From Planctomycetota bacterium (lineage in GTDB: Bacteria; Planctomycetota; B15-G4; SIAN01): a stretch of 60,081 nt of DNA. Below the pieces are notes generated by a model. That model was not told the origin of the DNA and searched no databases. It was given only the letters and a program-made list of their open reading frames with translations. How positions within the stretch are numbered: position 1 is the first letter of the stretch; every line of letters starts with the position of its first letter. Made by a program: the position numbers and the translations under genes. The DNA is taken from NCBI GenBank assembly GCA_036732755.1, contig DAINBU010000006.1:26688-86768 (forward strand). Direction: 5' to 3'. Of this stretch, positions 1-60,081 are shown piece after piece.

Positions 1-166
1 GCTCCAGCCGTCGCGCACGAGGTTGAGCGAGCCCACGAGCGAAAGCGCCGCGCCTCGACTCACGCTGGACCTCCTCGCGCCCTCCCGCGACGCTCCCATC
101 TTGGCGAACTTCTCCCGCATGCGCAGGCCGTCGGTCGGCTTGCGGCGTCCCGACCGGCCCGATCCA

Positions 167-2152
167 ATGCGCGTCATGGGTCCGATGGTGCGTCTCCTCG
201 TCGCCGGCCTCGCGCTGACCTTCCCGGGCGCGGGCGGGAGCGCGCACGCGCAGGAGCCGCGACCGCCGCGCGACTGGTTCGTCGCCGTCGACGGCGACGA
301 GCAGGGCGACGGCACGGCGGACCAACCGCTGGCGACGCCGCAGCAGGGGCTCGACCGCGCGCAGCCGGGCGACCGCGTCTTCGTGCGGCGCGGCGTGCAC
401 CGCGGCCGCATCGTCGTCACGCGCGGCGGCGCGCCCGGTCGGCCGCTCACGCTCGAAGGCGAGGAGGGCGCCGTCCTGGACGGCGGCGACCGCTTCACCG
501 ACTGGGTCGCGGCGCCGGAGCTCGGGCCGGGCGTCTATCGGAGCCCTTCGATGAATTACGCGGCGCGTGCCGTGAGCTGGCGCAGCCGCACGATCCTCGA
601 TCTCGGCAGCGGCTACACGTACACGGACGATGTCGCGCGCGAGATCCTGAAGAAGCCCCCGACCGACGCGTACTGGACCGGAGTCGAGGCGCACTACGTC
701 GTGCTCGACGGCGCGCCGCTCGTGCGCTTCCGAGAGAACCGCGATCCCAACCGCGAGGAACTCGCCTTCGCGCCCGCCGAATCGGCGACGCTCCGGCTCG
801 CGTCGGTCAGCCACGTCGTCGTGCGCGGCTTCGAGGTGCGCAACGCCTACTGGTGCGTCGCGCTGACCGGCGCGAGCGACTGCACCGTCGAGCGCTGCTT
901 CGTCCGCGCGTTCGGGAAGGCGGGCGTCGTGGTCGAGGCCGGCGCGAGCCGCAACCGGATCGTCGACAACGAGATCACGCAGGACTACGTCTACCCCGAC
1001 TTCGGCCACCCGTGGGCGACGGCCCTCCACCACCACATCTGGACGGTCTGGAAGGACCTCTGTCCCGGCGATCGGATGGGAGTCCGGCTGCAGAACGACT
1101 TCGGCGACGAGAACGAGATCGCCCGCAACCACGTCTTCCGCTGCTTCGACGCGATCGTCGCGAAGAAGGGCGGCCGCGCGACGCGGGTCCACCACAACGT
1201 CGTCGAGAACGTCGCCGACGACGGCCTCGCGCTCGACGGGACCGAGATCGAATCGCAGTGGCACGACAACCTCGTGATCGAGGGCGGCAACTGCGGCATC
1301 GTCGTCGACGGCTACGCCCACACGAAGGGGCCGATCTACATCTATCGCAACCGCGTCCACCACACGCAGGGCGAGAACCCCGGCGACGGCATCCACTTCA
1401 AGAACGCCTTCCCCGCCGACGTGCGCGTCTTCGTCTACCACAACAGCTTCTCGGCGAACGGGCCGAGCGTCAGCGCCAACGACTGGACGGCGGCGGGAAG
1501 CAGCCTTCCGGGCGTGACCGAAGCGCGCCACCTCTACTTCATCGACAACGTCTTCGCGTCACGCAGCTTCTATCGCGGCTGGCCGAACTGGCCCGAGCGC
1601 GGCATCGGCCGCTATGCGTCCAACTGGGTCGGCGGCGACAACGCCGGCGAGTGGCGCGGGAAGGACTTCTTCGCGAAGAGCAACGTCGTCGTCCACGGCG
1701 ACCCGACCGAGTGGCCCGCGACCGAGCCCGCCTACCAGGCAGGCGTGCATGGACTGCCGAAGGCGCTCGATCTATCGCGCCCTTCGAAGGTCCTGGGCGA
1801 CGATCTCCCCGCGCTCCCCGGCCTCGTCGCCGATCCCTCCGGCAAGGTCCCGCGCGTCGGGGCCGTCGAGCGCGACCCGCCGAAGCTCGCGCGGCCGACC
1901 GCTCTCAAGGCGACGCGCGCCGGCGCCGAGATCCGCCTCACGTGGGTCGACCCATCGGGTGGCGCCGTCGTCTACCTGGTCGAGCGCAGCCTCGACGGCG
2001 CGGTCTTCACCACGGTTTCTCGCACCGCGCCCGGCGCGGCGGCGTTCGTCGATCGCGATCCGCCGAAGGGGGCGCGCTACCGCGTCCGCGCGGCCGACTT
2101 CTCGACGGCGTGGCTCGGCCCCTTCTCCGAAGTGGCGCGGGCGCCCGACTGA
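167..2152 (+). CDS. Secreted right-handed beta-helix protein (pectate-lyase-like fold) with a C-terminal fibronectin-III-like domain
   Basis: The long ORF has a signal peptide (MRVMGPMVRLLVAGLALTFPGAGGSAHAQ) starting at the internal ATG at 167. Repeated beta-helix-like segments are visible (NAYWCVALTGASDCTVERCFV, NRIVDNEI, NVVENVADDGLALDG). The C-terminus looks Fn3-like (EIRLTWVDPSGGAVVYLVERSLDG..YRVRA). The upstream part of the ORF from 23 is probably not translated. Confidence 0.55.
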   Translation: MRVMGPMVRLLVAGLALTFPGAGGSAHAQEPRPPRDWFVAVDGDEQGDGTADQPLATPQQGLDRAQPGDRVFVRRGVHRGRIVVTRGGAPGRPLTLEGEEGAVLDGGDRFTDWVAAPELGPGVYRSPSMNYAARAVSWRSRTILDLGSGYTYTDDVAREILKKPPTDAYWTGVEAHYVVLDGAPLVRFRENRDPNREELAFAPAESATLRLASVSHVVVRGFEVRNAYWCVALTGASDCTVERCFVRAFGKAGVVVEAGASRNRIVDNEITQDYVYPDFGHPWATALHHHIWTVWKDLCPGDRMGVRLQNDFGDENEIARNHVFRCFDAIVAKKGGRATRVHHNVVENVADDGLALDGTEIESQWHDNLVIEGGNCGIVVDGYAHTKGPIYIYRNRVHHTQGENPGDGIHFKNAFPADVRVFVYHNSFSANGPSVSANDWTAAGSSLPGVTEARHLYFIDNVFASRSFYRGWPNWPERGIGRYASNWVGGDNAGEWRGKDFFAKSNVVVHGDPTEWPATEPAYQAGVHGLPKALDLSRPSKVLGDDLPALPGLVADPSGKVPRVGAVERDPPKLARPTALKATRAGAEIRLTWVDPSGGAVVYLVERSLDGAVFTTVSRTAPGAAAFVDRDPPKGARYRVRAADFSTAWLGPFSEVARAPD

Positions 2153-2171
2153 ACGAGTCCGGCGCGGCGGC

Positions 2172-3041
2172 TCAGTGTCCGCCGGGCTTCGCGCCGGGAG
2201 CGGGGCCGGGCTTGATCCCGTCCATCTGGACTTTCGGCCGGTCGACACCGTCGCGCAAAGGGGCATCCTTCGCGTCGCGCCACCACTCGACCCACTCCTT
2301 CGCGCGGTTGAAATGGACGCCGCCGGTGAGTCGGGCGAGCGCGTACTGGAAGTCGTGGCGGACGTCGAGGAGAAGCTCTTCGTCGATCAGTACGCGCTGC
2401 TTCTGCTTGTCGATGAAGCCGGTGCCCACCGAGGAATAGGCGAGGATGAGGTTGCCGACGATCCGCTTGCGGGTCGCCTCCTTCTCGCCGAAGTACTCCC
2501 CGAGTGCGCCGGCCGCGGCGATCAGCACCGGCTTCCGCTGGTCGGAAATGGTGTACTTCTCGAACCGCTCGATGTACTGCACCCGGCGGTAGGTGCCGAG
2601 CGCCTTGATCCCCGCGGCCAGCGTGATGGGCGCGTCGTGGATGTGGGAGAGGTCGAGCCACCGCTCCAGCATCTTGTCACCGTCCTCCGTCCGCGCGTCG
2701 AACTGGGCGAGGAGCTTCTCGTGGAACTCGGCGGGCAGGCGCGGCGCCTTGATCGCCTTCTCGAGCGCGTCGGTGATCTGCTTGCGGCCGTTCTTCGCGG
2801 TCGCGAGCGAGTCGCGCGTCGGCGCCTCCTTCGGCGGGTCATTCGGAGCGAGCTGCCGGCCGAGCTCGACGTAGCGGGCGACGAGCTGCGAAGAGGTCTT
2901 CAACGCCTCGTCGAAGCGCTTCGCGTTGATCGCCGACTGGAACGCCGCGGTCTGCTCGGCGACAGAGCCGGTCGCCGCCTTCGCGCCGGAATCCTGCGGA
3001 CTCGAAGCGCCGAGGAGCGCCGCGACGACGAGACCGACCAT
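2172..3041 (-). CDS. Hypothetical secreted protein
   Basis: A 289-aa ORF with an N-terminal signal-like hydrophobic stretch (MVGLVVAALLGASSPQDSGA). Its composition is more balanced (K/E/D-rich) than the surrounding shadow ORFs. I recognise no family. Confidence 0.5.
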   Translation of the reverse strand: MVGLVVAALLGASSPQDSGAKAATGSVAEQTAAFQSAINAKRFDEALKTSSQLVARYVELGRQLAPNDPPKEAPTRDSLATAKNGRKQITDALEKAIKAPRLPAEFHEKLLAQFDARTEDGDKMLERWLDLSHIHDAPITLAAGIKALGTYRRVQYIERFEKYTISDQRKPVLIAAAGALGEYFGEKEATRKRIVGNLILAYSSVGTGFIDKQKQRVLIDEELLLDVRHDFQYALARLTGGVHFNRAKEWVEWWRDAKDAPLRDGVDRPKVQMDGIKPGPAPGAKPGGH

Positions 3042-3111
3042 GGGAATCCCTCCACGGCCCCCGGCCGATGCTCGTCCGAAGGCGCGCGGAATCTAGCGCG
3101 CGGTCGGCGTT

Positions 3112-3774
3112 TCAGCTCCCGCCGCCGGTCGTCGCGCCGCGGCGGGGCCGACGGACGGCCCGCACCTTTCCGCTGCGTCCGCCTCCGCAGAAGAAGAGGT
3201 CGCCGCCGTCGGACTCGAGGCCGGAGACATTGACGCCGGCCGGCAGGTCGAGCCGCTCGAGGACCTCGCCGTTCTGGGGATCGACGCGCCGCAGCTCGCT
3301 CACGTCGTCTTCCCAGGTGCCGTGCCAGAGCTCGCCGTCGACCCAGGTGACGCCGGTGACGAAGCGGTTCGACTCGATCGTCTTGAGGATCGCGCCCGTC
3401 TCCGGATCGACCTGGTGGATCTTGCGGCTCTGGTACTGCCCCACCCAGAGCGAGCCTTCGGCCCACGCGAGGCCCGAGTCGTTGCCGCTGCCGCCGGGCG
3501 CCGGAATCGTGGCGACCACGCGGCCCGTCGCCGGATCGATCTTCTGGATGCGACCGGCAGCGATCTGGAACAGGTGGCGGCCGTCGTAGGCCGTGCCCGC
3601 GTCCGCCGCCACGTCGATCGAGCGCTCGAGCTTCCCGCTCGCGGGATCGAAGGCGTTCAGCTTCTTCCCGGACGCGAACCAGACGTTGCGACCGTCGTGC
3701 GTGACTCCGTGCACCTGGTCGCGGTCGGGAAAGGGTCCGTACTCCCGCACGATTTCGGCGGCGGCTCGACGCAT
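3112..3774 (-). CDS. Glutamine cyclotransferase-like beta-propeller protein
   Basis: A 220-aa ORF with repeated W/G-containing blades (GRNVWFASGKKLNAFDP, GLAWAEGSLWVGQY, VTGVTWVDGELWHGTWEDD) typical of bacterial/plant-type glutaminyl-peptide cyclotransferase. I assigned it by family memory only. Confidence 0.5.
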   Translation of the reverse strand: MRRAAAEIVREYGPFPDRDQVHGVTHDGRNVWFASGKKLNAFDPASGKLERSIDVAADAGTAYDGRHLFQIAAGRIQKIDPATGRVVATIPAPGGSGNDSGLAWAEGSLWVGQYQSRKIHQVDPETGAILKTIESNRFVTGVTWVDGELWHGTWEDDVSELRRVDPQNGEVLERLDLPAGVNVSGLESDGGDLFFCGGGRSGKVRAVRRPRRGATTGGGS

Positions 3775-3783
3775 GGCCCCACC

Positions 3784-5004
3784 TTAATCCGCCGGCCGCG
3801 ACGCGGGGAGCAACAAGGTCGTCGCGAATCCCGGCACGGGGGGCATCAGCCACCGCCGCGCCCGCCCGCGGCCGAACGACTGCACCTTGCCCGCGGCCGC
3901 GAGCGGGTCGAGCGCGCGCTGCACGGTGCGCTGGCTCGTGCCGAGCACGAGCGCCAGCGCCGAGCTCGACCACGACTCCCCGTCGGCGAGCAGGGCGAGC
4001 ACGTGCGCGTGCTCCTCCTCGACCGGTCGCGCCAGAACGACGACTTCACGGGCATTTCGCGGCGCGAGCGCGAAGCCCCGCTTCGTCGCGCTCACGACGG
4101 CGAGCCTGCGCAGCGCCGCGCGCAGCCGCCCCATCTCGACGCGCAGCCGCGCGCGATGCGAGGCGTCGACGAACTTCGAAGCGAAAACGCGCGCCACGAG
4201 CACGTCCCTCGGCACGTCGCCCGGCCACGCCTCCCCCAGCGCGCGCGCGAGCGCGAAGAGGACGGGACGCGTGGCGAGCGCGGCCATCTGGACGTCGTCG
4301 TGCACGACGTTGCGGCACGCGTCCACGACGAGCACCTTCGAGGAGCGCAGCGCCTCGACCTCTTCGAGGGAGAGGAGCCGCTCGCCGCCGCGCGCGATCC
4401 GGCGCGCCGCGGGTGCGTCGAGGACGCGCCGCGCGCTCTCCACTTCCGCCGTCAACGCCGGGATTCGCGCGAGCTCGGCGGCGCGCCGGGCCCGGGCGAG
4501 CGCGGCGCGCGCCGCCTTCGTCCGCGGGCGGCGCAGCGCGATCCCGGCGACCACGAGCTCGTACGCGGTCCGCGACGCGGGCGGGAGGGCGGCGGGGTCG
4601 AGCCGGGCGAGCGCGCGCTCCGCCTCGTCGACGCGCCCGATCAGGAGGAGGCGGCGCGCCTCGAGGTACCGCGCGAAGGCGGCATTGACCCGGTCGCCGT
4701 GCTCCTCGAGCGTCGCGCGCGCCGTGTCGAGCGCCGCCGAGGGACGTCCGAGGTCGCGCAGGACGAGCGCGATCTCGGCGTCGGCGACGACGCAGCGCGC
4801 CCGCGCCAGCGACTCGCCCGGACCGAAGGCGCGCGCGGCGCTCTTGAGGAGGACCTTCGCGCGCGCGAGATCGCCGAGCTGCGCCATCGCGATGCCGCGC
4901 AGCGCGAGCGCCGGCGCGTCGTCGCGCAACGCGATCCGCTTCAGCGCGCCGAGCGGATCGCCCCCCGCCAGCGCTCGCGCGGCGGCGGCGATCGGCGCGT
5001 CCAT
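3784..5004 (-). CDS. Transcriptional regulator with a C-terminal helix-turn-helix
   Basis: The internal start MDAPIAAAARALAGG lies at 5004. Upstream of it the ORF overlaps the DUF899 gene on the other strand. The body is Ala/Arg-rich with TPR-like helices. The C-terminus has an HTH-like segment (LALVLGTSQRTVQRALDPLAAAGKV). It is divergent from the DUF899/DUF2182 pair. Confidence 0.5.
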   Translation of the reverse strand: MDAPIAAAARALAGGDPLGALKRIALRDDAPALALRGIAMAQLGDLARAKVLLKSAARAFGPGESLARARCVVADAEIALVLRDLGRPSAALDTARATLEEHGDRVNAAFARYLEARRLLLIGRVDEAERALARLDPAALPPASRTAYELVVAGIALRRPRTKAARAALARARRAAELARIPALTAEVESARRVLDAPAARRIARGGERLLSLEEVEALRSSKVLVVDACRNVVHDDVQMAALATRPVLFALARALGEAWPGDVPRDVLVARVFASKFVDASHRARLRVEMGRLRAALRRLAVVSATKRGFALAPRNAREVVVLARPVEEEHAHVLALLADGESWSSSALALVLGTSQRTVQRALDPLAAAGKVQSFGRGRARRWLMPPVPGFATTLLLPASRPAD

Positions 5005-5095
5005 CGGAATCCCGTCACGCTTGTCACTCACCGCGCTCTCCGCCTTGCGCTTGATTCTCCCATGTCCGACACCCCCCCCATTGGAGATGAGAGTC

Positions 5096-5896
5096 ATGAG
5101 CAAGCACCTGATCGGAACGCGCAAGGAATGGCTCGCGAAGCGGCTCGAGCTGCTCGAAGCGGAGAAGGAGGCGACGCGCCGCAGCGACGAGCTGGCGCAG
5201 CGGCGCCAAGAATTGCCGTGGGTCAAGATCGACAAGGAGTATCGCTTCGAGACCGACGCCGGCGCCGCCTCGCTCGCCGACCTCTTCCGCGGGCGATCGC
5301 AACTCCTCGTCTACCACTTCATGTTCGGGCCCGACTACCAGGCCGGCTGCCCGTCGTGCTCGGCGATCGCGGACGGCTTCAACGGCATCGCCGTCCATCT
5401 GGCGAACCACGACGTCATGCTCACGGCGGTGTCGCGCGCGCCGTTCGCGAAGCTCCAGGCGTTCCAGAAGCGGATGGGATGGACCTTCCCGTGGGCGTCC
5501 TCGTACGGCGGCGACTTCAACCCCGACTTCAACGTCTGGTTCGACGAGGAGCAGCAGCGCTCGGGCGGCATCGAATACAACTACAAGCGCGAGCCGGCGG
5601 CGGCCGGACCGGCCCGCGGGAAGACGATCGCGGAGTGGCAGCAGCGCGGCAGCGAGGGGCCCATCGCTCTGTTCGCGGCGGCGGCCGGGACCGACGCGGA
5701 CACCTACATCCGCGAGCGGCCCGGCATGAGCGCGTTCGTGCGTGAAGACGGCGTGATCTACCACACCTATTCGACCTACGCGCGCGGGGTCGACAGCCTC
5801 TGGAACATGTACCAGTGGCTCGACCGCGCCCCCAAGGGACGCAACGAGTCGGGCCTCTGGTGGCGCCACCACGACGACTACGGGAAGAAGAGCTGA
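5096..5896 (+). CDS. DUF899-family thioredoxin-like protein
   Basis: The real start is MSKHLIG at 5096, preceded by GGAGA about 8 nt upstream. The rest of the 669-aa ORF upstream is a shadow. It has the conserved CxxC (YQAGCPSCS) and the aromatic-rich C-terminus typical of DUF899. Confidence 0.65.
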   Translation: MSKHLIGTRKEWLAKRLELLEAEKEATRRSDELAQRRQELPWVKIDKEYRFETDAGAASLADLFRGRSQLLVYHFMFGPDYQAGCPSCSAIADGFNGIAVHLANHDVMLTAVSRAPFAKLQAFQKRMGWTFPWASSYGGDFNPDFNVWFDEEQQRSGGIEYNYKREPAAAGPARGKTIAEWQQRGSEGPIALFAAAAGTDADTYIRERPGMSAFVREDGVIYHTYSTYARGVDSLWNMYQWLDRAPKGRNESGLWWRHHDDYGKKS

Positions 5897-5904
5897 GCCC
5901 GGCC

Positions 5905-6693
5905 ATGGCGACCGAGCGGACCGAGCGGACCTTCTTCGGCGTCTCCGCGCTGCTCTTCGCGGCCAGCACGGCGGTGACGATCGCGTGGTGCGGGTCGATG
6001 CCGGCGACGTGCGACCTGCCGATGCCCGGCGGCTGGACGCTGTCGATGGCGTGGATGCGCATGCCCGGCCAGTCGTGGCTCGCGGCCGCCGCGTCGTTCC
6101 TCGGCATGTGGGTCGTGATGATGGTGGCGATGATGCTGCCGTCGCTCGTCCCCATGCTGCGGCGCTATCGGCTGGCGGTCGGCGGGACGCGCGTCACGAC
6201 GCCGGGCTGGCGGACCGCGCTCGTGGGAGCGGGTTACTTCTTCGTCTGGTCGCTGTGGGGCGTGGCCGCGTTCCCGCTCGGCGTCGCGCTGGCGGCGGTC
6301 GAGATGCGGCAGCCGGCGCTCGCGCGCGCCGTCCCGTTCGCGATCGGCGGCGTCGTCGTGCTCGCCGGCGCGCTGCAGTTCAGCGCGTGGAAGGCGCGGG
6401 CGCTCGCCTGCTGTCGCGAGTCGCCCGGGCCGGGCCGCGCGCTGCCGGCCGACGCCGGCACGGCGTGGCGGCACGGACTGCGCCTCGGCCTCCACTGCAG
6501 CCGCTGCTGCGCCGGCCTGACGGCGGCGTTGCTGGTGCTCGGAGTCATGGACCTGCGCGCGATGGCGGTCGTGACGGCCGCCACCACCGTCGAACGCCTC
6601 GCGCCGGCCGGCGAGCGCGTCGCAAGGGCCATCGGGGCGATCGTCGTCGCGTCGGGTCTGTTCCTGGTCGCGCGCGCCGCCGGCGTCGGATGA
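5905..6693 (+). CDS. DUF2182-like polytopic membrane protein
   Basis: The start MATERTERTFFGVS lies 9 nt after the DUF899 stop. It has several hydrophobic helices and Cys clusters (CCRESPGPG, HCSRCCAG). DUF899/DUF2182 gene pairs are a recurring arrangement. Confidence 0.55.
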   Translation: MATERTERTFFGVSALLFAASTAVTIAWCGSMPATCDLPMPGGWTLSMAWMRMPGQSWLAAAASFLGMWVVMMVAMMLPSLVPMLRRYRLAVGGTRVTTPGWRTALVGAGYFFVWSLWGVAAFPLGVALAAVEMRQPALARAVPFAIGGVVVLAGALQFSAWKARALACCRESPGPGRALPADAGTAWRHGLRLGLHCSRCCAGLTAALLVLGVMDLRAMAVVTAATTVERLAPAGERVARAIGAIVVASGLFLVARAAGVG

Positions 6694-6817
6694 CGCGGCG
6701 GCGCGCGCCGGTCCGCGGACCCTGAAAACACAAAGGCACCCGCGCCCTCACCGCGCGGGTGCCTCGACTTCGATCGCGGCGGCACGGAACGCCAGTTCGA
6801 GCCGCCGCGGACGACGC

Positions 6818-7327
6818 TCAGTGCGGGAACACCTTCAGCAGGTCGAGCGTCGTCACGATTCCGATCGGGTGCCGACTCGGGTCGACGACGATCGCGCGAT
6901 GGACCCGCGCTGCCGCGAGCCTCCGCGCCACCGTCGCCGCGGTCTCCTCGGGCGTGGCCGTGACTGGGTCGATCGACATCACGTCGTCGACCGTGCCGAG
7001 CCGCGCCACGTCGATCTCGAACGTCCCCACACTGTCGGCCATGAGGAGGTCGAGCCAGTCTTCGCCCGGCCGCGCCTCGATCGGCCCCTCGAGCAGGCGC
7101 CTCAGGAGATCGGTGCGCGAGACGACGCCCAGCAGACGGTCCTGATCGTCGACGACCGGGGCCCCCGAGATCTCGTTCTCGTCGAGCATGCGTGCGAGGT
7201 CGCGCAGGCTGTCGCCGCTCTCGGCGCAGATGGGCTTGTCGGTCATCACGTCGCGCACGTGCGACGGGCCGCGCTTCGCGGCGGGCTTCACTTCCGGCTT
7301 CATGGCACGCTTCACGGCAGTCTTCAT
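6818..7327 (-). CDS. CBS-domain pair protein
   Basis: The internal start is MKTAVKR. It has two CBS-like segments (ICAESGDSLRDLARMLDENEISGAPVVDDQDRLLGVVSRTDLL and TVDDVMSIDPVTATPEETAATVARRLAAARVHRAIVVD). Confidence 0.55.
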   Translation of the reverse strand: MKTAVKRAMKPEVKPAAKRGPSHVRDVMTDKPICAESGDSLRDLARMLDENEISGAPVVDDQDRLLGVVSRTDLLRRLLEGPIEARPGEDWLDLLMADSVGTFEIDVARLGTVDDVMSIDPVTATPEETAATVARRLAAARVHRAIVVDPSRHPIGIVTTLDLLKVFPH

Positions 7328-7475
7328 GGGGGTGCCCTCGTCGGTCCACGGACGAACCGTAGGGCCGAACGCAACGCCTGTTCCCGCGATTCCCGCCGCG
7401 GCCAACGCGCGCGATCCAGGACGGATGCGAGAACCTCCGCAGACGACCGCGCACCGCTCCCCACCTGGACGGCGG

Positions 7476-8009
7476 TCACTTCTCGACGTCGTTCCCTTCG
7501 AAGAGGGTGATCACGCGGTTCTCGAGACTGCCCGGCCGCTGGAGGTGGACCGAGGCGGTGAGGCGCAGGGCGTCCTTGGGACCCGTGAAGCTCAGGACGA
7601 CGCTCTCGAGGAAGCGCTGGCCGACTTCGAGCTCGGGCAGCAGGCCCGGGAAATGGGCCGAATCGACGGGGAGCTCGACGGTTCCGAGCGGCGGAATCGA
7701 GACGCCGACGAGGTCGCTGTCGTGAGCAAGGACTTCGGAGAGCCCGTTCGGGCCCATCGCGAGGACGTCGCCGAGGACGAGCGTCCGCGTCATGCTCTTG
7801 TTGACGAGGAAGAGCGTCGTGTTGGTCTCGTCGTGGTTGCCGTCCAGGTCGATGTACTGGGCGCGGACCTGCATGGTGTGCCCGTTGCCGTGGTCGGCGG
7901 GGGCCGCGGCCGCTGCCGCGCTCGCTCCCTGCGTGTGGCTCAGGAGGGCCGAAGATCCGACGAAGAGCACGGGGAGAAGCACGAAGAGCAGCGCGCGCCG
8001 TCGGGTCAT
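7476..8009 (-). CDS. Hypothetical secreted protein
   Basis: A 177-aa ORF with a clear signal peptide (MTRRRALLFVLLPVLFVGSSALLSHTQGASAAAAA). The mature part has mixed composition. I recognise no family. Confidence 0.5.
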   Translation of the reverse strand: MTRRRALLFVLLPVLFVGSSALLSHTQGASAAAAAAPADHGNGHTMQVRAQYIDLDGNHDETNTTLFLVNKSMTRTLVLGDVLAMGPNGLSEVLAHDSDLVGVSIPPLGTVELPVDSAHFPGLLPELEVGQRFLESVVLSFTGPKDALRLTASVHLQRPGSLENRVITLFEGNDVEK

Positions 8010-8142
8010 GGTCGCCTCCGGGGAGTGGAACGAGAGGGGATCGAGGTTCCGGGCACGCTCGGACTCGCGAGCGCTTGCGACGGATCATTCCCGCGCGCGG
8101 CGGACTTGACGAGGGGTTCGTGCGCGCGGATCGAGGACCCGG

Positions 8143-9399
8143 TCAGCGCAGCCCGAACGGGATCAGCCAGCGCCGATCGGCGCCGGCGCGCGTGAGCAGG
8201 ATCGACAGCACGCCCGGCGCGCCCGTGAGCAGCGACCGGTCGGCGCCCATTCCTTCCACATAAGAGAGGTTGCGGAGCAGCAGCTCTTCCAGGAGCCTCG
8301 CCTTCCGCGCGGCTGCGGGAAGACCCGCACTCCGTTCAAAAGCGTCCGCGAGCGCGAGCATCCCCGCGATCCCGTGGCAGAGGCCGATCTGCTCCGGAAC
8401 GTCCGCCGCGCGATCGACGCCGGGCTCGACGCGCTCGCACCACGACTCCATCGCCGCGAGCGCGAACGTCGTGACGTCGCTCCTGCCGAGGACGCGCCCG
8501 CTCTCCCACAGCGCCCACGCGATGCCCGGCGTCCCGTAGCACCACGCCTGCGGCGACGGCGCCCGCGAGCTCGGCGCGTCGCCGTCGAGGCTCGCGTGCG
8601 GCCAGGCCCGCAGGCCGGTCCGGTCGACGTACGACCGGGCGACGAGCCAGTCGGCGATGCGCGCGAGCGCGACCCGGGCCCGCGTCGTCGGTGCGACGCC
8701 GTGCCCGAGCGCCGCCGCGAGCGCGAGCGCCACGCCCGCGACTCCGTGCGCGACGCCGGTATTGATCCGCCCCTCGCCCCACTTCAACCGCGGGTCGTCC
8801 TGGTCGCGGCCGAGCCGGAATGCCGCGAGCTCGTCGTCGCAGAGCGCGAGGAGCTGGCGCACGCACTGCTTCGCCAGCCGGCGCCGCGGCTGCGCGCCCG
8901 GCGCGTCGAGCCGCCCCGATGCGACGAGAGTGAGAAGCAGGCCAGCGGGTCCGCGGACGAGGTCGTAGTCGAACCAGCGGACCTCCTTCGACCGCCAGCA
9001 GTCGCGCGGCAGCGCCTCCGCGATCTGCTCCCACAACGACGCACTCACGCGCCGCAGCCGCGGCACGGTGCGCATCGCGAATGCGAGCCCCGACAGCGGA
9101 CCGGTCGGACCAAATTCGAGCGCGCCGGACCGGAGCGCCTCGCTCAGCCGCTCGAGCCAGCGCTCGACCACGCGCTCGTGGACGGGACCGCCGAAGCGTC
9201 CGGCGGCGAGCGCGGCGAGCACGAGCGGGCCGGGATCGCAGGTACCGCTCGACGGCTCGAGCTTCCCCTCGCCGTCTCCGTCGCCGGCGCAACGGTCGAG
9301 CGTCCGCCGGACGAGCGAACGCAGATCGCGATCAGGACGGTCGCGCCGCGGAGCGGCCCTCGTGACCGCAGCGGCCCCTCGCGCAGCGCGACCGTTCAT
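8143..9399 (-). CDS. lanC: LanC-like lanthionine cyclase (standalone)
   Basis: A 418-aa ORF carrying the three LanC zinc/catalytic motifs in order: GVAHGVAGVALALA (GxAHG), WCYGTPGIAWAL (WCxG), and GLCHGIAGMLALA (CHG). It begins 7 nt after the stop of precursor gene 1. Confidence 0.8.
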   Translation of the reverse strand: MNGRAARGAAAVTRAAPRRDRPDRDLRSLVRRTLDRCAGDGDGEGKLEPSSGTCDPGPLVLAALAAGRFGGPVHERVVERWLERLSEALRSGALEFGPTGPLSGLAFAMRTVPRLRRVSASLWEQIAEALPRDCWRSKEVRWFDYDLVRGPAGLLLTLVASGRLDAPGAQPRRRLAKQCVRQLLALCDDELAAFRLGRDQDDPRLKWGEGRINTGVAHGVAGVALALAAALGHGVAPTTRARVALARIADWLVARSYVDRTGLRAWPHASLDGDAPSSRAPSPQAWCYGTPGIAWALWESGRVLGRSDVTTFALAAMESWCERVEPGVDRAADVPEQIGLCHGIAGMLALADAFERSAGLPAAARKARLLEELLLRNLSYVEGMGADRSLLTGAPGVLSILLTRAGADRRWLIPFGLR

Positions 9400-9406
9400 C
9401 CGCGGC

Positions 9407-9586
9407 TCAGTAGCCGTGGCAGTGGCCGCTGGGCCCGCAGAAGAAGTAGGTACTGCCGCAGTTTTGCGTCCCCTTGCCGCCCTTCGCCGGGGCGATCCGC
9501 TCTTCGAGCTTCTCGATGAGGAAGCGCTTCCGTTTCACGACGTCGTCGGACTTCGGAGCTGGGGCACGGATGTTCTTCGAGGACAT
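9407..9586 (-). CDS. Lanthipeptide precursor peptide 1 (59 aa)
   Basis: The internal start MSSKNIRAPAPKSDDVVKRKRFLIEKLEERIAPAKGGKG forms the leader. The core is TQNCGSTYFFCGPSGHCHGY (3 Cys, 4 Ser/Thr, C-terminal Tyr). The conserved 5'UTR CCCGAAGGGAGAAC-GACATG is shared with the other two copies. The 93-aa ORF upstream of this ATG is a frame extension. Confidence 0.75.
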   Translation of the reverse strand: MSSKNIRAPAPKSDDVVKRKRFLIEKLEERIAPAKGGKGTQNCGSTYFFCGPSGHCHGY

Positions 9587-9759
9587 GTCGGTTCTCCCTT
9601 CGGGTTTCGGGCAGCGACTCGGCGAGGGAGACGACACTGCCCGCTCCGATCGAAGGTCGATTCGCCGCCGCGGGCCGGAACGGATCACGACGGTCGCGCC
9701 GCGGAGCCGTCCTCACGACTGGAGCGGCCCCTCGCGCGGCGCGACCGTTCTTTCGCGAC

Positions 9760-9936
9760 TCAGTAGGCGCTGCCGCCTCCGCTGAACGACGTGCAGTTGG
9801 CGGTCCCGCAGTTGTTCGTCCCCTTGCCGCCCTTCTTCGGGGCGATCCGCTCCTCGAGCTTCTCGATGCGGAAGCGCTTCGGCTTCACGACGTCGTCGGA
9901 CTTCGGCGCCGGGACACGGACGTTCTTCGCGGACAT
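9760..9936 (-). CDS. Lanthipeptide precursor peptide 2 (58 aa; absent from the ORF track because it is under 60 aa)
   Basis: I translated it by hand from the minus strand: MSAKNVRVPAPKSDDVVKPKRFRIEKLEERIAPKKGGKG-TNNCGTANCTSFSGGGSAY. The ATG is the reverse complement of 9934-9936 and the TGA is the reverse complement of 9760-9762. It shares the leader and RBS with copies 1 and 3. Confidence 0.75.
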   Translation of the reverse strand: MSAKNVRVPAPKSDDVVKPKRFRIEKLEERIAPKKGGKGTNNCGTANCTSFSGGGSAY

Positions 9937-10051
9937 GTCAGTTCTCCCTTCGGGTTTCGGGCAGCGACTCGCCAGGGGAGACGCAACCGCCCCGTCCGAT
10001 CGAACGGCGACGCGCCGCCGCGGGGCCGCGCCCCCGCGGCCGACCGCGGCG

Positions 10052-11119
10052 TCAGTGCGCGAGCTCCCGCGCCGACCGGAGCCACCCGGCCCACGCCGAA
10101 TGGGGCACGGCGAGCCACGGCAGGAAGCCGTTCGCCTCGTCGTGGGCGGCGAGCTCGGTCGCGGCGCGGCAGCTGAGCCCGGCGACGAAGCCGGTGTAGA
10201 GCGCCTGCAGGACGCCCGAGAGCGGGAAGATCGCGTTGCCGCACGCCCAGATCCCCGCGACGCTCGTGCGCCCCCATGCGTCGGTCACGACGTAGCCGTC
10301 GCGGCAGCGGATCTTCGTCCCGCGCACGAGACGCGCCGCGTTCTGCGGGCGGAGCTTGTAGGTGTTGTAATCGAAGACGACGGCGGCGTAGTCGGCGTGC
10401 ACGCCCGCCTCGCCCGAGTTCCAGCGCGAGCGCGCCAGCGCCTGCGTGGAGCGGCGCAGCGCCGCGGCGTGCGAGCCGTCGCCCGCGCCGAGCCGGCGGT
10501 CGAGCGCGCCCGCGCTCCCGTTCCCGCCGTCGTCGAGCGCCGTCTCGATCGCGAGCGCGCGCGTCGCGGCGCGGAAGCGCTCCGCGGTCGCCTCGACCGC
10601 CGGATGGCAGCCGGCGATCAGCAGCCGCTTGCGATGCAGCGTCCCGTCCGCAGCCAGTTGCTCGGCACGTTGAATGAACGCCTGCTGGCCCGGCAGCGTC
10701 TCCGCCATGAAGATCGCGTTGCGGAAGCGCAGGAAGCGCAGGTGGGAGAAGATGCCGCAGGCGACGACCACCGCCGGCGCGCGGAACGTCCCGCCCGCCG
10801 TGTCGACCGCGAAGCGGCCGCGCTCGCGGCGGATGCGCGTGGCGGCGACGCCGGAGCGCACCTCGACCGGCAGGTCGCGCAGCTGGTCGAGCAGCATCAC
10901 CTTGAGCTGCCCGCCCTTGATGATCCAGCCGTTGGTGAGGGTGAGCGTCCCGTACGCGGCGATCCCGCCGGGCCGCACGTGCTCCTCGAGGACGAGCACG
11001 CGGCCGAACCGGCTCGGCGGCGTCGACCACCACGGCGTCCCCTGCGACGCGGTGAGCGCGGCCATGAGGCCCGACGGCCCCGCCCCGATCACGATCACGT
11101 CGTGGCTCGACTCGCCCAT
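10052..11119 (-). CDS. FAD/NAD(P)-binding pyridine-nucleotide-disulfide oxidoreductase (thioredoxin-reductase-like flavoprotein)
   Basis: The internal start MGESSHDVIVIGAGPSGL gives an N-terminal GxGxxG dinucleotide fold. A second flavin motif is GIWACGNAIF. It starts 12 nt after the kinase stop and lies directly upstream of precursor 2 on the same strand. Confidence 0.65.
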   Translation of the reverse strand: MGESSHDVIVIGAGPSGLMAALTASQGTPWWSTPPSRFGRVLVLEEHVRPGGIAAYGTLTLTNGWIIKGGQLKVMLLDQLRDLPVEVRSGVAATRIRRERGRFAVDTAGGTFRAPAVVVACGIFSHLRFLRFRNAIFMAETLPGQQAFIQRAEQLAADGTLHRKRLLIAGCHPAVEATAERFRAATRALAIETALDDGGNGSAGALDRRLGAGDGSHAAALRRSTQALARSRWNSGEAGVHADYAAVVFDYNTYKLRPQNAARLVRGTKIRCRDGYVVTDAWGRTSVAGIWACGNAIFPLSGVLQALYTGFVAGLSCRAATELAAHDEANGFLPWLAVPHSAWAGWLRSARELAH

Positions 11120-11130
11120 CGGGGGCGCCC

Positions 11131-14100
11131 TCACTTCGGCGGGATCGCTTTCTCGACGTCGACCCACAGCTTCTTCCACGCCTCACGCTCGCCCGCGGGC
11201 AGCGCGGCGACCTCGTCGCGGACGCTCTTGAAGTCGGCGTCCTCCTTCCAATCCGCGAGCTTGTCCACCTTGCCGGCCGCCAGGCGCGCCGCGAGGTCGG
11301 CGCGCAGCCACTGCAGCGCGCGCCCACGCCACGCGGCGGCGTCCGGCGCCCCGCTCGCCGCGGCCAGGACGGCGGTGCACGCGGCGTTGTAGCGGTGCGA
11401 GCGGTCGAGGTCGTTCGCGAGCGACGCGTCGCTCGCGAGCGCCTTCTCGAAGAAGCGCGCCGCTTCGAGGAAGCGCTGCTTCCCGTAGAGGATGAGCGCG
11501 TACTCGAGGCGCTCCCCTTCATTGCCCGGCGCCGCCGCGCCTTTCACCACGTCCTCGAGGCGATCCTCGAACGCGATCTGCTTCTCGACCGTCGCGATCC
11601 TCTCGGCCGATTTCGCCCTCCAGCCCGGTTGCCTCGACCCGAGCTCGTGCCCCGTCTTCAGGTAGGGCAGCGCCTCGCGGTAGCGCTTCTGCATGTGGTA
11701 GAGCTGCCCGAGCAGGTAGTGCGCCTCCGCCATGCCGGGCTCGGCGTCGATCGCCGCTTTGCAGTGCGCCTCGCATTCCGCGTCGTTCTTCCCGTCGCCG
11801 TAGAGCGTCATGGCGAGGTTGCAGTGCGCGGGTGCGTTGCCCGGGTCGATCCGGATCGCGTCGTGATAGGCGGCGAGCACTTGCGCGAGTTCCTTCTTCT
11901 CGTCGAGCGCGCTGCCGAGCGAGTTGTAGGCGAGCGCCAGGGTGGTCGCGTCGTGCCTCTGCCGATCGTCGCGCTGCTCCACGACGACCGGCACCCGGTC
12001 CCGCAGGAGATCGATTGCGATGTGGAACTCCGCGATGCCGCGGGCGGGCTCGCCCTTGTGGCAGAAGGTGATGCCGAGGTTCAAGTGCGCCTCGGGCTTG
12101 TCAGGCTCGAGGTCGAGCGCCTTGGTCAGCGCCGTGATCGCGGCGTCGGTCCGTCTCGCGTCGTTGTTCGCGCGGCCGAGCTCGGTCCACGCGTCGGCGT
12201 AGTCGTCGCGGACCCGGACCGCCGCCTCGTACGCCTCGATCTCCCGGGCGCGGTCGCCCTTCATCACGTAGGCGCGTGCCTTCATGCGGAGCGCCTCGGC
12301 GAAGTCGGGTTTCACCGCCACCGCCGCGTCGAACGCCGCGATCGCGCGGTCCGGATCGCGCAGCGCAAGGAATGACGCGCCGATCTCGTAGTGCGAGTTG
12401 GCGAACTGGGGGTCGATCTTCAGCGCCTCCTGGAACGACGCGATCGCCTCGCGGTGCTTTCTCAACTTGGCGAGCACCTGGCCGAGGGAGTGGCGCCCCC
12501 GGGCGTAGTTCGGCTTGATCCGGATCACTTCCAGGTAGGCGTCGTGCGCCCCTGCGTAGTCGCCTTTGTCGCGCAGCGCGTTCCCGAGCCCGCCCCACAG
12601 GTCGGCGTCGTCCCGCCCGAATTCGAGCGCCGCGCGGCTCGTCTTGATCGCCTCGTCGAGCTCGCCGTGATCGGCGAGCGCGGAGGCGAGGTTGATGTAG
12701 GCGTGCTGGAAGCCGGGCTCGAGCTCGATCGCATGCTCGTACTCGCGGATCGCGTTCTCCCACTCCTTCATCGCGGTGTAGACGCAACCGAGGTTGAAGC
12801 GGGCGCGCGCGCTCTTCGGGGCGAGGCGGATCCCCTCGTTCGCCGCCGCCAGCGACTCCTCGAGCTTGCCCTGGAGCGCCAGCGCGATGGCGAGGTTGCC
12901 GTGCGCCTGGGTGAGCGTCGCCTCGAGCTCGATCGCCTTGCGGTACGCCGCGATCGCGTCGTCGAGGCGCCCCGCCTCCCTCAGCGCGAGGCCGCGGTTC
13001 ACGTGCGCACGCGCCGCGCCGGGATCGAGCTCGACGCCGCGGTCGTGCGATCGCACCGCCTCGCCGATCCGGCCGAGCGACACGAAGATCATCCCGCGCG
13101 CCGTCCAGGCCCACGCGTAGCTCGGGTCGACGGCGATGGCGCGCTCGTAGGCCACGAGCGCCTCCTCGAGCTTGCCCATCCCCGCCAGCACGTCGCCCTT
13201 CCCGCAGAAGCAGTTGGGGAGGTCGGGGTCGAGCTGGCACGCCGTCTCGTACTCGGCCAGCGCGTCCTGCGCCTTGCCCATGTCGGCGAGGACGTTCGCG
13301 CGATAGGTGTGGAAGGGGGCGCTCTTCCCGTCGAGCTCGAGCGCGCGGTCGTGCGCGACGAGCGCTGCGTCGAGGCGGCCGACGTCCTTCAGGACGCAGC
13401 CGCGGAAGGAGTACGCCTCCGCGAGGTCGGGCTTGGCCGTGCACGCGGCCTCGATCGCCGCGAGCGCGTCGTCGTACTTCTGCTCGTGCCAGAGCATGTG
13501 GCCGCGCTGCATGTGCGCCCAGGCGTCGGACGCCGCCCGAGCGATCCGGCCGTCGAGCAGCGCGATCGCGTCGTCGTAACGCTGCAGCGCGTGCAGGATC
13601 GTCACGCGCGTGCCGATCGACGCGGCGTCGTCGAAGTTGCGCTCGTGGAAGCGCAGCGCCGCCTCGAGCAGGCGCCGGCGCGCCGGCCGCGGGGGCGCGA
13701 GGTCGGCCATGCCGGAGATGCCGATCTCGACCAGGAACTTGTCGACCGCGGAGCGCGCGAGGAGGAGGTTGTCCTTGGCGCGGTCGAGCGCGGCCTGCGT
13801 CTGGCGCTGCTCCTTCCCGACGCGGAAGAGGTCGACGGCGAGCGCGACCAGCCCGAGCAGCAGCACGACGAAGGCGGCGGTCACGAAGCCCTTGTGGCGC
13901 CGGACCCACTTCGACGCGCGCGCCGCGACGGACGGCCGGCGCGCCAGGATCGGCTGGTCCTTGAGGTAGCGGCCGAGGTCCTCCGCCATCTCGAGCGCGG
14001 TCGAGTAGCGCGAGGAGGGGTCCTTCGACATCGCCTTCAGGACGATCGTCTCGAGGTCGACGGGGAGCGCGTCGTTCCACCGGCGCGGCGCGACCGGCTC

Positions 14101-15048
14101 CTTCTCCGCGATGTCGCGCATCACGGCCTGCGGGTCGTCGCCGGGGAAGGCGTGCTCGAGGGTCAGGAGCTCGTAGAGCGTCACGCCGAGCGAGTAGACG
14201 TCGGTGCGGTGGTCCATCGGCGCCCGCTTCGCGAGCGTCTGCTCCGGGCTCATGTAGCGGTACGTGCCGAGCAGCTCGCCCGTGACCGTGAGGTCGCCGT
14301 CGCGGAGCGTGCGCGCGAGCCCGAAGTCGGTGATCCAGAGCTCGCCCAGCGAATCGACCAGCAGGTTGCCCGGCTTCACGTCGCGGTGGACGACGCCGAG
14401 CTGGTGGGCGTGGTCGAGCGCCTCGGCGGCCTGCATGCCGAGCGCGACGGCCATCCGCACGTAGCCGGGGTCGCGGTTGGAGCCGTGCGACGTGGCCGGC
14501 GTCTTCGGCTCGGTGGCCGGCGCGCGCCCCTTCATTTCGCGGATCACGGCGGCGAGGCTCTGCCCCTCGACGAGCTGCATGGCGTAGTAGTGCACGCCGC
14601 GCTCGCAGCCGACCGCGAAGACCGGGACGATGTGGGGATGGTGGAGGTGCGCCGCGGCGAGCGCCTCGTTCTTGAAGCGCTGCAGCTGCTTGGGGTCGAG
14701 CACGGCCGCGAATGGCAGCACCTTGAGCGCGACGCGCCGCCCGAGCGAGACCTGCTCCGCCTCGTAGACGACTGCCATGCCGCCGCGGCCGACCTCGCGC
14801 ACCAGCCGGAAGTCGCCGAGGAGCTGGCGCTCGGCGAGCTCGCCCCCCTCCTTCGGAGCGTGCGGCATCTCGCGCGTCGCCCGGTGGATGAACTCGAGCC
14901 CGTCGAGGGCGGCGGCGAGCTCGGCGGCGCACTGCGGATGCTGCGCGAGCAGCTCTTCGCGCGGCGGCGCGCCACCCTGCTCGAGCGCGCGCAGGTAGGC
15001 GTCGAGGATCGCGCCGACGTTGCCGGCGCCCGTGGCGGTATCGCTCAT
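11131..15048 (-). CDS. Ser/Thr protein kinase with a long TPR-repeat C-terminal region (1305 aa)
   Basis: The real start is MSDTATGAGNVGAILDAY at 15048; the upstream 500 aa of the 1823-aa ORF is shadow. Hanks kinase motifs are present: GRGGMAVVYEA..ALKVL, HRDVKPGNLLVD, DFGLART, YMSPEQ. A TM segment (FVTAAFVVLLLGLVALAV) is followed by about 20 TPR repeats. The start overlaps the ECF sigma stop by ATGA. Confidence 0.8.
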   Translation of the reverse strand: MSDTATGAGNVGAILDAYLRALEQGGAPPREELLAQHPQCAAELAAALDGLEFIHRATREMPHAPKEGGELAERQLLGDFRLVREVGRGGMAVVYEAEQVSLGRRVALKVLPFAAVLDPKQLQRFKNEALAAAHLHHPHIVPVFAVGCERGVHYYAMQLVEGQSLAAVIREMKGRAPATEPKTPATSHGSNRDPGYVRMAVALGMQAAEALDHAHQLGVVHRDVKPGNLLVDSLGELWITDFGLARTLRDGDLTVTGELLGTYRYMSPEQTLAKRAPMDHRTDVYSLGVTLYELLTLEHAFPGDDPQAVMRDIAEKEPVAPRRWNDALPVDLETIVLKAMSKDPSSRYSTALEMAEDLGRYLKDQPILARRPSVAARASKWVRRHKGFVTAAFVVLLLGLVALAVDLFRVGKEQRQTQAALDRAKDNLLLARSAVDKFLVEIGISGMADLAPPRPARRRLLEAALRFHERNFDDAASIGTRVTILHALQRYDDAIALLDGRIARAASDAWAHMQRGHMLWHEQKYDDALAAIEAACTAKPDLAEAYSFRGCVLKDVGRLDAALVAHDRALELDGKSAPFHTYRANVLADMGKAQDALAEYETACQLDPDLPNCFCGKGDVLAGMGKLEEALVAYERAIAVDPSYAWAWTARGMIFVSLGRIGEAVRSHDRGVELDPGAARAHVNRGLALREAGRLDDAIAAYRKAIELEATLTQAHGNLAIALALQGKLEESLAAANEGIRLAPKSARARFNLGCVYTAMKEWENAIREYEHAIELEPGFQHAYINLASALADHGELDEAIKTSRAALEFGRDDADLWGGLGNALRDKGDYAGAHDAYLEVIRIKPNYARGRHSLGQVLAKLRKHREAIASFQEALKIDPQFANSHYEIGASFLALRDPDRAIAAFDAAVAVKPDFAEALRMKARAYVMKGDRAREIEAYEAAVRVRDDYADAWTELGRANNDARRTDAAITALTKALDLEPDKPEAHLNLGITFCHKGEPARGIAEFHIAIDLLRDRVPVVVEQRDDRQRHDATTLALAYNSLGSALDEKKELAQVLAAYHDAIRIDPGNAPAHCNLAMTLYGDGKNDAECEAHCKAAIDAEPGMAEAHYLLGQLYHMQKRYREALPYLKTGHELGSRQPGWRAKSAERIATVEKQIAFEDRLEDVVKGAAAPGNEGERLEYALILYGKQRFLEAARFFEKALASDASLANDLDRSHRYNAACTAVLAAASGAPDAAAWRGRALQWLRADLAARLAAGKVDKLADWKEDADFKSVRDEVAALPAGEREAWKKLWVDVEKAIPPK

Positions 15049-15695
15049 GGCATCCGCTCCTTCAGGATCCTGCCGACGCGCACGAGCGCCCGCGTCCACA
15101 GCATGCGCGCCGCGTCCGGCGAGCGGCCGGTGAGCGCCGCGATCTCCTTCCACTCGAGCTCGCGCAGGTTGCGGAGCACCAGCACCTCGCGGTCCTCGGG
15201 AGCGAGGTCGGCGAGCGCATCGGCGAGGATCACGCCGCGCTCGCGCCGCTGGGCCGACTGGCTCGGCGACCGTCCCTGCGCCTCCACCAGCTCGCGCAGC
15301 ATCTGCGACGAGCGATCGGCCTGCGACTCGAGCGACCGCTCGCGCTCGACGCGGCGCCCCTGCAGCGAGTAGCGCCGCCGCAGGTCGGCGAGGTTGTTCA
15401 CGAGGATCTGCCGGATCCACGTGATCCACTCCTGCTCGGTCGTGCCGCGGAACTTCGGGAAGTTCTGGTGCGCCTTGAGCAGCGTCTCCTGCACCAGGTC
15501 GGAGGCGTCGGCCTTGCCCTGGACGTTCCGATCGAGGCTCGTGACGGCGATGAGCCGCAGGTAGTTGCGGTACGCCTTGAGCAGTTCGCCGAGCGCCTCG
15601 GAACCGCCCGCGCGCGCGCGCCGGATGCACTCGGAGACGCTCGCCGACGAGTCGTCGATCACGGCCGATCCGTCCGGGCGTCGGGATCGTGGCAT
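15045..15695 (-). CDS. ECF (sigma-70 family, group IV) RNA polymerase sigma factor
   Basis: The internal start MPRSRRPDG lies at 15695. Region 2 (SDLVQETLLKAHQNFPKFRG) and region 4 (ILADALADLAPEDREVLVLRNLRELEWKEIAALTG) are recognisable. The stop is ATGA-coupled to the kinase gene. Confidence 0.7.
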   Translation of the reverse strand: MPRSRRPDGSAVIDDSSASVSECIRRARAGGSEALGELLKAYRNYLRLIAVTSLDRNVQGKADASDLVQETLLKAHQNFPKFRGTTEQEWITWIRQILVNNLADLRRRYSLQGRRVERERSLESQADRSSQMLRELVEAQGRSPSQSAQRRERGVILADALADLAPEDREVLVLRNLRELEWKEIAALTGRSPDAARMLWTRALVRVGRILKERMP

Positions 15696-15840
15696 GAGGA
15701 TCGGAGCATAGTCCGGCGCCGCCCCCGCGTCGGGGGTCGGTCGGTCCGCGTCGGCGGCGGCTCGCTCGTCCACATGGGAGAAGGACGATTCCGCCGCGGG
15801 CGATCGAACGTTCCGCGACGCGAACAAAAGGCGGCGTTCG

Positions 15841-16794
15841 ATGCGCCGGCGCGATGGCGTCCTTCTGCCACGACCCGGAGGCGGAACTCCGGGCGTCCGG
15901 GGGGTGACCTTGCAAGCGGACGTCGTCGCGCGGACGAAGCTGCCCCGCCTCGCCGACCGGCTCGCGCTCGGGAGCGGCGGGCTGCGCGTCAGCCCCTGCT
16001 GCGTCGGGATGGTCGAGGACCCGGCGACGATCGCGGCCGCCTTCGACCTCGGCGTGAACTTCTTCTTCGTCAGCTCCGACATGCACTGGCCGCTCTACGA
16101 GGCGGCGCGGCGCGGCCTCGAGCGGCTCCTCGCGCGCGGCGGCGCCGTCCGCGACGAGATCGTCGTCGCCGGCGTCTGCTACCCGACGCAGCCCGAGTTC
16201 TGCAGCTTCCCGTTCCGCGAGCTGGTCGACGCGGTGCCGGGGCTGGGGCGGCTCGACGTGCTGCTCGCGGGCGGCGCCTACGGCTCCGAGGTGGGCACGC
16301 GGCTCCCCGTCTACGAGCGCCATCGCGAGGAGCGCTTCCTCGGCAACCGCGCGATCGGCGTCACCTTCCACGACCGTGTGGCGGCGGCGACGGCGCTGCA
16401 GCGCGGCGGGCTCGACATCGCCTTCGTCCGCTACAACGCCGACCACGCCGGCGCGCGCGACGACCTCTTCCCGCACGTGCCCGAGCGGCCGCGGCCGCTC
16501 CTCTTCAACTTCAAGAGCACGTCGGGCTTCGTGCCGCCCGTCCGCATGGCGGAGATCGGACTCGTCGCGCCCGACTACTGGCAGCCGGAGGTCACCGACC
16601 ACTACCGGTTCGCCTTCACGCGCCCGCAGCTCGACGGCCTGCTCGTCTCGCCGCGCACGCCGCGCGAGGTCGAGGGGATCGCCGCGGCGCTCGCGCGCGG
16701 CCCGCTGACCGACGAGGAGGAGACCTACCTGATCGACGTCGCCGCGGTGGCCCGCGGCGCTGCCCGAGTCCGACCCGAAGGAGAAACGACATGA
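15841..16794 (+). CDS. Oxidoreductase-like protein (possible aldo/keto-reductase-like TIM barrel), translationally coupled to precursor 3
   Basis: A 317-aa ORF divergent from the ECF sigma gene. The alternative GTG at 15906 is also possible. The family assignment is weak (LGSGGLRVSPCCVGMV, FFFVSSDMHWPLYE). Its stop overlaps the precursor-3 ATG (ATGA at 16791-16794). Confidence 0.4.
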   Translation: MRRRDGVLLPRPGGGTPGVRGVTLQADVVARTKLPRLADRLALGSGGLRVSPCCVGMVEDPATIAAAFDLGVNFFFVSSDMHWPLYEAARRGLERLLARGGAVRDEIVVAGVCYPTQPEFCSFPFRELVDAVPGLGRLDVLLAGGAYGSEVGTRLPVYERHREERFLGNRAIGVTFHDRVAAATALQRGGLDIAFVRYNADHAGARDDLFPHVPERPRPLLFNFKSTSGFVPPVRMAEIGLVAPDYWQPEVTDHYRFAFTRPQLDGLLVSPRTPREVEGIAAALARGPLTDEEETYLIDVAAVARGAARVRPEGETT

Positions 16795-16982
16795 GCTCGA
16801 AGAACGTCCGTCCCGAGACGAACCGCAAGCCCGATCCCGACGCCGCGACGCCGCGCAAGCGCTTCCGCATCGAGAAGCTCGAGGAGCGCATCGCCCCCAA
16901 GAAGGGCGGCAAGGGGACGAACAACTGCAGTGGCAGCGCCGGAACCAGCAGCGGCACCTTCAGCTGCGGCTCCATCTACTAG
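16791..16982 (+). CDS. Lanthipeptide precursor peptide 3 (63 aa)
   Basis: Sequence: MSSKNVRPETNRKPDPDAATPRKRFRIEKLEERIAPKKGGKG-TNNCSGSAGTSSGTFSCGSIY. The RBS is GAAGGAGAAACGAC-ATG. It shares the leader, the GG box and the C-terminal Tyr with copies 1 and 2. It lies immediately upstream of lanB. Confidence 0.75.
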   Translation: MSSKNVRPETNRKPDPDAATPRKRFRIEKLEERIAPKKGGKGTNNCSGSAGTSSGTFSCGSIY

Positions 16983-17049
16983 GCCGGAACGGTCGTCGAG
17001 ACATTTCGATGACCCGGGGGCGAAGGCGCCTGAGGGAGGAGAGAGAGTC

Positions 17050-20000
17050 TTGAGCTCGCCGCCTCCCACCGCCTTCGCCCCGTCCGGCTTCTTCGTCCTG
17101 CGCGCGCCGGCGCTGCCGTTCGCGGCGTTCGCGGGCGGCGAATCGGGCGAAGCGCCTCGCGAAAAGCTGCGCCGCCTCGTCGAGCGGCCCGACGTCCGCG
17201 AGGCGCTCTTCGTCGCCTCGCCCGACCTCGACGCGCGCCTCGAGACCTGGCGCAACGCCCCCGACTCGGAGGACGGCGCGCGCATCGAGCTGTCGCTCTG
17301 GCGCTACCTCGCGCGCATGGCCGGACGCGCGACGCCGTTCGGCCTGTTCGGGAGCTGCTCGCTCGGCGCGATCGGCGCGACGACTCATCTCGTCCTGGGC
17401 GATCGAATGCGCCGCCACACGCGGCTCGACATGGACTACGTCGTGCTGCTGGCCGACGCGCTCGCGCGCGACTCGGCGCTGCGGCCGCGGCTGCGCTTCC
17501 GTCCCAACTCGAGCCTCTACCGCGTCGGAGAGCGCTGGCGCTACCACGAGGTCCGGCGCGAGGCGAAGGGATGGGCGCACCGGCGCTGCGCCCTCGAGGC
17601 AGCCGACTACCTCGATCTGGTGCTCGCGCGGGCGCGCGGCGGCGCGACGATCGGCGAGCTCGTGGCCACGCTGCGCGAGCGCGACGCCGATGCGACCGAA
17701 GCTGAAACCGCGGAGTACGTCGACGCGCTGATCGACCAGCAGGTGCTCGTCTCCGAGCTCGTTCCGGCGATCACCGGAGACGAGCCGATCCACGACTGGA
17801 TCGCGCGGCTGCGCGCGACCGAGGGCGGCGCGGCCGCCGCCGAGCGGCTCGAAGCGGTCCGCGACGAGCTCGCCCGCTTCGACGCGGGCGGCCCGGGCGT
17901 CGCGCCCCCGCGCTACCGCGCGCTCGCCGCCGAGCTCGCCGCGCTGCCGGCGGAGGTCGACGTCGCGCGCACGTTCCAGGTCGACCTGTCGCGGCCGGCG
18001 CCCGACGCGGCGCTCGGGAGCGCCGTCGTCGAAGAGCTCCTGCGCGGCGTCGAGCTGCTGCGGAGGATCGCGCCGCGCCGCAACGACTCGCTCGCGAACT
18101 TCCGCCGCGCCTTCGGCGAGCGATTCGGCGACACGCCGGTGACGCGCGAGGTGCCGCTCTCCGAGGCGCTCGACGACGAGACGGGCGTGGGAGACGGCGG
18201 AACCGACGAGGTCGTGAGCGCGGCGCCGATCCTCGACGGCCTCGAGCTCGCCGCGGCCGAGGCGCCCGCGTCGTTCGGTGCGCGCGAGCGCCACCTCCTC
18301 GAGCGCGTGACCGCCCTGTTGCAGCGCGGCGCGACCGAATGGTCGCTCAGCGACGACGACGTGGAGAAGCTCGCCGTCGACGACCCGCCGCCGCTGCCCG
18401 ACGCCTTCGCCGCGCACGCGCGCATCGAGGCCTGGTCGGCCGAGGCGGTCGACCGCGGCGAATTCCGGCTGCTGCTCCAGGGCGCGAGCGGGCCGTCGGG
18501 CGCGCGCCTCCTCGGCCGTTTTGGCCACGCCGACCCTGAGCTCGCGGACGCGGTCGCGGGCCATCTGCGGGCCGAGGAGGCGCTGCGGCCCGACGCGCTC
18601 TTCGCGGAGATCGTCCATCTGCCCGAAGGACGCGTCGGCAACATCCTCGCGCGGCCGACCCATCGCCGCCACGAGATCCCCTACCTCGGCCGCTCCGGTC
18701 TGCCCGAGTCGAACCAGATCGAGCTCGGCGATCTGCTCGTCTCGGTACGCGGCGAGCGCGTCGTCCTGCGTTCGGCGCGGCACGGCTGCGAGGTGCTGCC
18801 GCGCCTCACCACGGCGCACAACTACACGGCGCAGCCCGGCGTCTACCGGTTCCTCTGCGGGCTGCAGGAGCAGGGGGTCGCCGGTGCTCTCGCGTGGAGC
18901 TGGGGCGCGCTCGCGAACTCGGCCTTCCTGCCACGCGTCACCTGCGGCCGTCTCGTGCTCGCGCGCGCACAGTGGCGCGTCGCGCGCGAGGAGACGGTGC
19001 GACTGCTCGAGGCCTGCGCGTCCGGTCGCGCCGCGGCGCTCGCCGCCTGGAGAGCGGAGCGCCGCCTCCCGCGCTGGGTCTGCCTGACCGAAGGCGACCA
19101 CGAGCTCCCGATCGACCTCGACGAGCCGGCGCTCGTCGCCACGCTGCTCGCGCAGATGCGCAGCGACGCGACGCTGACCGAGCTCTTCCCCGCGCCCGAC
19201 CGCCTCTGCGTCGCGGGACCGGAGGGGCGCCACGTCCACGAGATCCTCGTCCCGTTCGTGCGGTGCGCCGGCGCCGAAGCGCCGCGCCGCGTTCGTCCGT
19301 CGCCGCCGATGTCGAATGCCGCGCCGGCGGCCGCGGCCGCGCGCCGCTTCGTGCCCGGTTCCGAGTGGCTGACGGTCAAACTCTACGGCGGCGCGCTCGC
19401 GGTCGACGACCTGGTGCGCACGACGGTCGGGCCGCTCGCCGTCGAATGGGCCGCCGAAGGCGTCGCGCAGCGCTGGCATTTCGTCCGCTACGCCGATCCG
19501 CACGGCCACCTGCGGCTGCGCTTCGAGGGCGAGGCGCGCCGCCTCGAGCAGGAGCTCCTGCCGCGGCTGCGCAGAGCGGTCGCCCCGCTGCTCGATGCGG
19601 GCCGCCTCTGGAAGCTCCAGCTCGATACGTACGAACGCGAGATCGAGCGCTACGGCGGGCCGGAGGGGATCGTGCACTGCGAGGAGCTCTTCCACCGCGA
19701 CAGCGAGGCGATCGTCGAGCTCCTGCGCGACGCTCCGACCGAGGGCGACGGCGACCGCCGCTGGCGGCTCGCGCTGCTCGGCATGGACCGCCTCCTCGAC
19801 GACGTCGGACTCGATCTCGAGACGAAGCGCCGCACGCTGCTGCGGGCGCGCGACGCGTTCCACAAGGAGTTCAAGGCGAGCGACGCGGTCGCGCGGCAGA
19901 TCGGCGCGAAGTGGCGCGTCGAGTCGGCGGCGGTCGCGCGGCTGCTCGCCCCGGACGGCGACGAGGAGGACGCGTGGTCGCCGGCGCGCGCGGCGTTCGG

Positions 20001-20247
20001 GCGCCGGTCGGAGCGGAGCGCGGCCGCGCGCGCGGCGCTGCAGCGCGCGGCGGCGGACGGGAGCCTCGCCGCGCCGCTCGAGGAGATCGCGGCGGCGCTC
20101 CTCCACATGCACTGCAACCGGCTGCTGCGCGCGGCGGCGCGCACGCACGAGCTCGTGCTCTACGACTTCCTCCACCGCCACTACAAGGGACGCGTCGCGC
20201 GCGCCGCGAGCGAGCGGCGCAACGCGTCCGACGTCTACGTCGCGTAG
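17050..20247 (+). CDS. lanB: LanB-type lanthipeptide dehydratase, full length (N-terminal glutamylation domain plus C-terminal SpaB_C elimination domain)
   Basis: The N-terminal hallmark is GFFVLRAPALPF followed by LWRYLARMAGRATPFGLFG. The C-terminal elimination-domain signature is WLTVKLYGG...RWHFVRYADPHGHLRLRF...LDTYEREIERYGG. The in-frame TTG at 17050 is preceded by GGGAGGAGAGAGAGTC. The alternative ATG at 16930 would overlap precursor 3. Confidence 0.8.
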   Translation: MSSPPPTAFAPSGFFVLRAPALPFAAFAGGESGEAPREKLRRLVERPDVREALFVASPDLDARLETWRNAPDSEDGARIELSLWRYLARMAGRATPFGLFGSCSLGAIGATTHLVLGDRMRRHTRLDMDYVVLLADALARDSALRPRLRFRPNSSLYRVGERWRYHEVRREAKGWAHRRCALEAADYLDLVLARARGGATIGELVATLRERDADATEAETAEYVDALIDQQVLVSELVPAITGDEPIHDWIARLRATEGGAAAAERLEAVRDELARFDAGGPGVAPPRYRALAAELAALPAEVDVARTFQVDLSRPAPDAALGSAVVEELLRGVELLRRIAPRRNDSLANFRRAFGERFGDTPVTREVPLSEALDDETGVGDGGTDEVVSAAPILDGLELAAAEAPASFGARERHLLERVTALLQRGATEWSLSDDDVEKLAVDDPPPLPDAFAAHARIEAWSAEAVDRGEFRLLLQGASGPSGARLLGRFGHADPELADAVAGHLRAEEALRPDALFAEIVHLPEGRVGNILARPTHRRHEIPYLGRSGLPESNQIELGDLLVSVRGERVVLRSARHGCEVLPRLTTAHNYTAQPGVYRFLCGLQEQGVAGALAWSWGALANSAFLPRVTCGRLVLARAQWRVAREETVRLLEACASGRAAALAAWRAERRLPRWVCLTEGDHELPIDLDEPALVATLLAQMRSDATLTELFPAPDRLCVAGPEGRHVHEILVPFVRCAGAEAPRRVRPSPPMSNAAPAAAAARRFVPGSEWLTVKLYGGALAVDDLVRTTVGPLAVEWAAEGVAQRWHFVRYADPHGHLRLRFEGEARRLEQELLPRLRRAVAPLLDAGRLWKLQLDTYEREIERYGGPEGIVHCEELFHRDSEAIVELLRDAPTEGDGDRRWRLALLGMDRLLDDVGLDLETKRRTLLRARDAFHKEFKASDAVARQIGAKWRVESAAVARLLAPDGDEEDAWSPARAAFGRRSERSAAARAALQRAAADGSLAAPLEEIAAALLHMHCNRLLRAAARTHELVLYDFLHRHYKGRVARAASERRNASDVYVA

Positions 20248-21779
20248 CGCCCCGGCGAGAGGATCGAGCGCGGATCGCAGGCGAGCTTCAGGCGGCGGCG
20301 GAACGCCGCGTCGTCGCCGTTCGCCGCCGGCAGGAGCCGCATCGAGTTGACGCCGAGGCGATACGGGAAGAAGCCGCGGCGCGCGAGCCGGGCGTGCAGC
20401 CGGCGCGCGCAAGCGAGCGCGCGGCGGTCGTCGCGCGCGACGGCGCGGTCGAAGAAGAGCGGCACGACGAGGTGGGCGCTGCGCCCGTCGAGCGCCGTGA
20501 TCGTGATCATCGGCTCGAAGCCGCTCTCGGCGGTCGTCCGCTCGACGATGCGCACCGCCGCGGCGACGGCGCGCCCCGTCATCGGGACGACCGGGCTGCA
20601 CCAGATGGCGCCGCAGCGGTCGCGGTCGGGGTCGGGCTCGGCGGGCGGCGCGCTGCGCTTGCGCCAGTAGGTCGCGACCACGTCGCGCGAGACGCCGGGA
20701 CGGTGGAGCTCGGCCCACCCGTCGCCGCCGCGGCCGCGCAACTGCGCCTCGCGCGTGAAGACGACGCGGCCGCACGAGGCGGCGAGCGCGTCGCGCAGCA
20801 GCCGGCGCTCGGGCGCGCGGTGGCGCTCCGTCGCGTACTCGAGCGTCCCGGAGAGGGCCCAGGAGAAGGGCTTCGGCAGCAGCGCGCGCACCAGCGCGCG
20901 CGGCAGCACGCCATCGCCCTTCGTGATCGACCGCGGGTAGCGCGTCGCGGTGCTGAGCACGCGGTAGTCGTTGGTGAGCTTCACCGGGTTGCGCAGCACG
21001 CCGCGCAGCAGCAGCGGCCGCAGCGCGTCGATCGCGCGCGGCAGGTCGCGCGCGCTCCCGATCGTCGCGGCGATCCGGTCGCCGAGCTCCGGGATCGGCG
21101 AGAGCCAGAGGGTGAGGCGCGTCACCACGCCGAAGCTCGACTGGCTGAAGAGGCCGTCGACCCACGGGCCGACCCCCCAGCGATGGAGCGGCGCCGCCGT
21201 GGCGCCCGGCAGGCGCGCGAAGCCGGTGCGCACGCATTCGCCGGTCGGCAGCACGACCTCGAGCCCGCAGACGCCGTTGAAGCGGTCGCCGAGCGGGCCG
21301 TGGCCGAGCCCGCGCTCGAGGGCGTTGGCGAGCGGGCTCGTGTCGGGCGTGCTGCCGGTCGGGTTGGCGTGGAGCCGCGAGCGGCGCCGCCGCAGGAAGG
21401 CGTGGAGCTGGCGGAAGGTGACGCCCGGCTCGAGCGTGACGTAGCCGAGGCGCTCGTCGAACTCGACGATCCGGGACATCCGGGCGAGTTCCATCACGAC
21501 CGCGCCGTCGCGCACCGGCACGCGCGAGCCGTAGCCCCAGTTCTTGCCGCAGCTCACCGGATGGATCGGGACGCGGAAGCGGCCGGCGATCCGCAGGCAC
21601 GCCTGCACTTCGAGGCGCGACGCAGGGCGGAGCAGCGCCGGGATGCGCTGCGCGGTCTGGAAGGTCGCGCGCTCCGCCGAGCGCCGCGCCGCCGCCGCGG
21701 TCACGACGTGGGCGTCGCCGAGCGCCCGCCTCCAGAGGCGGAGCGCCGCCTCGAGCCGGGCGCGACGGGAGTGTTTCAC
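20235..21779 (-). CDS. FAD-linked oxidase (PCMH-type FAD-binding domain)
   Basis: The lower part of the 1389-aa minus ORF shows the FAD_binding_4 motif VPIHPVSCGKNWGYGSRVP..GAVVMELARMSRIV. The in-frame GTG start is at 21779 (VKHSRRARLE); no in-frame ATG is available. It is convergent with lanB and overlaps it by 13 nt. Confidence 0.65.
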   Translation of the reverse strand: MKHSRRARLEAALRLWRRALGDAHVVTAAAARRSAERATFQTAQRIPALLRPASRLEVQACLRIAGRFRVPIHPVSCGKNWGYGSRVPVRDGAVVMELARMSRIVEFDERLGYVTLEPGVTFRQLHAFLRRRRSRLHANPTGSTPDTSPLANALERGLGHGPLGDRFNGVCGLEVVLPTGECVRTGFARLPGATAAPLHRWGVGPWVDGLFSQSSFGVVTRLTLWLSPIPELGDRIAATIGSARDLPRAIDALRPLLLRGVLRNPVKLTNDYRVLSTATRYPRSITKGDGVLPRALVRALLPKPFSWALSGTLEYATERHRAPERRLLRDALAASCGRVVFTREAQLRGRGGDGWAELHRPGVSRDVVATYWRKRSAPPAEPDPDRDRCGAIWCSPVVPMTGRAVAAAVRIVERTTAESGFEPMITITALDGRSAHLVVPLFFDRAVARDDRRALACARRLHARLARRGFFPYRLGVNSMRLLPAANGDDAAFRRRLKLACDPRSILSPGRYAT

Positions 21780-22007
21780 GGGGGAGAAGACGCCGCGCGC
21801 CCCGGGGAGCGAACGGCGGATGTTCGACCGGCGGGGGCGATGGCGTCTCTCTCCCGGGCCGCCCCGGCGCAGCCCGGCAGCAACGGAGGCGTCATGGCGC
21901 GATGGTTCGAGTTCACCGACCGGATGCGGCCGCGCCGCCTCGCGCTCCTGCGCATCACCTACCTGATCGGCGTGCCGGCGCGCACGCCGCAGAACTGAGG
22001 CGCGCCC

Positions 22008-24389
22008 GTGCCCGTCGCCGCCCCGCCGCTCCCGCCCCGCCGCAGCGACCTGCGGGTCGAGCCGTTCGGCGAGAAGGGCGAGCACGTGGTGAAGGACCCG
22101 CGCTCGGGCGACTTCTTCCTGCTCGGGCAGCGCGAGCACTTCCTCCTGCTCCAGCTCGACGGGGAGCACAGCGCGACGGCGGTGCGCTCCGCCTACGAGC
22201 GGCGCTTCGAGGAGCCGCTGACCCCGGGCGACCTCGACGACTTCCTCGTGACCGCGGGCGAGCAGGGGATGCTCGCGACGTCGGCGCCCCCCGCCGCGCC
22301 GGCGAAGCAGAGCCTCCTCTTCTTCCGCAAGTCGCTCTTCGATCCCGACCGCCTCTTCACGCGCATCGAGCCGAAGCTGCGCTGGATCTGGACGAAGACG
22401 TTCCTCGTCCTCTCCGCGGTCGCGATCGCGGGCGGGGGAATGCTCCTCTTCGCGAACCGGGACGACCTGGTGGCGAGCCTGCGCGACTCGCTGCGCTGGG
22501 AGTCGCTCCTGGTCGGCTGGTTCGTGGTCGCGCTGCTCGGCGTGCTGCACGAGTGCTCGCACGGACTCACGTGCAAGCACTTCGGCGGCGCCGTCCACGA
22601 GATCGGCGCGCTCTTCCTCTACTTCACGCCGTGCTTCTACTGCAACGTCTCCGACGCGTGGCTCTTCAAGGAGAAGCGCAAGCGCGTCTGGGTCATGCTC
22701 GCCGGCGGCCACTGCGACCTGCTGGTCTGGGCGCTCGCGGTGGTCCTGTGGCGCGTCGCCGAGCCGGGCACGTTCATGAGCCGCGTCTCCTTCCTCGTGG
22801 TCGGGATCTCCGGCCTCGACACGCTCTCCAACTTCAACCCGCTCCTCAAGCTGGACGGCTACTACCTGCTCTCCGACTGGAAGGAGCTGCCGAACCTGCG
22901 GCAGCGCGCGCTCGAGCGCGCGGGAGCGCACGCGCGGCGCGTCCTGTGGGGCGCGGCCCCACCCGTCGCCGACACGAGCGGGCGCTTCCTCACGGCCTTC
23001 GGGCTGCTCACCTGGCTCTTCTCCGCGACCTTCCTGGTCGCGGCCGTCACGATCGGCGCGCGCTGGCTCCACGAGGTCGGCGGCGCCGCCGGCTACGTCG
23101 CGGCGGTCCTGCTCGCGCTGCCGGCCGTGCTCGCGTCGATCCGAGGCATTTCCGGTGGCGAGGTCACCCGCATGATCACCAAACGACGAATCCGGGCGTT
23201 CTGCTGGCTCCTCGCCCTCGTCGGCCTGGGCGCCGCGAGCGTCTTCTGGCGCGTCGACGAGTACTCCGGCGGGAGCTTCACGGTCCGCCCCGCCGTCCAC
23301 GCGGAGGTGCGCGCCCCCGTCGCCGGCTTCCTGCGCGCCGTCGCGGCGCAGGAGGGCGATCGCGTCGGCGCCGGCGACCTCGTCGCGCGCCTCGAGGTGC
23401 CCGACCTCGACTGCCGGATCGAGCAGAAGCGGGCCGAGCTGCGCGAGGCGAAGGCGCAGCTCTCGCTGCTCGAGACCGGGACGCGCCCCGAGGAGATCGT
23501 CGAGCAGCGCGGCCGCGTCGCGCGCGCCGGGCGCTGGCGCGACCTCGCGGCCGACGAGCTCACGCGGATGCGGAACGCCTTGACCGAGGAGCTCGCCGCC
23601 TTCGAACAGCGCCTCGCCGAGGCGCAGGTGCAGGTCGAGGCCTCCGACCTGCGCCACGACCGGATCGCGAAGCTCGCGGACGACGGCCTCGTGAGCCGCG
23701 AGGAGCTCGAGAGCGCCGACCAGGCGCGGCGGATCGCGCGGGCACGCCGCTCGGTCGTGCAGGCGGAGAAGCGCGCGCGCGAGTCGAGCGGGACGATCGA
23801 GGGCGAGGTCGAGCTGGCGCGCCGCGAGCGCGAGCTCGGCGACGAGACGTCGCGGCTCGCGCTGCTCGAGGCGGGCGCGCGGCCCGAGGAGCTCGCGGCG
23901 CAGCGGGCGCGCGTCGAGCGGCTCGGCGTCGAGCAGGACCACCTCGAGGCGCTGCAGCGGCGGCTCGAGGTCGCGAGCCCGGTCGCCGGCGCGATCGTGA
24001 CGCCGCGCCTGCGCGAGCGCGTCGGCCAGTACCTGCGCGAAGGCGACCCGATCTGCGTGGTCGAGGAGCACTCCGCGCCGGTGGCGGAGATCGCGCTGGA
24101 CGAGGAGAAGCTGCGCGGCATCGAGCTCGGGCAGCGCGTCGCGTTCAAGATCCGGGCGCTGCCGTTCACGACGCTCGAGGGGCGCGTCGTGCGCCTGGCA
24201 AGCTGCGCAGCGCGGGAAGACGGGCGCGCGCAGGGGACGGTGCTGGTGCACTGCTCGATCGACGGCGCGCCGCCGCTGCTGCGCACCGCGACCAGCGGCT
24301 ACGCGCGCATCTACACGGGGGAGCGACCCGTGGGAGCGGTCGTGCTCGACGCCGCGCTGCGGCTGTTCCGGACGGAGTTCTGGTGGTAG
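22008..24389 (+). CDS. Fusion protein: PqqD-like RiPP recognition element, site-2-protease-like M50 zinc metalloprotease and HlyD-family membrane-fusion domain
   Basis: The N-terminus is LRVEPFGEKGEHVVKDPRSGDFFLLGQREHFLLLQLDGEHSATAVRSAYERRF (PqqD/RRE-like). Then come TM helices with HECSHGLTCKHFGG (HExxH) and further polytopic helices. The C-terminal roughly 380 aa carries a HlyD-like coiled coil (LEVPDLDCRIEQKRAELREAKAQL...) and a beta-barrel. The start is GTG at 22008. Confidence 0.7.
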   Translation: MPVAAPPLPPRRSDLRVEPFGEKGEHVVKDPRSGDFFLLGQREHFLLLQLDGEHSATAVRSAYERRFEEPLTPGDLDDFLVTAGEQGMLATSAPPAAPAKQSLLFFRKSLFDPDRLFTRIEPKLRWIWTKTFLVLSAVAIAGGGMLLFANRDDLVASLRDSLRWESLLVGWFVVALLGVLHECSHGLTCKHFGGAVHEIGALFLYFTPCFYCNVSDAWLFKEKRKRVWVMLAGGHCDLLVWALAVVLWRVAEPGTFMSRVSFLVVGISGLDTLSNFNPLLKLDGYYLLSDWKELPNLRQRALERAGAHARRVLWGAAPPVADTSGRFLTAFGLLTWLFSATFLVAAVTIGARWLHEVGGAAGYVAAVLLALPAVLASIRGISGGEVTRMITKRRIRAFCWLLALVGLGAASVFWRVDEYSGGSFTVRPAVHAEVRAPVAGFLRAVAAQEGDRVGAGDLVARLEVPDLDCRIEQKRAELREAKAQLSLLETGTRPEEIVEQRGRVARAGRWRDLAADELTRMRNALTEELAAFEQRLAEAQVQVEASDLRHDRIAKLADDGLVSREELESADQARRIARARRSVVQAEKRARESSGTIEGEVELARRERELGDETSRLALLEAGARPEELAAQRARVERLGVEQDHLEALQRRLEVASPVAGAIVTPRLRERVGQYLREGDPICVVEEHSAPVAEIALDEEKLRGIELGQRVAFKIRALPFTTLEGRVVRLASCAAREDGRAQGTVLVHCSIDGAPPLLRTATSGYARIYTGERPVGAVVLDAALRLFRTEFWW

Positions 24390-24425
24390 CGCGCCTGCGG
24401 GCACTTCGTCGTTGCGGCGCGCCGG

Positions 24426-27314
24426 TCAGCGCGCCTTGTGCATCACCTCGACCGCCTCCGGCCTTCCGTCGCCGTGGCAGATCTCGCACGACTCGAAGCC
24501 GTTCGGGCTCGTGTTGACGTCGATGTGGGCCTGCGCGGCGTTCGAGTCGTGGCACGCGCCGCACGCGGCCCGCCACGCGCGCGTCGGCGGCGTCTGGCCG
24601 GCGGGGTGGTTGCGTTCGGCGATCTCGAAGAAGGCGGTGTTGTCGGCGCCGTGGCAGGCGACGCAGGTCGCCGCCCCTGCTGGGAGCGCGGGAAAGTCGA
24701 CTTCGGAGTAGCTCGAAGTCCCGAAGTTGTCGGGCCACGCGGTCGAGCCGAAGCCGACGACCTCGTAGGTGTCGGCGTTGGCGAGGCTCGCCCCCATGTG
24801 GATCTTGTGCAGCAGCGTCCGGAAGTCGACGGTCAGCCCGGTCGTGGGCGGCGCGTTGGCGGCCACGTAGGGCGGGCGGTCCTCGGATCCCGCGGTGCCG
24901 TGGCAGAGGAGGCACGTCTCGTAGCCGCGCCGGCCGCCGCCGTGGAAGTAGACGTCGTCGTGGCAGGCGTAGCAGGTCGCCGCGCCCGCGGTCTTGTCGT
25001 AGGGCGCGATCGTCGTGGCCGACCCGGCCAGGAAGGCGGCGGTGGCCGGCGGCGACGTGCCGTTGTAGGTCTGCGTCTCGCCCTCCCGGTTGACGACGAG
25101 CGGCGGCGCGCCCCACAGGCCGACCGTGTAGGTGCCGTCGGGCAGCGCGAGCCCGGTCCACTTGCCCCAGCTCGCGTCGAGGTCGGGCGAGCCGTTGATC
25201 GCGGCCGGGAAGGTCGACGGCATCACGAAGAAGGAGGTGTAGGTGCAGACGATCGCGTCGCCCGACTGGAAGCTGGCGGGCGCGACCTCGGTGATCGTGC
25301 CGTTCGCGAGGTCGAGGACGTAGTCGGTGTTGAGCGTCTTGGTGGTGAGCGTGACCTCCTTGACCGACACTCCGGCCGGGTGGGAGAGGCGCGGGCCGAC
25401 CGCGTAGCTGGTGCTCGCCGTCGAGCCGAACCACAGGCGGTTCCCGTCGACCTGCTGGACGCGCAGGTACTCCTCCGCGCCGAGGACGCCGTCGTCGACC
25501 ACGACGTAGTCGTTGTGCGCGAAGCCGGTGGCGTCGACGACCTCGATGAAGTTCTGCGGCGGGCCGACGGGCGCGGAGAGCGTCGAGTTCCCGCCCGAGG
25601 TCGCGGTGCGCTCGAACACGGTCGTGGTCGAGCCGGTGTAGATCGGGTGGCGCGACGTCGCGAAGGCCTCGATCCCGCCGTTGTCGGCAGCCTTCCTTAC
25701 GAACTCGAGCGGCAGCATTTCGCTCAGGTCGACCGTGAAGGGCGGCGCGCCGGTCAGCATCGCCGTCGGGATCGACGTGTTGAGGAGCATGTTGGGGTTG
25801 GTGGTCGGGCCGGAGAGGGCGGCGTTCAGAGAGGTCACGGTCGAGGGCGGGACGTCGGCGCCGCTGTCGTCGGTGAGCGAGAAGGTGAGCGCGATCTGCT
25901 CGCCGGGGTCGATCGTCCCGTCGGCATTGTTCGTGCCCGACTCGGCGATGGCGAGCCCGGTGACGTGGAAGCCGGGGTTGACCGCCGGGTCCACCAGAGG
26001 ATGGAGGTGCCCGCTGCGGACCGCGAGCGACCCGCCCGAAGCGGGGTGGCAGAAGATGCAGCTCGAGTCGGACAGCTGCGCCCCCATCGTCTGGTTGTTC
26101 TTCTTGTAGCTCTGCGTCCAGATGACGTCGTCGTGGCACGAGCCGCAGGCGCGTCGCGACGGCTGCGCGTAGGCGAGGTCGCCGTTCGCCGGCGGCGGCA
26201 GCGGGCCGGCTCCGTCGGGATCGCCGTGGCACTTGTCGCACGACACGACGCCCTCGCGCACGATTTCGTCGCGTCCCTGCTCCTCCGGAGTGAGCAGCGT
26301 GTAGCCCGTGTTCCTCGGCATCGGGATGTTGAGGCTCGGCCAGACCGGGAAGTGGATCGTCGAGAAGTCGGAGAGGTTGCCGTTGCCCGCGAGCTCGTAG
26401 GACACCGGCGGCACCGAGTAGTCGCGCGTGCCGTCGCCAAGGACTCCGATGCCGTTCACGGAGGGCAGGTGCGCGGCGTTGTGGATCTTGTGGATCATCA
26501 CCTTGAATTCGATGGTCGCGCCCGGCGTGCCGCCCCCCACTCCCGAGTCGTTCTCGTCCTCCGCGCCGGCCGTGTGGCAGAGGATGCAGAGTTTCACGTC
26601 CTTGCGCAGCCCGCCGTGGAATTCCAGGTCGGAGTGGCAGCTGGCGCAGTTCGCCTGCGTGACGATTTCGCGCGGCTCGATCGTCGTCGCGTTGTTCACG
26701 AGGACGTCGAACTCGGCGTTGCCGGCGCTGTTGAAGCCCTCCCCCTCGACCGTGTAGTCCCAGCGCGCGGAGATCCCGATCGTGTAGGTCCCGGCGAGCA
26801 GCGTCTGTCCCTGCAGCTCGCCGTCGTCGGAGCCGAACGAGGTCGTGTCGTTGATCGGCGGCGGATAGGTCGCCGGGAGCCCGGTCGCGAAGGTGTAGCT
26901 GAAGGAGCCGTCGGCGTTGGCGACCGCGCGCGTCGGCACGTCGGTCACCTCGGGGATCACCTGCTGATAGTTGAAGGTCGGCCCCGAGAGCATGATCCGG
27001 CCGCGCGACATCTCGGCGAGCGTCCAGCTCGAGCCGTCGTCCTTGGTGAGCGTGAACTTCACCGTCGGCGTGTCGCCCGCCGCGAACGAGCCGTCGGAGT
27101 TGCCCGCGCCGGTCACCGCGAGGATGGTGACGTTCACGCCGGGCGAGTCCTCGGTCCGCAGGAGATCGGTCGGCGTCGTCGCGTCGCCGGGCGAGCCGGG
27201 CGGACCGGGCGGTCCCGGGTCGCCGTCGTCGCCCGTGCAGGCGGCGACGAGGGAGGCGGCGACGAGCGCGGCGGCGAAGCGCGACGCCGCGCGAACGACT
27301 GCGTGGAAGCTCAT
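24426..27314 (-). CDS. Decaheme c-type cytochrome lipoprotein (OmcA/MtrC-like outer-surface multihaem)
   Basis: The start MSFHAVVRAASRFAAALVAASLVAAC carries a lipobox and is preceded by a GGAGG RBS. It has ten CxxCH motifs (CASCH, CILCH, CDKCH, CGSCH, CIFCH, CYACH, CLLCH, CVACH, CGACH, CEICH) in a 962-aa Thr/Gly-rich protein. Confidence 0.8.
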   Translation of the reverse strand: MSFHAVVRAASRFAAALVAASLVAACTGDDGDPGPPGPPGSPGDATTPTDLLRTEDSPGVNVTILAVTGAGNSDGSFAAGDTPTVKFTLTKDDGSSWTLAEMSRGRIMLSGPTFNYQQVIPEVTDVPTRAVANADGSFSYTFATGLPATYPPPINDTTSFGSDDGELQGQTLLAGTYTIGISARWDYTVEGEGFNSAGNAEFDVLVNNATTIEPREIVTQANCASCHSDLEFHGGLRKDVKLCILCHTAGAEDENDSGVGGGTPGATIEFKVMIHKIHNAAHLPSVNGIGVLGDGTRDYSVPPVSYELAGNGNLSDFSTIHFPVWPSLNIPMPRNTGYTLLTPEEQGRDEIVREGVVSCDKCHGDPDGAGPLPPPANGDLAYAQPSRRACGSCHDDVIWTQSYKKNNQTMGAQLSDSSCIFCHPASGGSLAVRSGHLHPLVDPAVNPGFHVTGLAIAESGTNNADGTIDPGEQIALTFSLTDDSGADVPPSTVTSLNAALSGPTTNPNMLLNTSIPTAMLTGAPPFTVDLSEMLPLEFVRKAADNGGIEAFATSRHPIYTGSTTTVFERTATSGGNSTLSAPVGPPQNFIEVVDATGFAHNDYVVVDDGVLGAEEYLRVQQVDGNRLWFGSTASTSYAVGPRLSHPAGVSVKEVTLTTKTLNTDYVLDLANGTITEVAPASFQSGDAIVCTYTSFFVMPSTFPAAINGSPDLDASWGKWTGLALPDGTYTVGLWGAPPLVVNREGETQTYNGTSPPATAAFLAGSATTIAPYDKTAGAATCYACHDDVYFHGGGRRGYETCLLCHGTAGSEDRPPYVAANAPPTTGLTVDFRTLLHKIHMGASLANADTYEVVGFGSTAWPDNFGTSSYSEVDFPALPAGAATCVACHGADNTAFFEIAERNHPAGQTPPTRAWRAACGACHDSNAAQAHIDVNTSPNGFESCEICHGDGRPEAVEVMHKAR

Positions 27315-27364
27315 CACGACCCTCCTCCTTCGTTGCGCACGACGGTCACCTCCTCGGTCACGGA

Positions 27365-28396
27365 TCACTTATGGCATGCGGTGCACTGATCACCTTTGTC
27401 GGGATGGGGCAACGGCGCACCCTGTCCGTGGCACTGGCGGCAGTTCATCGCCGGCGAATGTCCCGGCGGCATCGGTGCCGCGAGCGCGTGGCTCGGCGCG
27501 CCGCGGTGGCAGACGATGCAGCCCGTCCCTCCGCCGAGCGGGAAGTGGCACGTGATGCAGTGGCGGTCCGACGGCGACCCCCAGCCCGCGCTGTGGCTGA
27601 GCGGCGCAGTCTGCGAGTGGCAGCGCTCGCACGCGTCGGCCTGGTGGCAGGTGGAGCAGCGGTCGCGGTTGACCGCGACCGCGACGCCGTGGCCGCGCCG
27701 CCGCCAGTAGTTCGTGTGGTCGTCGGGCAGCTCGGTCTGGTGGCACGTGGTGCAGGCGCTCCGCGCATGGCACATCGTGCAGCTCGCCGCCTCGGGGCTG
27801 CCGGCGCGCTGGACGGTGCGGCCGTGCTCGCGCTTCCAGTCGGTGGCGTGGCTCGGCGGCGCGCGGTCGGCGCGGATCTCCTTGTGACACACCGCGCAGT
27901 CGTTGCCCCACGCCGCTCCCCGCTCCGCGTTGCGCGCGTGGCAGGCGGTGCACTTCGCCATGGTCACGTGCACGTCGGCTGTGACCGCGTCGCTGCTCGC
28001 CACGCTGCCGTGGCACTCGGAGCACTCGATGTGCTCGGTGCTCGCGTGGAGGAGGTGCGAGAAGACGATCTCCGACGAGAGCTTCGTCAGGCTCGGCGCC
28101 TTGAGGACGTCGTTCTCGAAGAAGGCGGCCGCCTGCTTCTCCGGCGGCTTGTCGCGGTCGATCTCCTTGTGGCAGAGGCGGCACTGCTGGATCGAGGGCA
28201 TGCCGGGCGCGTCGGCGGTGAGCGCGTCGCGGTGGCAGCTCGCGCACTCGAGGCCGTCGTCCTCGCCGTGCCGCGCGTGGGGGAACGCGAGCCGCTCCGG
28301 CTCGCCCGACGAGCCGCCCATCCAGAGGCAGCCGCCGACGAGCGGCACCGCCACGAAGAGCGCGGCGCGGACGAGCCGTCGTCTCAGAAGGTCCAT
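27365..28396 (-). CDS. Periplasmic multiheme c-type cytochrome (about 13 CxxCH in 343 aa)
   Basis: The start MDLLRRRLVRAALFVAVPLVGGC lies at 28396; the 1108-aa ORF upstream of it is shadow. The haem density is very high: CASCH, CRLCH, CSECH, CTACH, CAVCH, CTMCH, CTTCH, CSTCH, CERCH, CITCH, CIVCH, CRQCH, CTACH. Confidence 0.75.
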   Translation of the reverse strand: MDLLRRRLVRAALFVAVPLVGGCLWMGGSSGEPERLAFPHARHGEDDGLECASCHRDALTADAPGMPSIQQCRLCHKEIDRDKPPEKQAAAFFENDVLKAPSLTKLSSEIVFSHLLHASTEHIECSECHGSVASSDAVTADVHVTMAKCTACHARNAERGAAWGNDCAVCHKEIRADRAPPSHATDWKREHGRTVQRAGSPEAASCTMCHARSACTTCHQTELPDDHTNYWRRRGHGVAVAVNRDRCSTCHQADACERCHSQTAPLSHSAGWGSPSDRHCITCHFPLGGGTGCIVCHRGAPSHALAAPMPPGHSPAMNCRQCHGQGAPLPHPDKGDQCTACHK

Positions 28397-29823
28397 GTCG
28401 CGCGCATCCTGACCGTCTGGTAGCGGTCGAAGGGGTCCTGCTCGTAGGTGTAGTCGATCCGCAGCCGCAGCTTCTTCGACGCCTTCCAGTCGAGTCCGGC
28501 GTAGTAGGTGCGCACGCGGTCGAGCTCCTTGGCCTGGAAGATGTCGTACTTGTAGAGCGAGTAGTTGGTCCCGACGTTCGCGTGCACCTCCTTCGAGAGG
28601 GCGTGGTCGAGCTCGCCGCCGACGCTGGTGATCCGCTCCGGCGTCGCGACCCACAGCTCGCCGGTGAGCGAGATCGTCGTGTCCTCGTCCGGCAAGCCGA
28701 GGAACATCGGAACGACGTAGAAGCGCTCGAAGTCGTGGTTGAAGGCGCCCTCGTCGCCGTCGTTCGTCACGCGCCTGAAGTCGACGCCGCCCGACAGGTC
28801 GAAGTGGTCGCCGAAGGCGTGGCCGGCGCTCGCCGCGATCTCGCGGTAGGGCCGGTACTCGAACGCCGACTGGAAGTAGGGGTCGAACTCGTAGGAGAGG
28901 CTCTCCTGCGTGTGCAGCAGCTGGTAGTAGGAGAGCTGCGCGCGCAGCTGCGCCTCGGGGTCGTTCCAGTTGCCGCGCACCTCGAAGTCGCGGCTCTCCG
29001 AAGAGAGCCAGGTGACGCGGCCGAACAGGTCGACGTGCTCGCCGACCTGCTGCCACTGCGAGAGCGCGAAGAGGTCGTCGTGGTGGTCGAGCAGGAGCGT
29101 CTGGTCGTCGACGTGCATGTAGTCGAAGCGCGTGCGGCCGCCGGTCCAGGCCCGCGCCTCGAGGAAGACGCCGAGGATCAGGTCGCCGGAGGGCGACGAT
29201 TCGTAGAGGTGCGAGGGGAGGCCGGCGTAGCCGCCGAGCCGGATCTTCGCCGCGGTCACCTCCTGCGTCTCGATGCGCGCGCCGTCGACGTAGGTCTGCA
29301 CCGGCGTGTCGTCGAGGAACCAGCGGCCGAGCTTCCACGACGCGACCGGCCCCGAGAGCGCCCCGCCCACCCACAGCTCGTAGAGCTGCGCCGTCAACTG
29401 GCTCTGGTAAGTGTCCTGGAGGCTGTCGAACGCGTAGTCGCCGGTGTGGTCGACGCCGTCGTCGAGGTCGAAGGCGCTGCGCGCGACGAGGTGCGCGGTG
29501 ACCGGCTGCGTCGCGGCGTCGCCGTAGTCGGCCGCGAGGAGGCCGTAGAGGTCCTGGTCGGTCGCCTCGGAGGTGTGGCGGAGGCGGTACTCGAGCGAGA
29601 AGCTGCCGGAGACGGCGAGCTCGTTGGTCCAGCGGCTCCAGGACGAGGGCGCGGGCGGCGGTCCGTAGGTCTCGGGGAGCTCGCTCTCCTGCGCGATTGC
29701 GCGTCCCGCGCCGAGCGCCGCGATGATCAGCACGAGCGCTGCGACGGGCAGCGCGCGCCCGGCGGCTACCCGGCGCGCGCGCCGCGAATGCACGGGCGAA
29801 TCGGGTCGTCCGCGCCCCTTCAT
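28384..29823 (-). CDS. Outer-membrane beta-barrel porin of a porin-cytochrome complex (MtrB/OmbB-like)
   Basis: The internal start MKGRGRPDSPVHSRRARRVAAGRALPVAALVLIIAALGAGRAIAQE provides the signal peptide. The body has alternating aromatic and hydrophilic beta-strands and a C-terminal RATWTF (terminal Phe). The stop overlaps the start of the periplasmic cytochrome by 13 nt. Confidence 0.6.
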   Translation of the reverse strand: MKGRGRPDSPVHSRRARRVAAGRALPVAALVLIIAALGAGRAIAQESELPETYGPPPAPSSWSRWTNELAVSGSFSLEYRLRHTSEATDQDLYGLLAADYGDAATQPVTAHLVARSAFDLDDGVDHTGDYAFDSLQDTYQSQLTAQLYELWVGGALSGPVASWKLGRWFLDDTPVQTYVDGARIETQEVTAAKIRLGGYAGLPSHLYESSPSGDLILGVFLEARAWTGGRTRFDYMHVDDQTLLLDHHDDLFALSQWQQVGEHVDLFGRVTWLSSESRDFEVRGNWNDPEAQLRAQLSYYQLLHTQESLSYEFDPYFQSAFEYRPYREIAASAGHAFGDHFDLSGGVDFRRVTNDGDEGAFNHDFERFYVVPMFLGLPDEDTTISLTGELWVATPERITSVGGELDHALSKEVHANVGTNYSLYKYDIFQAKELDRVRTYYAGLDWKASKKLRLRIDYTYEQDPFDRYQTVRMRATWTF

Positions 29824-29993
29824 CTCGGCCCCTTCTCCTCGGCGAAGGAGCGCAGCGTAGCACACCCCTGGCCTGCGTCGATCTCGTGGAGCGAAGCCGC
29901 CTCGCGCTCGAGCCCGCGGTCGTGCGCGACGCGGCGCCGCGCGCCGGAAGTCGCCGCCGGATCGCCCGCGAATCCACGACGGGACGCGCGCGT

Positions 29994-31469
29994 ATGCTGC
30001 GCCACATGACCGACCACGAACCGGACGCGGCCGCGGACCCGGCGCGCGCCGCTCGATTTCCCGTCATCACCGTCTTCACGAGCCATTGGCTCGCGATGAC
30101 CGGGCTCGGCCTGCTGGTCACGTCGATCATCGTCTGGGCCTGCCTCGTCACGGCGCGCCTGCGCCGCGGGCAGGAGAACCCGTACATCGGCGTCGCGACG
30201 ATCGCCGCGGCGGGCCTCTTCGTGCTCGGCCTGCTGATGACGCCGCTCGGACTGCACCTCGGGCGGCGGCGCCTCCGCAAGCGGCTGTCGGGCGTGCTCG
30301 CCGCCAGCTCGAACGCCTGGATGAAGCTCGGCGCATTCGTGGTCGCCGTCTCGCTCTTCAACCTCCTGATCGCGTCGCAGCTCACGCTGAGCGCCGTGCA
30401 CGCGATGGAGTCGCGGCAGTTCTGCGGCTCCTGCCACGTGATGACGCCGGAGCAGCGCGCCTTCGACCAGGGTCCGCACGCCGGCATCCTCTGCGTCGAC
30501 TGCCACGTCGGCAGCGGCGCCAAGGGCCTCATCGCCAGCAAGATCCAGGGCACCAAGCAGCTGATCGCGGTCCTCACCGACAAGGTCCCCAAGCCGATCG
30601 TCGGGGCGATCGAGACGGGGCACATCATCCCGAGCAACGAGACGTGCGAGCAGTGCCACTGGAAGCAGATGCCGGCCAATGCGTCGCTCAAGTTCTTCGT
30701 GCGCTACGGCGACGACGAGGCCAACACGCCCGAGATGACGCTCCTCACCATGAACGTCGGCGGCGAGCTGATGGGCGGCGTCCACGGCTCCCACCACGGC
30801 AGGGGCATCTCGGTCCGCTTCGTCGCCTCCGACAGGAAGCGCATGGAGATCCCGCTCGTCGAGCACGAGAACCAGGCGACCGGGAAGACGAAGACCTTCG
30901 TGAAGACGGGGCGGAACGCGGCCGAGTTCGCCGGACAGCCGCGCATCACCATGCAGTGCTTCGACTGCCACAGCCGCCCCGCGCACTCCTTCGTTCAGGC
31001 CGACGAGGCGGTCGACCGCGCGATCATGCTCGGCCGCATGTCCTCGACGCTGCCCTTCGTGAAGAAGACGGCGGTCGAGATCCTGAAGGCGGGCTACGCG
31101 GACAGCGCGGCGGCGGCGGCGGCGATCCCCGCGGCCGTCGCGGCGTACTACAAGGAGAACCATGCGGAGCTCGCGACCAAGCGCGCGGCCGACGTCGAGG
31201 AGGCGGGACGGGTCGTCGCCGAGCTCTACTCGCGCAACGTCTTCCCCGAGTACGGCGTCGACTGGGGCACCTATCCCAACCAGCTCGGCCACACGAACAC
31301 GCCCGGCTGCTTCCGCTGCCACGACGGAGAGCACGCGACCGCCGACGGCGAGAAGATCACCAACGACTGCTTCAAGTGCCACTTCCCGTCGGCGGTCGAC
31401 GAGCAGAAGCCGGAGGTGCTGAAGCTCCTCGGCCTCGACTCGATGCTGAACAAGCTCCGCAAGAAGTGA
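29994..31469 (+). CDS. Membrane-anchored multiheme c-type cytochrome (6 CxxCH; candidate inner-membrane quinol:cytochrome oxidoreductase)
   Basis: Two N-terminal TM helices (FPVITVFTSHWLAMTGLGLLVTSIIVWACLV and IGVATIAAAGLFVLGLLMTPLGL) are followed by CGSCH, CVDCH, CEQCH, CFDCH, CFRCH, CFKCH. It is divergent from the porin-cytochrome operon. Confidence 0.65.
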   Translation: MLRHMTDHEPDAAADPARAARFPVITVFTSHWLAMTGLGLLVTSIIVWACLVTARLRRGQENPYIGVATIAAAGLFVLGLLMTPLGLHLGRRRLRKRLSGVLAASSNAWMKLGAFVVAVSLFNLLIASQLTLSAVHAMESRQFCGSCHVMTPEQRAFDQGPHAGILCVDCHVGSGAKGLIASKIQGTKQLIAVLTDKVPKPIVGAIETGHIIPSNETCEQCHWKQMPANASLKFFVRYGDDEANTPEMTLLTMNVGGELMGGVHGSHHGRGISVRFVASDRKRMEIPLVEHENQATGKTKTFVKTGRNAAEFAGQPRITMQCFDCHSRPAHSFVQADEAVDRAIMLGRMSSTLPFVKKTAVEILKAGYADSAAAAAAIPAAVAAYYKENHAELATKRAADVEEAGRVVAELYSRNVFPEYGVDWGTYPNQLGHTNTPGCFRCHDGEHATADGEKITNDCFKCHFPSAVDEQKPEVLKLLGLDSMLNKLRKK

Positions 31470-31476
31470 ACGCCCC

Positions 31477-31553
31477 GGCGGCGCGCCGACGGGCGCGCCG
31501 CCATCACTACTCTGCGCGCGCCGACGGGCGCGCCGCCATCACTACTCTGCGCG
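31477..31553. terminator. GC-rich hairpin plus tandem 35-bp direct repeat between convergent genes (candidate bidirectional terminator)
   Basis: There is a perfect 11-bp inverted repeat, GGCGGCGCGCC-GACG-GGCGCGCCGCC, at 31477-31502. The unit CGCCGACGGGCGCGCCGCCATCACTACTCTGCGCG is repeated exactly twice at 31484-31518 and 31519-31553. It sits between the cytochrome stop at 31469 and the lipoprotein stop at 31560. Confidence 0.45.
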
Positions 31554-31559
31554 CCGCCT

Positions 31560-32387
31560 CTACTTCTTCTTCTCCGTGCACGGGAACGGGGAGTCGATGC
31601 CGAGGCAGGTCGGCAGCTGCGGCGCCGCGCGCTCGATCTCGTCGCGCAGGTTCTCCGGCAGGGGCGCGCCCGTCGTCCCGAGCACCGTCGCCAGCGCGCC
31701 GAGCTTCTCGCGCAGCCGCCGCTCCCACATCCAGGAGAAGCGGTACCACTCCGGACCGTAGTAGAAGCCCTCGATGTGGAAGTCGGCGTCGTAGAGCGTG
31801 CACTCCCAGACGACGCGGCCGTCGCGACGGTCGATGAGCTCGAGCTCGACGCAGAAGCCGTTGCGCGACGTGCCCATCGGGAGGCCGAGGCACCAGAGGA
31901 TCTCCGCGTAGATCGAGATCCCGTAGGTCCAGCGCGTCTCGTGGACGTAGTAGGTCTTGAGCTTCCCGCGCAGGACGTGGGTCGCGGCCGCGTCGACGTG
32001 GCCGTCGCCGCTGTACTCGGCCCCGTCGACCATCCGCTGGCGCTCGAGCTCGGCGACGATCGAGCGCGCGAGGTCCTCGCACGGCGAGGCGCGGTACTCC
32101 GTCGTGTCGGCGCCGGGGACGGTCGCCTCGGGGCGGTCGAAGTGGGTCCAGCCGCCGGGCGCGAGCGGCGCGTACGCCCACGGCATGTACGAGCGATTGG
32201 TCTCGGCGCGCCGGTCGGAGAGGCGCTCGACCGCGACGACGACGGCCGCCGGGTGATCGCACTGGGTCGTGGCGTAGCGCCCCGACGGGTAGGTCCAGGC
32301 GCCGACCGACGTGAGGCAGCCAGCGAGCGGCGCGAGGAGCGCGATCGCGGCCACCGCGCGACCCCACCCGCCGGTCGAGCGACTCAT
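31560..32387 (-). CDS. Hypothetical lipoprotein
   Basis: The internal start MSRSTGGWGRAVAAIALLAPLAGC at 32387 carries a lipobox (LAGC). The mature protein is W/Y-rich. I recognise no family. Confidence 0.5.
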   Translation of the reverse strand: MSRSTGGWGRAVAAIALLAPLAGCLTSVGAWTYPSGRYATTQCDHPAAVVVAVERLSDRRAETNRSYMPWAYAPLAPGGWTHFDRPEATVPGADTTEYRASPCEDLARSIVAELERQRMVDGAEYSGDGHVDAAATHVLRGKLKTYYVHETRWTYGISIYAEILWCLGLPMGTSRNGFCVELELIDRRDGRVVWECTLYDADFHIEGFYYGPEWYRFSWMWERRLREKLGALATVLGTTGAPLPENLRDEIERAAPQLPTCLGIDSPFPCTEKKK

Positions 32388-32505
32388 GCGATGGCGTCTC
32401 CGATGCGGACTCGGCGGACTCGGCGCATCTTGCGCGCCTCCGATCGGCGTCGATGATGGCGGCCCGCCCCCTCGTGCGTTCCGCTCATCGTGAAGGAGCG
32501 ACCCC

Positions 32506-32964
32506 ATGCCCGTGAAGCCCATCCCCGACGGATACCACACCGTCACGCCGTACCTGTACGTCATCGACTTCTACAAGAAGGCGTTCGGCGCCGAGGAGCT
32601 CATGCGCTTCCCCGGGCCCGACGGCCGCATCGGCCACGCGGAGATCCGCATCGGCGACTCGCCGATCATGCTCGCCGACGAGCACCCCGAGATGAACGCG
32701 ATCGGCCCGCAGACGCGCGGCGGCACCACGGTCGGCTTCGCGATCTACGTCCCCGACGTCGACCAGCGCGTCGCCAAGGCGGTGGCCGCGGGCGCGAAGA
32801 TCGTGCGTCCCGTGCAGAACCAGTTCTACGGCGACCGCAGCGGCACGCTCACCGACCCCTTCGGCCACACCTGGACGATCGCGACCCACGTCGAGGACGT
32901 CCCCCCCGCCGAGATGGAGCGGCGCGCGAAGGCCGCGAAGTCGGAAGGCGGCGCCTGCGCCTGA
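32506..32964 (+). CDS. VOC-family (glyoxalase/bleomycin-resistance/PhnB-like) protein
   Basis: A 152-aa protein. MPVKPIPDGYHTVTPYLYVID..HAEIRIGDSPIMLADEH...FYGDRSGTLTDPFGHTWTIATH is the characteristic VOC/PhnB pattern. Confidence 0.75.
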   Translation: MPVKPIPDGYHTVTPYLYVIDFYKKAFGAEELMRFPGPDGRIGHAEIRIGDSPIMLADEHPEMNAIGPQTRGGTTVGFAIYVPDVDQRVAKAVAAGAKIVRPVQNQFYGDRSGTLTDPFGHTWTIATHVEDVPPAEMERRAKAAKSEGGACA

Positions 32965-32989
32965 GCAGAGCGGGCGCCTCGCCTCCACG

Positions 32990-35026
32990 TCAGCGCTTCG
33001 GCGGGCCGCGGAACTCCGCGCGCGGCGCGAACGGCTCGATGCCGAGCGCGGCGTCGATCTCGTCGGGGTAGTAGACGACGCCGCCCTGCAGGACGAGGCG
33101 TCCCTTGCGGATCGCGCGGATGTCGGCCGTCGGGTCGCCGTCGACGAGGTAGAGGTCGGCGAGGCGGCCCGGCGCGATCGTGCCGAGGCGGTCGGAAGGG
33201 CCGAGGAAGCGCGCGCCGCCGAGCGTCGCCGCCGTGAGCACGGCGGGCGCGGGGATCCCCGCCTTCACCCAGCACTCGAGCTCCGAGTGGAGCACGAGGC
33301 CGGCGACGTCGTCGGTCCCGGGCACGAGCGGGACGCCGGCCGCGTGCAGCAGCGCGAGCGTCTCTTCGAGCTTGCGCCAGCTCGCTTCGTAGGCGGCGTA
33401 CTGCTCCGGCTTCACGTCGAGCGCGGCCGAACGCCGCCCGCGCCGGAGCGCCGCCGGCGCGTGGTCGATCCAGCCCTCGTCGGCGAAGCTCGCCCGGCCG
33501 GGGCGCGACAGCAGCAGCGCGGCGAACACTGCCATGGTCGGGTCGAGCGTGGTGCGCCGCTCCTTCATCAGGTCGACCATGCGTTTCACGGGCGCGCAGC
33601 CGAGGTCGAGCCGCCCCATGCGCTCGCCCAGCGCCGTGAAGCGGAACGGCGTGCGCGTGTCCTCCTTCAGCGGGTCGATGATGAAGCTCAGCATGAGCTG
33701 GTTGACGTGGTTGATCTCGTCGTAGCCGTCGCGCACGGCGCGCTCCGACGACATGAAGGCCGGCACGTGGCCCGACACGTGCAGCCCGAGGCGGTGCGCC
33801 TCGGCCGCGATCGGCTTCACGAACTCCGGGTCCATCGAGTTGTAGATCTTCACGCCCCAGAAGCCGTGCTCCGCGTACCAGCGCACCTTCGCGAGCGCCT
33901 CGTCGAGCGTCGCGACCACGAAGCCGGTGTGCGCCGAGTAGGGTGACTTCCCCTCGAGGAAGCCGCTGTTCTTCGTGCGCGGCCCGACGATCTCGCCGGT
34001 CGCGATGCGCCGCTCGAGCTCGAGCAGCGCGTCGTTGTCGTTGCCCGGATCACGAACGAAGGTGACACCACACGCCATGTGCTGCAGCCCGTCCCAGTCG
34101 CCGAGGTGCGCGTGCGAGTCGAAGAGGCCGGGCAGCAGCGTGCCGCCGCCGCCGTCGGCGACGAGCGCGTCGGCCGGCGGCGGATCGGAATTGACGACGA
34201 CGATCGCGTCGCGGAAGACGCCGACGTTGGTCGCATCGCCGAGCCGGCCGCTCGCGGAATCGAAGACGCGGACGTTGGTGATCCAGAGCGGCGCGTCGAA
34301 GCGGTGGGCGAGCTGCGCGGAGAGCTTGCGCAGGAGGCCGGTCGAGAGCTCGCCCGCGAGCGCCGAGAGCGCGGCGAACTCCTGCTGGTGGCGCTCTTCG
34401 ACGAAGACGCGGCCGGGCGCGATCGAGGCGACCAGGCGGTCGCCGCGCGCGAGCAGGAGTTCGGGCGCGAGCCCGATCCCCCACAACGCGAAGGCGGTGA
34501 CCGTCTCCTTTTCGGCTCCCGCGCCGATCTCGACGTCGCGCAGCTTCTCGAGCCGCAGCGTCCCGGCGGGGAGCGTCGCGCAGCGCAGGTCGGGGCACTT
34601 CAGGAGGACGCGCAGGTCGAGCTCGAGCGACCACGGCGAGCCGTCGGCCGCGAGGTAGAGCGCCGAACCGGCGTCGGCCTCGCCGCGATCGTTGAGGGAG
34701 CTCCAGCGCGCCTTCCCGTCCGCGACGACGAAGCGCTCCTGCACCGGCGCGCCGACCGGCCCCTTCCCCTCGATCTCCCACTTCGTCGGACGGCCGTCGG
34801 CGCCGAGCTCGACGTGCTCCTTCACCTTCGGGCCGCGGCCGTTGTCGTCGACGCGCCAGTCGCAGTCGACGACCGCGCCGTCGGGCGTCGCCGCTTCGGT
34901 GACCTCGAGGCGGCCGATCGGGCCGGAGCTCGAGAGGAGGACGTACTTCGCGGTCGGGGCGGGAGCCGGAGCCGGAGAGACCCGCTCCGAGCCGACCGCC
35001 ACGAGGGCCAACACGACGCCGAACAT
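32990..35026 (-). CDS. Secreted amidohydrolase-family metallo-hydrolase
   Basis: The internal start MFGVVLALVAVGSERVSPAPA provides the signal peptide, preceded by a GGAG RBS. Metal-binding motifs are present: LLPGLFDSHAHLGDW, HVSGHVPAF, and PLVPGTDD near the C-terminus. The N-terminal roughly 250 aa is an extra beta-rich domain. Confidence 0.7.
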   Translation of the reverse strand: MFGVVLALVAVGSERVSPAPAPAPTAKYVLLSSSGPIGRLEVTEAATPDGAVVDCDWRVDDNGRGPKVKEHVELGADGRPTKWEIEGKGPVGAPVQERFVVADGKARWSSLNDRGEADAGSALYLAADGSPWSLELDLRVLLKCPDLRCATLPAGTLRLEKLRDVEIGAGAEKETVTAFALWGIGLAPELLLARGDRLVASIAPGRVFVEERHQQEFAALSALAGELSTGLLRKLSAQLAHRFDAPLWITNVRVFDSASGRLGDATNVGVFRDAIVVVNSDPPPADALVADGGGGTLLPGLFDSHAHLGDWDGLQHMACGVTFVRDPGNDNDALLELERRIATGEIVGPRTKNSGFLEGKSPYSAHTGFVVATLDEALAKVRWYAEHGFWGVKIYNSMDPEFVKPIAAEAHRLGLHVSGHVPAFMSSERAVRDGYDEINHVNQLMLSFIIDPLKEDTRTPFRFTALGERMGRLDLGCAPVKRMVDLMKERRTTLDPTMAVFAALLLSRPGRASFADEGWIDHAPAALRRGRRSAALDVKPEQYAAYEASWRKLEETLALLHAAGVPLVPGTDDVAGLVLHSELECWVKAGIPAPAVLTAATLGGARFLGPSDRLGTIAPGRLADLYLVDGDPTADIRAIRKGRLVLQGGVVYYPDEIDAALGIEPFAPRAEFRGPPKR

Positions 35027-35360
35027 CGGAGTCTCCACGCAGCGGGGCGAGGCGGAGACTCTAGCGGGCGCGACGACGCTCAGCGCGCCGTCGGCGCAGC
35101 GCTCTCCTCGTCCGCCGACAGGGCGCGCGTGAGGACGCGGCAGTTCGACCACGCGAGCACCGACCCGAACATCCCCGCGAGCCAACCGTGCCGTCGCCGG
35201 GTGACGAGCTGCAGGCGTCCGGCTTCGCACGTCCTGCAGATCAGTTCATCGTGGGCGGAATCCTCGAAAGTCCGCGAACCCCGCTGCGACCGCGCACCAG
35301 ACGGACTCGAGTGCGAGAGTCGACGCGCGGTCCGCTTCCTGATCGCGGCGCGGGACTGCT

Positions 35361-35741
35361 TCAAGACGCCGACTGTTCGATGCTGGGTGGAGGGATCAAG
35401 TTGACGTCGATGTCGCGCTCGAACCTCTCGAGGGTTCCGTTGGAGCGCAGCACCTCCGTGATGGCGTCCAGGCGATTCATCGCCCTCCATGCCACCCAGT
35501 AACCGACCAGCCCGTATCCCGCGACAAGGGATCCGAGCAAGATCCACCAAGACGCGGTTTCATGCGCTGTCGCAAACGACATCGCGACGAAGATCCCGAC
35601 GGGCACGAGGTTGAAGATCTGATTCCTCAATCCGTTCGACGACCAATCCTGCTGCGCGACCTTGACCACGCTCATCCGACGCTTCGTCTCGCGGAGGATT
35701 CGCGTCGCCTGCCACTTCGGCAAGTCGCTTCCAGGTTGCAT
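35361..35741 (-). CDS. Small membrane protein (hypothetical)
   Basis: The internal start MQPGSDLPKWQ is preceded by GGAGAG. It has two hydrophobic helices (IFNLVPVGIFVAMSFATA and WWILLGSLVAGYGLVGYWVAW). It lies in the locally lower-GC segment at about 35.3-36.7 kb. Confidence 0.35.
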   Translation of the reverse strand: MQPGSDLPKWQATRILRETKRRMSVVKVAQQDWSSNGLRNQIFNLVPVGIFVAMSFATAHETASWWILLGSLVAGYGLVGYWVAWRAMNRLDAITEVLRSNGTLERFERDIDVNLIPPPSIEQSAS

Positions 35742-35770
35742 GGAACTCTCCACGACGGGCGGCTGCGATT

Positions 35771-36034
35771 TCATCCAGTGACTGCCAGTTTCTCGGCCGC
35801 CGGCGGCGACCGCCAGTGCGTCGCGCAAAACCTCTCCATCGCTCGGACGCGTCGGTCGACCCGCCATTCCGAAACGGCCAGGACGAGGAGTCCGATCGGC
35901 ATCGAAACGCCGAGCAGGATCGCCATCCCCGTCCCGATCCCGGCCTTGGTCGCGATTCGAATGAATACGAACCGTGCTACAGCCGTCGTCACGAACGACG
36001 TGACAGGCACGACGAGCGCGTGATCCCAGTTCAT
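35771..36034 (-). CDS. Small membrane protein (hypothetical, 87 aa)
   Basis: The start is MNWDHALVVPVTSFVTTAVARFVFIRIA. It has two hydrophobic helices. It is lower-GC, on the same strand as its neighbours, and separated from them by short gaps. Confidence 0.35.
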   Translation of the reverse strand: MNWDHALVVPVTSFVTTAVARFVFIRIATKAGIGTGMAILLGVSMPIGLLVLAVSEWRVDRRVRAMERFCATHWRSPPAAEKLAVTG

Positions 36035-36072
36035 GATTGCATCTCTCGCTTCACGCGCGCGCGCATCGGGAT

Positions 36073-36684
36073 TCAATCGTCGACGGACCAGACTGGCTGC
36101 TCCGACGAGCGATGCAGCACGAAGCCGTCCGACATGTAGTCGCCGACCGACAAGGACCAGTGGCGTCCATCGTCGCGCGATTCGTAGTCCCAGCCGCCGA
36201 ACCGATTCCATGCCGGATGGACGCCGGCGTCCTCGAGCCGGGCCGGGTACGCGTCCTTGACGGCGCGATGACTCTCCAGCGCGGCGACGATCCGATCCCC
36301 CTCTTTCCGAAGATCCTGGTGCGACGTCCCGAACTGCATGTACACCGCGACAAGCGCGAGAACCGTCGCCGACGCACCGATGCAGACCCGACGCCAACGC
36401 GGTGTTCCGAGTCCGGTCTTCGCGAGCGATGCAGCGAGACCGACCACGAGCCCTCCCGTGACCCAGACCAGAGTCCTCACCCGGTCCTGCGCGACGAGCA
36501 CGTCGGCGCCGACGATCCCCGCGAGCGCGAGGAGGACGAACGCCCAACTTCCGATGGATGACCTCGAACGTGATCTTGTCCCGATCGGCAGGTCACTTGG
36601 CAGATTCACCCCTTCATGCTTCAGCACTCGCACGACGGGGACCTCGCGATCAGCGTGCGGATCGCCGCGCGGCGAATCCTTCAT
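36073..36684 (-). CDS. Membrane protein (hypothetical), ATGA-coupled to the upstream ECF-sigma fusion gene
   Basis: The start MKDSPRGDPHADREVPVV at 36684 overlaps the TGA of the 907-aa gene. It has three hydrophobic helices followed by a soluble tail (HRAVKDAYPARLEDAGVHPAWNRFGGWDYESRDDGRHWSLSVGDYMSDGFVLHR). The upstream part of the 488-aa ORF is shadow. Confidence 0.45.
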   Translation of the reverse strand: MKDSPRGDPHADREVPVVRVLKHEGVNLPSDLPIGTRSRSRSSIGSWAFVLLALAGIVGADVLVAQDRVRTLVWVTGGLVVGLAASLAKTGLGTPRWRRVCIGASATVLALVAVYMQFGTSHQDLRKEGDRIVAALESHRAVKDAYPARLEDAGVHPAWNRFGGWDYESRDDGRHWSLSVGDYMSDGFVLHRSSEQPVWSVDD

Positions 36685-39404
36685 CTCGGCCGCGATTCCA
36701 GAGGCTCGAGGACGACGTCGATCTTGTCCGATGCGGGAGCGTCGAAGTCGACACGACGCTCGTGGAAGCCGGTTCGAGACGCGATCGCCGTGTAGCGTCC
36801 CGGGCACAGCGTCGCCGTGAATTCGTCGATCGCGTCCGAGTCGGGCCGCCACGCTCTCCAGAGATTCTCGACGGGGATCCCGTCGTGATCGAGAATCTGG
36901 AAGTGGAGCGCCGGCCTGCCCTCGGCGAGCGGCGGCGCGACGTGGAATCGGGCCGGGACCCCAACCGCGCAGCGTGCCTCGATGTCCGGGAACGATTCGG
37001 CCGCGACGAAGCGCACGACGCCGGGCGCCTCGTCCGGGAAGCCTGACACGACGAAGACGTGTTCGCCCTTCGCCAGCGCGTCGAATTCGAATTCGCCGTC
37101 GGGATTCGAGACGACGTCGTGGACGTGCGTCGCGATGAGCCCCTGGGTCGTCACTCGATACGCGGCGATCGGCGCCTTGCCGAACGGGCTCCCGTCCGCG
37201 TGCCGCGCGACTCCATGGACCCCGCCGCGGGCGCGCGGGATCTCGAGCGTCAGCGGCTCCGATCCGGGCAGCTGCGAGGTATCGACCGGGAAGATGCTGA
37301 CGGCGTGGCCGCTGATCTCCGCTTCGATCAGGATGGGACCGGGATCGCATCCGTAGCGAACCACTCCCTTCCTCGGATCCCCGTCGTCGCGGATCGTCGC
37401 GATGATCCGCTCGCCGTTCGAGCCCTGCGGCAGGTAGCGCTCGTGCGACAGGTCGATCGGGTCCTTCGATTCCGCATCGACGAAGCGGACCGCGAAAGTC
37501 GCCGCGACGGATTCCTTCGGGACCTTCGCCGTATCGCACGGGAGATCGGGAGCGCGCGCGAGGTCGCGAAGCGGAACGGTGCCGACGACAGCGTCGGCGA
37601 TCCTCAATTCGAGCGCGCCCCGGAAGCCGTCATGAACGACGACTTCGTACTGCCCCTTCACGTAGTCGATCCGGCCCTCGACGGGCTTGCTGGAATCGTC
37701 GACTGCAGTGGTCGAGCGCGACACCGCCTCGGAGCCGACCGCGAATACGGCGGCCTTCGCGGCCCGGCCTTCCGGCGTCCGAGCCGCGAAGTGCTCGACG
37801 AGGAACGGCTCGAGGGCCAGGGGGAGGCCGGTCGTGTCGACGATGCGCCCGCGCACGATTGTTCCCGGCCGGCGTTGCATCGTGATGTCGAGATCCGCAG
37901 CGGTCGCGTGCGGCTTGATCTCGATCTTGGTCGGACGCTTTCGCAGGAACCCCGGCACCTTGCAGTCGAATTCGATCAGATCACCGCAGTAGAAGCCGAA
38001 GTCGAACTGTCCGACAGAATCGCCGGACACCTTCGTGCGGATCGTCCCGCCGATGCGGCGAGGCGGGCAGCGCGAGACGAACGTCAAGAGCGCATTCCCG
38101 ATCGGAACGCCGTCCTCGTCGTGCACCTTCCCGCGAATGACCAGTCCCGGGATGAGCGGGACGTCCACCTCGTGTTCGACGTGCTCGCGATCGAAGCTGT
38201 GGATGTCGGTGACGGTCGCTCCCACGCTCTGGTCGTACGCGCCGATCGACCAGCCGGGGATCGTCGAGAGGTCGGTGAACTCGTAGATCCCGCCGGCGCC
38301 GCTCCTCGTCGCGATCCATATGTCGCCGGCCCGCTGGTCCGATGGCCGATTCGCTTCGGCCGCCGCGGGGACCGAGAACTCCGGCATCGTGTAGTTGATT
38401 TGGTGGGACGAGGAAGGGATCGCCCAGACGAACGCATCGGAAACCGGGTTCCCATCGCGATCCTTGACGATCCCATGGATCCTTCCCGTTCGCGCCGCGC
38501 GCTTTGGCGGCGGCGGCGCGAGTGCAGGCGTCGGTTCGACCGAACGAGCGACGTCGGGAGTGCGCGACGACCCGTTCGCCGCAGCCAGAGGTGCGGCGTC
38601 GGAAACCGGCGTGACCCGCGCGGCGGCCGCGTCCGTGACGCGGAATTCCCGATGAGCCTTCTCCCACCACCACCACCCCGCCCCCGCCGCCGCGACGACC
38701 GCCGCCCCGACCAGCACCCTCCGCGTCGTCTGCAGCGCCGCGGTCCGTCCGAAGCCGCGGGAGACGGCGGAGCTGCCATGGGCTCCTCCGTCTCCCGCGA
38801 TGGACGGACGGTCGGCGCTCGCGGCGATGTCGCGCAGGCGGGACAGCAGGAGCGCCTGCGCCGCCACCCCTTCGTGGGCGGTGCCGCGCGTCTCCTCGTC
38901 CACCCGGCGCTCGAGGAGCTCGCGTACTCGCAGGACGCCGCGCCGGATTCGCGTCCGCACGGTGTCCTCACCGGTCTTGGTGAGGCGTGCGATCGCGGCG
39001 ACCTCCTGCTCTTCGAAGAAGCGCAGGATGACCGTGCTCCGGTACGGTTCGTCCAAGGCGAGCACGCACTCCACGACTTTGCGGCGCAGCTCGGCGCGCG
39101 CGACCGCTTCGACCGGACTCTCGACCGGCGGCGGCGGGGGGAGCGCGACTTCACGAGCGGCGCGCGCAGTGTCGCTGCGTGCGGCCGACCGCACGACGTT
39201 CTTCGCCACCGTCCCCAGCCAGCCGCGCAGGTTGCCCGTGTGCCGCGGCGGCCGGGCGAGGGCCGTGGCGAGGGTCTGCTGCACGACGTCGTCGATGTCG
39301 GCCTCGTTGGCCACGAGCGCGCGCGCGAACTTCGCGAGCCACGCGCTGTGCGAGAGCAACGTCGTCGCGTCGAGCGCGAGCGAGGGGGGTGGGAAGTCGG
39401 TCAT
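36681..39404 (-). CDS. ECF sigma factor fused to a transmembrane segment and a large extracytoplasmic region with CarbopepD_reg-like beta-sandwich repeats (907 aa)
   Basis: The N-terminus has sigma-70 region 2 (DIDDVVQQTLATALARPPRHTGNLRGWLGTVAKNVVR) and region 4 (LDEPYRSTVILRFFEEQEVAAIARLTKTGEDTVRTRIRRG). A TM segment follows (VLVGAAVVAAAGAGWWWW). After it come at least four repeats of the type GRIHGIVKDRDGNPVSDAFVWA, IRGKVHDEDGVPIGNALLTF, VRGRIVDTTGLPLA and VHGVARHADGSPFGKAPI. It is a single uninterrupted frame. Confidence 0.65.
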   Translation of the reverse strand: MTDFPPPSLALDATTLLSHSAWLAKFARALVANEADIDDVVQQTLATALARPPRHTGNLRGWLGTVAKNVVRSAARSDTARAAREVALPPPPPVESPVEAVARAELRRKVVECVLALDEPYRSTVILRFFEEQEVAAIARLTKTGEDTVRTRIRRGVLRVRELLERRVDEETRGTAHEGVAAQALLLSRLRDIAASADRPSIAGDGGAHGSSAVSRGFGRTAALQTTRRVLVGAAVVAAAGAGWWWWEKAHREFRVTDAAAARVTPVSDAAPLAAANGSSRTPDVARSVEPTPALAPPPPKRAARTGRIHGIVKDRDGNPVSDAFVWAIPSSSHQINYTMPEFSVPAAAEANRPSDQRAGDIWIATRSGAGGIYEFTDLSTIPGWSIGAYDQSVGATVTDIHSFDREHVEHEVDVPLIPGLVIRGKVHDEDGVPIGNALLTFVSRCPPRRIGGTIRTKVSGDSVGQFDFGFYCGDLIEFDCKVPGFLRKRPTKIEIKPHATAADLDITMQRRPGTIVRGRIVDTTGLPLALEPFLVEHFAARTPEGRAAKAAVFAVGSEAVSRSTTAVDDSSKPVEGRIDYVKGQYEVVVHDGFRGALELRIADAVVGTVPLRDLARAPDLPCDTAKVPKESVAATFAVRFVDAESKDPIDLSHERYLPQGSNGERIIATIRDDGDPRKGVVRYGCDPGPILIEAEISGHAVSIFPVDTSQLPGSEPLTLEIPRARGGVHGVARHADGSPFGKAPIAAYRVTTQGLIATHVHDVVSNPDGEFEFDALAKGEHVFVVSGFPDEAPGVVRFVAAESFPDIEARCAVGVPARFHVAPPLAEGRPALHFQILDHDGIPVENLWRAWRPDSDAIDEFTATLCPGRYTAIASRTGFHERRVDFDAPASDKIDVVLEPLESRPR

Positions 39405-39541
39405 GCGGCCCTTGAATGCACCCGAGAGCCGTTTCCGTTCAGCCCCCGGCGAAGCCGCCGATGTACCGCGCCCCCTATTAATGAGGAAGGCGCCCTTCCC
39501 TCGACCCGGGGGAGGGGCGCCTCGAGCTCATCCGTCGTGGT

Positions 39542-40540
39542 TCACTCGATGAACAGGTCGAGGACGGTGACGTCGCCCGCCGCGATCTGCACCCCGGTCG
39601 CCGACTTCTGCTTGGCGTCCTTCACGGCCAGCACGTCGTAAGTGCCCGGTGAGAGTCCGAGCACGGCGTAGCTGCCGGTGGCGACCGACGCCGTCGTTGT
39701 GACGGCCAACGTGAGGTCGGTCTCGCCCGGCGGCAGGACGTAGATCGTCGCGACGTCGACGCCCTTCTGCCCTCCCGCGCCGTCGTCCTCCGTGATCGTC
39801 CCGTTCAGGTCGCCCGTATCGACGCGGGTGGTCGCGCGGATGCCCGGCCGGACCAGGAACCGGGTGGCGTTCAACGGATCGTCGCACGGGACCGGGATGA
39901 ACGTCTTCGAGAGGTCGAAGTCGAGCAGGATCGGGATCTCTTCGCCCGCGACCACCTCGAGCGGCGGTTTGAAGAAGACCTTGAGCCCGATCTTGTTCGC
40001 GTGGGTCAGGTCGAGGTTGCCTTCGGCCGTCGAGTAGACGTTCCCGTTCGTCAGCGTGAGCTTCGCGTCGTCGATGTAGAGGCGCGCCACCCGATACGAG
40101 CCGGCCGGAATCTCGCCGGTCGCGAAATGGGCGCTGATGCCGTCGCGCAGGTCGAGGAGGCTCACCACGATCCCGGGACCGGGATAGAGCACGAACTCTG
40201 CGTGGTCGCCGTGGTGCCCGTCGTCGTCGTCGTCGTCGTCGTCGTGCCCGTCGTGGTCGTCGTGCTCGTCGTCGTCGTCTTCACCCTGGTCGTCGTCGTC
40301 CTCGTCGTCGTGGTCCCCGCCGTCCTGCTTCTCCCCCTCGTCGTCGTCGTCGTCGCTGCGGCTCAGCGTGATCTTGGTCACGTGCACGAGCGCTTCCTGG
40401 ACGAGGTCGAGGTCGAAGCGCTTGTCGGTGACGAGGACCTTCACTCGGCCCATGCCCCCTGAACCCCCGCCGCCTCCGCATGCCGCCGCGAGCAGGACGA
40501 GCCCGACCAGCCCGAACGACCCACGTGTCGCGAGTCCCAT
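39542..40540 (-). CDS. DUF4382-like lipoprotein with a poly-Asp/His/Glu low-complexity insert
   Basis: The internal start MGLATRGSFGLVGLVLLAAACGGGGGSG carries a lipobox and is preceded by a GGGAG RBS. A 60-aa acidic tract (SDDDDDEGEKQDGGDHDDEDDDDQGEDDDDEHDDHDGHDDDDDDDDGHHGDH) is encoded by GAC/GTC trinucleotide runs. It then continues into a beta-rich domain. Confidence 0.6.
   Translation of the reverse strand: MGLATRGSFGLVGLVLLAAACGGGGGSGGMGRVKVLVTDKRFDLDLVQEALVHVTKITLSRSDDDDDEGEKQDGGDHDDEDDDDQGEDDDDEHDDHDGHDDDDDDDDGHHGDHAEFVLYPGPGIVVSLLDLRDGISAHFATGEIPAGSYRVARLYIDDAKLTLTNGNVYSTAEGNLDLTHANKIGLKVFFKPPLEVVAGEEIPILLDFDLSKTFIPVPCDDPLNATRFLVRPGIRATTRVDTGDLNGTITEDDGAGGQKGVDVATIYVLPPGETDLTLAVTTTASVATGSYAVLGLSPGTYDVLAVKDAKQKSATGVQIAAGDVTVLDLFIE
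40190..40345. repeat. Trinucleotide (GTC/GAC)n simple-sequence tract encoding the poly-Asp insert
   Basis: A run of cgtcgtcgtcgtcgtcgtcgtcgtg with flanking GTCGTC/GTGGTC units lies inside the lipoprotein CDS. Confidence 0.6.
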
Positions 40541-40802
40541 GGTGTTGCTCCCTCTTCCGGCGCGCGGAACTCCCCGGCTGCGCGCCCGTTGCGGCACGGC
40601 GTAACGAGAGGAGCGGCGCTCGGCAAGTCGAAGTTCGGACCTGGCGCGGAGATCGAGCGTGATCAGGTCCGCGTACGGCGGCGGTTCGAGGGCGGACGCC
40701 TCGAATTGGACGGGTCGGCCGGCCTCCCGTTGCGTTTCGCCCGCCGATTCCGCTCCTCCTGCTTGCCGCCCGTTCCATGGGTCCGTGAGCAGGAGTTCGT
40801 CC

Positions 40803-41813
40803 ATGAGCGCCAAGAAGATCTGCTTCGACCGCATCCTCCCGCGCGACCTCGCGCTCCCGCACCGCGCGCTGTCGCAGGGCCCGCTGCGGCCGTCGCGCGC
40901 AATATCTCCGCGCAACAAGCAGTGGCCCAACGGTGCGACGCTCACGGTCGCGTTCAAGGGGGGCTCGAGCACGCAGCAGCAGATGGTCCGGCAGTACGCG
41001 CCCGAATGGACCGAGTACGCCAACCTCAGGTTCGACTTCGTCACGACCCCCAACGCGAAGATCCGCGTCGCCTTCGACGCCAACGACGGCGCGTGGTCCT
41101 ATGTCGGGACCGACAACCTCGAGATCCCGATCGACGCCGCGACGCTCAACCTCGGCTGGCAGGACAAGGCCGTGATCCTGCACGAGTTCGGCCACATGGT
41201 CGGCTTCGCGCACGAGCACCAGAACCCCCAGGGCGGGATCACGTGGAACGAGGCGGCGGTGATCGCGGACCTGAGCGGCGCGCCCAACTACTGGGACGAG
41301 TCGACCATCCGGCACAACGTGATCGAGAAGTACAGTCTCGACCAGATCTACGGCACCGCCTTCGACGCGCAGTCGATCATGCTCTACGCCTTCCCGGCGT
41401 CGTGGACGATCGGCGGGAGCGGGACGCACGAGAACACCGACCTCTCGGCGACCGACAAGTCCTTCGTCGGCGGCCCGCAGATGTACCCGGGCCAGCAGGC
41501 GGACGCGGTGACCGAGATCCCGGTCCAGAAGGCGCTCGCCGCCGCCATCTCGAACGCGGGCGAGCAGGACACCTTCAAATTCGTCGTCGCCGCCGCCGGC
41601 AACTACGTGATCGAGACGGGCGGCTCGACCGACGTGATCACCTCGCTCTACGGCCCCAACTCGATGACCAAGCTGATCGCGCGCGACGACGACTCGGGCG
41701 CCGGCGCCAACTCGCGCCTCGAGGCGGCCCTGCAGCCGGGCACCTACTACCTGCAGATCCGCCACTACAGCTCGGTCGGGACCGGCCCCTACAAGGTCTG
41801 GATCGCGGGCTGA
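40803..41813 (+). CDS. Astacin-like (M12A) zinc metalloprotease with a C-terminal pre-peptidase (PPC) domain
   Basis: HEFGHMVGFAHEHQNP is the astacin HExxHxxGxxH motif. A Met-turn region follows (SIMLYAF). The C-terminal PPC-like end is DTFKFVVAAAGNYVIETGG...YYLQIRHYS. The start is MSAKKICF at 40803. Confidence 0.7.
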   Translation: MSAKKICFDRILPRDLALPHRALSQGPLRPSRAISPRNKQWPNGATLTVAFKGGSSTQQQMVRQYAPEWTEYANLRFDFVTTPNAKIRVAFDANDGAWSYVGTDNLEIPIDAATLNLGWQDKAVILHEFGHMVGFAHEHQNPQGGITWNEAAVIADLSGAPNYWDESTIRHNVIEKYSLDQIYGTAFDAQSIMLYAFPASWTIGGSGTHENTDLSATDKSFVGGPQMYPGQQADAVTEIPVQKALAAAISNAGEQDTFKFVVAAAGNYVIETGGSTDVITSLYGPNSMTKLIARDDDSGAGANSRLEAALQPGTYYLQIRHYSSVGTGPYKVWIAG

Positions 41814-41859
41814 GACGTCCGTCCCCGTCCGCTTTTCGCATTGCTCGACGGAGAACGAC

Positions 41860-43752
41860 GTGACCCAACTGCGCGTGCTCGGCCTGCACGGGGTCGGCGA
41901 CCACCACACCGACTCCGCCTGGAAGGAGCAGTGGAGCGACGCGATCGAGGCCGCGCTGCGCCGCTGGGACCCGTCGCTCTCCGTCGAATGCGAGCTCCCG
42001 GTCTACGACGATCTCTTCTCCGATCCGCGCTGGAAGCTCGATCCCCTCCGCTACGCCCAGGCCGTCGGGAAGATGACCGCGAGCGGCGTCACCGTCGGCC
42101 TCGAGACGATCGGCGAGAAGATCGGCGACGCCTTCGGCCGGATCGGCGACGAGATCGGCAGCTGGTTCCGTCCGTCGCGCGACCTCGCCTCCCTCCCCAA
42201 CGAGCTGCGCTGGACTGCCGGCATGGTCGTCCAGTGGGCCGACTACGACGAGCTGCGCAAAGCGGCGCGCGCGTGGCTGGCGAAGCAGCTCGCGGGCGGG
42301 CCCTTCGACGTCGTGGTCGCGCACAGCCTCGGCTCCCTCATCGCCTACGACACCTTCATCCACGGTCAGGCGCTGCTGACCGGCGCGACGATGGTCGCAC
42401 TGTTCGGGTCGCAGGTCGGCAACCCGTTCGTGCGCGACACCCTGGGCGGCTACCTCGTCCCGCTGAAGAGGCCGCGCGCGTGGTTCCAGCTGTTCAATCC
42501 CAACGACCGCGCCTTCTCGGCGCCGATCCGCGTGCCGTCCGACCCGAAGTTCCGCCGCGTCGCGACGCCCTTCCGCGACGGCTTCCTGAGCCACGACGCG
42601 GTGCGCTACCTCTCCCATCCCGAAGCGGTCGGCGGCTTCTGGAGCGCCGTCGTCGCGGCGCGGCCCGGGGTCAAGGGGTTCGCGCCGATCCGCCACGCGC
42701 TCGCCGCGTTCGACGCGACGCTCGCGCCGGCGGGCCGGGACCGCAAGGTCGTGGCGGGGAAGCGCGCCGCGCCGAACCGGAGAGCGCTGCTGGTCGGGAT
42801 CAACGACTACCCCGATCCGGCCAACCGGCTCGACGGCTGCGTCAACGACGTCTTCCTGATCAGCGCCGCGCTGCAGGAGAGCGGCTTCAAGCCCGAGGAG
42901 ATCCGCGTCGTCTTCGACGGGCGCGCCACGGCGCAGGGGATCCTCGAGCGGGTGCGCTGGCTGCTCGACGGCACGCGCGACGGCGACGAGCGCGTCCTGT
43001 TCTACAGCGGCCACGGCGCGCAGATCCCCGGCTACGGCTCGAGCCTCGAGGTCGACCACCTGACGGAGTGCCTCGTCCCCCACGACTTCGACTGGACCGA
43101 GGAGCACGCGATCACCGACGCGCAGCTCGCCGAGCTCTACAGCCAGCTCCCGTACGAGAGCCGCTTCGTCGCGATCTTCGACTGCTGCCACTCGGGAGGG
43201 ATGTCGCGCGACGGCGGCGCGAAGGTGCGCGGCATCACGCCGCCCGACGACGTGCGCCACCGCGCGCTGCGCTGGGATCCCGGCGAGGAGATGTGGGTCG
43301 CGCGCGACTTCAAGCCGATCACCTCCGACCGCGACGTGCTCGGCGACGCCGAGCGGCGCAAGAGCTACGTCGGCGCGAGCGGCGCGAGCTACCGGCTCGG
43401 CCGCGGCATGGCGGTGCGCTCGCTCGACCGCGCCGACAAGAAGCGGCAACGCGACGCGGTCGGCAGCCGCGGGCCGTTCCTCCCAATGATCCTCGAGGCG
43501 TGCGCCGAGCAGGAGCTCGCGTACGAGTACCGCCACGGCGTCACTTCGTACGGCGCCTTCACCTTCTCCCTCACCAAGGAACTGCGCGACGCGCGCCGGG
43601 CGACGGGCCGCAAGGGGATCGACTTCGCCGGACTGATGAAGAAGACGACGGCGCGGCTGCACCGGCTCGACTACGACCAGACGCCCGCGCTGGTCGGCCC
43701 GACCGCGCTCACGCGCATCGCGATCCCGTGGACGAAAGGGTCCGTGCGCTGA
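41860..43752 (+). CDS. Fusion of an alpha/beta-hydrolase-like domain (GxSxG) and a caspase/metacaspase (peptidase C14) domain
   Basis: The N-terminal half has DVVVAHSLGSLIAY (nucleophile elbow). The C-terminal half has LLVGINDYPDPANRLDGCVNDV, FYSGHGAQ and FDCCHSGG, which form the caspase His/Cys dyad context. The start is GTG at 41860, with GGAG 8 nt upstream. Confidence 0.7.
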   Translation: MTQLRVLGLHGVGDHHTDSAWKEQWSDAIEAALRRWDPSLSVECELPVYDDLFSDPRWKLDPLRYAQAVGKMTASGVTVGLETIGEKIGDAFGRIGDEIGSWFRPSRDLASLPNELRWTAGMVVQWADYDELRKAARAWLAKQLAGGPFDVVVAHSLGSLIAYDTFIHGQALLTGATMVALFGSQVGNPFVRDTLGGYLVPLKRPRAWFQLFNPNDRAFSAPIRVPSDPKFRRVATPFRDGFLSHDAVRYLSHPEAVGGFWSAVVAARPGVKGFAPIRHALAAFDATLAPAGRDRKVVAGKRAAPNRRALLVGINDYPDPANRLDGCVNDVFLISAALQESGFKPEEIRVVFDGRATAQGILERVRWLLDGTRDGDERVLFYSGHGAQIPGYGSSLEVDHLTECLVPHDFDWTEEHAITDAQLAELYSQLPYESRFVAIFDCCHSGGMSRDGGAKVRGITPPDDVRHRALRWDPGEEMWVARDFKPITSDRDVLGDAERRKSYVGASGASYRLGRGMAVRSLDRADKKRQRDAVGSRGPFLPMILEACAEQELAYEYRHGVTSYGAFTFSLTKELRDARRATGRKGIDFAGLMKKTTARLHRLDYDQTPALVGPTALTRIAIPWTKGSVR

Positions 43753-43921
43753 CGGCCGCATCGGCGACCGCTTTGTAGATCGCGCCAGAGCGCGACCGAC
43801 CGCCGGCGGCGCCGCTCCCGCGCGATCCCCTGCAGGATCCCCGCGTCGGGGCTCCGCGCTCGCTCCGGCACGGGCAGTTGCTTCCACCGCTCCTTCCATC
43901 CTGGGTCGCAGGAGAGGAGCC

Positions 43922-44488
43922 ATGGACGGCACGCCCGATCTCTTCGAAGTCCTTCACCTCCACACGCCGGGCGTCGGGACGATTCGCGTCGACGCGCCGG
44001 CGTTTCCTCCCGTCCGCGCCGCCGTCTTCCGCAAGGCGCGCGAGGCCGACTTCGCCGCCGCCGAGCTGGTGCGCGCCGGGTTCGCGAAGGACCACATCAC
44101 GGTCGTCTGCTCGTCGGATCGCGGCCACCGTTTCGACGGCTTCGACCGGCGGGATCCGGCCGGAGCGCACACGCTGGGCGCGGTGCTCGGCGGCAGCGCG
44201 GTCGGCGCGGCGCTCGGCGGATTGGCCGCGATCGCGGGCACGGAGCTGCTCCTGACCGGGCCGCTGCTCGTCGGGATCGGCGCGCTCGCCGGCGGATTCG
44301 TCGGCGCGATGCTCTCGCGCGGGGTCGAGCGCGAGGCGACGAACTACTACGACCAGGCGGTGCGCAAGGGCGACATCCTCGTCGCGGTCGAGTGCGATCC
44401 GGGGAGCGACCAGCGCGAGCGGCTCGCGCTGGCGGAGCGCCTCCTCGCCCGGGCCGGCGCCCGCCCCCTCCCGCTGCTGGAGGGGTGA
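43922..44488 (+). CDS. Hypothetical protein with a glycine-zipper membrane segment
   Basis: The RBS is CAGGAGAGGAGCC-ATG. The central segment GAVLGGSAVGAALGGLAAIAGTELLLTGPLLVGIGALAGGFVGAML is Gly-zipper-like. Confidence 0.5.
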   Translation: MDGTPDLFEVLHLHTPGVGTIRVDAPAFPPVRAAVFRKAREADFAAAELVRAGFAKDHITVVCSSDRGHRFDGFDRRDPAGAHTLGAVLGGSAVGAALGGLAAIAGTELLLTGPLLVGIGALAGGFVGAMLSRGVEREATNYYDQAVRKGDILVAVECDPGSDQRERLALAERLLARAGARPLPLLEG

Positions 44489-44507
44489 GCGCCGGCCCGC
44501 CGCGCGG

Positions 44508-46451
44508 TCACGCGCCCGCGTCGGGCGCGGGCCCCGCGTGCCGCGCCGCGCTCCCGTTCGCGGCGACGCGCTCGCTCAGCAGGAGGCCGAGCAGCCCCTC
44601 GCCGGCGCCGCCGCGGCCGCCGCTCGCGATCTGCGGCACGATCGCGACCTTCGCCGCCGCGAGCTCGCGCGCGATGGTGATGCGCGCCGTGTTCTCGCCG
44701 CCGAGCGCGGCGACCTGCGCCTCGTAGCCGCGCGCACGCGCCAGCCCCTCGGCCTCGACCGCCACCGCGCTCGCCTTGCCGGTCTCCGACAGGTAGTACG
44801 CCTCGCCGTCCGCCTCCGCCTTGCGCGCCGCGGCGAGGTCGCGGCGCACGTCGACGCCGAGGCGCGCCCGCACCACCTCGTCCTGCATGTTGGCGATGCC
44901 GGTCGCCTCCGCGACGTTCTTGCGCTCCGCCTCGGCCTGCTGCTTCTTCTTGAACGTCTCGATCTCCTGGTTGGCGATCTCGCGCTCCTTCAGGACGCGG
45001 GTCAGCTCGTCGGGCAGGTCGACGTCCTGGATGAAGACGCCGATCGTCTCGACCTCGTAGTCCCCGAGCATCTTGCGGACGTGCGCGCTCGCCGACTCCT
45101 GCACGGTGCCGCGCTTCTCGATGAACTCGATCGCCGCCATGCCCTGCAGCGTGTTGCGGAAGTGGTTGCCCACGGCGCCCTGCAGCAGCTCGACCACGAG
45201 GTTGTTCATCGAGCCGACGCGCGAGATCACGCGCGGCGCCATCGTGTCGGGCACGTGCAGCTGGACCTGCAGGTCGATCGAGAAGCGGAAGCCCTCGCGG
45301 CTCTTGGCGTCGATCGGCTTCAGGTCCTTGTCGAGGTCGTGCGCCTTCGAGTAGTAGTCGGCCCAGTTGAGGGTGAGGATCGCGGTCGGGACCTTGATCG
45401 CGTCGTAGAGCCGCGGGTTCACCATGTACTTGCCGACGCGCAGCGGCTCCTGCCAGAGACCGCGGTGGCCCGGGTGAACCAGCGAGCCGTGCTTGAACTG
45501 CGGCCCCGACGTGTCGGCGGTCGGCAGCCCGATGTACGCCTTCACGACGGCGACCTCGCCCTGCTCGACGACCAGCATCGGCACGCGCTCGACGCGGACC
45601 AGCAGCGGGTTCAGGTTGTAGGCGCCGTAGGGAAGCGCGTCGTGCTGCAGGCCGCTGCGCCCGCCCTGGTCGAGGAAGCGCTGCAGGTCCTGGTAGTTGT
45701 CGTGGAGGTGGTTCTTGTTCTGCAGCAGCGCCTCGATCAGCTCGGTGTCGTTGTGCGCCTGCTTCTCGAGTTCGGCGATGTCGGCGAAGCCGCCGAGCCG
45801 GCTCGCGATGTCGCCCGCCTCGACCGGCGGACCCTCGAGCACGGTGACGACGCCGCAGACGTCGCGACCGTCCACGTCGGGCTGGATGCGCGTGACGCGC
45901 AGGTCGAGCGCGCGCAGCGTCTCCACGAGGACGCGGATCTCGGCGCTCACCGGCCGGCCGAACGAGCGGCCCTGGGTGACGACGATGAAGCCGACCGGGT
46001 GGATCGGCGCCAGCGTGCCCGGCGCGAGCACCGGCCGCTGCACGCCCTTCTGCCCGCCGTTCGCGCGGAACGCCGCCACGTCCTGGAAGTCGGCGAACCC
46101 GGGGCGGTAGACGGCGCTCTTCGCCCCGACCGGGAGCGGTCCGCCGACCTGCGCGACGACGAGGCCGACGTGGTCGGCCGGGATCTGCACCCACGGGTGC
46201 TTGCGGACCGCGCAGAGCGGCCAGAGCCGGAAGCGCAGGCCGGGCATCAGGAGCTCGGCCTGCCAGCCCGCCTCGCCCGCGAACGCGACGGGATCGTCGC
46301 CGCGCAGGCTCGGCCCGACGCGCTTCAGCACGAGCCCCACCTCCGTCGGCCCGATCAGGACCCACGAACGCGCCAGCACGAGCAGCAGCACGAGCCCGGA
46401 CAGCCCGAATGCGATCCGATGCTCGACGACGAACCGGATCACGCTTTCCAT
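44508..46451 (-). CDS. SPFH/band-7 family protein (flotillin-like)
   Basis: The N-terminal TM anchor is IAFGLSGLVLLLVLA. A long SPFH region is followed by a coiled coil with EA-rich repeats (IANQEIETFKKKQQAEAERKNVAEATG...ARKAEADGEAYY...AVEAEGLARARG). Confidence 0.7.
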   Translation of the reverse strand: MESVIRFVVEHRIAFGLSGLVLLLVLARSWVLIGPTEVGLVLKRVGPSLRGDDPVAFAGEAGWQAELLMPGLRFRLWPLCAVRKHPWVQIPADHVGLVVAQVGGPLPVGAKSAVYRPGFADFQDVAAFRANGGQKGVQRPVLAPGTLAPIHPVGFIVVTQGRSFGRPVSAEIRVLVETLRALDLRVTRIQPDVDGRDVCGVVTVLEGPPVEAGDIASRLGGFADIAELEKQAHNDTELIEALLQNKNHLHDNYQDLQRFLDQGGRSGLQHDALPYGAYNLNPLLVRVERVPMLVVEQGEVAVVKAYIGLPTADTSGPQFKHGSLVHPGHRGLWQEPLRVGKYMVNPRLYDAIKVPTAILTLNWADYYSKAHDLDKDLKPIDAKSREGFRFSIDLQVQLHVPDTMAPRVISRVGSMNNLVVELLQGAVGNHFRNTLQGMAAIEFIEKRGTVQESASAHVRKMLGDYEVETIGVFIQDVDLPDELTRVLKEREIANQEIETFKKKQQAEAERKNVAEATGIANMQDEVVRARLGVDVRRDLAAARKAEADGEAYYLSETGKASAVAVEAEGLARARGYEAQVAALGGENTARITIARELAAAKVAIVPQIASGGRGGAGEGLLGLLLSERVAANGSAARHAGPAPDAGA

Positions 46452-46556
46452 CGCAGTGCCTCCACGGGGTTTCCGTTCGTGGAAGCAAACCGGATCGGGG
46501 GCGGTCGCGCTCGACGCGGCCCCCGTTTCAACGCGGCGTTAACGCGCCGCCCGGGA

Positions 46557-47687
46557 TCAGTGCGGGGCGCCGAGGATCGGGAAGAGCCGCGCGAGGAACG
46601 GCAGCACGATCGAGACGAGGAACAGCAGGATGATGATCCACTCGAGCAGCTCCATGCGCCGCGAGTTCTGCTCGTCGGAGAGCTTGGCGTAGACGCTGTC
46701 GAGCGTCTCGAGCTTGCGCAGGATGCTCGCGTCCCAGGCGTCGAGGTGGAGGCGGCGCGCCGCCAGCCGGTAGACGCGCGCCAGGAACTGGTCGCCCAGC
46801 ATCTTGATCGCGTTGTTCACGCTCTCGAAGAGGAGCGCGTTCTCGAGCTGCAGCTGCGCGACGCGGCGCACGCTCTCGCGCAGGTCGTCGCCGCGCCGCC
46901 TCCACCAGGAGCGGCCGCGCGACCGCAGGATGTCGTAGGAGCGGTCGAGCGCCTCGTCGAGGCGGTCGTCGAGGTAGCGCATCTCCAGCAGCTCGACGTT
47001 GGCGAACTCGAGCACGCTGAGCGCGTCCTCGCCGAGCGCGTCGAAGAGGAAGGCGCCGTTCCAGTCGATCACGAGGTCGTCGCGCGGACCGTAGGAGATG
47101 CGGAACTGCAGCGCGTCGGCGACCTCGTTCTCCCGCAACCCCTCGCGCTCGGCGCGCAGCGTCCGCGCGATCAGGTCGCGCCGCCCGTCGATGATCGCCG
47201 CGGGGTCGGAGCCGGGTGCCCAGCGCTGGACGTGGAAGACGGCGTAGTCCTCGACGAGGTCGGCGAGACGCGGGGCGCGCACGGCGTCGCCGAGGCGGTC
47301 GATCCACGCCTTCACGCGCTCCGTGCTGTCGCGCTTGAGGCGCGGGTCCTCGTCGAGCACGCTCGCGAGCCCGCGCAGCTCGTCGAGCTCGCGGCCGCCG
47401 AGCGGGATGCGGTACGCGATCGAGATCGCGCCGAAATCGTAGAGCGTCGCCTCGACCCGCCCGTCGGTCGCGAAGCCGCCGATCTCGACGGCCGGGCAGG
47501 GTTCGACGACGCGCAGAGGCGCCGGTCGGAACTGCAGGTAGGCCGGCTCGCGGTGCTCGTGCTTGATGAGCTCGCGCTCGGCGCGCGCCGAGCAGCGCTG
47601 CTCGGCGCGGTCGAGGTCGATCTGATGCCCGAGGTCGTAGGCGAACCAGACGTGCGCCGTGCCGGATTCGATGCGGAAGGAGTCCAC
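46557..47687 (-). CDS. Hypothetical protein with a C-terminal membrane anchor, upstream of the flotillin gene
   Basis: A 376-aa ORF with balanced composition and a C-terminal TM helix (LLEWIIILLFLVSIVLPFLARLFPIL). It is on the same strand as the flotillin gene and 106 nt upstream of it. Confidence 0.5.
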   Translation of the reverse strand: MDSFRIESGTAHVWFAYDLGHQIDLDRAEQRCSARAERELIKHEHREPAYLQFRPAPLRVVEPCPAVEIGGFATDGRVEATLYDFGAISIAYRIPLGGRELDELRGLASVLDEDPRLKRDSTERVKAWIDRLGDAVRAPRLADLVEDYAVFHVQRWAPGSDPAAIIDGRRDLIARTLRAEREGLRENEVADALQFRISYGPRDDLVIDWNGAFLFDALGEDALSVLEFANVELLEMRYLDDRLDEALDRSYDILRSRGRSWWRRRGDDLRESVRRVAQLQLENALLFESVNNAIKMLGDQFLARVYRLAARRLHLDAWDASILRKLETLDSVYAKLSDEQNSRRMELLEWIIILLFLVSIVLPFLARLFPILGAPH

Positions 47688-47832
47688 GGGCGCGCAGCCA
47701 CCATGACGAGGGGACGACCCGGGGCGCAGCGTAGCGGGACGTCGTCTCCCGCAGTCCCGCAGGAACGCGCGGAGCGAGGCGGCGCCCGGGGGCTCCGCCT
47801 CGCTCCGCCCGCATCACCCTTCGATCAGCGGA

Positions 47833-48201
47833 TTATTCGTGCTCCGGGTGGCCGGCCGCCGCCTTGTCCCGCAGCGCGCGCAAGCGACGGATGCGGCGCT
47901 CGAGGGCGTAGCGACTGATGCCGAGCAGCGTCGCGGCCTGCCGCTTCACGCCGTCGGCGTTGCGCATCGCGTGGTCGATGAGCCGCTGCTCGTAGTCGGC
48001 GAGCAGGTAGGTGATGCTCTGCGACCACGGGAAGTCCGGGACGGGGAGCCCGCGGTCGTTCGCCGTCGGCGTCGGGGCGACGTGGCTCGTCGGCGGAGTC
48101 AGCGGGCGCGGCGGGTTCATCCCGCCGATCGGATGCGAGGATGGATTCACCGCGGTCGACGTCGGCCACTTTGTGGAATGTACAATCGCAGATCCGTTCA
48201 T
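47833..48201 (-). CDS. Small Fis-type helix-turn-helix DNA-binding protein
   Basis: The internal start MNGSAIVHS is preceded by a GAGGAG RBS. The C-terminal Fis-like HTH is VKRQAATLLGISRYALERRIRRL. The upstream 490 aa of the ORF is Arg-rich shadow. Confidence 0.45.
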   Translation of the reverse strand: MNGSAIVHSTKWPTSTAVNPSSHPIGGMNPPRPLTPPTSHVAPTPTANDRGLPVPDFPWSQSITYLLADYEQRLIDHAMRNADGVKRQAATLLGISRYALERRIRRLRALRDKAAAGHPEHE

Positions 48202-48405
48202 CGAGGTGCTCCTCTTCGGGGACGCACACCACCGCGCGTCCACGTCGTCGATCCCGTAGCAAACTCGGGTGCCAACCGACGGCGCAAAGTCATGCGACGC
48301 TTCGCGGGTTTTCTCGATTCGACCGCGGCGGACGGGCCGTCCGGTGGGATTCGCCCCGGGGCCCTGATGGAATCCGGCCCGGCAGCGCCCTAACGTGCCC
48401 CCCCC

Positions 48406-49311
48406 ATGGCAACGGAAGCCCACCTGAAGGAACACCGCATCGCGGTGTTCTTCGACTTCGAAAACATCATCACCGGCGTCCGCGACGCGAAGTACGACCA
48501 GTTCCGGCTCGACCTGATCCTCGACCGCCTCGTCGAGAAGGGCAAGATCATCTTCAAGCGCGCGTACTGCGACTGGTCGCGGTTCCGCGAGCACAAGAAC
48601 GAGATGCACGAGTACAGCTTCGAGCTGGTCGACATCCCGAAGAAGAGGATCAGCGGGAAGAACTCGGCCGACATCCGGATGGTCGTCGACGCCCTCGACC
48701 TCTGCTACCGGCGCGAGCACATCACGGCCTTCGCGCTCGTGTCGGGGGACTCCGACTTCTCGCCCCTCGCCACCAAGCTCACCGAATACAACAAGTACGT
48801 GATCGGCATCGGCGTCAAGAACTCGACGTCGGAGCTCCTGGTGAGCGTCAGCGACGAGTTCATCTACTACGAGGACCTGGTCCGGGAGAAGCGGCGTCCG
48901 CCCCGCCCGGTCGTCGCGGTCACCGCCTCCGCCTCCGCCACCGCCTCCGCGGCGGCTCCGGGCGACGGCAAGGCGGACGAGCTCTTCGACCTGGTCACGG
49001 ACGCCTACGCGGCGCTGCAGCGCGAGAACTACGAGCACATCTGGGGCTCGATGATCAAGCAGCAGATCAAGCGCAAGCGGCCGCAGTTCTCCGAGAACTA
49101 CTTCGGCTTCCGCAACTTCTCCGACGTCCTGGAGGCGGCGAAGAAGGCGGGGCTGTTCGAGCTCAAGCGCGACCAGCGCAGCGGCAGCTACGTCGTCACC
49201 GAGACGAGCCGCGGCGGGTCGCCGCCGGCCGCCCCGGTCGACGCCGCGCCGCCGCCCGCGCCGAGCTCCGGCGGCGACGCGATGCGCGCGGTCCCGCAGT
49301 TCGGCGACTGA
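48406..49311 (+). CDS. NYN-domain (LabA-like) protein with a C-terminal OST-HTH/LOTUS domain
   Basis: RIAVFFDFENI...AYCDW...KNSADIRMVVDALDL...ALVSGDSDFSPL is the NYN/LabA nuclease-fold signature. A poly-Ala/Ser linker precedes the OST-HTH-like tail (LFDLVTDAYAALQRENYEHIWGSMIKQQI). Its GC is visibly lower than the surroundings. Confidence 0.75.
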   Translation: MATEAHLKEHRIAVFFDFENIITGVRDAKYDQFRLDLILDRLVEKGKIIFKRAYCDWSRFREHKNEMHEYSFELVDIPKKRISGKNSADIRMVVDALDLCYRREHITAFALVSGDSDFSPLATKLTEYNKYVIGIGVKNSTSELLVSVSDEFIYYEDLVREKRRPPRPVVAVTASASATASAAAPGDGKADELFDLVTDAYAALQRENYEHIWGSMIKQQIKRKRPQFSENYFGFRNFSDVLEAAKKAGLFELKRDQRSGSYVVTETSRGGSPPAAPVDAAPPPAPSSGGDAMRAVPQFGD

Positions 49312-49329
49312 GCGCGCGACGCGACCCCG

Positions 49330-49797
49330 ATGCTCGACCGGATGTTCCCGAACGGGATCGAGCACTACCTCACCGGCGGGCTGCTGATCGGCGCGGGCGT
49401 CGCGCTGCTCTTCGTCGCGGCGGGACTCGTCGGCGGCATGAGCTCGTTCTTCCCGGCGGTCCTGTCGTGGTGCGTGCCGGGGCCGGCGTTCCGGCGCGCG
49501 CCGCTCCTCTCGACCCGCGGCTGGCGCGTCGCGTACGCGCTCGGGCTCGTCGCCGGCGCGGCGCTCTTCGTCCTCCTCGGCGGCGCACCGACCCACACGC
49601 AAGTCGCGCCGTGGCGGCTGCTCGCCGGCGGCTTCCTGGTCGGCTTCGGGTCGCGGCTCGGCGGCGGCTGCACGTCGGGCCACGGGATCTGCGGACTCGC
49701 GTCGCTGCAGCGGCCGTCGCTCGCCGCGGTCGTCACGTTCCTCGCGACCGGGATGGCGACCGCGCAGCTCGTCGCACGCCTGGGGATTTCGCCGTGA
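49330..49797 (+). CDS. YeeE/YedE-family membrane protein (sulfur-compound transport), first half
   Basis: A Gly-rich TM protein carrying the conserved GGCTSGHG motif of YeeE/YedE. Confidence 0.65.
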   Translation: MLDRMFPNGIEHYLTGGLLIGAGVALLFVAAGLVGGMSSFFPAVLSWCVPGPAFRRAPLLSTRGWRVAYALGLVAGAALFVLLGGAPTHTQVAPWRLLAGGFLVGFGSRLGGGCTSGHGICGLASLQRPSLAAVVTFLATGMATAQLVARLGISP

Positions 49798-50249
49798 AGA
49801 CGCGCGTCGCGCTCGTCGCGCTGCTGGGCGGCGTCCTCTTCGGCTGCGGGCTCGCGCGCTCCACCATGGTCTCGCCCGAGGTGGTGCTCTCGTTCCTCCG
49901 CTGGCGCGACTTCGGGCTGCTGCTCGTGCTGGGAGGCGCGGTCGCGGTCGCGCTGCCGGCCTACCAGCTCGCCCCGCGCTGGCTGAAGGCGCCGCCCTTC
50001 GGCGACCAGTTCGGCCGCCACGCGGCGCGCCTCGACCGCTCGACGCTGTTCGGCTCCGCGATCTTCGGGATCGGCTGGGGGCTCTGCGGCGTCTGCTCTG
50101 GCCCTTCGATCGCGAGCCTCGGCGCGGGGAACGTCCCGACGCTCTGGGCGCTGCTCGGGATCTTCGCGGGCGCCTTCGTCCAGGGATGGCTCGCGCGGCC
50201 GCGCGCGGGCGTCGCGGCCGGCCTCAGCGCGGACCGAACCAGCGCTTGA
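49794..50249 (+). CDS. YeeE/YedE-family membrane protein, second half (split-gene partner)
   Basis: The GTG start at 49794 overlaps the previous stop (GTGA). A paralogous motif is present (GIGWGLCGVCSGP). It is the typical two-gene split YeeE/YedE pair. Confidence 0.55.
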   Translation: MKTRVALVALLGGVLFGCGLARSTMVSPEVVLSFLRWRDFGLLLVLGGAVAVALPAYQLAPRWLKAPPFGDQFGRHAARLDRSTLFGSAIFGIGWGLCGVCSGPSIASLGAGNVPTLWALLGIFAGAFVQGWLARPRAGVAAGLSADRTSA

Positions 50250-52596
50250 GCTTGTTGGTGAGCGCGAGGCGGACGCGCTCGCCGTCGCCCTCGCCGGCCG
50301 GACGGCGCTCCGAGAAGGCGACCAGGTCGAAGTCGGCGGTGGTCACGAGGCGGCCGTCGTTGCTCTCGACGCCGATCAGCACGCACTCGCGGTCGCGGCC
50401 CGGCAGCCGGCCGCGCGCCGTGTGGGAGAAGGCGACGTCGGCGACCGGGCCCCACGGCTTGAGCGAGAGGGGCGGCGGCCCGCCGGCGAGCGGCCGCGCC
50501 TCGACCATCCCGAGCAGCGTCGGCACCAGGAAGGTCGTGTCGACCACCTCGGCGACGCGCAGCGGCGGGCGGCCCGGGTCGTGGACGATCAGCGGGACGT
50601 CGACGAACGCGGCGTCGAGCGACGCGCCGGCCGGCGGCGGGACGGCGCCGACGAACTCGCCGTGGTCGCTCACGATCACGAAGAGCGTCCGGGCCCAGAG
50701 CTGCGCGCTCTCCAGCTGGCGGCGCATGGTGCGGATCGCCTCGTCGACGTAGGCGACCTCGCCGTCGTAGAGGTTCGAATGGTCCTGGTCGTCGAGCGCG
50801 AGCCCGTCGACGCGCGGCGCCACGAACTCCTCGGCGAGCTGCGGCACGCCGCCCTGCCCGCTGCGGGCGCGGACGTCGTTCACGGCGCTGCGCATCGCGG
50901 TCGCCGCGGCGGTGCGCGCGAACTTCTCGCCGTACTGCTGCGGCGGGTTGAACGGCCGGTGCAGGTCGACGAACTCGACGAACGCGAAGAACTGGTAGTT
51001 GCGGTAGCGCAGCACCCAGTCGCCGAACTCGTCGGCGACGCGCTCGGCGGGCGCGAGCGGGAACTCGCGCCACACCTCGAAGCCCTGCTGGAAGTTCTTG
51101 GCGTGGCTCACCAGCGGGTCGGAGGTGCAGGCGAGCGTCGTGAAGCCGCTGGCCTGCAGCACCTCCGCCAGCGTCACCAGCGAGTCGGAGAGGAAGCAGT
51201 GCTCGTCGTCGACCACGCCGTGGCTCGGCGCGTCCTTGCCGGTGAGCAGCGTCGCGACCGCCGGCCAGGTCCAGCTCGACGGGGAGCGCGCCCGCTCGTA
51301 GACCACCGACTCGCCGGCGATCGCGTCGATCGCCGGGGTGGTGTCGCGCGGGTAGCCCAGGCAGTGCAGCCGGTCGGCGCGCAGCGAGTCGACCACGACC
51401 ATCACGAGGTTCATGCGCTTCTGCGCGGTCGCGTCGCCCGGCTCGCGCGGCTCGTTCAGCGCGTTGCGCGGCAGCATCTCGGCGCGCACGAGGAGCGGGC
51501 GGCCGAAGCCGACGCGCGCTCTCTCGACGCCGGGCCCGCTCCCGCTCGTCGCGAAGCGGACCGTGATGGTGCGCCCCGCGAAGCCCTCGAGCGCGATCTC
51601 GTGGTCGTGCCAGCGCCGGTCGCGCGCGACCTGCTGCGGCCGGATCTCGTGGTCGAAGCGCTCCTCGCCGTCGATGCTCACCGCGAAGCGGATCGTCTGG
51701 CGCGGCGCGTCGTCGCCGGCCACGACGCTCGTGCGGTCGATCGCGCAGCCGAAGGTGAGGCTCGTGTTGGCCTGCACCGCGAAGCGGTACTCGACGCTGG
51801 CGCCCGTCCCCATGACGAGCGCCGGCTGGGTGCCGCCCGCCAACTCCTGCGCGACGTCGGCGGTGAGCGTCGCGGCGCGCACCGGCGGACCGGCGCCGGC
51901 GTCGACCTTCGCGTCGGGGAAGAGGCGGATCAGGTCGGCGACGATCCCCTCGACGGCCATCCACTGGCGCCGCCACTCGAGGACCTGGTGGGTCGTCGCG
52001 ACCGCCCCGCCGCCGACCAGCAGCAGCAGCGCGGTCGTCATGAAGCGCGTCGGCGTGCTCAGCCGGAAGAAGAGGCGGCGCGGCGAGGTCGCGTAGCGGT
52101 CGAACATCACGAAGACGAACGAGCCGACGCCGATCGCGCACCAGCCGAGGAGGCTCCAGCGCGTGTCGACCCCCGGCATGTAGCGGCGCCCGCCGCCGGG
52201 CCAGCCGGTGAGGAGGACGATGCTGATGCCCGCCGCGACGATGCCGCGCAGGGCGAGCGTCCACGCCTTGCGCGTGCGCGGCAGGATCGTGAGCGCCGGC
52301 ACGATGATCCACGCGCGCCCGGTCGCCTTGAACAGGTGGTCGACGAAGTGCTCGAGCAGCAGCGAGCCGCGCTCGCCCTCCTTCAGCAGGTCGACCGCCG
52401 ACTGCAGCAGCGCGCGCAGCACGACGAGCCCCATCGCCACCCAGAGGCTCGCGATCAGGCGGTCGCCCGGCTGGACGATGATGCGCGCCGGATCGACGAA
52501 CCGCGGCGCGTCGGACGAGGCCCCGGGCGCGCGTTCGCCCGCGTCGGCCGCCGCCGCGCCCTCGAGCGATGATCGCGAGCCTGTGGAGTCGTCCAT
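50224..52596 (-). CDS. Membrane-anchored sulfatase-family (alkaline-phosphatase superfamily, LTA-synthase-like) protein
   Basis: An N-terminal multi-TM domain is followed by a sulfatase core (MVVVDSLRADRLHCLGYPRDTTPAIDAIAGESVVYERARSPSSWTWPAVATLLTG; VIVSDHGE). Confidence 0.7.
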   Translation of the reverse strand: MDDSTGSRSSLEGAAAADAGERAPGASSDAPRFVDPARIIVQPGDRLIASLWVAMGLVVLRALLQSAVDLLKEGERGSLLLEHFVDHLFKATGRAWIIVPALTILPRTRKAWTLALRGIVAAGISIVLLTGWPGGGRRYMPGVDTRWSLLGWCAIGVGSFVFVMFDRYATSPRRLFFRLSTPTRFMTTALLLLVGGGAVATTHQVLEWRRQWMAVEGIVADLIRLFPDAKVDAGAGPPVRAATLTADVAQELAGGTQPALVMGTGASVEYRFAVQANTSLTFGCAIDRTSVVAGDDAPRQTIRFAVSIDGEERFDHEIRPQQVARDRRWHDHEIALEGFAGRTITVRFATSGSGPGVERARVGFGRPLLVRAEMLPRNALNEPREPGDATAQKRMNLVMVVVDSLRADRLHCLGYPRDTTPAIDAIAGESVVYERARSPSSWTWPAVATLLTGKDAPSHGVVDDEHCFLSDSLVTLAEVLQASGFTTLACTSDPLVSHAKNFQQGFEVWREFPLAPAERVADEFGDWVLRYRNYQFFAFVEFVDLHRPFNPPQQYGEKFARTAAATAMRSAVNDVRARSGQGGVPQLAEEFVAPRVDGLALDDQDHSNLYDGEVAYVDEAIRTMRRQLESAQLWARTLFVIVSDHGEFVGAVPPPAGASLDAAFVDVPLIVHDPGRPPLRVAEVVDTTFLVPTLLGMVEARPLAGGPPPLSLKPWGPVADVAFSHTARGRLPGRDRECVLIGVESNDGRLVTTADFDLVAFSERRPAGEGDGERVRLALTNKLKRWFGPR

Positions 52597-52703
52597 TCCC
52601 TACGTTCGCCCGACCGGCGTTCGCCCCGTCGCCGTCTGCGGGGGCGCGTCGAGCCGGCGGGGATGTCGGATCATAGGCGGCCGCGCTTACGATCCGCTGC
52701 TCC

Positions 52704-53906
52704 ATGCCGCCGTCCTCCCCCGGTCGAGACGATCTTTCCCCCGCGACGTCGGCGCGCGCGGCGGCCGCGGCGGGCGGCGCCCGGCTCGAGCTCGCAGCGC
52801 TCGCCGCGGTGACGGTCGCCGCGGCCGCCCTGCGCGTCTTCGGCCTCGGCGGCCTCCCGCCCGACCTCGGCGAGGCGGCGCACTTCCTTACCGCGAACCC
52901 CGACCGCTTCGTCGAGCCGCGCGCGTGGTCGGCGGCGCTCGGCGCGGCGTCGCCCGCGCTCGCGTGGGCGCTGCTGAGGCGCGGCGCGGGGCCGTGCGTC
53001 GCGCTCGCGGCGGCCACGCTCGCGGCGACGACGCCGTTCGCCGTGCACGTCTCGCGCTCGGGTTCGACGGTCGGCGCGACCTTCGTCGCGTCGCTCGCGC
53101 TCTTTGCGGCGTTGCGCGGGCTGCGGCCGCTGCTCGCGCTCGGCGTCGCGACGTCGATGGCCGCGCTCGCCCTCTTCTCGGCGTCGAAGGCGGTCGCGAC
53201 CTCCGCGGCGGTCGAGGGCTCGGCTTGGGTCGCGGCCGACCTCGGGCTCGGCGGCCTCGTCTTCGTGGTCGCGGCGTGGTGCGCGCCGGCGGGCGGCGGC
53301 GCGCGCGCCGTCGCGCCGCGCCGGCGGCTGCTCGTCGTGGTCGCCGCCGCGGCGCTGCTCTCGGCCGGACTCAAGCTCGGCTTCGCGCCCGAACCTGCGG
53401 CGGCGTGCCTCACCGCCGCGGTCGTCGTCCTCGCCGCGAGCGGGCTCGGGCTCTGGTGGGAGGCGGCCCCGGCGCCGCTCGCGCGGCTCGCGGCGCTCTC
53501 GTTCGCCGTCGTGCCCTCGCTCCCGTCGCTCGCGTCGGAATTCGTCGACGGCGGGCGCTTCGACGTCGCGCCGCTCGCCGCCGCCTTCTCGGAGCGCCGC
53601 CGCGGCGGCGAGCCGCTCTTCGCGAGCGACCCCGCCTTCGCGTCGCACGGCTTCGGGGTCGAGTGCCTGCGCCTCCCGCTGCGCGCGCGCTCGCCCGACG
53701 ACTTCCTGCCGGTCGACCGCGCCGGCTGGGTGCTGCTCCTCTTCGACCGCGGCCGCCCGCTCGGCGACCACGAGGGCGTCACGCCGGAGATCGAGCGCGG
53801 GCTCGCGCTCGTCGCGCGCTCGACGCGGCGGCGGCTCGACCTGCACCGCTACGAGGCGCGCCTCTACCGGCGCGAAGCGCCGCGGCGCGACCGGCGCGGA
53901 CCGTGA
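52704..53906 (+). CDS. Polytopic membrane protein, GT-C (ArnT/PMT-like) glycosyltransferase family candidate
   Basis: It has an Ala-rich multi-helix membrane domain. The N-terminal segment LRVFGLGGLPPDLGEAAHFLTA resembles the first loop of family-39/83 glycosyltransferases. The assignment is weak. Confidence 0.4.
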   Translation: MPPSSPGRDDLSPATSARAAAAAGGARLELAALAAVTVAAAALRVFGLGGLPPDLGEAAHFLTANPDRFVEPRAWSAALGAASPALAWALLRRGAGPCVALAAATLAATTPFAVHVSRSGSTVGATFVASLALFAALRGLRPLLALGVATSMAALALFSASKAVATSAAVEGSAWVAADLGLGGLVFVVAAWCAPAGGGARAVAPRRRLLVVVAAAALLSAGLKLGFAPEPAAACLTAAVVVLAASGLGLWWEAAPAPLARLAALSFAVVPSLPSLASEFVDGGRFDVAPLAAAFSERRRGGEPLFASDPAFASHGFGVECLRLPLRARSPDDFLPVDRAGWVLLLFDRGRPLGDHEGVTPEIERGLALVARSTRRRLDLHRYEARLYRREAPRRDRRGP

Positions 53907-54340
53907 GCGCGCCGGGCCGCCGACTCGCGGTCGACTGGGGCCGCCGCCGCATCGGACTGGCGGTCTGCGACGCGCTCGGGATCACGACGCGCGGGCTGCC
54001 GCGCCTCGAGAGCACGACGCTCGAGGCCGACCTCGCCGCGCTCGCGAAGATCTGCCGGGACGAGGAGATCGTCGGGATCGTGATCGGCATCCCGACGCAG
54101 ATGGACGGCGTGGACGGGCGGGCCGCCGGCGAGGTGCGCCTCTTCGCGCAGGTCCTGCGCGAGCGCCTCCCCTACCCGGTCGAGGAGGAGGACGAGCGCC
54201 TCTCCACGAAGTCGGCGCACGCGCTGCTGAAGGACGCCGGCCACCGCCACTCGGCGCGCAAGCCCAAGCTCGACTCGACCGCCGCGACGGTGATCCTGCG
54301 CAGCTGGCTGCAGCGGAGGAAGTCGGGCGCGACCGAGTGA
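53903..54340 (+). CDS. ruvX: Holliday-junction resolvase-like protein RuvX/YqgF
   Basis: RRLAVDWGRRRIGLAVCD...GIVIGIPTQMDG...AGEVRLFAQVL is the YqgF/RuvX RNase-H-fold signature. The GTG start overlaps the preceding stop (GTGA). Confidence 0.7.
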   Translation: MSAPGRRLAVDWGRRRIGLAVCDALGITTRGLPRLESTTLEADLAALAKICRDEEIVGIVIGIPTQMDGVDGRAAGEVRLFAQVLRERLPYPVEEEDERLSTKSAHALLKDAGHRHSARKPKLDSTAATVILRSWLQRRKSGATE

Positions 54341-54347
54341 CGCGCGG

Positions 54348-56549
54348 CTACCGGTGCTGGAACTGGCCGCCGGAATCCTCGGCGATGCCGTAGAGCAGCG
54401 CGATGTTGGGGTCCTTGCCGACGCCGATGCAGTGGATCCGGATGCGGGAGAGGCGGTTCCACTCGCGGATCAGGCGGCGCAGCTCGAGCGCGTCGGTCAC
54501 CTCGCCCACCGTCGGCTGCCCGTCGGTCATGAAGAAGATCGTGTCGATCTCCGACTGGTAGCCCGAGTCGCGCGAGCCGAGCCCGGCGATCTCGAAGGCG
54601 GCCTTCATGCCGGCGTGGATGTTGGTCCCCATGTCGAGGTTGAGGTCGTTGTCGATCCACTTCTTGGCGCGGTCCTTCACGGCCGCGGTGACCTTGGTCA
54701 TCTTGGGCTGCCAGCGGTCGGCGCTGCCGGCGAAGGCGACGATCGAGAAGGTGTCGCCGTCGGAGAGGCCGTCGATCGCCTGCTTCATCTGCTCCTTCGC
54801 GACGTCGAGGCGGCTCTTGCCGTTCGCCGCGCCGTCGGCCTCCTTCATGCTGAGGCTGATGTCGATGACGAAGCAGACGTGCTTGCTGATCGAGCTGATC
54901 CCGTAGAAGGTCACCTTGCCGCCGGCGGCCTGGTCCCACGCCGAGACGGCGAGGCGGCGCGACTTCGGGACGTCCTCGAGCTTGAACGACGCGCCCTTCT
55001 CGTCCCACCAGCGCTTCCAGACGTTCGCGTCCATGGCGAGCGCCTGGCCGGTCAGGCGCTGCAGCGCCTGCGTGACGTCCTCGCGCACGCGCCCGACCTC
55101 GACCTCGAGGGCGGCGATGAGCGCCGGGATCGACTCCTTCTGCGGCACGCGCACCAGCGCGGCGACCGCGGCGACGCGCACGCGCCAGTTCTCGTGGGCG
55201 AGCAGGCGGGCGCGCACGACCTCCATCGACTCGGCGTCCTTCAGCTGCACCAGCGCCTCGAGCGCCTCGAGCCGGACGCGCGTCTCCTTCTCCGAGACGA
55301 GCCACTTGCGCAGCGACTCGCGCACCTTGGGGTGGTCGAGCAGGCCGAGCGACTCGACCACCGCGCAGCGCGTCTCGAGCTCCTTCTCGTTCTGCGCGGC
55401 GAGCAGCGCCCAGTCGACCAGCTTGTCGCGCTTCCCCTCCGGCACCACCGCGACCGCCGCGCCGACCGCGCGGCCGGCGGCGAGGCGCAGGCGGTCCATG
55501 TCGCGCTGGCCCGCGGTCGCGGCCTGCATCTGCTTCTGCAGCGCGTTGAACGCGTCGGCGGTCGCCTTGCTCACCGTGTTGGTGCGCGTGTCGGTCGACT
55601 TGAAGTAGGCCTCCTTCGCCTTGTCGTACTTGTCGCGCAGCTTGTTCGCCTCGTCCTCGTGGATCTTCCACTGGCGCGCCGCCTGCTGCGCGACGTCGAG
55701 CACCTCGGACGGGATGGTCTCGCGGCCGAGCCGCGCGTAGAGGTCGATCCAGCGGATGCGGTCCTCGGCCGGCGCCTTGCCGTCGACCTTCTTCTCGAGC
55801 GCCGCGATGGCGCGGTCGGCTTCGGGTCCCTTGGCGTTCGCGAGCATCGAGCCGGCCGCCCTGGCGAGGCGCAGCCGCAGGTCGCGATGGAATTCGAGCG
55901 CCTGCGCGTTGGCCTCGACCTTCGCGGCCTGCTCCGCCTTGTCGCCGGCGACCTTCGCCTGCGCGTCGAACTTCGCCTTGGACTGCTCGAGCTCGTAGGC
56001 CTTCGCCGAGAGGTCGGCGAGCTTGCCGCGGCCGTCCTCGTCGCGCTTCTCGAGGTCGTCGACCTTCTTGGTGTGCTTCTCGTACTCGGAGACGACCAGG
56101 TTCACGCCGGCCGGGTCGCCCTTCTTGATCACCGCGTCGACGAGGTCGAGGCTGCCCTTGCGCAGGACGTCGAGGAGGTCGAGCGCGCGCATCGCCTCGG
56201 CGCTCCCCTTCGCGATGTTCTGGAGGCGCTTCGCCGGATCGGGCTCCTCGCCTTCGGCGGGAGCAGCCCCCTTCTTCTCCGAATCGCCGCGGTCGGCGCG
56301 GCGCGCCGCCTCGCCGGCGCCCGCCTCGAAGTTCTCCTCGAAGCGGTCGATCCCCTCCGACAGCGGCGGCAGCCCGGCCGTCGCGGCCGCCTCGATCACG
56401 GGCGGCAGCGCCTTCTGCACCGATTCGGCGCGCGCGTCGGAGGCGCTCACGGCGCTGCGGAGCGCATCGACCGCGTCGCCGGGGACCGCGCCGAGCGCGA
56501 GCCCGGCGGCGACGAACAGGAGAGGCAGGAGCCCGGCCGTGCGCGTCAT
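54348..56549 (-). CDS. Secreted von Willebrand factor A domain protein with a HEAT/coiled-coil N-terminal region
   Basis: The internal start MTRTAGLLPLLFVAAGLALGAVPG provides the signal peptide and sits just downstream of the rnpB 3' end. The C-terminal VWA domain is VCFVIDISLSMKEADG...SIVAFAGSA...IFFMTDGQPT. The middle region has HEAT-like repeats. Confidence 0.7.
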   Translation of the reverse strand: MTRTAGLLPLLFVAAGLALGAVPGDAVDALRSAVSASDARAESVQKALPPVIEAAATAGLPPLSEGIDRFEENFEAGAGEAARRADRGDSEKKGAAPAEGEEPDPAKRLQNIAKGSAEAMRALDLLDVLRKGSLDLVDAVIKKGDPAGVNLVVSEYEKHTKKVDDLEKRDEDGRGKLADLSAKAYELEQSKAKFDAQAKVAGDKAEQAAKVEANAQALEFHRDLRLRLARAAGSMLANAKGPEADRAIAALEKKVDGKAPAEDRIRWIDLYARLGRETIPSEVLDVAQQAARQWKIHEDEANKLRDKYDKAKEAYFKSTDTRTNTVSKATADAFNALQKQMQAATAGQRDMDRLRLAAGRAVGAAVAVVPEGKRDKLVDWALLAAQNEKELETRCAVVESLGLLDHPKVRESLRKWLVSEKETRVRLEALEALVQLKDAESMEVVRARLLAHENWRVRVAAVAALVRVPQKESIPALIAALEVEVGRVREDVTQALQRLTGQALAMDANVWKRWWDEKGASFKLEDVPKSRRLAVSAWDQAAGGKVTFYGISSISKHVCFVIDISLSMKEADGAANGKSRLDVAKEQMKQAIDGLSDGDTFSIVAFAGSADRWQPKMTKVTAAVKDRAKKWIDNDLNLDMGTNIHAGMKAAFEIAGLGSRDSGYQSEIDTIFFMTDGQPTVGEVTDALELRRLIREWNRLSRIRIHCIGVGKDPNIALLYGIAEDSGGQFQHR

Positions 56550-56573
56550 CGTCGCCCTCGCCAGAAAGTGGCC

Positions 56574-57022
56574 AACCGCTTGCCGAGTCATCTTTAAGCC
56601 GGGTTCTGTCCCCCCGGTCACGCCGGCTGCAAGCAGCCGGCGCTCGCGAGGGCGGTGATCATTCCTCTGCGATCGCCGTCGCCGGCGACCTCGAACGACC
56701 TACCCGGGAGTGCTGGCGACACGGGCCGTGTCATCCTCCCCTATTTGGTCTTTCTCCGCGTGGGGCTTGCCTAGCCAGACGGGTTGCCCCGCCTGCTGGT
56801 GAGCTCTTACCTCACCGTTTCACCCTTACCGCGACGCGTCGTCGACCCGCCGAAGCGGAGCGACGACCCATCGAGGCGGTCTGCTTTCTGTTGCGCTGTC
56901 CCTGGCCTTGCGGCCGGCGGTGATTACCCGCCACGCTGCCCTGTGGAGCCCGGACTTTCCTCCACCGAAGGCCCGCACTGGCACCTCCGGCAGCGACCAC
57001 CTTTCCGGCTCGGCAAGCGGCG
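56574..57022 (-). ncRNA. rnpB: RNase P RNA (bacterial type A)
   Basis: The minus-strand transcript contains the universally conserved P4 strands GGAGGAAAGUCCGGGCUCCACAG (reverse complement of 56938-56960) and ACAGAACCCGGCUUA (reverse complement of 56585-56599). The P1 helix is formed by CCGCUUGCCGAG at the 5' end (reverse complement of 57009-57020) pairing with CUCGGCAAGCGG near the 3' end (reverse complement of 56576-56587). The ends are approximate. Confidence 0.7.
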
Positions 57023-57075
57023 GCCGCGCGCCGTCGTACGGGCGCCCGTCCGCCGAGTCAAGCGCGCGCCGCCCT

Positions 57076-58554
57076 ATGCTCCCGGAGATGGACCTCCTTT
57101 CGCCGCTCGTCGCCGCCCTCCTCGCGGCCCAGGGCGCGCATCCGCTCGAGGCGAAGTTCGCGGCGCGGATCGACGAGCAGCGGCTGCTCCGGACGGTGCG
57201 CGAGTTGGTCGCGATCGGGCCGCGCATGGGCGGCACGCCGTCGGGCGACGCGGCGGCGAAGTACCACGCGCGGCTACTGCGCGACGCGGGCTACGAACCG
57301 GTGTCGCTGACCGATCCCCTGAAGCAGGCGTACCAGCCGCTCGCGGTCGACGCGGTCGTCGACGTCGACGGCGAGAAGATCGCGCTGAAGGACGGCACGC
57401 TCGCGTTCCACTCGCCGGGGATCGAGCGGACGACGCTGCCGCTGCGGACCGCGCCGCCGCCCGCCGACGAGGCGGCGCCCGAGCCCTACGCGCTGCTCGT
57501 CGACGGCGAGCGCTGGCCGCGGGAGCCGCAGCTCGAGCGCAAGCGCCAGCCGCGCGTCGTCCTCGCCCGCTTCGAGCGGCGCCTCGCCGACTCGACGCCG
57601 GTGATCCACGCGCCGCCCGGCTTCGCGGGCACGCTGCTCACGATCTCGGCGCGCGAGGCGAAGGCGATCGAGAAGGCGCTCGGCCCCGAGCCGGCGCCCG
57701 ACGTCGAGCCGACGCTCACCCTCGAGGCGAAGGTGTTCGACGGCCGGGGCGCGCCGATCACCGTCTACGGCGACCTGCCGGCGCGCGCGCCCGGCGCGAA
57801 GGAACCGCTGAAGGACGCGCCGCTCCTGCTCTTCTGCGCGCACGGCGACTCCGACTCGGGCGGGCCGGGCGCCGACGACAACGGCTCGGGCGACGCGGTC
57901 GTGCAGGAGCTGGCGGTCGCCTTCGCGGGCCTCGCGAAGGACGAGGCGCTCGCGCTCCCCTTCACGCTGCGCTTCCTGGTCTGGGGCAGCGAGATCCACT
58001 CGACCCGGGCGTACGTCGAGCGCATCCGCGCCGACGGCAGCGCGGCGCGCCACCTCGCGGTCGTCAACTTCGACGAGGCGGGCACCGGCGCGACGCGCGA
58101 CTGCGTCTACTTCGAGCCCGACGACCTGAAGCTGAACGAGCCGCTGATCCGGCTCGGCCTGGGCATGGCGGCCGACTACGTCGGGAAGCCCGGCTTCTGG
58201 ACCGAGTACACCAGCAACGCCTCGCTCGGCGGCACCGACAGCTACGAGTTCGCGCCGGGCTGGAATCGGGGCGGCGCGCCCGGCGACCTGCCGGCCATCA
58301 CGATCTTCACGGCGGCGTGGGGCCATTCCGAGACGCCGGCGATCACGCCCGGATTCCTCTCGCCGCACTGGAAGGGCGGGAAAGACCGCATCGTGGTCGA
58401 CTACTCGAAGGTCTACCACGAGACCGGAGACCGCCCCGAGAACACGACCGAGCTCGAACCCTTCGACATGGTCTGGGTCGCGCGCGCGGCGGGGCTGCTC
58501 ACGCTGCGTCTCGCCGCCGCGCCCGACGTGGCGCGGCGCCTCCTCGCGCGCTGA
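57076..58554 (+). CDS. M28-family zinc aminopeptidase
   Basis: The start is MLPEMDLLSPLVAALLAAQGA. The M28 metal-ligand context is LLFCAHGDSDSGGPGADDNGSGDAVVQELA. The upstream part of the 548-aa ORF overlaps rnpB and is not coding. Confidence 0.75.
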   Translation: MLPEMDLLSPLVAALLAAQGAHPLEAKFAARIDEQRLLRTVRELVAIGPRMGGTPSGDAAAKYHARLLRDAGYEPVSLTDPLKQAYQPLAVDAVVDVDGEKIALKDGTLAFHSPGIERTTLPLRTAPPPADEAAPEPYALLVDGERWPREPQLERKRQPRVVLARFERRLADSTPVIHAPPGFAGTLLTISAREAKAIEKALGPEPAPDVEPTLTLEAKVFDGRGAPITVYGDLPARAPGAKEPLKDAPLLLFCAHGDSDSGGPGADDNGSGDAVVQELAVAFAGLAKDEALALPFTLRFLVWGSEIHSTRAYVERIRADGSAARHLAVVNFDEAGTGATRDCVYFEPDDLKLNEPLIRLGLGMAADYVGKPGFWTEYTSNASLGGTDSYEFAPGWNRGGAPGDLPAITIFTAAWGHSETPAITPGFLSPHWKGGKDRIVVDYSKVYHETGDRPENTTELEPFDMVWVARAAGLLTLRLAAAPDVARRLLAR

Positions 58555-58693
58555 GGCGACGGCACTCTTTTCCAGCGCTTCGCCCGGCGCCTGGGTCCGA
58601 TTCCTCGGGGGGGTGCTATCTTTCCGCGCCCGACCGGTCCGATGACGGACCCGATCGGCACGTCGCACGTCGGGTCGCAACCGGGACCGTCGA

Positions 58694-59803
58694 ATGATCC
58701 GCAAGGCCCTCACCCAGCTGAAGATGGCGGCGCAGAACCCGGCGCAGGTCCGGCGCGTCCTCGCCTCCGAGCTGAAGCTGCGCGCCGGCGTCGAGATGCT
58801 GCGCAGCGTCGAGTTCGCCGTCACCTGGATCTGCAACCTGAAGTGCGAGTTCTGCTACGCCGAAGACCTGATGTACGCGCAGAAGCGCCCGCCCGATATT
58901 CCCGTCGAGGTGGTTCGCGACGTGATGAAGCAGGCGCGCAAGCTCGGGATGATCCACGTCAACATCACCGGCGGCGAGCCGATGATCCGCAAGGACATCT
59001 ACGAGCTGATCGACGTCATCCCGAAGGACATCGTTGTCTCGATCGTCACGAACTCGACGCTGCTCAGCGAAGAGAAGATCCGCCGGCTCAAGGAGGTCGG
59101 CGTCTCGACCATCCAGATGAGCTACGGCCTCTACTACCTGAAGAGCTTCAAGCGCGAGTACGCGCGCTACGCGCGGTCGCTCGGAATGGGCGTCACGCTC
59201 TCCGTCGTGAACATCAAGAGCGAGCGCGAGAACATCGAGACCGCGATGAAGATGGCCGAGGAGGACGACTGCAGCGTCCTCTGGAACTATCCGATGCGGT
59301 ACAAGAACGACGGGCTCGACCCGGAACTCTACTGGAAGTACCGCGACAATCCGCGGGTCCGGGAAGACAACATGTTCTGGTTGGGCAAGAACCGCTGCCC
59401 CGCCGGCACGGCGAAGCTCTACCTCACGAACGACGGCGACGTGATGACCTGCGACCGCATCCACGGCTGCTTCGGCAACATCCACAAGGAGCCGCTCGCG
59501 GTGATCTGGCGGCGCATGTACGACCTCTTCAAGGGCGTGAAGTCGTACTGCCTGCTCGAGACCTGCCCCAAGCAGTGGGCCGAGAACAACGAGAAGACCG
59601 GCAAGAACTACAGCCCGTCGCTGCTCGGCACGAGCGACGACGCCTTCAACGTCTTCAAGGGCACCCCGTTCGAGAAGCACACGGTCCCGGCCACCCAGTT
59701 CACGCGCGAGATGCTGGCGTCGGCCAAAAACAAGTCGAAGGATCCGGCGCCGCCGGGCACGAATGCGCCGGACGCGCCGATCCCCCTGCAGCGGGGCGGC
59801 TGA
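58694..59803 (+). CDS. Radical SAM protein with a C-terminal SPASM-like Cys-rich domain
   Basis: The CxxxCxxC motif is VTWICNLKCEFCY, followed by a GGEPM SAM-binding motif. The C-terminal Cys cluster is CPAGTAKLYLTNDGDVMTCDRIHGCFGN...YCLLETCP. Its GC is visibly lower than the flanks. Confidence 0.75.
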   Translation: MIRKALTQLKMAAQNPAQVRRVLASELKLRAGVEMLRSVEFAVTWICNLKCEFCYAEDLMYAQKRPPDIPVEVVRDVMKQARKLGMIHVNITGGEPMIRKDIYELIDVIPKDIVVSIVTNSTLLSEEKIRRLKEVGVSTIQMSYGLYYLKSFKREYARYARSLGMGVTLSVVNIKSERENIETAMKMAEEDDCSVLWNYPMRYKNDGLDPELYWKYRDNPRVREDNMFWLGKNRCPAGTAKLYLTNDGDVMTCDRIHGCFGNIHKEPLAVIWRRMYDLFKGVKSYCLLETCPKQWAENNEKTGKNYSPSLLGTSDDAFNVFKGTPFEKHTVPATQFTREMLASAKNKSKDPAPPGTNAPDAPIPLQRGG

Positions 59804-59941
59804 CCCCGAAAGGGAGAATCGTCGGGGCGCATCGACCCGTCCTGCCGATCCATGGCTGGCGGGAGTCCCCGTCACGGGCCGTGGACCGGTACGTGCGCTG
59901 TCCACGGGCCCCGCTCCGCCTCCCCCCTCGGAACCTCCTCG

Positions 59942-60081
59942 ATGCCGCTCTCTGCTCCGGCCGCGTTGGTGGCGTTCGCGTCCCTCGTTTTCGTCCAGGA
60001 TCCGGCCGGCGCCGACGACTCCTGCTGCCGCACCGAGCGCAAGGCGGTCGACCCGGCGCTCCTCCCCAAGGACCGCAAGTC
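59942..60081 (+). CDS. Partial ORF (5' end only) encoding a signal-peptide-like N-terminus with a CC pair
   Basis: MPLSAPAALVAFASLVFVQDPAGADDSCCRTERKAVDPALLPKDRK runs off the window end. Only its position downstream of the rSAM/SPASM gene makes it notable. Confidence 0.2.
   Translation, partial: MPLSAPAALVAFASLVFVQDPAGADDSCCRTERKAVDPALLPKDRK

Follow-up and report, generated by a model that had tools for sequence, protein, structure and literature searches.

The window, by which we mean the whole stretch of 60,081 nucleotides that was analyzed from contig DAINBU010000006.1 of a Planctomycetota bacterium, carries what its genes predict to be a class I (LanB/LanC) lanthipeptide cluster. The class assignment follows from a LanB-type dehydratase with both Lant_dehydr_N and Lant_dehydr_C domains and from a stand-alone LanC cyclase (PF05147, 1.6e-21), while the fused synthetases of classes II–IV give only partial, sub-threshold matches. 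A kinase was considered as a class III–V-like lanthipeptide-modifying enzyme, but the cluster has a LanB and the kinase sits with an ECF sigma factor, so this reading was set aside. The features of the locus are as follows.

8143–9399, minus strand: lanC, LanC-like cyclase, 418 aa as an open reading frame (Pfam LANC_like, 1.6e-21)
9322–9674, minus strand: proximal repeat unit (cassette A), with promoter-like motif, 5'UTR, precursor A and 3' hairpin (direct repeats, unit alignment)
9337–9395, minus strand: predicted proximal post-precursor RNA hairpin, now lanC codons 2–21 (MFE −56.3 kcal/mol, z −3.7)
9407–9586, minus strand: precursor A, 59 aa, MSSKNIRAPAPKSDDVVKRKRFLIEKLEERIAPAKGGKGTQNCGSTYFFCGPSGHCHGY (open reading frame; exact protein P0059 on 29 contigs)
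9629–9654, minus strand: promoter-like bipartite motif TTCGAT-N15-CGTCT of cassette A (exact match)
9675–10024, minus strand: distal repeat unit (cassette B), with promoter-like motif, 5'UTR, precursor B, 3' hairpin and junction (direct repeats, unit alignment)
9690–9748, minus strand: predicted distal post-precursor RNA hairpin, previously described as a dead lanC start (MFE −52.5 kcal/mol, z −3.0)
9760–9936, minus strand: precursor B, 58 aa, MSAKNVRVPAPKSDDVVKPKRFRIEKLEERIAPKKGGKGTNNCGTANCTSFSGGGSAY (open reading frame; exact protein P0063 on 21 contigs)
9979–10004, minus strand: promoter-like bipartite motif TTCGAT-N15-CGTCT of cassette B (exact match)
10052–11179, minus strand: FAD-dependent oxidoreductase immediately upstream of the cassettes, its position syntenic in relatives whose LanC is 60% identical
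15045–15662, minus strand: ECF sigma factor, Planctomycete-specific subfamily, 205 aa (TIGR02984, 195 bits, cut-off 183.75)
16791–16982, plus strand: third precursor, belonging to the leader family of A and B, located upstream of LanB and followed by a different large hairpin at 17016–17081
17050–20247, plus strand: LanB dehydratase, class I (Lant_dehydr_N 1.9e-165, Lant_dehydr_C 9e-63)

All three precursors combine the leader with a Ser/Thr- and Cys-containing core and adjoin the enzyme genes, and none matches any Pfam or NCBIfam model. Thirty members of the family have in common the leader KRFRIEKLEERIAPxKGGKGT and a core beginning with T-x-N-C. The preliminary description had placed the second precursor at under 60 aa, and the open reading frame from 9936 to 9760 indeed encodes 58.

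The tandem repeat and its promoter-like motif

The tandem duplication claimed for the LanC-side precursors is borne out. On the minus strand 9322–9674 and 9675–10024 are adjacent head-to-tail copies in the same orientation, with a constant period of 350–353 nt and a single junction at 9674/9675. A repeat search recovered two direct-repeat families, one pairing 9445–9674 with 9795–10024 (230 nt, 87%, spacing 350) and the other pairing 9330–9431 with 9683–9784 (102 nt, 82%, spacing 353); the second reproduces the reported similarity between the distal piece and the start of lanC. The mean identity of the units in a MAFFT alignment is 87%, and their similarity begins some 35 nt ahead of the promoter-like motif and ends at about 9322/9675. 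The duplication presumably came about through unequal crossing-over or replication slippage.

Identity between the units varies along their length. The promoter-like boxes are 100% identical (81% for the whole motif), the 5'UTR 90%, the leader 91%, the 11 nt around the position of the lanC ATG 73%, the hairpin 88% and the 15 nt 3' of the hairpin 53%. The precursor core is at 62%, in agreement with the earlier view that the cores have diverged while leader and UTR (90–91%) were conserved. It was also correctly seen that more than the precursor was duplicated, since the unit runs past the stop codon into what are now the first ~25 codons of lanC. After precursor B, 9759–9683 aligns first with the 11 nt past the precursor A stop and then with lanC codons 1–25, and the distal copy ends in a look-alike of the lanC 5' end of about 80 nt, with AAG (9752–9750) in place of ATG (9399–9397). 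In cassette A the 3' hairpin part overlaps lanC codons 1–26. The translations originally quoted for the lanC start and the distal copy are correct.

The motif TTCGAT-N15-CGTCT occurs exactly at six sites of the window, where 0.41 would be expected, with one in each cassette, one upstream of the ECF sigma gene (15783–15808) and one upstream of the LanB operon. All five differences between the motifs of units A and B fall within the N15 spacer, leaving the boxes identical. In relatives the motif lies 43–48 nt upstream of the precursor ATG and is kept before precursors in nine of them, and 667 kb of unrelated high-GC loci used as a control contained two matches. A bipartite motif with fixed spacing, placed upstream both of the regulon genes and of the sigma gene, is the pattern of an ECF promoter; a scan for the sigma-70 consensus found no promoter. 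From this co-occurrence the ECF sigma factor, which adjoins a 1305-aa kinase-TPR protein, is a candidate for recognition of the motif.

The post-precursor hairpin and the start of lanC

Directly 3' of each precursor open reading frame in the repeat, and upstream of the enzyme gene, a stable G+C-rich stem-loop of ~59 nt begins 12–15 nt past the stop codon, with a 14-bp outer stem enclosing inner stems. Over 12 hairpin copies the outer stem is 97.6% paired, while controls slid along the sequence are 20–58% paired. Four outer-stem pairs have changed on both sides (U-A/C-G, C-G/U-A, G-C/C-G), giving a covariation score that 0 of 500 shuffles reached, a signal that comes mostly from five outgroup sequences. 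Each of the 14 one-sided changes yields a G·U or U·G wobble, a pair that exists only in the sense-strand RNA. The structure is thus conserved with compensatory change across relatives. The distal hairpin has orthologous copies in L014, L009 and L092. A covariance model finds it at 91 bits and also matches a hairpin outside the training set, after the upstream precursor of L018 (28 bits, E 6e-4).

The same model finds just two copies in the 60-kb window, and a dispersed REP/MITE-like palindrome was rejected on that basis. An Rfam search of 8000–21000 returned no family for the hairpin, its sole match being a chance-level SAM-IV (E 0.92) elsewhere. Scanning 9200–10200 for terminators turned up none with a U-tract on the coding strand, and the 3' flanks of the two hairpins, CCUGAUCGCG and GUGAUCCGUU, are without a U-tract; the G+C-rich stem followed by a U-tract of a canonical Rho-independent terminator is therefore not what is present here, and the classical intrinsic terminator model was dropped. 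In other precursor groups the last precursor, including the LanB-proximal one, is followed by a hairpin of unrelated sequence, and closely spaced precursors (16–30 nt apart) have no hairpin between them.

With a motif and a hairpin in each unit, the best reading of the repeat is as a whole cassette for expressing a precursor. We consider it likely that the 350–353-bp repeat is a duplicated, self-contained cassette of this kind and that the supposed dead lanC start is its old, conserved 3' hairpin. Such a cassette would comprise the ECF-type promoter-like motif with its putative promoter activity, a 5'UTR of ~45 nt with a presumptive GGGAG ribosome-binding site, the precursor open reading frame with conserved leader and variable core, and the long RNA hairpin. 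The hairpin would most likely act as a transcriptional attenuator, as a 3'-end stabilizer or as both, and by analogy with cinA-cinM this would leave precursor mRNA in excess of enzyme mRNA.

The relation of the hairpin to lanC differs between lineages. In relatives with ~60–66% identical LanC (L015, L018, L176, L177 and L179) it is non-coding and lies within a precursor-lanC spacer of 76–125 nt. LanC starts after it in these relatives, as MKLSAAV.., MTLTAAV.. or MARPAAT.., with the Met aligned to codon 24 of the window and within a few nucleotides of the repeat end. The repeat may in fact end 0–9 nt beyond the ancestral lanC start position, in which case it may contain a small number of bases from the original lanC. 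In the clade of the window, and in this clade only, the downstream start codon of the relatives is gone and the open reading frame reaches back across the hairpin as far as a new ATG (9397–9399), 7 nt after the stop of precursor A. Alignment with homologues accordingly identifies LanC residues 1–23 as a clade-specific extension encoded by the hairpin. GC3 is only ~0.65–0.75 over the first ~25 codons of lanC compared with ~0.9 downstream, and three lineages have the same ATGAAC in the proximal copy.

A LanC start further downstream (NCBI model P0004, at about GTG codon 60) was rejected because there is no in-frame ATG, GTG or TTG between codons 1 and 60; residues 27–59 are also homologous to the N-terminus conserved in all relatives. 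Use of the ATG at 9399 is suggested by the reading frame, and a non-canonical start may serve in its place. The outgroups have ATC, AGC, GTG or GCG at this position and the three distal copies AAG, ACG and GCG, so the upstream ATG may be an innovation of the proximal copy only. The preliminary description had the ATG mutated to AAG; AAG does stand opposite ATG, but with these triplets the direction of the change is unproven.

In the proposed explanation the hairpin would have been intergenic, with LanC starting right behind it as in the distant relatives, and in the clade of the window the lanC frame would have come to run through it. Translation of LanC would then probably be coupled to termination of precursor translation. 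The distal hairpin resembles a dead 5' fragment of lanC because the proximal hairpin doubles as lanC codons 2–21. A more tentative proposal, which we regard as possible but somewhat doubtful, is that the lanC start of this clade moved upstream across an attenuator, so that the hairpin is translated as LanC residues 1–21/23 and one RNA element sets the precursor:enzyme ratio in transcription and in translation alike, within a cassette that multiplies. If this were true, LanC synthesis would depend on ribosomes that end on the precursor frame just upstream and melt the hairpin, and the hairpin would move within a plug-in promoter-ORF-hairpin cassette multiplied by unequal crossing-over.

The main alternative is that of the preliminary description, in which the distal 80 nt are a functionless, decaying fragment of the lanC start that was carried along by a duplication ending inside lanC. 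On the open reading frame map as it now stands, the copied piece does match lanC codons 1–25, and its ATG is missing. The distal copy also changes faster, the outer stem plus inner region differing between the window and L092 at 8/59 distal positions compared with 2/59 proximal positions, and it has been deleted in L012, a near-identical strain (LanC 99%), so the distal copy is dispensable. With 11–20% divergence at four-fold sites among carriers, the duplication is young enough for an identity of 82–88% to be no proof of constraint by itself. Against this, the homologous sequence of the outgroups is intergenic in the relatives with 60–66% identical LanC, non-coding but structurally conserved, and L018 has a homologous hairpin behind an upstream precursor as well; a pseudogene fragment of lanC is not what this distribution describes. 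Decay is concentrated outside the stem, in the 11 nt around the ATG position and the 15 nt after the stem. Between the distal orthologues of the window and L092 the pre-hairpin segment has 6/11 differences and the outer stem 2/28, where 18% of lanC four-fold sites differ. Within the close clade the internal stem substitutions are all C-to-U and keep G·U pairing, and the four clustered changes between the distal copies of the window and L014 leave both folding stably, with inner stems paired differently. Conservation of the distal stem could in part reflect gene conversion from the proximal copy, and in L009 the loop of the distal copy is identical to that of its own proximal copy. On balance we find a neutral fossil unlikely, and the 80-nt piece appears to be primarily a conserved structured RNA element 3' of precursor ORFs.

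Distribution, known systems and significance

Arrays of this kind extend beyond the window. Precursors next to lanC number from one to three in relatives, indicating a dynamic array, and L009 shows a second, ORF-only mode of duplication with a period of 190 nt. Orthologous arrays in the L009 and L092 lineages, whose LanC is 86–90% identical, repeat the pair of cores, ..TANCTSFS.. for the distal type and ..HCHGY for the proximal, and the duplication, as judged from these sequences, predates the split of these lineages. That the adjacency of lanA and lanC is older still, as had been argued from the repeat, is confirmed by the single-precursor relatives L176 and L177, in which the order precursor-hairpin-lanC is already present. 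A wider search of genomes and metagenomes for related loci gave mostly actinobacterial LanCs of ~40% identity, which are uninformative for the repeat and the hairpin.

The palindrome might instead act as DNA, as a recombination or slippage hotspot or an operator, and lie at the repeat ends through a role in generating the duplications. The repeat boundary is within ~15 nt of the hairpin 3' end and copy number varies among close relatives, as this would have it, but 14 stem wobble cells (G·U/U·G) would turn into A·C mismatches in a cruciform or on the opposite strand while the reverse pattern occurs in one cell, the element is always just 3' of the precursor stop on the coding strand, and there are no further copies in 60 kb; we therefore consider a DNA-level role very improbable. 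A repeat collapsed or expanded during assembly is scarcely conceivable: some short-read contigs do break in the array (Logan L002, L004 and L007 begin 35 nt before precursor A), but the copies are 13–18% diverged with different cores, and the identical two-unit array recurs in four independent assemblies (JGI 3300012228, JGI 3300011415, ENA ERZ27267676 and ENA ERZ27267629) as well as in the diverged relatives with 86–90% identical LanC, which makes it neither an artefact nor recent.

Precursor amplification and attenuator hairpins after precursors are both of known kinds. The inverted repeat between cinA and cinM is an attenuator by S1 mapping and sets the stoichiometry of precursor and enzyme (PMC5408092). 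As there, a stable inverted repeat follows the precursor ORF directly and precedes the gene for a modifying enzyme, and an excess of precursor mRNA over enzyme mRNA would be its expected role. Unlike the cinA-cinM attenuator, the hairpin described here is unusually long (~59 nt), is without a U-tract, is repeated with each cassette and, in this clade, is overprinted by lanC codons 1–21.

Placing an imperfect terminator behind the precursor gene and having several such genes are both common strategies in RiPP clusters (PMC7113386), and PMC11251773 makes no statement on precursor gene duplication. The present locus has the near-identical leader, hypervariable cores and single enzyme set of multi-precursor lanthipeptide clusters (PMC7113386). 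It differs from them in being class I, with separate LanB and LanC, in Planctomycetota, in keeping its precursors partly in an array on the LanC side and partly as a gene on the LanB side, and in having as its duplication unit a whole promoter-to-hairpin cassette of 340–353 nt in addition to the ORF-only mode. The sigma factor beside a kinase-TPR protein, and a CGTC-type downstream box before the sigma gene and the cluster operons, are as in the ECF sigma/Ser-Thr kinase modules of Planctomycetes (TIGR02984), while the upstream box is TTCGAT and not a GGAAC-type −35 element. The prochlorosins (Li et al. 2010) are reportedly an example of multi-precursor lanthipeptides. In textbook ECF promoters the −35 element is of the GGAAC type.

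Since the "dead" lanC piece is a hairpin common to the precursor units, the locus is an ordinary, if tidy, case of precursor gain, and current understanding is not overturned. For annotation, it means that an apparent dead 5' gene fragment can be a regulatory RNA that is conserved and was overgrown only recently by a neighboring ORF, and it calls for caution where repeats serve as "fossils" for dating gene order. For mining, the compact cassette, marked by TTCGAT-N15-CGTCT, the conserved leader KRFRIEKLEERIAP and a 3' hairpin, flags precursors of less than 60 aa in an uncharacterized family of Planctomycetota class I lanthipeptides that Pfam and NCBIfam do not detect. The alleles with one, two and three cassettes form a natural series for studying how a precursor repertoire expands.

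Cluster context and the two precursor cassettes

The locus is predicted to be a class I lanthipeptide cluster because LanC, LanB, a third precursor sharing the leader, an ECF sigma factor and a kinase occur together in the window. The best named genome match is a Planctomycetota MAG.

Genes of the cluster
8143-9399, minus strand: LanC, a Pfam LANC_like match
9586..9407, minus strand: precursor A, 59 aa
9936..9760, minus strand: precursor B, 58 aa
Adjoining the sigma factor, minus strand: Ser/Thr kinase-TPR protein, 1305 aa, many TPR repeats (sigma and kinase region, 11131-15662)
15045-15662, minus strand: ECF sigma factor, Planctomycete-specific TIGR02984 subfamily, above cut-off
16791-16982, plus strand: third precursor, same leader
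17050-20247, plus strand: LanB dehydratase (class I)

The precursors are an unmodelled family, of which 30 members were retrieved. They have in common a near-invariant leader, KRFRIEKLEERIAPxKGGKGT, and their cores are hypervariable, with T-x-N-C at the start and an aromatic residue at the end. The sigma-kinase pair (11131-15662 (-)), with the sigma gene directly upstream of the kinase gene, sits between the LanC and LanB halves and probably forms a regulatory module rather than supplying a kinase for peptide modification. A FAD-dependent oxidoreductase (10052-11179 (-); Pyr_redox_2/DAO-like, thioredoxin-reductase-like) always adjoins the precursor cassettes in relatives and may be a tailoring enzyme; the order kinase-FAD-precursor-LanC is retained in two loci whose LanC is 60% identical (L177, L179). 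Two conserved ORFs flanking cluster genes, of 177 aa (7476-8009 (-)) and 296 aa (15904-16794 (+)), gave no Pfam or NCBIfam match, and the former follows lanC in all close relatives. A SAM-IV riboswitch match within the kinase gene (12829-12930 (-); 24 bits, E 0.92) scores below the gathering score and is almost certainly chance.

On the minus strand, 5' to 3', the oxidoreductase stop (10052) is followed by unit B (10024..9675), unit A (9674..9322) and the remaining lanC (to 8143). A repeat search found two gapless families, 9445-9674/9795-10024 (87%, spacing 350) and 9330-9431/9683-9784 (82%, spacing 353). In a global alignment the likeness of the units starts ~35 nt upstream of a conserved promoter-like motif and ends ~15 nt past a palindrome. 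Leader DNA of the two precursors is 91% identical and core DNA only 62%. The lanC ATG (9399) lies 7 nt beyond the precursor A stop, and the matching place after precursor B holds AAG (9752-9750). The factual claims of the preliminary description on the repeat, the precursors, the lanC-like copy and AAG for ATG were thus all correct. The two-unit array is real and not an assembly artefact: the units are 13-18% diverged from each other, and the same arrangement occurs in four independent assemblies from JGI and ENA.

A conserved hairpin and the relocated lanC start

Both copies of the supposed lanC start (proximal, 9337..9395 (-); distal, 9690..9748 (-)) fold into a long hairpin, with energies of -56.3 and -52.5 kcal/mol (z -3.7 and -3.0), whose stem begins one codon past the lanC ATG. 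We aligned 12 copies, comprising the proximal and distal hairpins of the window and of the related loci L009 and L092, the distal hairpin of L014 and the proximal hairpins of five outgroups. RNAalifold recovers the hairpin from this alignment; 97.6% of cells in the 14-bp outer stem are paired, and four pairs are altered on both sides (U-A/C-G at 20-72, C-G/U-A at 25-67, G-C/C-G at 29-63 and the terminal pair). In 500 shuffles neither the fraction of paired cells nor the covariation score ever came up to that of the real alignment, and sliding the 3' arm brought pairing down to 20-58%. One-sided stem changes yield G·U or U·G in 14 of 14 cases, with the opposite C·A pattern in one cell only, as expected for coding-strand RNA and not for a DNA palindrome. 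Scanning the 60-kb window with a covariance model of the aligned copies gives exactly two matches, which rules out a dispersed repeat. In L018 the same model also matches a non-training hairpin that follows the upstream precursor (28 bits, E 6e-4); this lineage thus has a promoter-proximal "distal" hairpin, although the hairpin is no part of lanC coding sequence there. Rfam contains no family matching the hairpin. On the sequence comparisons, this hairpin family is clearly under structural selection.

Three further loci (L172, L173, L174) have a hairpin of unrelated sequence after the last precursor of every group, as has the window after its LanB-side precursor. Where precursors lie only 16-30 nt apart, no hairpin separates them. 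The third precursor (..TNNCSGSAGTSSGTFSCGSIY; region 16791-17085 (+)) overlaps the end of the 296-aa ORF by 4 nt and is followed by a distinct, very stable hairpin (17016-17081) enclosing the predicted LanB start; this TTG (17050) is a second instance of an enzyme start inside a post-precursor hairpin.

In a protein alignment of LanC homologues, the 23-residue N-terminus MNGRAARGAAAVTRAAPRRDRPD is present only in the closest relatives (86-100% identity), and in homologues at 51-66% identity the first residue is mostly a Met aligned with window codon 24, though some begin a few residues upstream. Codon 24 is CGC in the window, no in-frame ATG, GTG or TTG was found between codons 1 and 60, and GC3 is 0.65-0.75 across the first ~25 codons versus ~0.9 downstream. 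In five loci with LanC at ~60-66% (L015, L176, L177, L179, L018) a non-coding spacer of 76-125 nt behind the precursor stop contains the homologous hairpin, with the LanC ATG past it. By this position, the hairpin is ancestrally intergenic, at the 3' end of the precursor gene. The start of the lanC ORF is relocated in the window's clade, where the old start is lost and the ORF begins at a new ATG farther upstream, running across the hairpin. Only roughly 0-9 nt at most separate the end of the repeat from the ancestral start position, so what was copied is essentially the spacer between precursor and lanC rather than ancestral coding sequence of lanC. The distal piece had been described as a dead fragment of the lanC start, a reading that the non-coding homologous sequence in the five loci speaks against.

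Persistence of the distal hairpin and history of the array

The distal copy had also been regarded as a molecular fossil, but its decay is uneven and the stem is spared. Units A and B are 88% identical in the hairpin, 73% in the 11 nt around the ATG and 53% in the 15 nt past the stem; as stated previously, the cores have diverged (62%) while leader and UTR are conserved (90-91%). Between the window and L092, the orthologous distal hairpin regions differ at 6 of 11 pre-hairpin positions and at only 2 of 28 in the outer stem, with lanC differing at 18% of four-fold degenerate sites. The proximal copies hardly vary in the pre-hairpin, which includes ATGAAC (0-1 differences in 11); this argues that ATG 9399 is a functional start. 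The five internal stem substitutions in the close clade are all C-to-U opposite G. The 99%-identical strain L014 differs from the window by four clustered changes in the distal copy, and both still fold stably with inner stems paired differently. Three observations weigh against strict constraint: change is faster in the distal copy than in the proximal, the distal loop of L009 is identical to its own proximal loop, suggesting gene conversion, and the distal hairpin is cleanly deleted in L012 (LanC 99%). We conclude that the distal hairpin probably retains a function, yet is dispensable.

Outgroups apart, all proximal copies carry ATG, and the corresponding triplet is AAG (window, L014), ACG (L009) or GCG (L092) in distal copies and ATC, AGC, GTG or GCG in outgroups. 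The ATG may have been lost through three different changes, or it may have originated in the proximal copy once the cassette had been duplicated.

The window, L009 and L092 share orthologous core types (distal-type ..TANCTSFS.., proximal-type ..HCHGY), so the cassette duplication is older than the split of these lineages, which have 86-90% LanC identity and 11-20% difference at four-fold sites. Copy number varies among relatives, with one to three precursors beside lanC: one in L176 and L177, two tightly packed in L179 and L062, two cassettes in the window, L014 and L092, and three in L009 and, spaced, on the P0003 contig. L009 shows a second expansion mode, an ORF-only copy that lies 22 nt past the first ORF (period 190 nt) and has a different leader N-terminus (L009 3280-4000). 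The array is structurally polymorphic among close relatives (L012, 1-620; L009, 3280-4000; P0003 contig). A short palindrome, CCGCGGGG-N6-CCCCGCGG (10017-10038), lies 14 nt past the oxidoreductase stop codon; since L014 has a copy also at the junction of its two cassettes, the original duplicated unit was probably longer than what remains in the window. The preliminary description placed the lanA-lanC adjacency before the duplication, and this holds for a different reason, because single-precursor relatives already have precursor-hairpin-lanC. Its observation is confirmed and its interpretation partly supported, in the age of the adjacency but not, as stated, in the dead fragment and fossil.

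Promoter-like motifs and expression of the cassettes

Six copies of the bipartite motif TTCGAY-N15-CGTCY lie in the window, versus 0.41 expected.

Occurrences of the motif
9629-9654, minus strand: cassette A, 43-48 nt upstream of the precursor ATG
9979-10004, minus strand: cassette B, 43-48 nt upstream of the precursor ATG
15783-15808, minus strand: before the ECF sigma gene, in the region divergent from the operon of the 296-aa gene, precursor 3 and LanB
15837-15862, plus strand: before that operon, same divergent region
21823-21848, plus strand: elsewhere
35881-35906, minus strand: elsewhere

Its boxes are identical in cassettes A and B, with all five differences inside the N15 spacer, and it is conserved upstream of precursors in nine relatives, with only 2 occurrences in 667 kb of unrelated high-GC loci. 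Because an ECF sigma factor is encoded in the cluster and the motif precedes the sigma gene itself, the simplest reading is that every cassette bears a putative ECF-dependent promoter, the motif being a candidate regulon promoter of that sigma factor.

The hairpin probably attenuates transcription and/or shields the 3' end of the precursor mRNA, which would supply precursor in excess of enzyme. The cinA-cinM inverted repeat achieves such an excess by attenuation, as found by S1 mapping (PMC5408092), and the strategy is described as common in RiPP operons (PMC7113386). A terminator scan found no U-tract after the hairpin, so classical intrinsic termination is not established. Since the lanC ORF enters the stem at +4, LanC translation in the window's clade probably relies on ribosomes terminating 7 nt upstream. 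The locus is a well-preserved case of two phenomena already known, amplification of precursor genes and attenuator hairpins placed after precursors, hosted here by an uncharacterised Planctomycetota lanthipeptide family, with one modest twist: lanC has grown over the hairpin.

Follow-up and report, generated by a model that had tools for sequence, protein, structure and literature searches.

Three paralogous precursors of a predicted class I lanthipeptide cluster from a Planctomycetota bacterium and a VAO/PCMH flavoenzyme that probably modifies their terminal tyrosine

The window, that is, the whole stretch of 60,081 nucleotides that was analyzed, contains the three open reading frames with a common leader and a terminal Tyr that an earlier note on this DNA had described, designated A1, A2, and A3 here (Table 1). 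KRF[RL]IEKLEERIAP[KA]KGGKGT[NQ]NC is common to all of them, and a six-frame motif search of the window found no fourth copy. The gene for LanC, which carries the motifs GVAHGVAG, WCYG, and LCHG, starts 8 nt past the A1 stop, and the start of A3 overlaps the stop of the AKR-like open reading frame as ATGA (16791 to 16794). With LanB and LanC adjacent, the leader conserved, and the cores hypervariable, the note's assignment of lanthipeptide-type precursors is borne out, and the gene content, with LanB and LanC both at full length, makes this a class I lanthipeptide cluster.

Table 1. Features of the A1-A3 cluster, in order of position in the window
Feature	Position	Strand	Size	Remarks
177-aa protein	7476..8009	-	177 aa	Predicted signal peptide; conserved beside LanC
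LanC cyclase	8143..9399	-	418 aa	Pfam LANC_like, 1.6e-21
Precursor A1	9407..9586	-	59 aa	Leader ...KRFLIEKLEERIAP; core AKGGKGTQNCGSTYFFCGPSGHCHGY; end ...SGHCHGY
A1 translation-initiation region	9587..9611	-		CCCGAAACCCGAAGGGAGAACCGAC; Shine-Dalgarno GGGAG
Precursor A2	9760..9936	-	58 aa	Leader ...KRFRIEKLEERIAP; core KKGGKGTNNCGTANCTSFSGGGSAY; end ...SGGGSAY
A2 translation-initiation region	9937..9961	-		A1 region sequence with 1 mismatch
Thioredoxin-reductase (TrxR)-like FAD protein	10052..11119	-	355-375 aa	Pfam Pyr_redox_2, DAO; PDB TrxR, 8e-8
Ser/Thr kinase with TPR repeats	11131..15048	-	1305 aa	Probable regulator
ECF sigma factor	15045..15662	-		TIGR02984 Sig-70_plancto1, 7e-58, above cutoff
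AKR-superfamily-like protein	15841..16794	+	296-317 aa	Translationally coupled to A3
A3 translation-initiation region	16766..16790	+		GAGTCCGACCCGAAGGAGAAACGAC; within AKR-like ORF
Precursor A3	16791..16982	+	63 aa	Core KKGGKGTNNCSGSAGTSSGTFSCGSIY; end ...FSCGSIY
LanB dehydratase, full length	17050..20247	+		Lant_dehydr_N, 2e-165; Lant_dehydr_C, 1e-62; ORF opens at 16930
VAO/PCMH flavoenzyme, 4-phenol-oxidizing subgroup	20235..21779	-		Convergent with LanB; FAD_binding_4
793-aa fusion	22008..24389	+	793 aa	PqqD-like RRE (about aa 10-90), HExxH intramembrane metalloprotease, HlyD/RND-adaptor-like domain

The three oxidoreductases that the note had placed nearby are the TrxR-like, AKR-like, and VAO/PCMH proteins, the last lying outside the span that it reported. 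The TrxR-like protein lacks a CxxC redox center; it was found at 16 related loci and directly follows the VAO-like gene in L112. The AKR-like protein has no Pfam match, and its profile and fold matches are to aldo-keto reductases only and weak (5e-4; Foldseek, 1.5e-9, TM about 0.5). It is represented by more than 120 clusters at an identity of at least 55% and adjoins LanB in 20 loci, and both the TrxR-like and the AKR-like protein accompany LanB more widely than the VAO-like enzyme does. The Ser/Thr kinase and ECF sigma factor are conserved together in L005, L010, L037, and L106. The 177-aa protein, for which no family match was found, might have an immunity or accessory role. Co-conserved with LanB and LanC are the AKR-like and TrxR-like proteins, the ECF sigma factor/kinase pair, the VAO/PCMH flavoenzyme, and the 793-aa fusion, and this gene order is found again in related species, which have 3+3 precursors.

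Database and locus searches recovered 260 distinct cores behind an A1-A3-type leader, and the more than 250 distinct homologous peptides stem in every case from uncultured Planctomycetota. The leader ...RF[RL]IEKLEERIAP is nearly invariant, in contrast to the hypervariable cores, most of which contain a single Cys, that of Thr-x-Asn-Cys. Cys-free Pro/Asn-rich cores, which cannot be lanthipeptides, also stand behind this leader. A1 (identical to P0010) has orthologues ending in ...HCHGY in L005 and L009, A2 (identical to P0001) is present on at least 24 metagenome contigs, and the A3 subtype, ...SSGxxSxGSI[YF], adjoins LanB in L005, L045, L109, and L111.

The terminal Tyr, which the note had called invariant, is so in A1 to A3; across the family the end is aromatic, with Tyr more frequent than Phe and rare exceptions (GIGD, GPTN, or NSDG). 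The last residue of the 136 GGxGT-class cores is Tyr in 102 (75%), Phe in 26 (19%), and Trp in 1, whereas Tyr and Phe together make up 2.5% of inner core positions. Inner Tyr accounts for about 1% of residues, so that the terminal Tyr is the sole conserved one, and Ser at the third-from-last position in 96 of the 136 gives an S-x-[YF] end. Because 260 distinct cores are concerned and Tyr/Phe is enriched at the end, these features of leader and terminus are not due to chance.

The Gly-Gly-Lys-Gly box, which the note had taken for the end of the leader, more likely marks the start of the core, as judged by conservation across the wider family, which ends at ...ERIAP, and by the protease, which is of the daptide RRE/site-2 type; no C39 double-glycine peptidase is present in the cluster. 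The 793-aa fusion, with the metalloprotease motifs HECSH and NPLLKLDG, matches NCBIfam daptide_HExxH (NF041824) at 3.5e-63 over aa 14 to 374, with a score of 214 bits that lies under the family cutoff of 300, and has Pfam matches to HlyD_3, M50 (weak), and PqqD. It shares 40% identity with the RRE at the C-terminus of HO-like proteins and is the most widespread partner of the leader, with which it is paired in 21 loci.

The note had further described a conserved 5' untranslated region that argued for co-regulated translation. The motif CCCGAAGG(G)AGAA(C)NGAC does stand directly 5' of the ATG in A1, A2, and A3, but in A3 it is the 3' end of the AKR-like open reading frame, and the only feature common to the whole family is a strong AAGGAG Shine-Dalgarno (SD) sequence 6 to 8 nt before the ATG. 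Among the copies, the 5' region, gene, and 3' flank are conserved and the core is the most diverged part; the extra identity of the initiation regions within the window exists because the whole cassette, 3' flank included, was duplicated. The common initiation region is, by this comparison, a duplicated precursor cassette carrying a strong SD, which accounts for the identity and leaves the case for co-regulated translation weak. It is highly improbable that these regions form a dedicated regulatory element, such as an SD-sequestering RNA switch, that co-regulates the three precursors. Such an element would fit the recurrence of CCCGAAGG(G)AGAA in all three genes and in their L005 orthologues, as well as TCTCCCT upstream in A1 and A2, for which some of the predicted folds show possible pairing with the SD. 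However, folding energies at the initiation regions did not differ from those of shuffled controls (z, -1.0 to +0.7), with no significant RNA structure; the A3 region belongs to the coding part of the gene upstream and has no anti-SD; other family members have only AAGGAG in common, at the usual distance; and conservation reaches the 3' flank, as a duplicated cassette predicts.

The best PDB matches of the VAO-like enzyme are without exception 4-phenol oxidoreductases (nsVAO, 2e-72; VAD, 1e-64; PCMH, 4e-57; EUGO, 9e-53), with which its phenolate-binding GYG Tyr and C-terminal YR pair align, and it is 45% identical to AEQ20295.1. All nine contexts seen of its clade (at least 62% identity) are of the A1-A3 cluster type, those named being the window, L010, L037, L106, L109, L111, L112, and the P0250 contig; a homologue at 48% identity lies elsewhere. 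Two enzymes of the same subgroup, CndG and FeeG, convert N-acyl-tyrosine by oxidative decarboxylation to a hydroxystyryl amide (review, PMC11350588). From this chemistry and the confinement of the clade to the cluster type we infer modification at the terminal Tyr, a possibility that the earlier note had raised and that gains support here. Tyr-ended precursors have AKR-like, LanB, and VAO-like neighbors and Phe-ended ones Cupin_8 and HO-like-RRE neighbors (Fisher P = 2e-6, for loci that are phylogenetically related and in many cases short contigs). Phe-ended peptides cannot form a quinone methide. Since the L005/L037 organism carries the VAO-like gene yet has Phe- and Asn-ended precursors beside LanB, Tyr is not obligatory.

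Our favored reading, held with slightly better than even confidence, is that A1 to A3 are paralogous precursors of an undescribed Planctomycetota RiPP family with class I machinery, whose terminal Tyr the VAO-like enzyme decarboxylates. For what is made, where the leader is cut off, and what each oxidoreductase acts on, we infer the following. The RRE within the 793-aa protein would recognize the leader motif L-E-x-x-x-A-P, as would LanB's own leader-binding region. LanB would dehydrate Ser and Thr, and LanC would close at least the Thr-x-Asn-Cys ring, plus any further Cys rings; because most family members have a single Cys, much of the core would remain in dehydro form, and the TrxR-like flavoprotein or the AKR-like enzyme might reduce these residues. 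The C-beta of the terminal Tyr would lose a hydride to the VAO-like enzyme, and the resulting p-quinone methide would drive loss of CO2 to give a C-terminal 4-hydroxystyryl amide, as with CndG and FeeG; in chemical terms, a Tyr at the C-terminus of a peptide is an N-acyl-tyrosine whose carboxylate is free. This end would be a functional parallel to the aminovinyl-cysteine made by LanD. The membrane protease would release the leader by a cut at ...IAP or directly behind it, its HlyD-like part handing the product to an exporter, and the ECF sigma factor/kinase pair would regulate the cluster.

That the terminal aromatic residue is unmodified and serves in recognition or anchoring (for example by the protease or exporter, by an immunity protein, or by the target membrane), with the VAO-like enzyme acting on a different residue or on another substrate, seems unlikely to us. 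Tyr, Phe, and occasionally Trp do replace one another there, Cys-rich relatives without nearby oxidases are often Trp-ended (L048 and L064), and the Phe- and Asn-ended precursors of the VAO-bearing genome point the same way. Against this stand the confinement of the clade to one cluster type, the requirement of the subgroup for a para-substituted phenol, for which no conserved candidate exists other than the terminal Tyr, and the Tyr/Phe split, which tracks the type of neighboring oxidizing enzyme. Still more doubtful is action of the VAO-like enzyme on the terminal Tyr with an outcome other than styrylamide decarboxylation, either benzylic hydroxylation or formation of a ketone, with the AKR-like enzyme acting next (a daptide-like route via a beta-keto acid), or a quinone-methide cross-link to Cys, Ser, or Lys. 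VAO/PCMH enzymes hydroxylate or dehydrogenate 4-alkylphenols via the same quinone methide, the precursors are tightly linked to the AKR-like gene, the cores have a conserved Ser two positions ahead of the terminal residue, and daptides offer a precedent in beta-hydroxyl oxidation followed by decarboxylation. However, the only characterized members of the subgroup that act on N-acyl-tyrosine yield the decarboxylated styryl product, and the AKR-like protein also accompanies LanB where the cores lack an aromatic end (L108).

The predicted system resembles class I lanthipeptides such as nisin and epidermin in its full-length LanB (glutamylation and elimination domains), LanC with Zn-ligand motifs, Ser/Thr/Cys cores, leader with an F-x-I/L-E/D box and Pro near its end, and conserved Thr-x-x-Cys, a would-be four-residue ring like ring B of nisin. 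It differs in having an RRE/site-2 protease/HlyD fusion instead of LanP/subtilisin or a LanT/C39 exporter, mostly single-Cys cores with a near-invariant aromatic terminus, and three co-conserved oxidoreductases, none of LanD or known LanJ type. It also differs in its phylum, Planctomycetota, for which literature searches found no characterized product. With daptides (MpaA-P; hominicin) it shares the multiplicity of precursors in one cluster, a fusion of an RRE with an intramembrane HExxH protease, and an Ala-Pro leader end (Pro at -1 in daptides; ELExMEAP there, KLEERIAP here). The C-terminal residue, invariant and oxidatively decarboxylated in daptides, may undergo the same reaction here. In hominicin, C-terminal oxidative decarboxylation goes together with a flavin reductase and with dehydration of Ser/Thr. 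In contrast to these systems, the terminus is Tyr/Phe rather than Thr, the protease is extended by an HlyD-like half, LanB rather than a LanM domain serves as dehydratase, and the daptide cluster enzymes aminotransferase, methyltransferase, Fe-ADH/SDR, and DapB-type DUF-RRE were not found in the window.

CndG (chondrochloren) and FeeG (N-acyl-tyrosine enol esters), likened here at the level of the 4-phenol-oxidizing VAO/PCMH subgroup, likewise act on an N-acylated tyrosine with a free carboxylate, but the substrates known for them are small acyl-tyrosines that PKS/NRPS or N-acyl synthase pathways supply; our searches found no report of a VAO/PCMH decarboxylase with a ribosomal peptide as its substrate. 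LanD/EpiD (AviCys), MftC (mycofactocin), and ZjuDC (plant cyclopeptide alkaloids) also convert an invariant C-terminal residue to an enamine-type terminus, the latter two turning a C-terminal Tyr into a (hydroxy)styrylamine-type intermediate or product. Whereas these are an HFCD flavoprotein, a radical SAM enzyme, and an Fe/2OG enzyme, respectively, a VAO/PCMH flavoenzyme is the candidate for Tyr here, and a Cupin_8 Fe/2OG-type dioxygenase and the HO-like-RRE protein are candidates for the Phe-ended relatives. Prochlorosins (ProcM with many ProcA) similarly combine a single conserved leader with many hypervariable cores and several precursor genes per genome, but with a class II enzyme and a Nif11-type leader and in cyanobacteria.

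No match to the precursor family was found in the literature, and A1 to A3 represent a large, undescribed family of enzyme-modified peptides of uncultured soil Planctomycetota, whose terminal Tyr is probably converted by the co-conserved VAO-like enzyme into a peptide end new to lanthipeptides.

Gene calls based on GC3, together with family scans, outlined a biosynthetic cluster extending from ~7.5 to 24.4 kb of the window. Its LanB unites the glutamylation and elimination domains (Lant_dehydr_N, 2e-165; Lant_dehydr_C, 1e-62) in one protein of 1065 to 1105 aa, and its LanC (LANC_like, 1.6e-21) has legible GVAHGVAG, WCYG, and LCHG motifs, which we take to correspond to the His and the Cys-Cys-His zinc site of NisC. 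With a two-domain LanB, a LanC, and adjoining precursors composed of a leader and a Ser/Thr/Cys core, the cluster has, judged from sequence, the makeup of class I lanthipeptide biosynthesis, of which it is a new variant, probably with daptide-like leader processing. Family scans found no ABC transporter elsewhere in the window, the remainder of which encodes multiheme cytochromes and unrelated functions. Large multiheme c-type cytochromes (MtrC/MtrF-like, 980 aa; NapC/NirT-like, 527 aa) adjoin the cluster at 24426-31469 and are probably unrelated to it; cytochromes serve as acceptors for PCMH-type dehydrogenases. A 907-aa protein at 36681-39404(-) joins N-terminal sigma-70 regions 2 and 4 to a long C-terminal part with CarboxypepD_reg.

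Genes of the lanthipeptide-type cluster, with positions in the window
Product	Position	Strand
177-aa secreted protein	7476-8009	-
LanC	8143-9399	-
A1 (precursor peptide)	9407-9586	-
A2 (precursor peptide)	9760-9936	-
Thioredoxin-reductase-like (TrxR-like) FAD protein without CxxC	10052-11119	-
Ser/Thr kinase with TPR repeats	11131-15048	-
ECF sigma factor, planctomycete subfamily	15045-15662	-
AKR-like protein, stop overlapping A3 start	15841-16794	+
A3 (precursor peptide)	16791-16982	+
LanB, full length	17050-20247	+
VAO/PCMH flavoenzyme (VAO-like enzyme), convergent with LanB	20235-21779	-
793-aa RRE/HExxH protease/HlyD-like fusion protein	22008-24389	+

The three precursor genes described in the earlier note, A1, A2, and A3 (59, 58, and 63 aa), were confirmed as open reading frames that share the leader and box KRF[RL]IEKLEERIAP[KA]KGGKGT[NQ]NC and all end in Tyr; the observation thus stands, and the interpretation attached to it was right only in part. 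A six-frame motif search of the 60-kb window gave no fourth copy. Pfam and NCBIfam scans with E up to 10 assigned A1 to A3 to no family, and the planctomycete N-terminal export motif was absent from their matches. A protein search with A2 found at least 200 small homologues, and after a metagenome scan with six-frame extraction, 260 distinct cores were counted behind the same leader, RF[RQ]I[EV]KLEERIAP, which is almost invariant across the family; the cores are hypervariable. Residue statistics were taken from the 136 cores of the sub-family with a KGGKGT-type (GGxGT) box, which includes A1 to A3. The last residue is Tyr in 102 of these (75%), Phe in 26 (19%), and Trp in 1, and Tyr and Phe together occupy only 2.5% of inner positions, a terminal bias whose significance is overstated by a binomial probability because the sequences are related. 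Ser stands third from the C terminus in 96/136 cores, giving an S-x-[YF] end. Aromatic ends persist in many lineages, also without the GGxGT box (...TTIY, ...GGFY, and ...ASFF in the related loci L106 and L107). We considered and rejected the idea that the terminal Y/F is an outer-membrane beta-signal or BamA mimic: the alternating hydrophobic pattern of such signals is missing from the S-I-Y and S-x-[YF] ends.

The cores of A1 to A3 contain 4 to 9 Ser/Thr and 2 to 3 Cys, with a conserved T-x-N-C. Calculated for cleavage after IAP, their unmodified monoisotopic masses are 2663.110 (A1), 2366.038 (A2), and 2555.138 (A3), with room for at most 4, 6, and 9 dehydrations of -18.011 Da each. (Methyl)lanthionine rings are predicted for the product; 79 of the 136 cores have a single Cys, that of T-x-N-C, and the precursors of L106 have none. 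Precursors without any Cys (...TTIY, ...GTIY, and ...DTIY) lie at 10001-20609 of L106 and on the contig carrying the homologous precursor P0250, in clusters with extra JmjC_2, carbamoyltransferase, and Asn-synthase-like genes. In L107, an O-methyltransferase accompanies 10 precursors.

The same leader also heads Cys-free Pro/Asn/Gly-rich cores in tandem arrays, the ends of which are never aromatic, and it is therefore a general module rather than one specific to LanB/LanC. Such cores (e.g., SNANFPPGQFPSGNPA...PSND and TILQVNGGGNIPNGNANGVP...GQNK) occur in L013-L015, L088, L095, and L098-L104, in arrays of up to 8 genes, near which the sole recognizable neighbor is an RRE/M50/HlyD protein. A tblastn count of neighbors in 108 fetched loci, with the cluster proteins as queries, showed the 793-aa protein to be the commonest neighbor of leader-bearing peptides (21 loci, the Cys-free classes included). 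Its residues 14 to 374 match the daptide intramembrane metalloprotease model NF041824 over 361/379 model positions (3.5e-63), with 214 bits against a cutoff of 300. HECSH and NPLLKLDG correspond to the HExxH and NPxxxLDG motifs; the M50 match is weak. The first ~90 residues are 36 to 40% identical to the C-terminal domain of Haem_oxygenas_2-like (HO-like) proteins of related loci, a domain that in L107 has a weak PqqD match just under the Pfam cutoff, and the C-terminal half is HlyD/RND-adaptor-like.

According to the daptide paper, an RRE forms the N-terminal part of a fusion with a site-2 protease; the protein found here differs in the extra HlyD-like half fused to it. Set against the published logo, KLEERIAP has the same L(-7), E(-6), A(-2), and P(-1) as the daptide leader ELExMEAP with its Pro(-1). 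The other end of the peptide sets the two groups apart: daptides, whose C-terminal residue is decarboxylated, invariably end in Thr, whereas here the end is Tyr or Phe in the proportions given, and Thr in 0/136 cores. Among the window proteins scanned against Pfam and NCBIfam, there was no Fe-ADH/SDR oxidative decarboxylase, DUF-RRE, aminotransferase, or N-methyltransferase; those encoded at 31560-32564 and 28384-29865 and by some short open reading frames had no match. By analogy with the daptides, the boundary between leader and core would lie at or just past ...IAP, so that KKGGKGT[NH]NC would open the core as its conserved first stretch instead of closing the leader as a double-glycine site. 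The proposal in the earlier note that the leader ends with the GGKG box was not supported, since a C39 peptidase is absent, conservation in the wider family ends at IAP, and the protease resembles that of the daptides. Between the VAO-like and RRE/M50/HlyD genes, L109 (1160-1939) and L111 (7818-8567) encode a SAM-methyltransferase-like protein of 249 to 259 aa with an ILDLCSGSGGP motif, which is missing in the window.

The VAO-like enzyme contains FAD_binding_4 (Pfam, 4e-21), and its 33 best PDB matches consist entirely of VAO, PCMH, EUGO, VAD, and nsVAO (2e-72 to 1e-42), among them nsVAO at 2e-72, VAD at 1e-64, p-cresol methylhydroxylase at 4e-57, and eugenol oxidase at 9e-53. The tyrosine of its GKNwGYG motif and a C-terminal Tyr-Arg (YR) pair align with nsVAO and VAD and are presumably equivalent to the phenolate-binding Tyr108, Tyr503, and Arg504 of VAO. 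Along its whole length it shares 45% identity with AEQ20295.1 ("uncultured bacterium CSLG7"), which probably stems from an environmental-DNA clone selected for N-acyl-tyrosine synthesis. Homologues show a sharp break, with 10 clusters at ≥62% identity and all others at ≤50%, and all visible contexts of the close clade are of this cluster type: the window, L010 and L037, L106 (67%), L109 and L111 (77%), L112, and the P0250 contig (62%). A homologue with 48% identity has an unrelated neighborhood.

A peptide that ends in Tyr presents an N-acyl-tyrosine whose carboxylate is free. The 4-phenol oxidoreductases take a hydride from the carbon beside a para-substituted phenol to give a p-quinone methide, and CndG (chondrochloren) and FeeG, of the same subgroup, convert N-acyl-tyrosine to a hydroxystyryl product by oxidative decarboxylation via a quinone methide (review PMC11350588). 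Decarboxylation of a RiPP C-terminal Tyr is known for MftC (radical SAM) and ZjuDC (Fe/2OG); no report of a VAO/PCMH enzyme performing it was found in the literature. It is a credible prediction that the conserved C-terminal Tyr undergoes flavin-dependent oxidative decarboxylation or some other benzylic oxidation, and the earlier suggestion that this residue is a modification site gains substance from the co-located VAO-like clade; the chemistry as a whole is inferred, and members of the family also end in Phe. The predicted decarboxylation lends itself to a direct test, since it should show as a loss of 46.005 Da (CO2 + 2H) at the last residue.

The terminal residue covaries with the neighboring enzymes. 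Among the precursors that accompany AKR-like, LanB, or VAO-like genes in the fetched loci, 34 have a terminal Tyr, 4 a terminal Phe, and 2 a different residue; among those found with Cupin_8 and/or HO-like-RRE genes and without the former three, the counts are 12 for Phe, 3 for Tyr, and 1 for a different residue. The Fisher p value is 2e-6 per peptide and 3e-5 per locus, which is supportive and not decisive, given that the loci are interdependent and often short. Phe is unable to form a quinone methide, and the Cupin_8 dioxygenase has HxD...H; the pairing of Phe with iron oxygenases fits a terminal aromatic residue that is the substrate, with the type of enzyme following the residue, and lends this idea support short of a decision. 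Phe-ended GGKGT-type precursors (...SSGLSSGSIF) lie directly 5' of the gene for the JmjC-like Cupin_8 protein in L007 (10001-12621), L036, L044, L050, L059, L068, and L097. Loci of this group also encode a Haem_oxygenas_2-like protein that carries a PqqD-like RRE at its C terminus, and have no LanB or LanC within 10 kb. The HO-like-RRE proteins gave no match to the daptide DapB in NCBIfam.

The near-identical region CCCGAAGG(G)AGAA(C)NGAC directly 5' of the ATG, taken in the earlier note as a sign of coregulated translation, is indeed present in A1 to A3, and folding gives a regulatory structure no support. A hairpin sequestering the Shine-Dalgarno sequence in the A1/A2 5'UTR was not supported by the folding z-scores, which range from -1.0 to +0.7. 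The feature common to the whole family is AAGGAG 6 to 8 nt 5' of the ATG. The three units align from ~30 nt 5' of the ATG to ~20 nt beyond the stop, with the core least conserved, and the 3' flank of A2 (9733-9759, -) is a decayed copy of the lanC start at 9380-9406 (ATGAACGGTCGCGC to AAAGAACGGTCGCGC); GAACGGTCG is also found 3' of A3. From these remnants it follows that each precursor gene spread together with its 5'UTR and 3' flank as one cassette, in which the core diverges fastest, and on nucleotide comparison the shared initiation regions belong to a duplicated unit that carries a strong Shine-Dalgarno sequence. The 5' region of A3 falls within the coding sequence of the AKR-like gene, a position that suggests translational coupling of A3 to that gene. 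A noncoding block of ~45 nt 5' of A1 and A2 (9612-9660 and 9962-10010, -), kept in the related species of L005 (TTCGATCGGA...GTCGTCTCCC...GAGTCGCTGCCCGAAAC), may contain a promoter read by the cluster's own ECF sigma factor. An anti-Shine-Dalgarno TCTCCCT in this block has no folding support, and a scan of 9300-10100 for sigma-70 promoters and terminators gave nothing meaningful.

The AKR-like protein has >120 homologue clusters at ≥55% identity, and its gene adjoins LanB in 20 loci. The 317-aa protein of the window has no Pfam match; two homologues have PF00248, its profile finds only AKRs in the PDB, weakly (5e-4), and all top Foldseek matches of its AF2 model (pLDDT, 73.5) are AKRs, with a TM score of only ~0.5. 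In L108 (2146-10867), an AKR-like protein of 55% identity accompanies a LanC and a distant LanB. The leader of the precursors differs there (...KKLTNTSDLTGTVGG), and of their five cores, four have Ser and one has Ala as the last residue. This pairing with an unrelated leader suggests that the AKR-like enzyme works with LanB in general. The TrxR-like flavoprotein, present in 16 loci, has no CxxC on reading of its sequence. In L112 (2231-4839), its gene follows the VAO-like gene after 18 nt on the same strand, which hints that the two enzymes work together. By analogy with hominicin, in which D-Ala is made by a flavin reductase, the AKR-like and TrxR-like proteins might reduce dehydro residues; they might also process an oxidized terminus.

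The window has a G+C content of ~72%, contigs identical or near-identical to it come from soil metagenomes, and the related genomes are metagenome-assembled genomes (MAGs) of uncultured Planctomycetota, Gemmataceae, and Planctomycetaceae; a scan of the genome collection found the family in MAGs only and in no cultured organism. Literature searches for "LEERIAP" gave irrelevant matches only, without mention of the leader, and those for an AKR with a class I lanthipeptide gave nothing. VAO with RiPP led to the decarboxylation review only. No characterized ribosomal natural product from Planctomycetota was found in the literature, where lanthipeptides of the phylum appear only as genome-mining counts.

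The family is large, with >250 distinct cores in soil metagenomes, and it joins parts of systems hitherto treated apart: the enzymes of class I lanthipeptides, an RRE protease resembling that of daptides and fused to an export adaptor, and a putative flavin decarboxylase of the CndG/FeeG type. We put forward tentatively, as a reading that may well prove wrong, that these clusters represent a new class of RiPPs, or a sub-class of lanthipeptides, whose hallmark is a C-terminal (hydroxy)styrylamide, which the VAO/PCMH enzyme would install on Tyr-ended precursors and Cupin_8 and/or HO-like-RRE Fe oxygenases on Phe-ended ones. The leader RF-x-I-x-KLEERIAP would then be a platform spanning the phylum Planctomycetota, read by the RRE/site-2-protease/HlyD fusion and also serving chemically unrelated Cys-free cores. 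If the predicted decarboxylation holds, the VAO/PCMH enzyme would be the fourth enzyme family for RiPP C-terminal decarboxylation, its product would be a tyrosine analogue of aminovinyl-cysteine, and the leader/RRE pair would be tolerant of extremely diverse cores and useful in peptide engineering.

What the first reader, a model, noticed from the sequence alone, without database searches (positions are those of the whole stretch)
22008..24389. Single polypeptide fusing a PqqD-like RiPP-recognition element, an M50 (site-2-protease-like) metalloprotease and a HlyD adaptor, divergent from the FAD oxidase next to lanB
The N-terminal 90 aa (VKDPRSGDFFLLGQREHFLLLQLDGEHSATAVRSAYERRF…LDDFLVTAGEQGML) matches the winged-helix RRE pattern that binds RiPP leaders. 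It is followed by an intramembrane HExxH protease and an approximately 380-aa HlyD coiled-coil/beta-barrel. Such a protein could recognise the leader, cleave it inside or at the membrane (perhaps at the KKGGKG box), and hand the product to an efflux pump. That would replace the missing LanP/LanT functions. An RRE fused to an M50/HlyD adaptor is not a standard lanthipeptide component.
Basis: partly seen in the sequence, partly recalled or inferred. Interest (0 to 1): 0.7.

Follow-up and report, generated by a model that had tools for sequence, protein, structure and literature searches.

The report
Leader-peptide protease fused to export adaptor
This gene encodes one membrane protein that joins a peptide-leader-binding domain, an intramembrane zinc protease and a periplasmic export adaptor; it belongs to a large, unnamed family that sits next to small peptides carrying one conserved leader motif (LEERIAP) in many double-membraned bacterial phyla, here in a lanthipeptide gene cluster.

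Summary
Window 22008-24389 (+) is a real 793-aa gene with three domains:
- A cytoplasmic RiPP-recognition element (RRE). The model has a beta3-alpha3 fold, and its best PDB matches are lasso-peptide RREs.
- A HlyD-type adaptor with a conserved RLS hairpin-tip motif.

The window holds three precursor genes with the leader KRF(R/L)IEKLEERIAP, plus lanB and lanC, and no LanP, LanT or ABC gene. In 53-56 of 74 informative homologous loci, from Planctomycetota, Acidobacteriota, Verrucomicrobiota, Gemmatimonadota and others, small ORFs with the same LE(E/Q)(R/K)IAP leader lie beside the fusion gene. This holds whatever tailoring enzymes are present.

The RRE-protease half is homologous to the daptide leader peptidase MpaP (E 3.5e-63), which cuts directly after the conserved Pro of ELExMEAP. 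I therefore predict cleavage after ...RIAP, immediately before the KKGGKG box. Export through the fused adaptor is inferred; no pump or outer-membrane partner is linked.

RRE-S2P fusions are known. I found no description of the HlyD fusion or its pan-phylum leader family, so I rate it a new variant of a known kind.

The parts
22008..24389 (+). RRE-S2P/M50-HlyD fusion gene (793 aa, GTG start)
22047..22277 (+). RRE / PqqD-like winged-helix domain (residues ~14-90), predicted cytoplasmic
   Evidence: The AF2 model shows b1b2b3-a1a2a3 with pLDDT about 90 over residues 11-90. The top Foldseek hits are TbiB1 5v1u (prob 1.0, TM 0.72), TfuB1 6jx3, SuiB, CteB, ThcOx, TigE and SkfB. The profile search against PDB gives TfuB1 at E 0.099. 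PqqD is hit by 25/30 homologues.
22350..23252 (+). Site-2-protease (M50)-like membrane domain, about 7 TM helices (residues ~115-415)
22548..22562 (+). HExxH zinc-binding/catalytic motif (H181 E182 C S H185)
   Evidence: Invariant in 30 homologues.
22836..22859 (+). NPLLKLDG motif (N277-G284), the second S2P signature, with the third zinc ligand D283
   Evidence: P278, L279, L282, D283 and G284 are invariant.
23265..24386 (+). HlyD / membrane-fusion-protein periplasmic adaptor (residues ~420-793): split lipoyl and barrel domains around a long alpha-hairpin
   Evidence: HlyD_3, HlyD_D23 and Biotin_lipoyl in Pfam. RND_mfp, EmrA and type_I_hlyD in NCBIfam.
23661..23696 (+). RLS-type hairpin-tip motif R552-x3-L556-x6-S563
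   Evidence: Conserved in 28/30, 24/30 and 21/30 (S or T) homologues. Its role in docking to outer-membrane factors is taken from established knowledge of MFPs.
16791..16982 (+). Precursor lanA1 (63 aa): leader ...RKRFRIEKLEERIAP(36) | core KKGGKGTNNCSGSAGTSSGTFSCGSIY
   Evidence: ribosome-binding site GAAGGAGAA
9760..9936 (-). Precursor lanA2 (58 aa): leader ...PKRFRIEKLEERIAP(33) | core KKGGKGTNNCGTANCTSFSGGGSAY
9407..9586 (-). Precursor lanA3 (59 aa): leader ...RKRFLIEKLEERIAP(33) | core AKGGKGTQNCGSTYFFCGPSGHCHGY
17050..20247 (+). Full-length LanB dehydratase (Lant_dehydr_N + Lant_dehydr_C)
8143..9399 (-). LanC-like cyclase (418 aa)
   Evidence: The syntenic L084 gene carries PF05147.
20235..21779 (-). 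FAD_binding_4 oxidase, divergent from the fusion gene
15904..16794 (+). Conserved unknown protein (296 aa) that travels with lanB in the window, L001, L005 and L084
10052..11119 (-). FAD-dependent oxidoreductase (DAO/Pyr_redox_2) of the cluster
11131..15695 (-). ECF sigma factor (15045-15695) overlapping a Ser/Thr kinase-TPR gene (11131-15048), embedded in the cluster

Best explanation
The gene encodes the dedicated leader peptidase, and probably the trans-envelope export adaptor, for peptides carrying the leader (R/K)(F/L)x(I/L/V)E(E/K)LE(E/Q)(R/K)IAP. In this window the substrates are the three LanA precursors of a class I lanthipeptide cluster (lanB, lanC and flavin oxidoreductases).

Proposed steps:
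1. The cytoplasmic RRE binds the leader. The fold is shown; binding is inferred.
2. The peptide, already modified by LanB/LanC, is presented to the site-2-protease-like zinc site in the membrane (HExxH plus D283). It is cut directly C-terminal to the invariant Pro. This is inferred from homology with daptide MpaP, which cuts after the Pro of ELExMEAP. Cleavage would release a core that begins KKGGKG.
3. About 7 TM helices place the C-terminal HlyD/MFP domain in the periplasm. Its long hairpin with an RLS tip motif would dock onto a TolC-like outer-membrane channel and carry the peptide out of a double-membraned cell. This step is inferred, and the partner and energy source are unknown.

The protein therefore replaces LanP and LanT. 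It is one member of a large unnamed family in which 'precursor(s) + RRE-S2P-HlyD' is the constant cassette and the tailoring enzymes vary.
For: - Domains: as listed under parts.
- Topology: hydropathy indicates about 7 TM segments between the RRE and HlyD parts.
- Cognate leader in the window: three precursors share it.
- Close homologues: L001 (75% identical) has six such precursors plus lanB. L084 is fully syntenic with the window.
- Different tailoring enzymes, same leader: L002 (48% identical) has three peptides with RFQIEKLEERIAP next to a sulfotransferase and a methyltransferase, with no lanB.
- Across 80 species-level loci from at least 8 phyla, 47/69 have a strict-motif peptide within 3 kb upstream on the same strand. 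With the relaxed motif the figure is 53/74, or 56/74 counting three loci where the peptides lie farther away or on the other strand. Motif density is 2.52 per 10 kb near the gene against 0.118 elsewhere.
- Over 106 unique peptides, conservation is high from -13 to -1 and collapses at +1.
- MpaP homology is E 3.5e-63. [quoted passage not shown] Aligned, the two leaders share L(-7), E(-6), A(-2) and P(-1).
- No ABC signature occurs in the window.
- The family is almost confined to diderm phyla, whereas MpaP-type proteins without HlyD come from Actinomycetota and Bacillota.
Against: - No biochemical data exist. Leader binding, the cleavage site and export are all inferred.
- The window protein's own Pfam scores for PqqD and M50 are below threshold, and its NF041824 score (214) is below the equivalog cut-off (300).
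- 18-21 of 74 loci show no recognisable leader peptide nearby.
- No inner-membrane pump or outer-membrane factor is linked: only 1 of 84 loci has an ABC ATPase signature, and no neighbouring gene family recurred across the loci apart from a kinase/TPR-type group (37 loci, varied distances) and an unknown 352-aa downstream ORF (11 loci), neither identifiable as a pump or outer-membrane factor. An energy source for export is therefore missing.
- S2P active sites normally face the cytoplasm, so cleavage alone does not explain translocation.
- LanB has its own leader-binding domain, so the conserved leader may partly reflect LanB recognition in this particular cluster.
Confidence: 0.75

Rival explanations
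1. The protein is a leader peptidase only. The fused HlyD part does not export the peptide itself. It recruits a separately encoded generic pump (MacB/ABC, MFS or RND plus TolC), or merely oligomerises the protease.
For: HlyD-type adaptors normally work with an energised inner-membrane transporter (established knowledge). None is fused here. The conserved RLS tip motif fits a standard tripartite assembly.
Against: No transporter gene is linked in the window or in 83 of 84 loci. A dedicated pump would usually be co-encoded, as ABC transporters are in daptide clusters.
Confidence: 0.3
2. The protein is a regulatory site-2 protease. It cleaves a membrane-anchored anti-sigma factor or signalling protein tied to the ECF sigma / Ser-Thr kinase pair inside the cluster. 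The small peptides would be signals or unrelated.
For: S2P enzymes classically act in ECF sigma activation. An ECF sigma-kinase pair lies in the window, in L084 and in L002. Kinase/TPR-like ORFs occur in 37 of 84 loci.
Against: The kinase and sigma genes sit at variable distances and are absent from most loci. The leader-bearing peptides are the tightly linked, same-strand neighbours. The N-terminal domain is an RRE, a peptide-leader-binding fold. The closest characterised homologue is a RiPP leader peptidase.
Confidence: 0.05
3. The protein is an immunity or efflux adaptor. The HlyD part serves self-protection against the lanthipeptide, and the M50-like domain is an inactive membrane anchor.
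For: Database annotations call homologues 'multidrug efflux pump subunit' or 'HlyD family efflux transporter periplasmic adaptor'.
Against: HExxH and the NPxxxLDG aspartate are invariant across 30 homologues down to 46% identity, which argues for an active protease. The RRE is also conserved. The existing annotations are automatic and cover only the C-terminal half.
Confidence: 0.04

Closest known systems
MpaP / DapP, the daptide RRE-dependent intramembrane leader peptidase (NCBIfam NF041824; Ren et al. 2023, PMC10028931)
   Same: Both have an N-terminal RRE fused to a site-2-protease-like HExxH membrane domain. Homology covers residues 14-374 (E 3.5e-63). The cognate leaders resemble each other (ELExMEAP versus xLEERIAP, sharing L-7, E-6, A-2 and P-1). 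MpaP cleaves after the Pro.
   Different: The score is below the equivalog cut-off (214 versus 300). This protein carries an extra HlyD adaptor of about 375 aa. It occurs in diderm phyla rather than Actinomycetota/Bacillota. No daptide enzymes are present, and the precursors do not end in Thr. No linked ABC transporter is present.
EpeP/YydH-type M50 protease of epipeptides (NF058609; review PMC10885120)
   Same: It is an intramembrane M50 metalloprotease proposed to both cleave and export a RiPP. There is a weak match (E 1.5e-7).
   Different: EpeP has neither an RRE nor a HlyD domain. It comes from a monoderm host and uses a different leader.
TglG/TmoG M50 proteases of pearlin (small-LanB) pathways
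   Same: They are membrane M50 proteases encoded beside LanB-like genes.
   Different: They act as carboxypeptidases releasing a C-terminal modified residue. They have no RRE or HlyD fusion. The LanB here is full-length and is accompanied by LanC.
NHLP/Nif11-leader systems: C39-peptidase ABC exporter plus dedicated HlyD adaptor (TIGR03794 NHLM_micro_HlyD); LanT / CvaAB
   Same: The logic is the same: one conserved leader type serves many different core peptides and tailoring enzymes, with leader removal coupled to export through an adaptor in diderms. There is a weak HlyD-domain match (E 1e-7).
   Different: In those systems the protease is a cysteine C39 domain on an ATP-driven ABC transporter and cuts at GG. 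Here it is a zinc S2P fused directly to the adaptor, recognition is by an RRE, and no ATPase is present.
Canonical membrane fusion proteins (HlyD, EmrA, MacA, AcrA)
   Same: Both have lipoyl and beta-barrel domains around a long alpha-hairpin with an RLS tip motif.
   Different: The usual single TM anchor or lipid anchor is replaced by an RRE plus a 7-TM protease.

Membership tests
RiPP recognition element (PqqD-like, PF05402) | Winged helix-turn-helix with three beta strands followed by three helices | tested here: met
   AF2 model: E16-20, E25-29, E36-39, H41-49, H56-67, H73-85; pLDDT about 90.
RiPP recognition element (PqqD-like, PF05402) | Structural similarity to solved RREs | tested here: met
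   The top Foldseek PDB hits are TbiB1 (prob 1.0, TM 0.72) and TfuB1, followed by SuiB, CteB, ThcOx, TigE, SkfB and TglI.
RiPP recognition element (PqqD-like, PF05402) | Pfam PF05402 score above the gathering threshold | tested here: inconclusive
   The window protein scores 12.0 bits against 23.4 (E 0.28), although the match spans the whole model, 1-67/67. 25 of 30 aligned homologues hit at E<=0.01, the best at 2.9e-15.
RiPP recognition element (PqqD-like, PF05402) | Binds the leader of a co-encoded precursor | not testable with these tools
   Only co-occurrence with a conserved leader has been shown.
Peptidase M50 / site-2 protease | HExxH within a transmembrane helix | tested here: met
   H181-E-C-S-H185 lies at the end of the TM segment at about 164-184 and is invariant.
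Peptidase M50 / site-2 protease | Second motif NxxPxxxLDG supplying the Asp zinc ligand | tested here: met
   N277-P-L-L-K-L-D283-G284; P278, D283 and G284 are invariant.
Peptidase M50 / site-2 protease | Fold similarity to solved S2Ps | tested here: met
Peptidase M50 / site-2 protease | Pfam PF02163 above the gathering threshold | tested here: not met
   13.9 bits against 27.2 for the window protein. 24 of 30 homologues hit at E<=0.01. It is a divergent branch rather than a core Pfam member.
Daptide intramembrane metalloprotease (NF041824, equivalog) | Score at or above the curated cut-off (300 bits) | tested here: not met
   214 bits, E 3.5e-63.
Daptide intramembrane metalloprotease (NF041824, equivalog) | Daptide context: aminotransferase, alcohol dehydrogenase, DUF-RRE, and precursors ending in Thr | tested here: not met
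   None of these appear among the neighbours. The precursors end in Tyr.
HlyD / membrane fusion protein | HlyD barrel-sandwich and beta-barrel domains above Pfam thresholds | tested here: met
   HlyD_3 scores 45.5 against 22.2, and HlyD_D23 scores 41.8 against 30.
HlyD / membrane fusion protein | Alpha-hairpin with an RxxxLxxxxxxS tip motif | tested here: met
   R552, L556 and S563 are conserved in 28/30, 24/30 and 21/30 homologues.
HlyD / membrane fusion protein | Co-encoded inner-membrane transporter and/or outer-membrane factor | tested here: not met
   No ABC signature occurs in the window and one occurs in only 1 of 84 loci. No conserved neighbouring family was found. RND, MFS and OMF genes were assessed only through clustering of the neighbouring ORFs.
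Class I lanthipeptide LanP / LanT | Subtilisin-like S8 protease or ABC exporter | tested here: not met
   The protein is a zinc S2P plus adaptor. It would be a functional substitute, not a family member.

The most novel reading that the evidence does not exclude
The RRE-S2P-HlyD protein may be a self-contained, ATPase-independent machine for peptide processing and secretion in diderm bacteria. One polypeptide, presumably oligomeric like other adaptors, would recognise a universal 'LEERIAP' leader in the cytoplasm, cut it within the membrane, and pass the core through its own adaptor tube to an outer-membrane channel. It would serve a very broad substrate range, from lanthipeptides to unmodified N/G/P-rich peptides and 100-230-residue (GGSGGKS)n or (GSSKK)n repeat polypeptides. 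That would make it a previously unrecognised secretion route and a genome-mining handle for thousands of peptide loci in Planctomycetota, Acidobacteriota, Verrucomicrobiota, Gemmatimonadota and others.
Probability: 0.3. Interest if true: 0.85.

Novelty: new variant of a known kind. Interest (0 to 1): 0.68.

Why it matters
If the explanation is right, it fills the missing LanP/LanT step of this lanthipeptide cluster. It also defines a cassette (LEERIAP-type leader plus RRE-S2P-HlyD) that marks peptide natural-product or secreted-peptide loci independently of their chemistry, in phyla whose RiPPs are almost unexplored. The family has at least 597 species-level loci and 1,155 representatives of 50%-identity clusters at E<=1e-30. 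The predicted cleavage rule (after the invariant Pro) gives a testable core-peptide prediction for every such locus. A protease fused to a periplasmic adaptor without any linked pump also raises a mechanistic question: how does a peptide cross two membranes in this system?

Tried and rejected
1. LEPR-XLL link. I suspected the leader is a relative of the planctomycete N-terminal LEPR-XLL domain (recalled from memory). NCBIfam scans of 11 leader-bearing peptides at E up to 10 gave no hit at all, so the idea is unsupported.
2. Sequence-only search of the S2P region against PDB found nothing. Only fold comparison worked.
3. Literature. Searches for LEERIAP/ERIAP, for HlyD+M50+RiPP, for PqqD+HlyD+metalloprotease, for 'RiPP recognition element'+HlyD+'site-2 protease', and for Planctomycetota RiPP mining found no description of this fusion or leader. 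The library excludes most subscription journals, so this is weak negative evidence.
4. Linked pump or outer-membrane factor. Clustering of neighbouring ORFs over 84 loci gave none, and ABC motif scans were negative.
5. Ser/Thr kinase association. Kinase/TPR-like ORFs occur in 37 of 84 loci but at inconsistent distances. I treat this as phylum background plus a possible regulatory link in some clusters.
6. Strict motif regex. It first suggested 18 motif-less loci. Three of them (Acidobacteriota) turned out to have a downstream precursor with Lys at -4. The remainder are unexplained.
7. Other ORFs. The 791-aa and 783-aa ORFs elsewhere in the window (50224-52599 and 54348-56699) are not paralogues of the target, judged by reading their translations.
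Full report
**1. The observation**

The window is 67-78% G+C. ORF 22008-24389 (+) has third-position GC of 0.97 and translates to 793 aa without interruption. An identical protein cluster exists in public metagenomes (P0001).

- Pfam passes HlyD_3 and HlyD_D23. It gives only sub-threshold Peptidase_M50 (13.9 bits) and, for residues 1-111 alone, PqqD (12 bits, but spanning the whole model).
- NCBIfam is more informative. Residues 14-374 align end to end with NF041824, 'daptide biosynthesis intramembrane metalloprotease' (E 3.5e-63, 214 bits, cut-off 300). Residues ~395-740 match RND_mfp, EmrA and type-I HlyD adaptor models.

**2. Domain verification**

- Alignment. Thirty full-length homologues (46-75% identical) were aligned (A1). 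H181, E182, H185 and P278, L279, L282, D283, G284 (NPLLKLDG) are invariant. These are the two signature motifs of site-2 proteases (established knowledge of family M50).
- Pfam on the homologues. Scanned individually, 25 of 30 hit PqqD (best 2.9e-15), 24 of 30 hit Peptidase_M50, and 30 of 30 hit the HlyD domains.
- RRE model. An AlphaFold2 model of residues 1-112 (pLDDT about 90 over 11-90) has the beta1-beta2-beta3-alpha1-alpha2-alpha3 order of RiPP recognition elements. Its best PDB matches are the lasso-peptide RREs TbiB1 (prob 1.0, TM 0.72) and TfuB1. Next come the RRE-bearing enzymes SuiB, CteB, ThcOx, TigE, SkfB and TglI. A sequence profile also ranks TfuB1 and TbiB1 among its few weak hits (E 0.1-0.4).
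- Topology. Hydropathy gives about seven TM segments between the RRE and the HlyD part. That places the RRE in the cytoplasm and the adaptor in the periplasm; this is an inference.
- Adaptor hairpin. It carries R552-x3-L556-x6-S563, conserved in the family. This is the 'RLS' tip motif that canonical adaptors use to contact TolC-type channels (established knowledge).

**3. The neighbourhood**

Frame-specific GC and profile scans define the following genes:

| Gene | Coordinates (strand) |
|---|---|
| lanC-like | 8143-9399 (-) |
| FAD oxidoreductase | 10052-11119 (-) |
| Ser/Thr kinase-TPR | 11131-15048 (-), overlapping the stop of the ECF sigma gene |
| ECF sigma | 15045-15695 (-) |
| conserved unknown | 15904-16794 (+) |
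| full-length lanB | 17050-20247 (+) |
| FAD_binding_4 oxidase | 20235-21779 (-) |
| the target | 22008-24389 (+) |
| multihaem cytochrome | 24426-27368 (-), convergent with the target |

All three carry ...KRF(R/L)IEKLEERIAP(K/A)KGGKG followed by a Cys/Ser/Thr/Gly-rich core ending in Tyr. No ABC-transporter signature occurs anywhere in the 60 kb, and no subtilisin-like LanP was seen among the scanned neighbours.

**4. Related loci**

- Family size. The full-length architecture is abundant: more than 2,600 clusters at 90% identity, mostly about 800 aa and labelled only 'HlyD family adaptor' or 'putative peptide zinc metalloprotease'. There are at least 597 loci among species-representative genomes. 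Residues 1-420 find 1,155 representatives of 50%-identity clusters at E<=1e-30.
- Hosts. They are Planctomycetota, Acidobacteriota, Verrucomicrobiota, Gemmatimonadota, Rokubacteria, Eisenbacteria, Betaproteobacteria and others, almost all diderm.
- Close relatives keep the lanthipeptide context. L001 has six precursors, lanB, the FAD_binding_4 oxidase and an Asn-synthase-like gene. The P0013 contig is similar. L084 is fully syntenic with the window from lanC to the cytochrome gene.
- A different context with the same leader. L002 (48% identity) has three peptides with the same leader, RFQIEKLEERIAP, next to a sulfotransferase and a methyltransferase, with no lanB.
- Leader search. An HMM of the leader motif, run over six-frame ORFs of all loci, found small same-strand ORFs just upstream of the fusion gene across phyla.
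- Counts. 47 of 69 informative loci carry a strict-motif peptide within 3 kb upstream. Allowing Lys at -4 and downstream positions raises this to 53 of 74, and to 56 counting L001, L005 and L058. Motif density is 2.52 per 10 kb near the gene against 0.118 elsewhere.
- Shape of the leader family. Over 106 unique peptides the leader is short (median 22 aa). Positions -13 to -1 are conserved: L-7 in 102 of 106, with E-6, R-4 and P-1 fixed by the search pattern. Conservation disappears at +1.
- The cores. Cores have a median of 35 aa (range 8-230), are rich in Gly, Ser, Asn and Pro, and only 37 of 106 contain Cys.
- Flanking genes. They vary: a tryptophan-halogenase-like flavoenzyme in L017, a methyltransferase in L036, and unrelated genes elsewhere. 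The constant unit is therefore precursor(s) plus the fusion protein.
- Annotation. The precursors have no Pfam or NCBIfam family and are annotated 'hypothetical'.

**5. Mechanism**

[quoted passage not shown] Aligned from the Pro, the two leaders share L(-7), E(-6), A(-2) and P(-1).

From this, and from the collapse of conservation at +1, I infer cleavage at ...RIAP|KKGGKG. That is P36|K37 in LanA1 and P33|K34 or A34 in LanA2 and LanA3.

The fused adaptor is found in diderm lineages, whereas MpaP-type proteins from monoderms lack it. This suggests that the adaptor solves the problem of crossing the periplasm and outer membrane. This step is inference:
- No pump or outer-membrane factor is linked.
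- An energy source is not identified.
- The M50 protease EpeP has likewise been proposed to combine cleavage and export (PMC10885120).

**6. Rivals**

- Peptidase-only, with an unlinked generic pump. This cannot be excluded (0.3). It is a sub-variant of the main model rather than an opposite.
- Regulatory S2P role tied to the ECF sigma/kinase pair. The loose and inconsistent linkage of those genes argues against it, as does the RRE fold.
- Inert membrane anchor on an efflux adaptor. The invariant catalytic residues argue against it.

**7. Comparison and novelty**

The protein works like MpaP (RRE-guided intramembrane leader peptidase). It fails the MpaP equivalog test on score and on context, so it is a relative and not a member. 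In logic it resembles the NHLP/Nif11 leader systems (C39-ABC exporter plus HlyD adaptor), but with a different protease class, a different recognition module and no ATPase.

I found no paper describing the three-domain fusion or the LEERIAP leader. The searchable library is incomplete, so prior description cannot be excluded. I rate it a new variant of a known kind, with interest 0.68.

Noticed in passing
window 9407-9586 (-), 9760-9936 (-), 16791-16982 (+): Three lanthipeptide-type precursor genes share the leader KRF(R/L)IEKLEERIAP and cores that end in Tyr. The -12..-9 part of the leader (F-x-I-E) resembles the FNLD box of class I lanthipeptide leaders; that resemblance is recalled from memory and was not tested.
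   Followed up: yes
window 8143-9399 (-): A LanC-like cyclase lies about 8 kb from lanB on the other side of the regulatory genes, so the cluster is a split class I lanthipeptide cluster. The same layout is syntenic in L084.
   Followed up: partly
window 11131-15695 (-): An ECF sigma gene overlaps the start of a 1,300-aa Ser/Thr kinase-TPR gene inside the biosynthetic cluster. A similar ECF + kinase pair (with WD40 instead of TPR) precedes the peptides in L002.
   Followed up: partly
L015 8600-9370 (Adhaeretor mobilis HG15A2), L014, L021, L024, L013: Some leader-bearing substrates are long, extremely repetitive cationic polypeptides, for example about 30 copies of GGSGGKS, or GSSKK / GSGKD / GSHKG repeats, 70-230 residues after the IAP site.
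   Followed up: no
L048, L068, L082 (Acidobacteriota), about 520-630 nt downstream of the fusion gene: A variant arrangement: a single short precursor lies downstream rather than upstream, with Lys instead of Arg at -4 (IEELEQKTAPS, IEELENKVAPS, VEELEQKIAPS). The surrounding genes are housekeeping (queA, clpB, cold-shock).
   Followed up: partly
L040, L050, L054, L055, L064, L067, L071, L072, L077-L079, overlapping the 3' end of the fusion gene: A conserved ORF of about 352 aa with no Pfam match directly follows the fusion gene in 11 loci from Rokubacteria, Gemmatimonadota, Verrucomicrobiota and Acidobacteriota. It may be an additional component of the system.
   Followed up: partly
about 18-21 of 74 loci (e.g. 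L025, L034, L043, L051, L061, L066, L071, L075, L076): No recognisable leader-bearing ORF was found near the fusion gene. The substrates may be encoded elsewhere or use a diverged leader.
   Followed up: partly
L001 338-1555 and upstream; P0013 contig: In the lanthipeptide-type relatives, an asparagine-synthase-like gene (about 725 aa) and a conserved unknown of 405-419 aa accompany the cluster. Both are absent from the window.
   Followed up: no
window 24426-31469: Next to the cluster lies a group of multihaem c-type cytochrome genes (MtrC/MtrF-like domains, NapC/NirT-like). The first of them is also adjacent in the syntenic L084.
   Followed up: no
window 58646-59803 (+): An ORF with a CNLKCEFC (CX3CX2C) motif typical of radical SAM enzymes lies in a lower-GC stretch. 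It was not scanned.
   Followed up: no
window 40605-43752 (+): An ORF with an HEFGHMVGFAHEH zinc-metalloprotease motif is followed by an ORF with caspase-like SGHG...DCCHSGG motifs. This was judged from reading the translations only.
   Followed up: no
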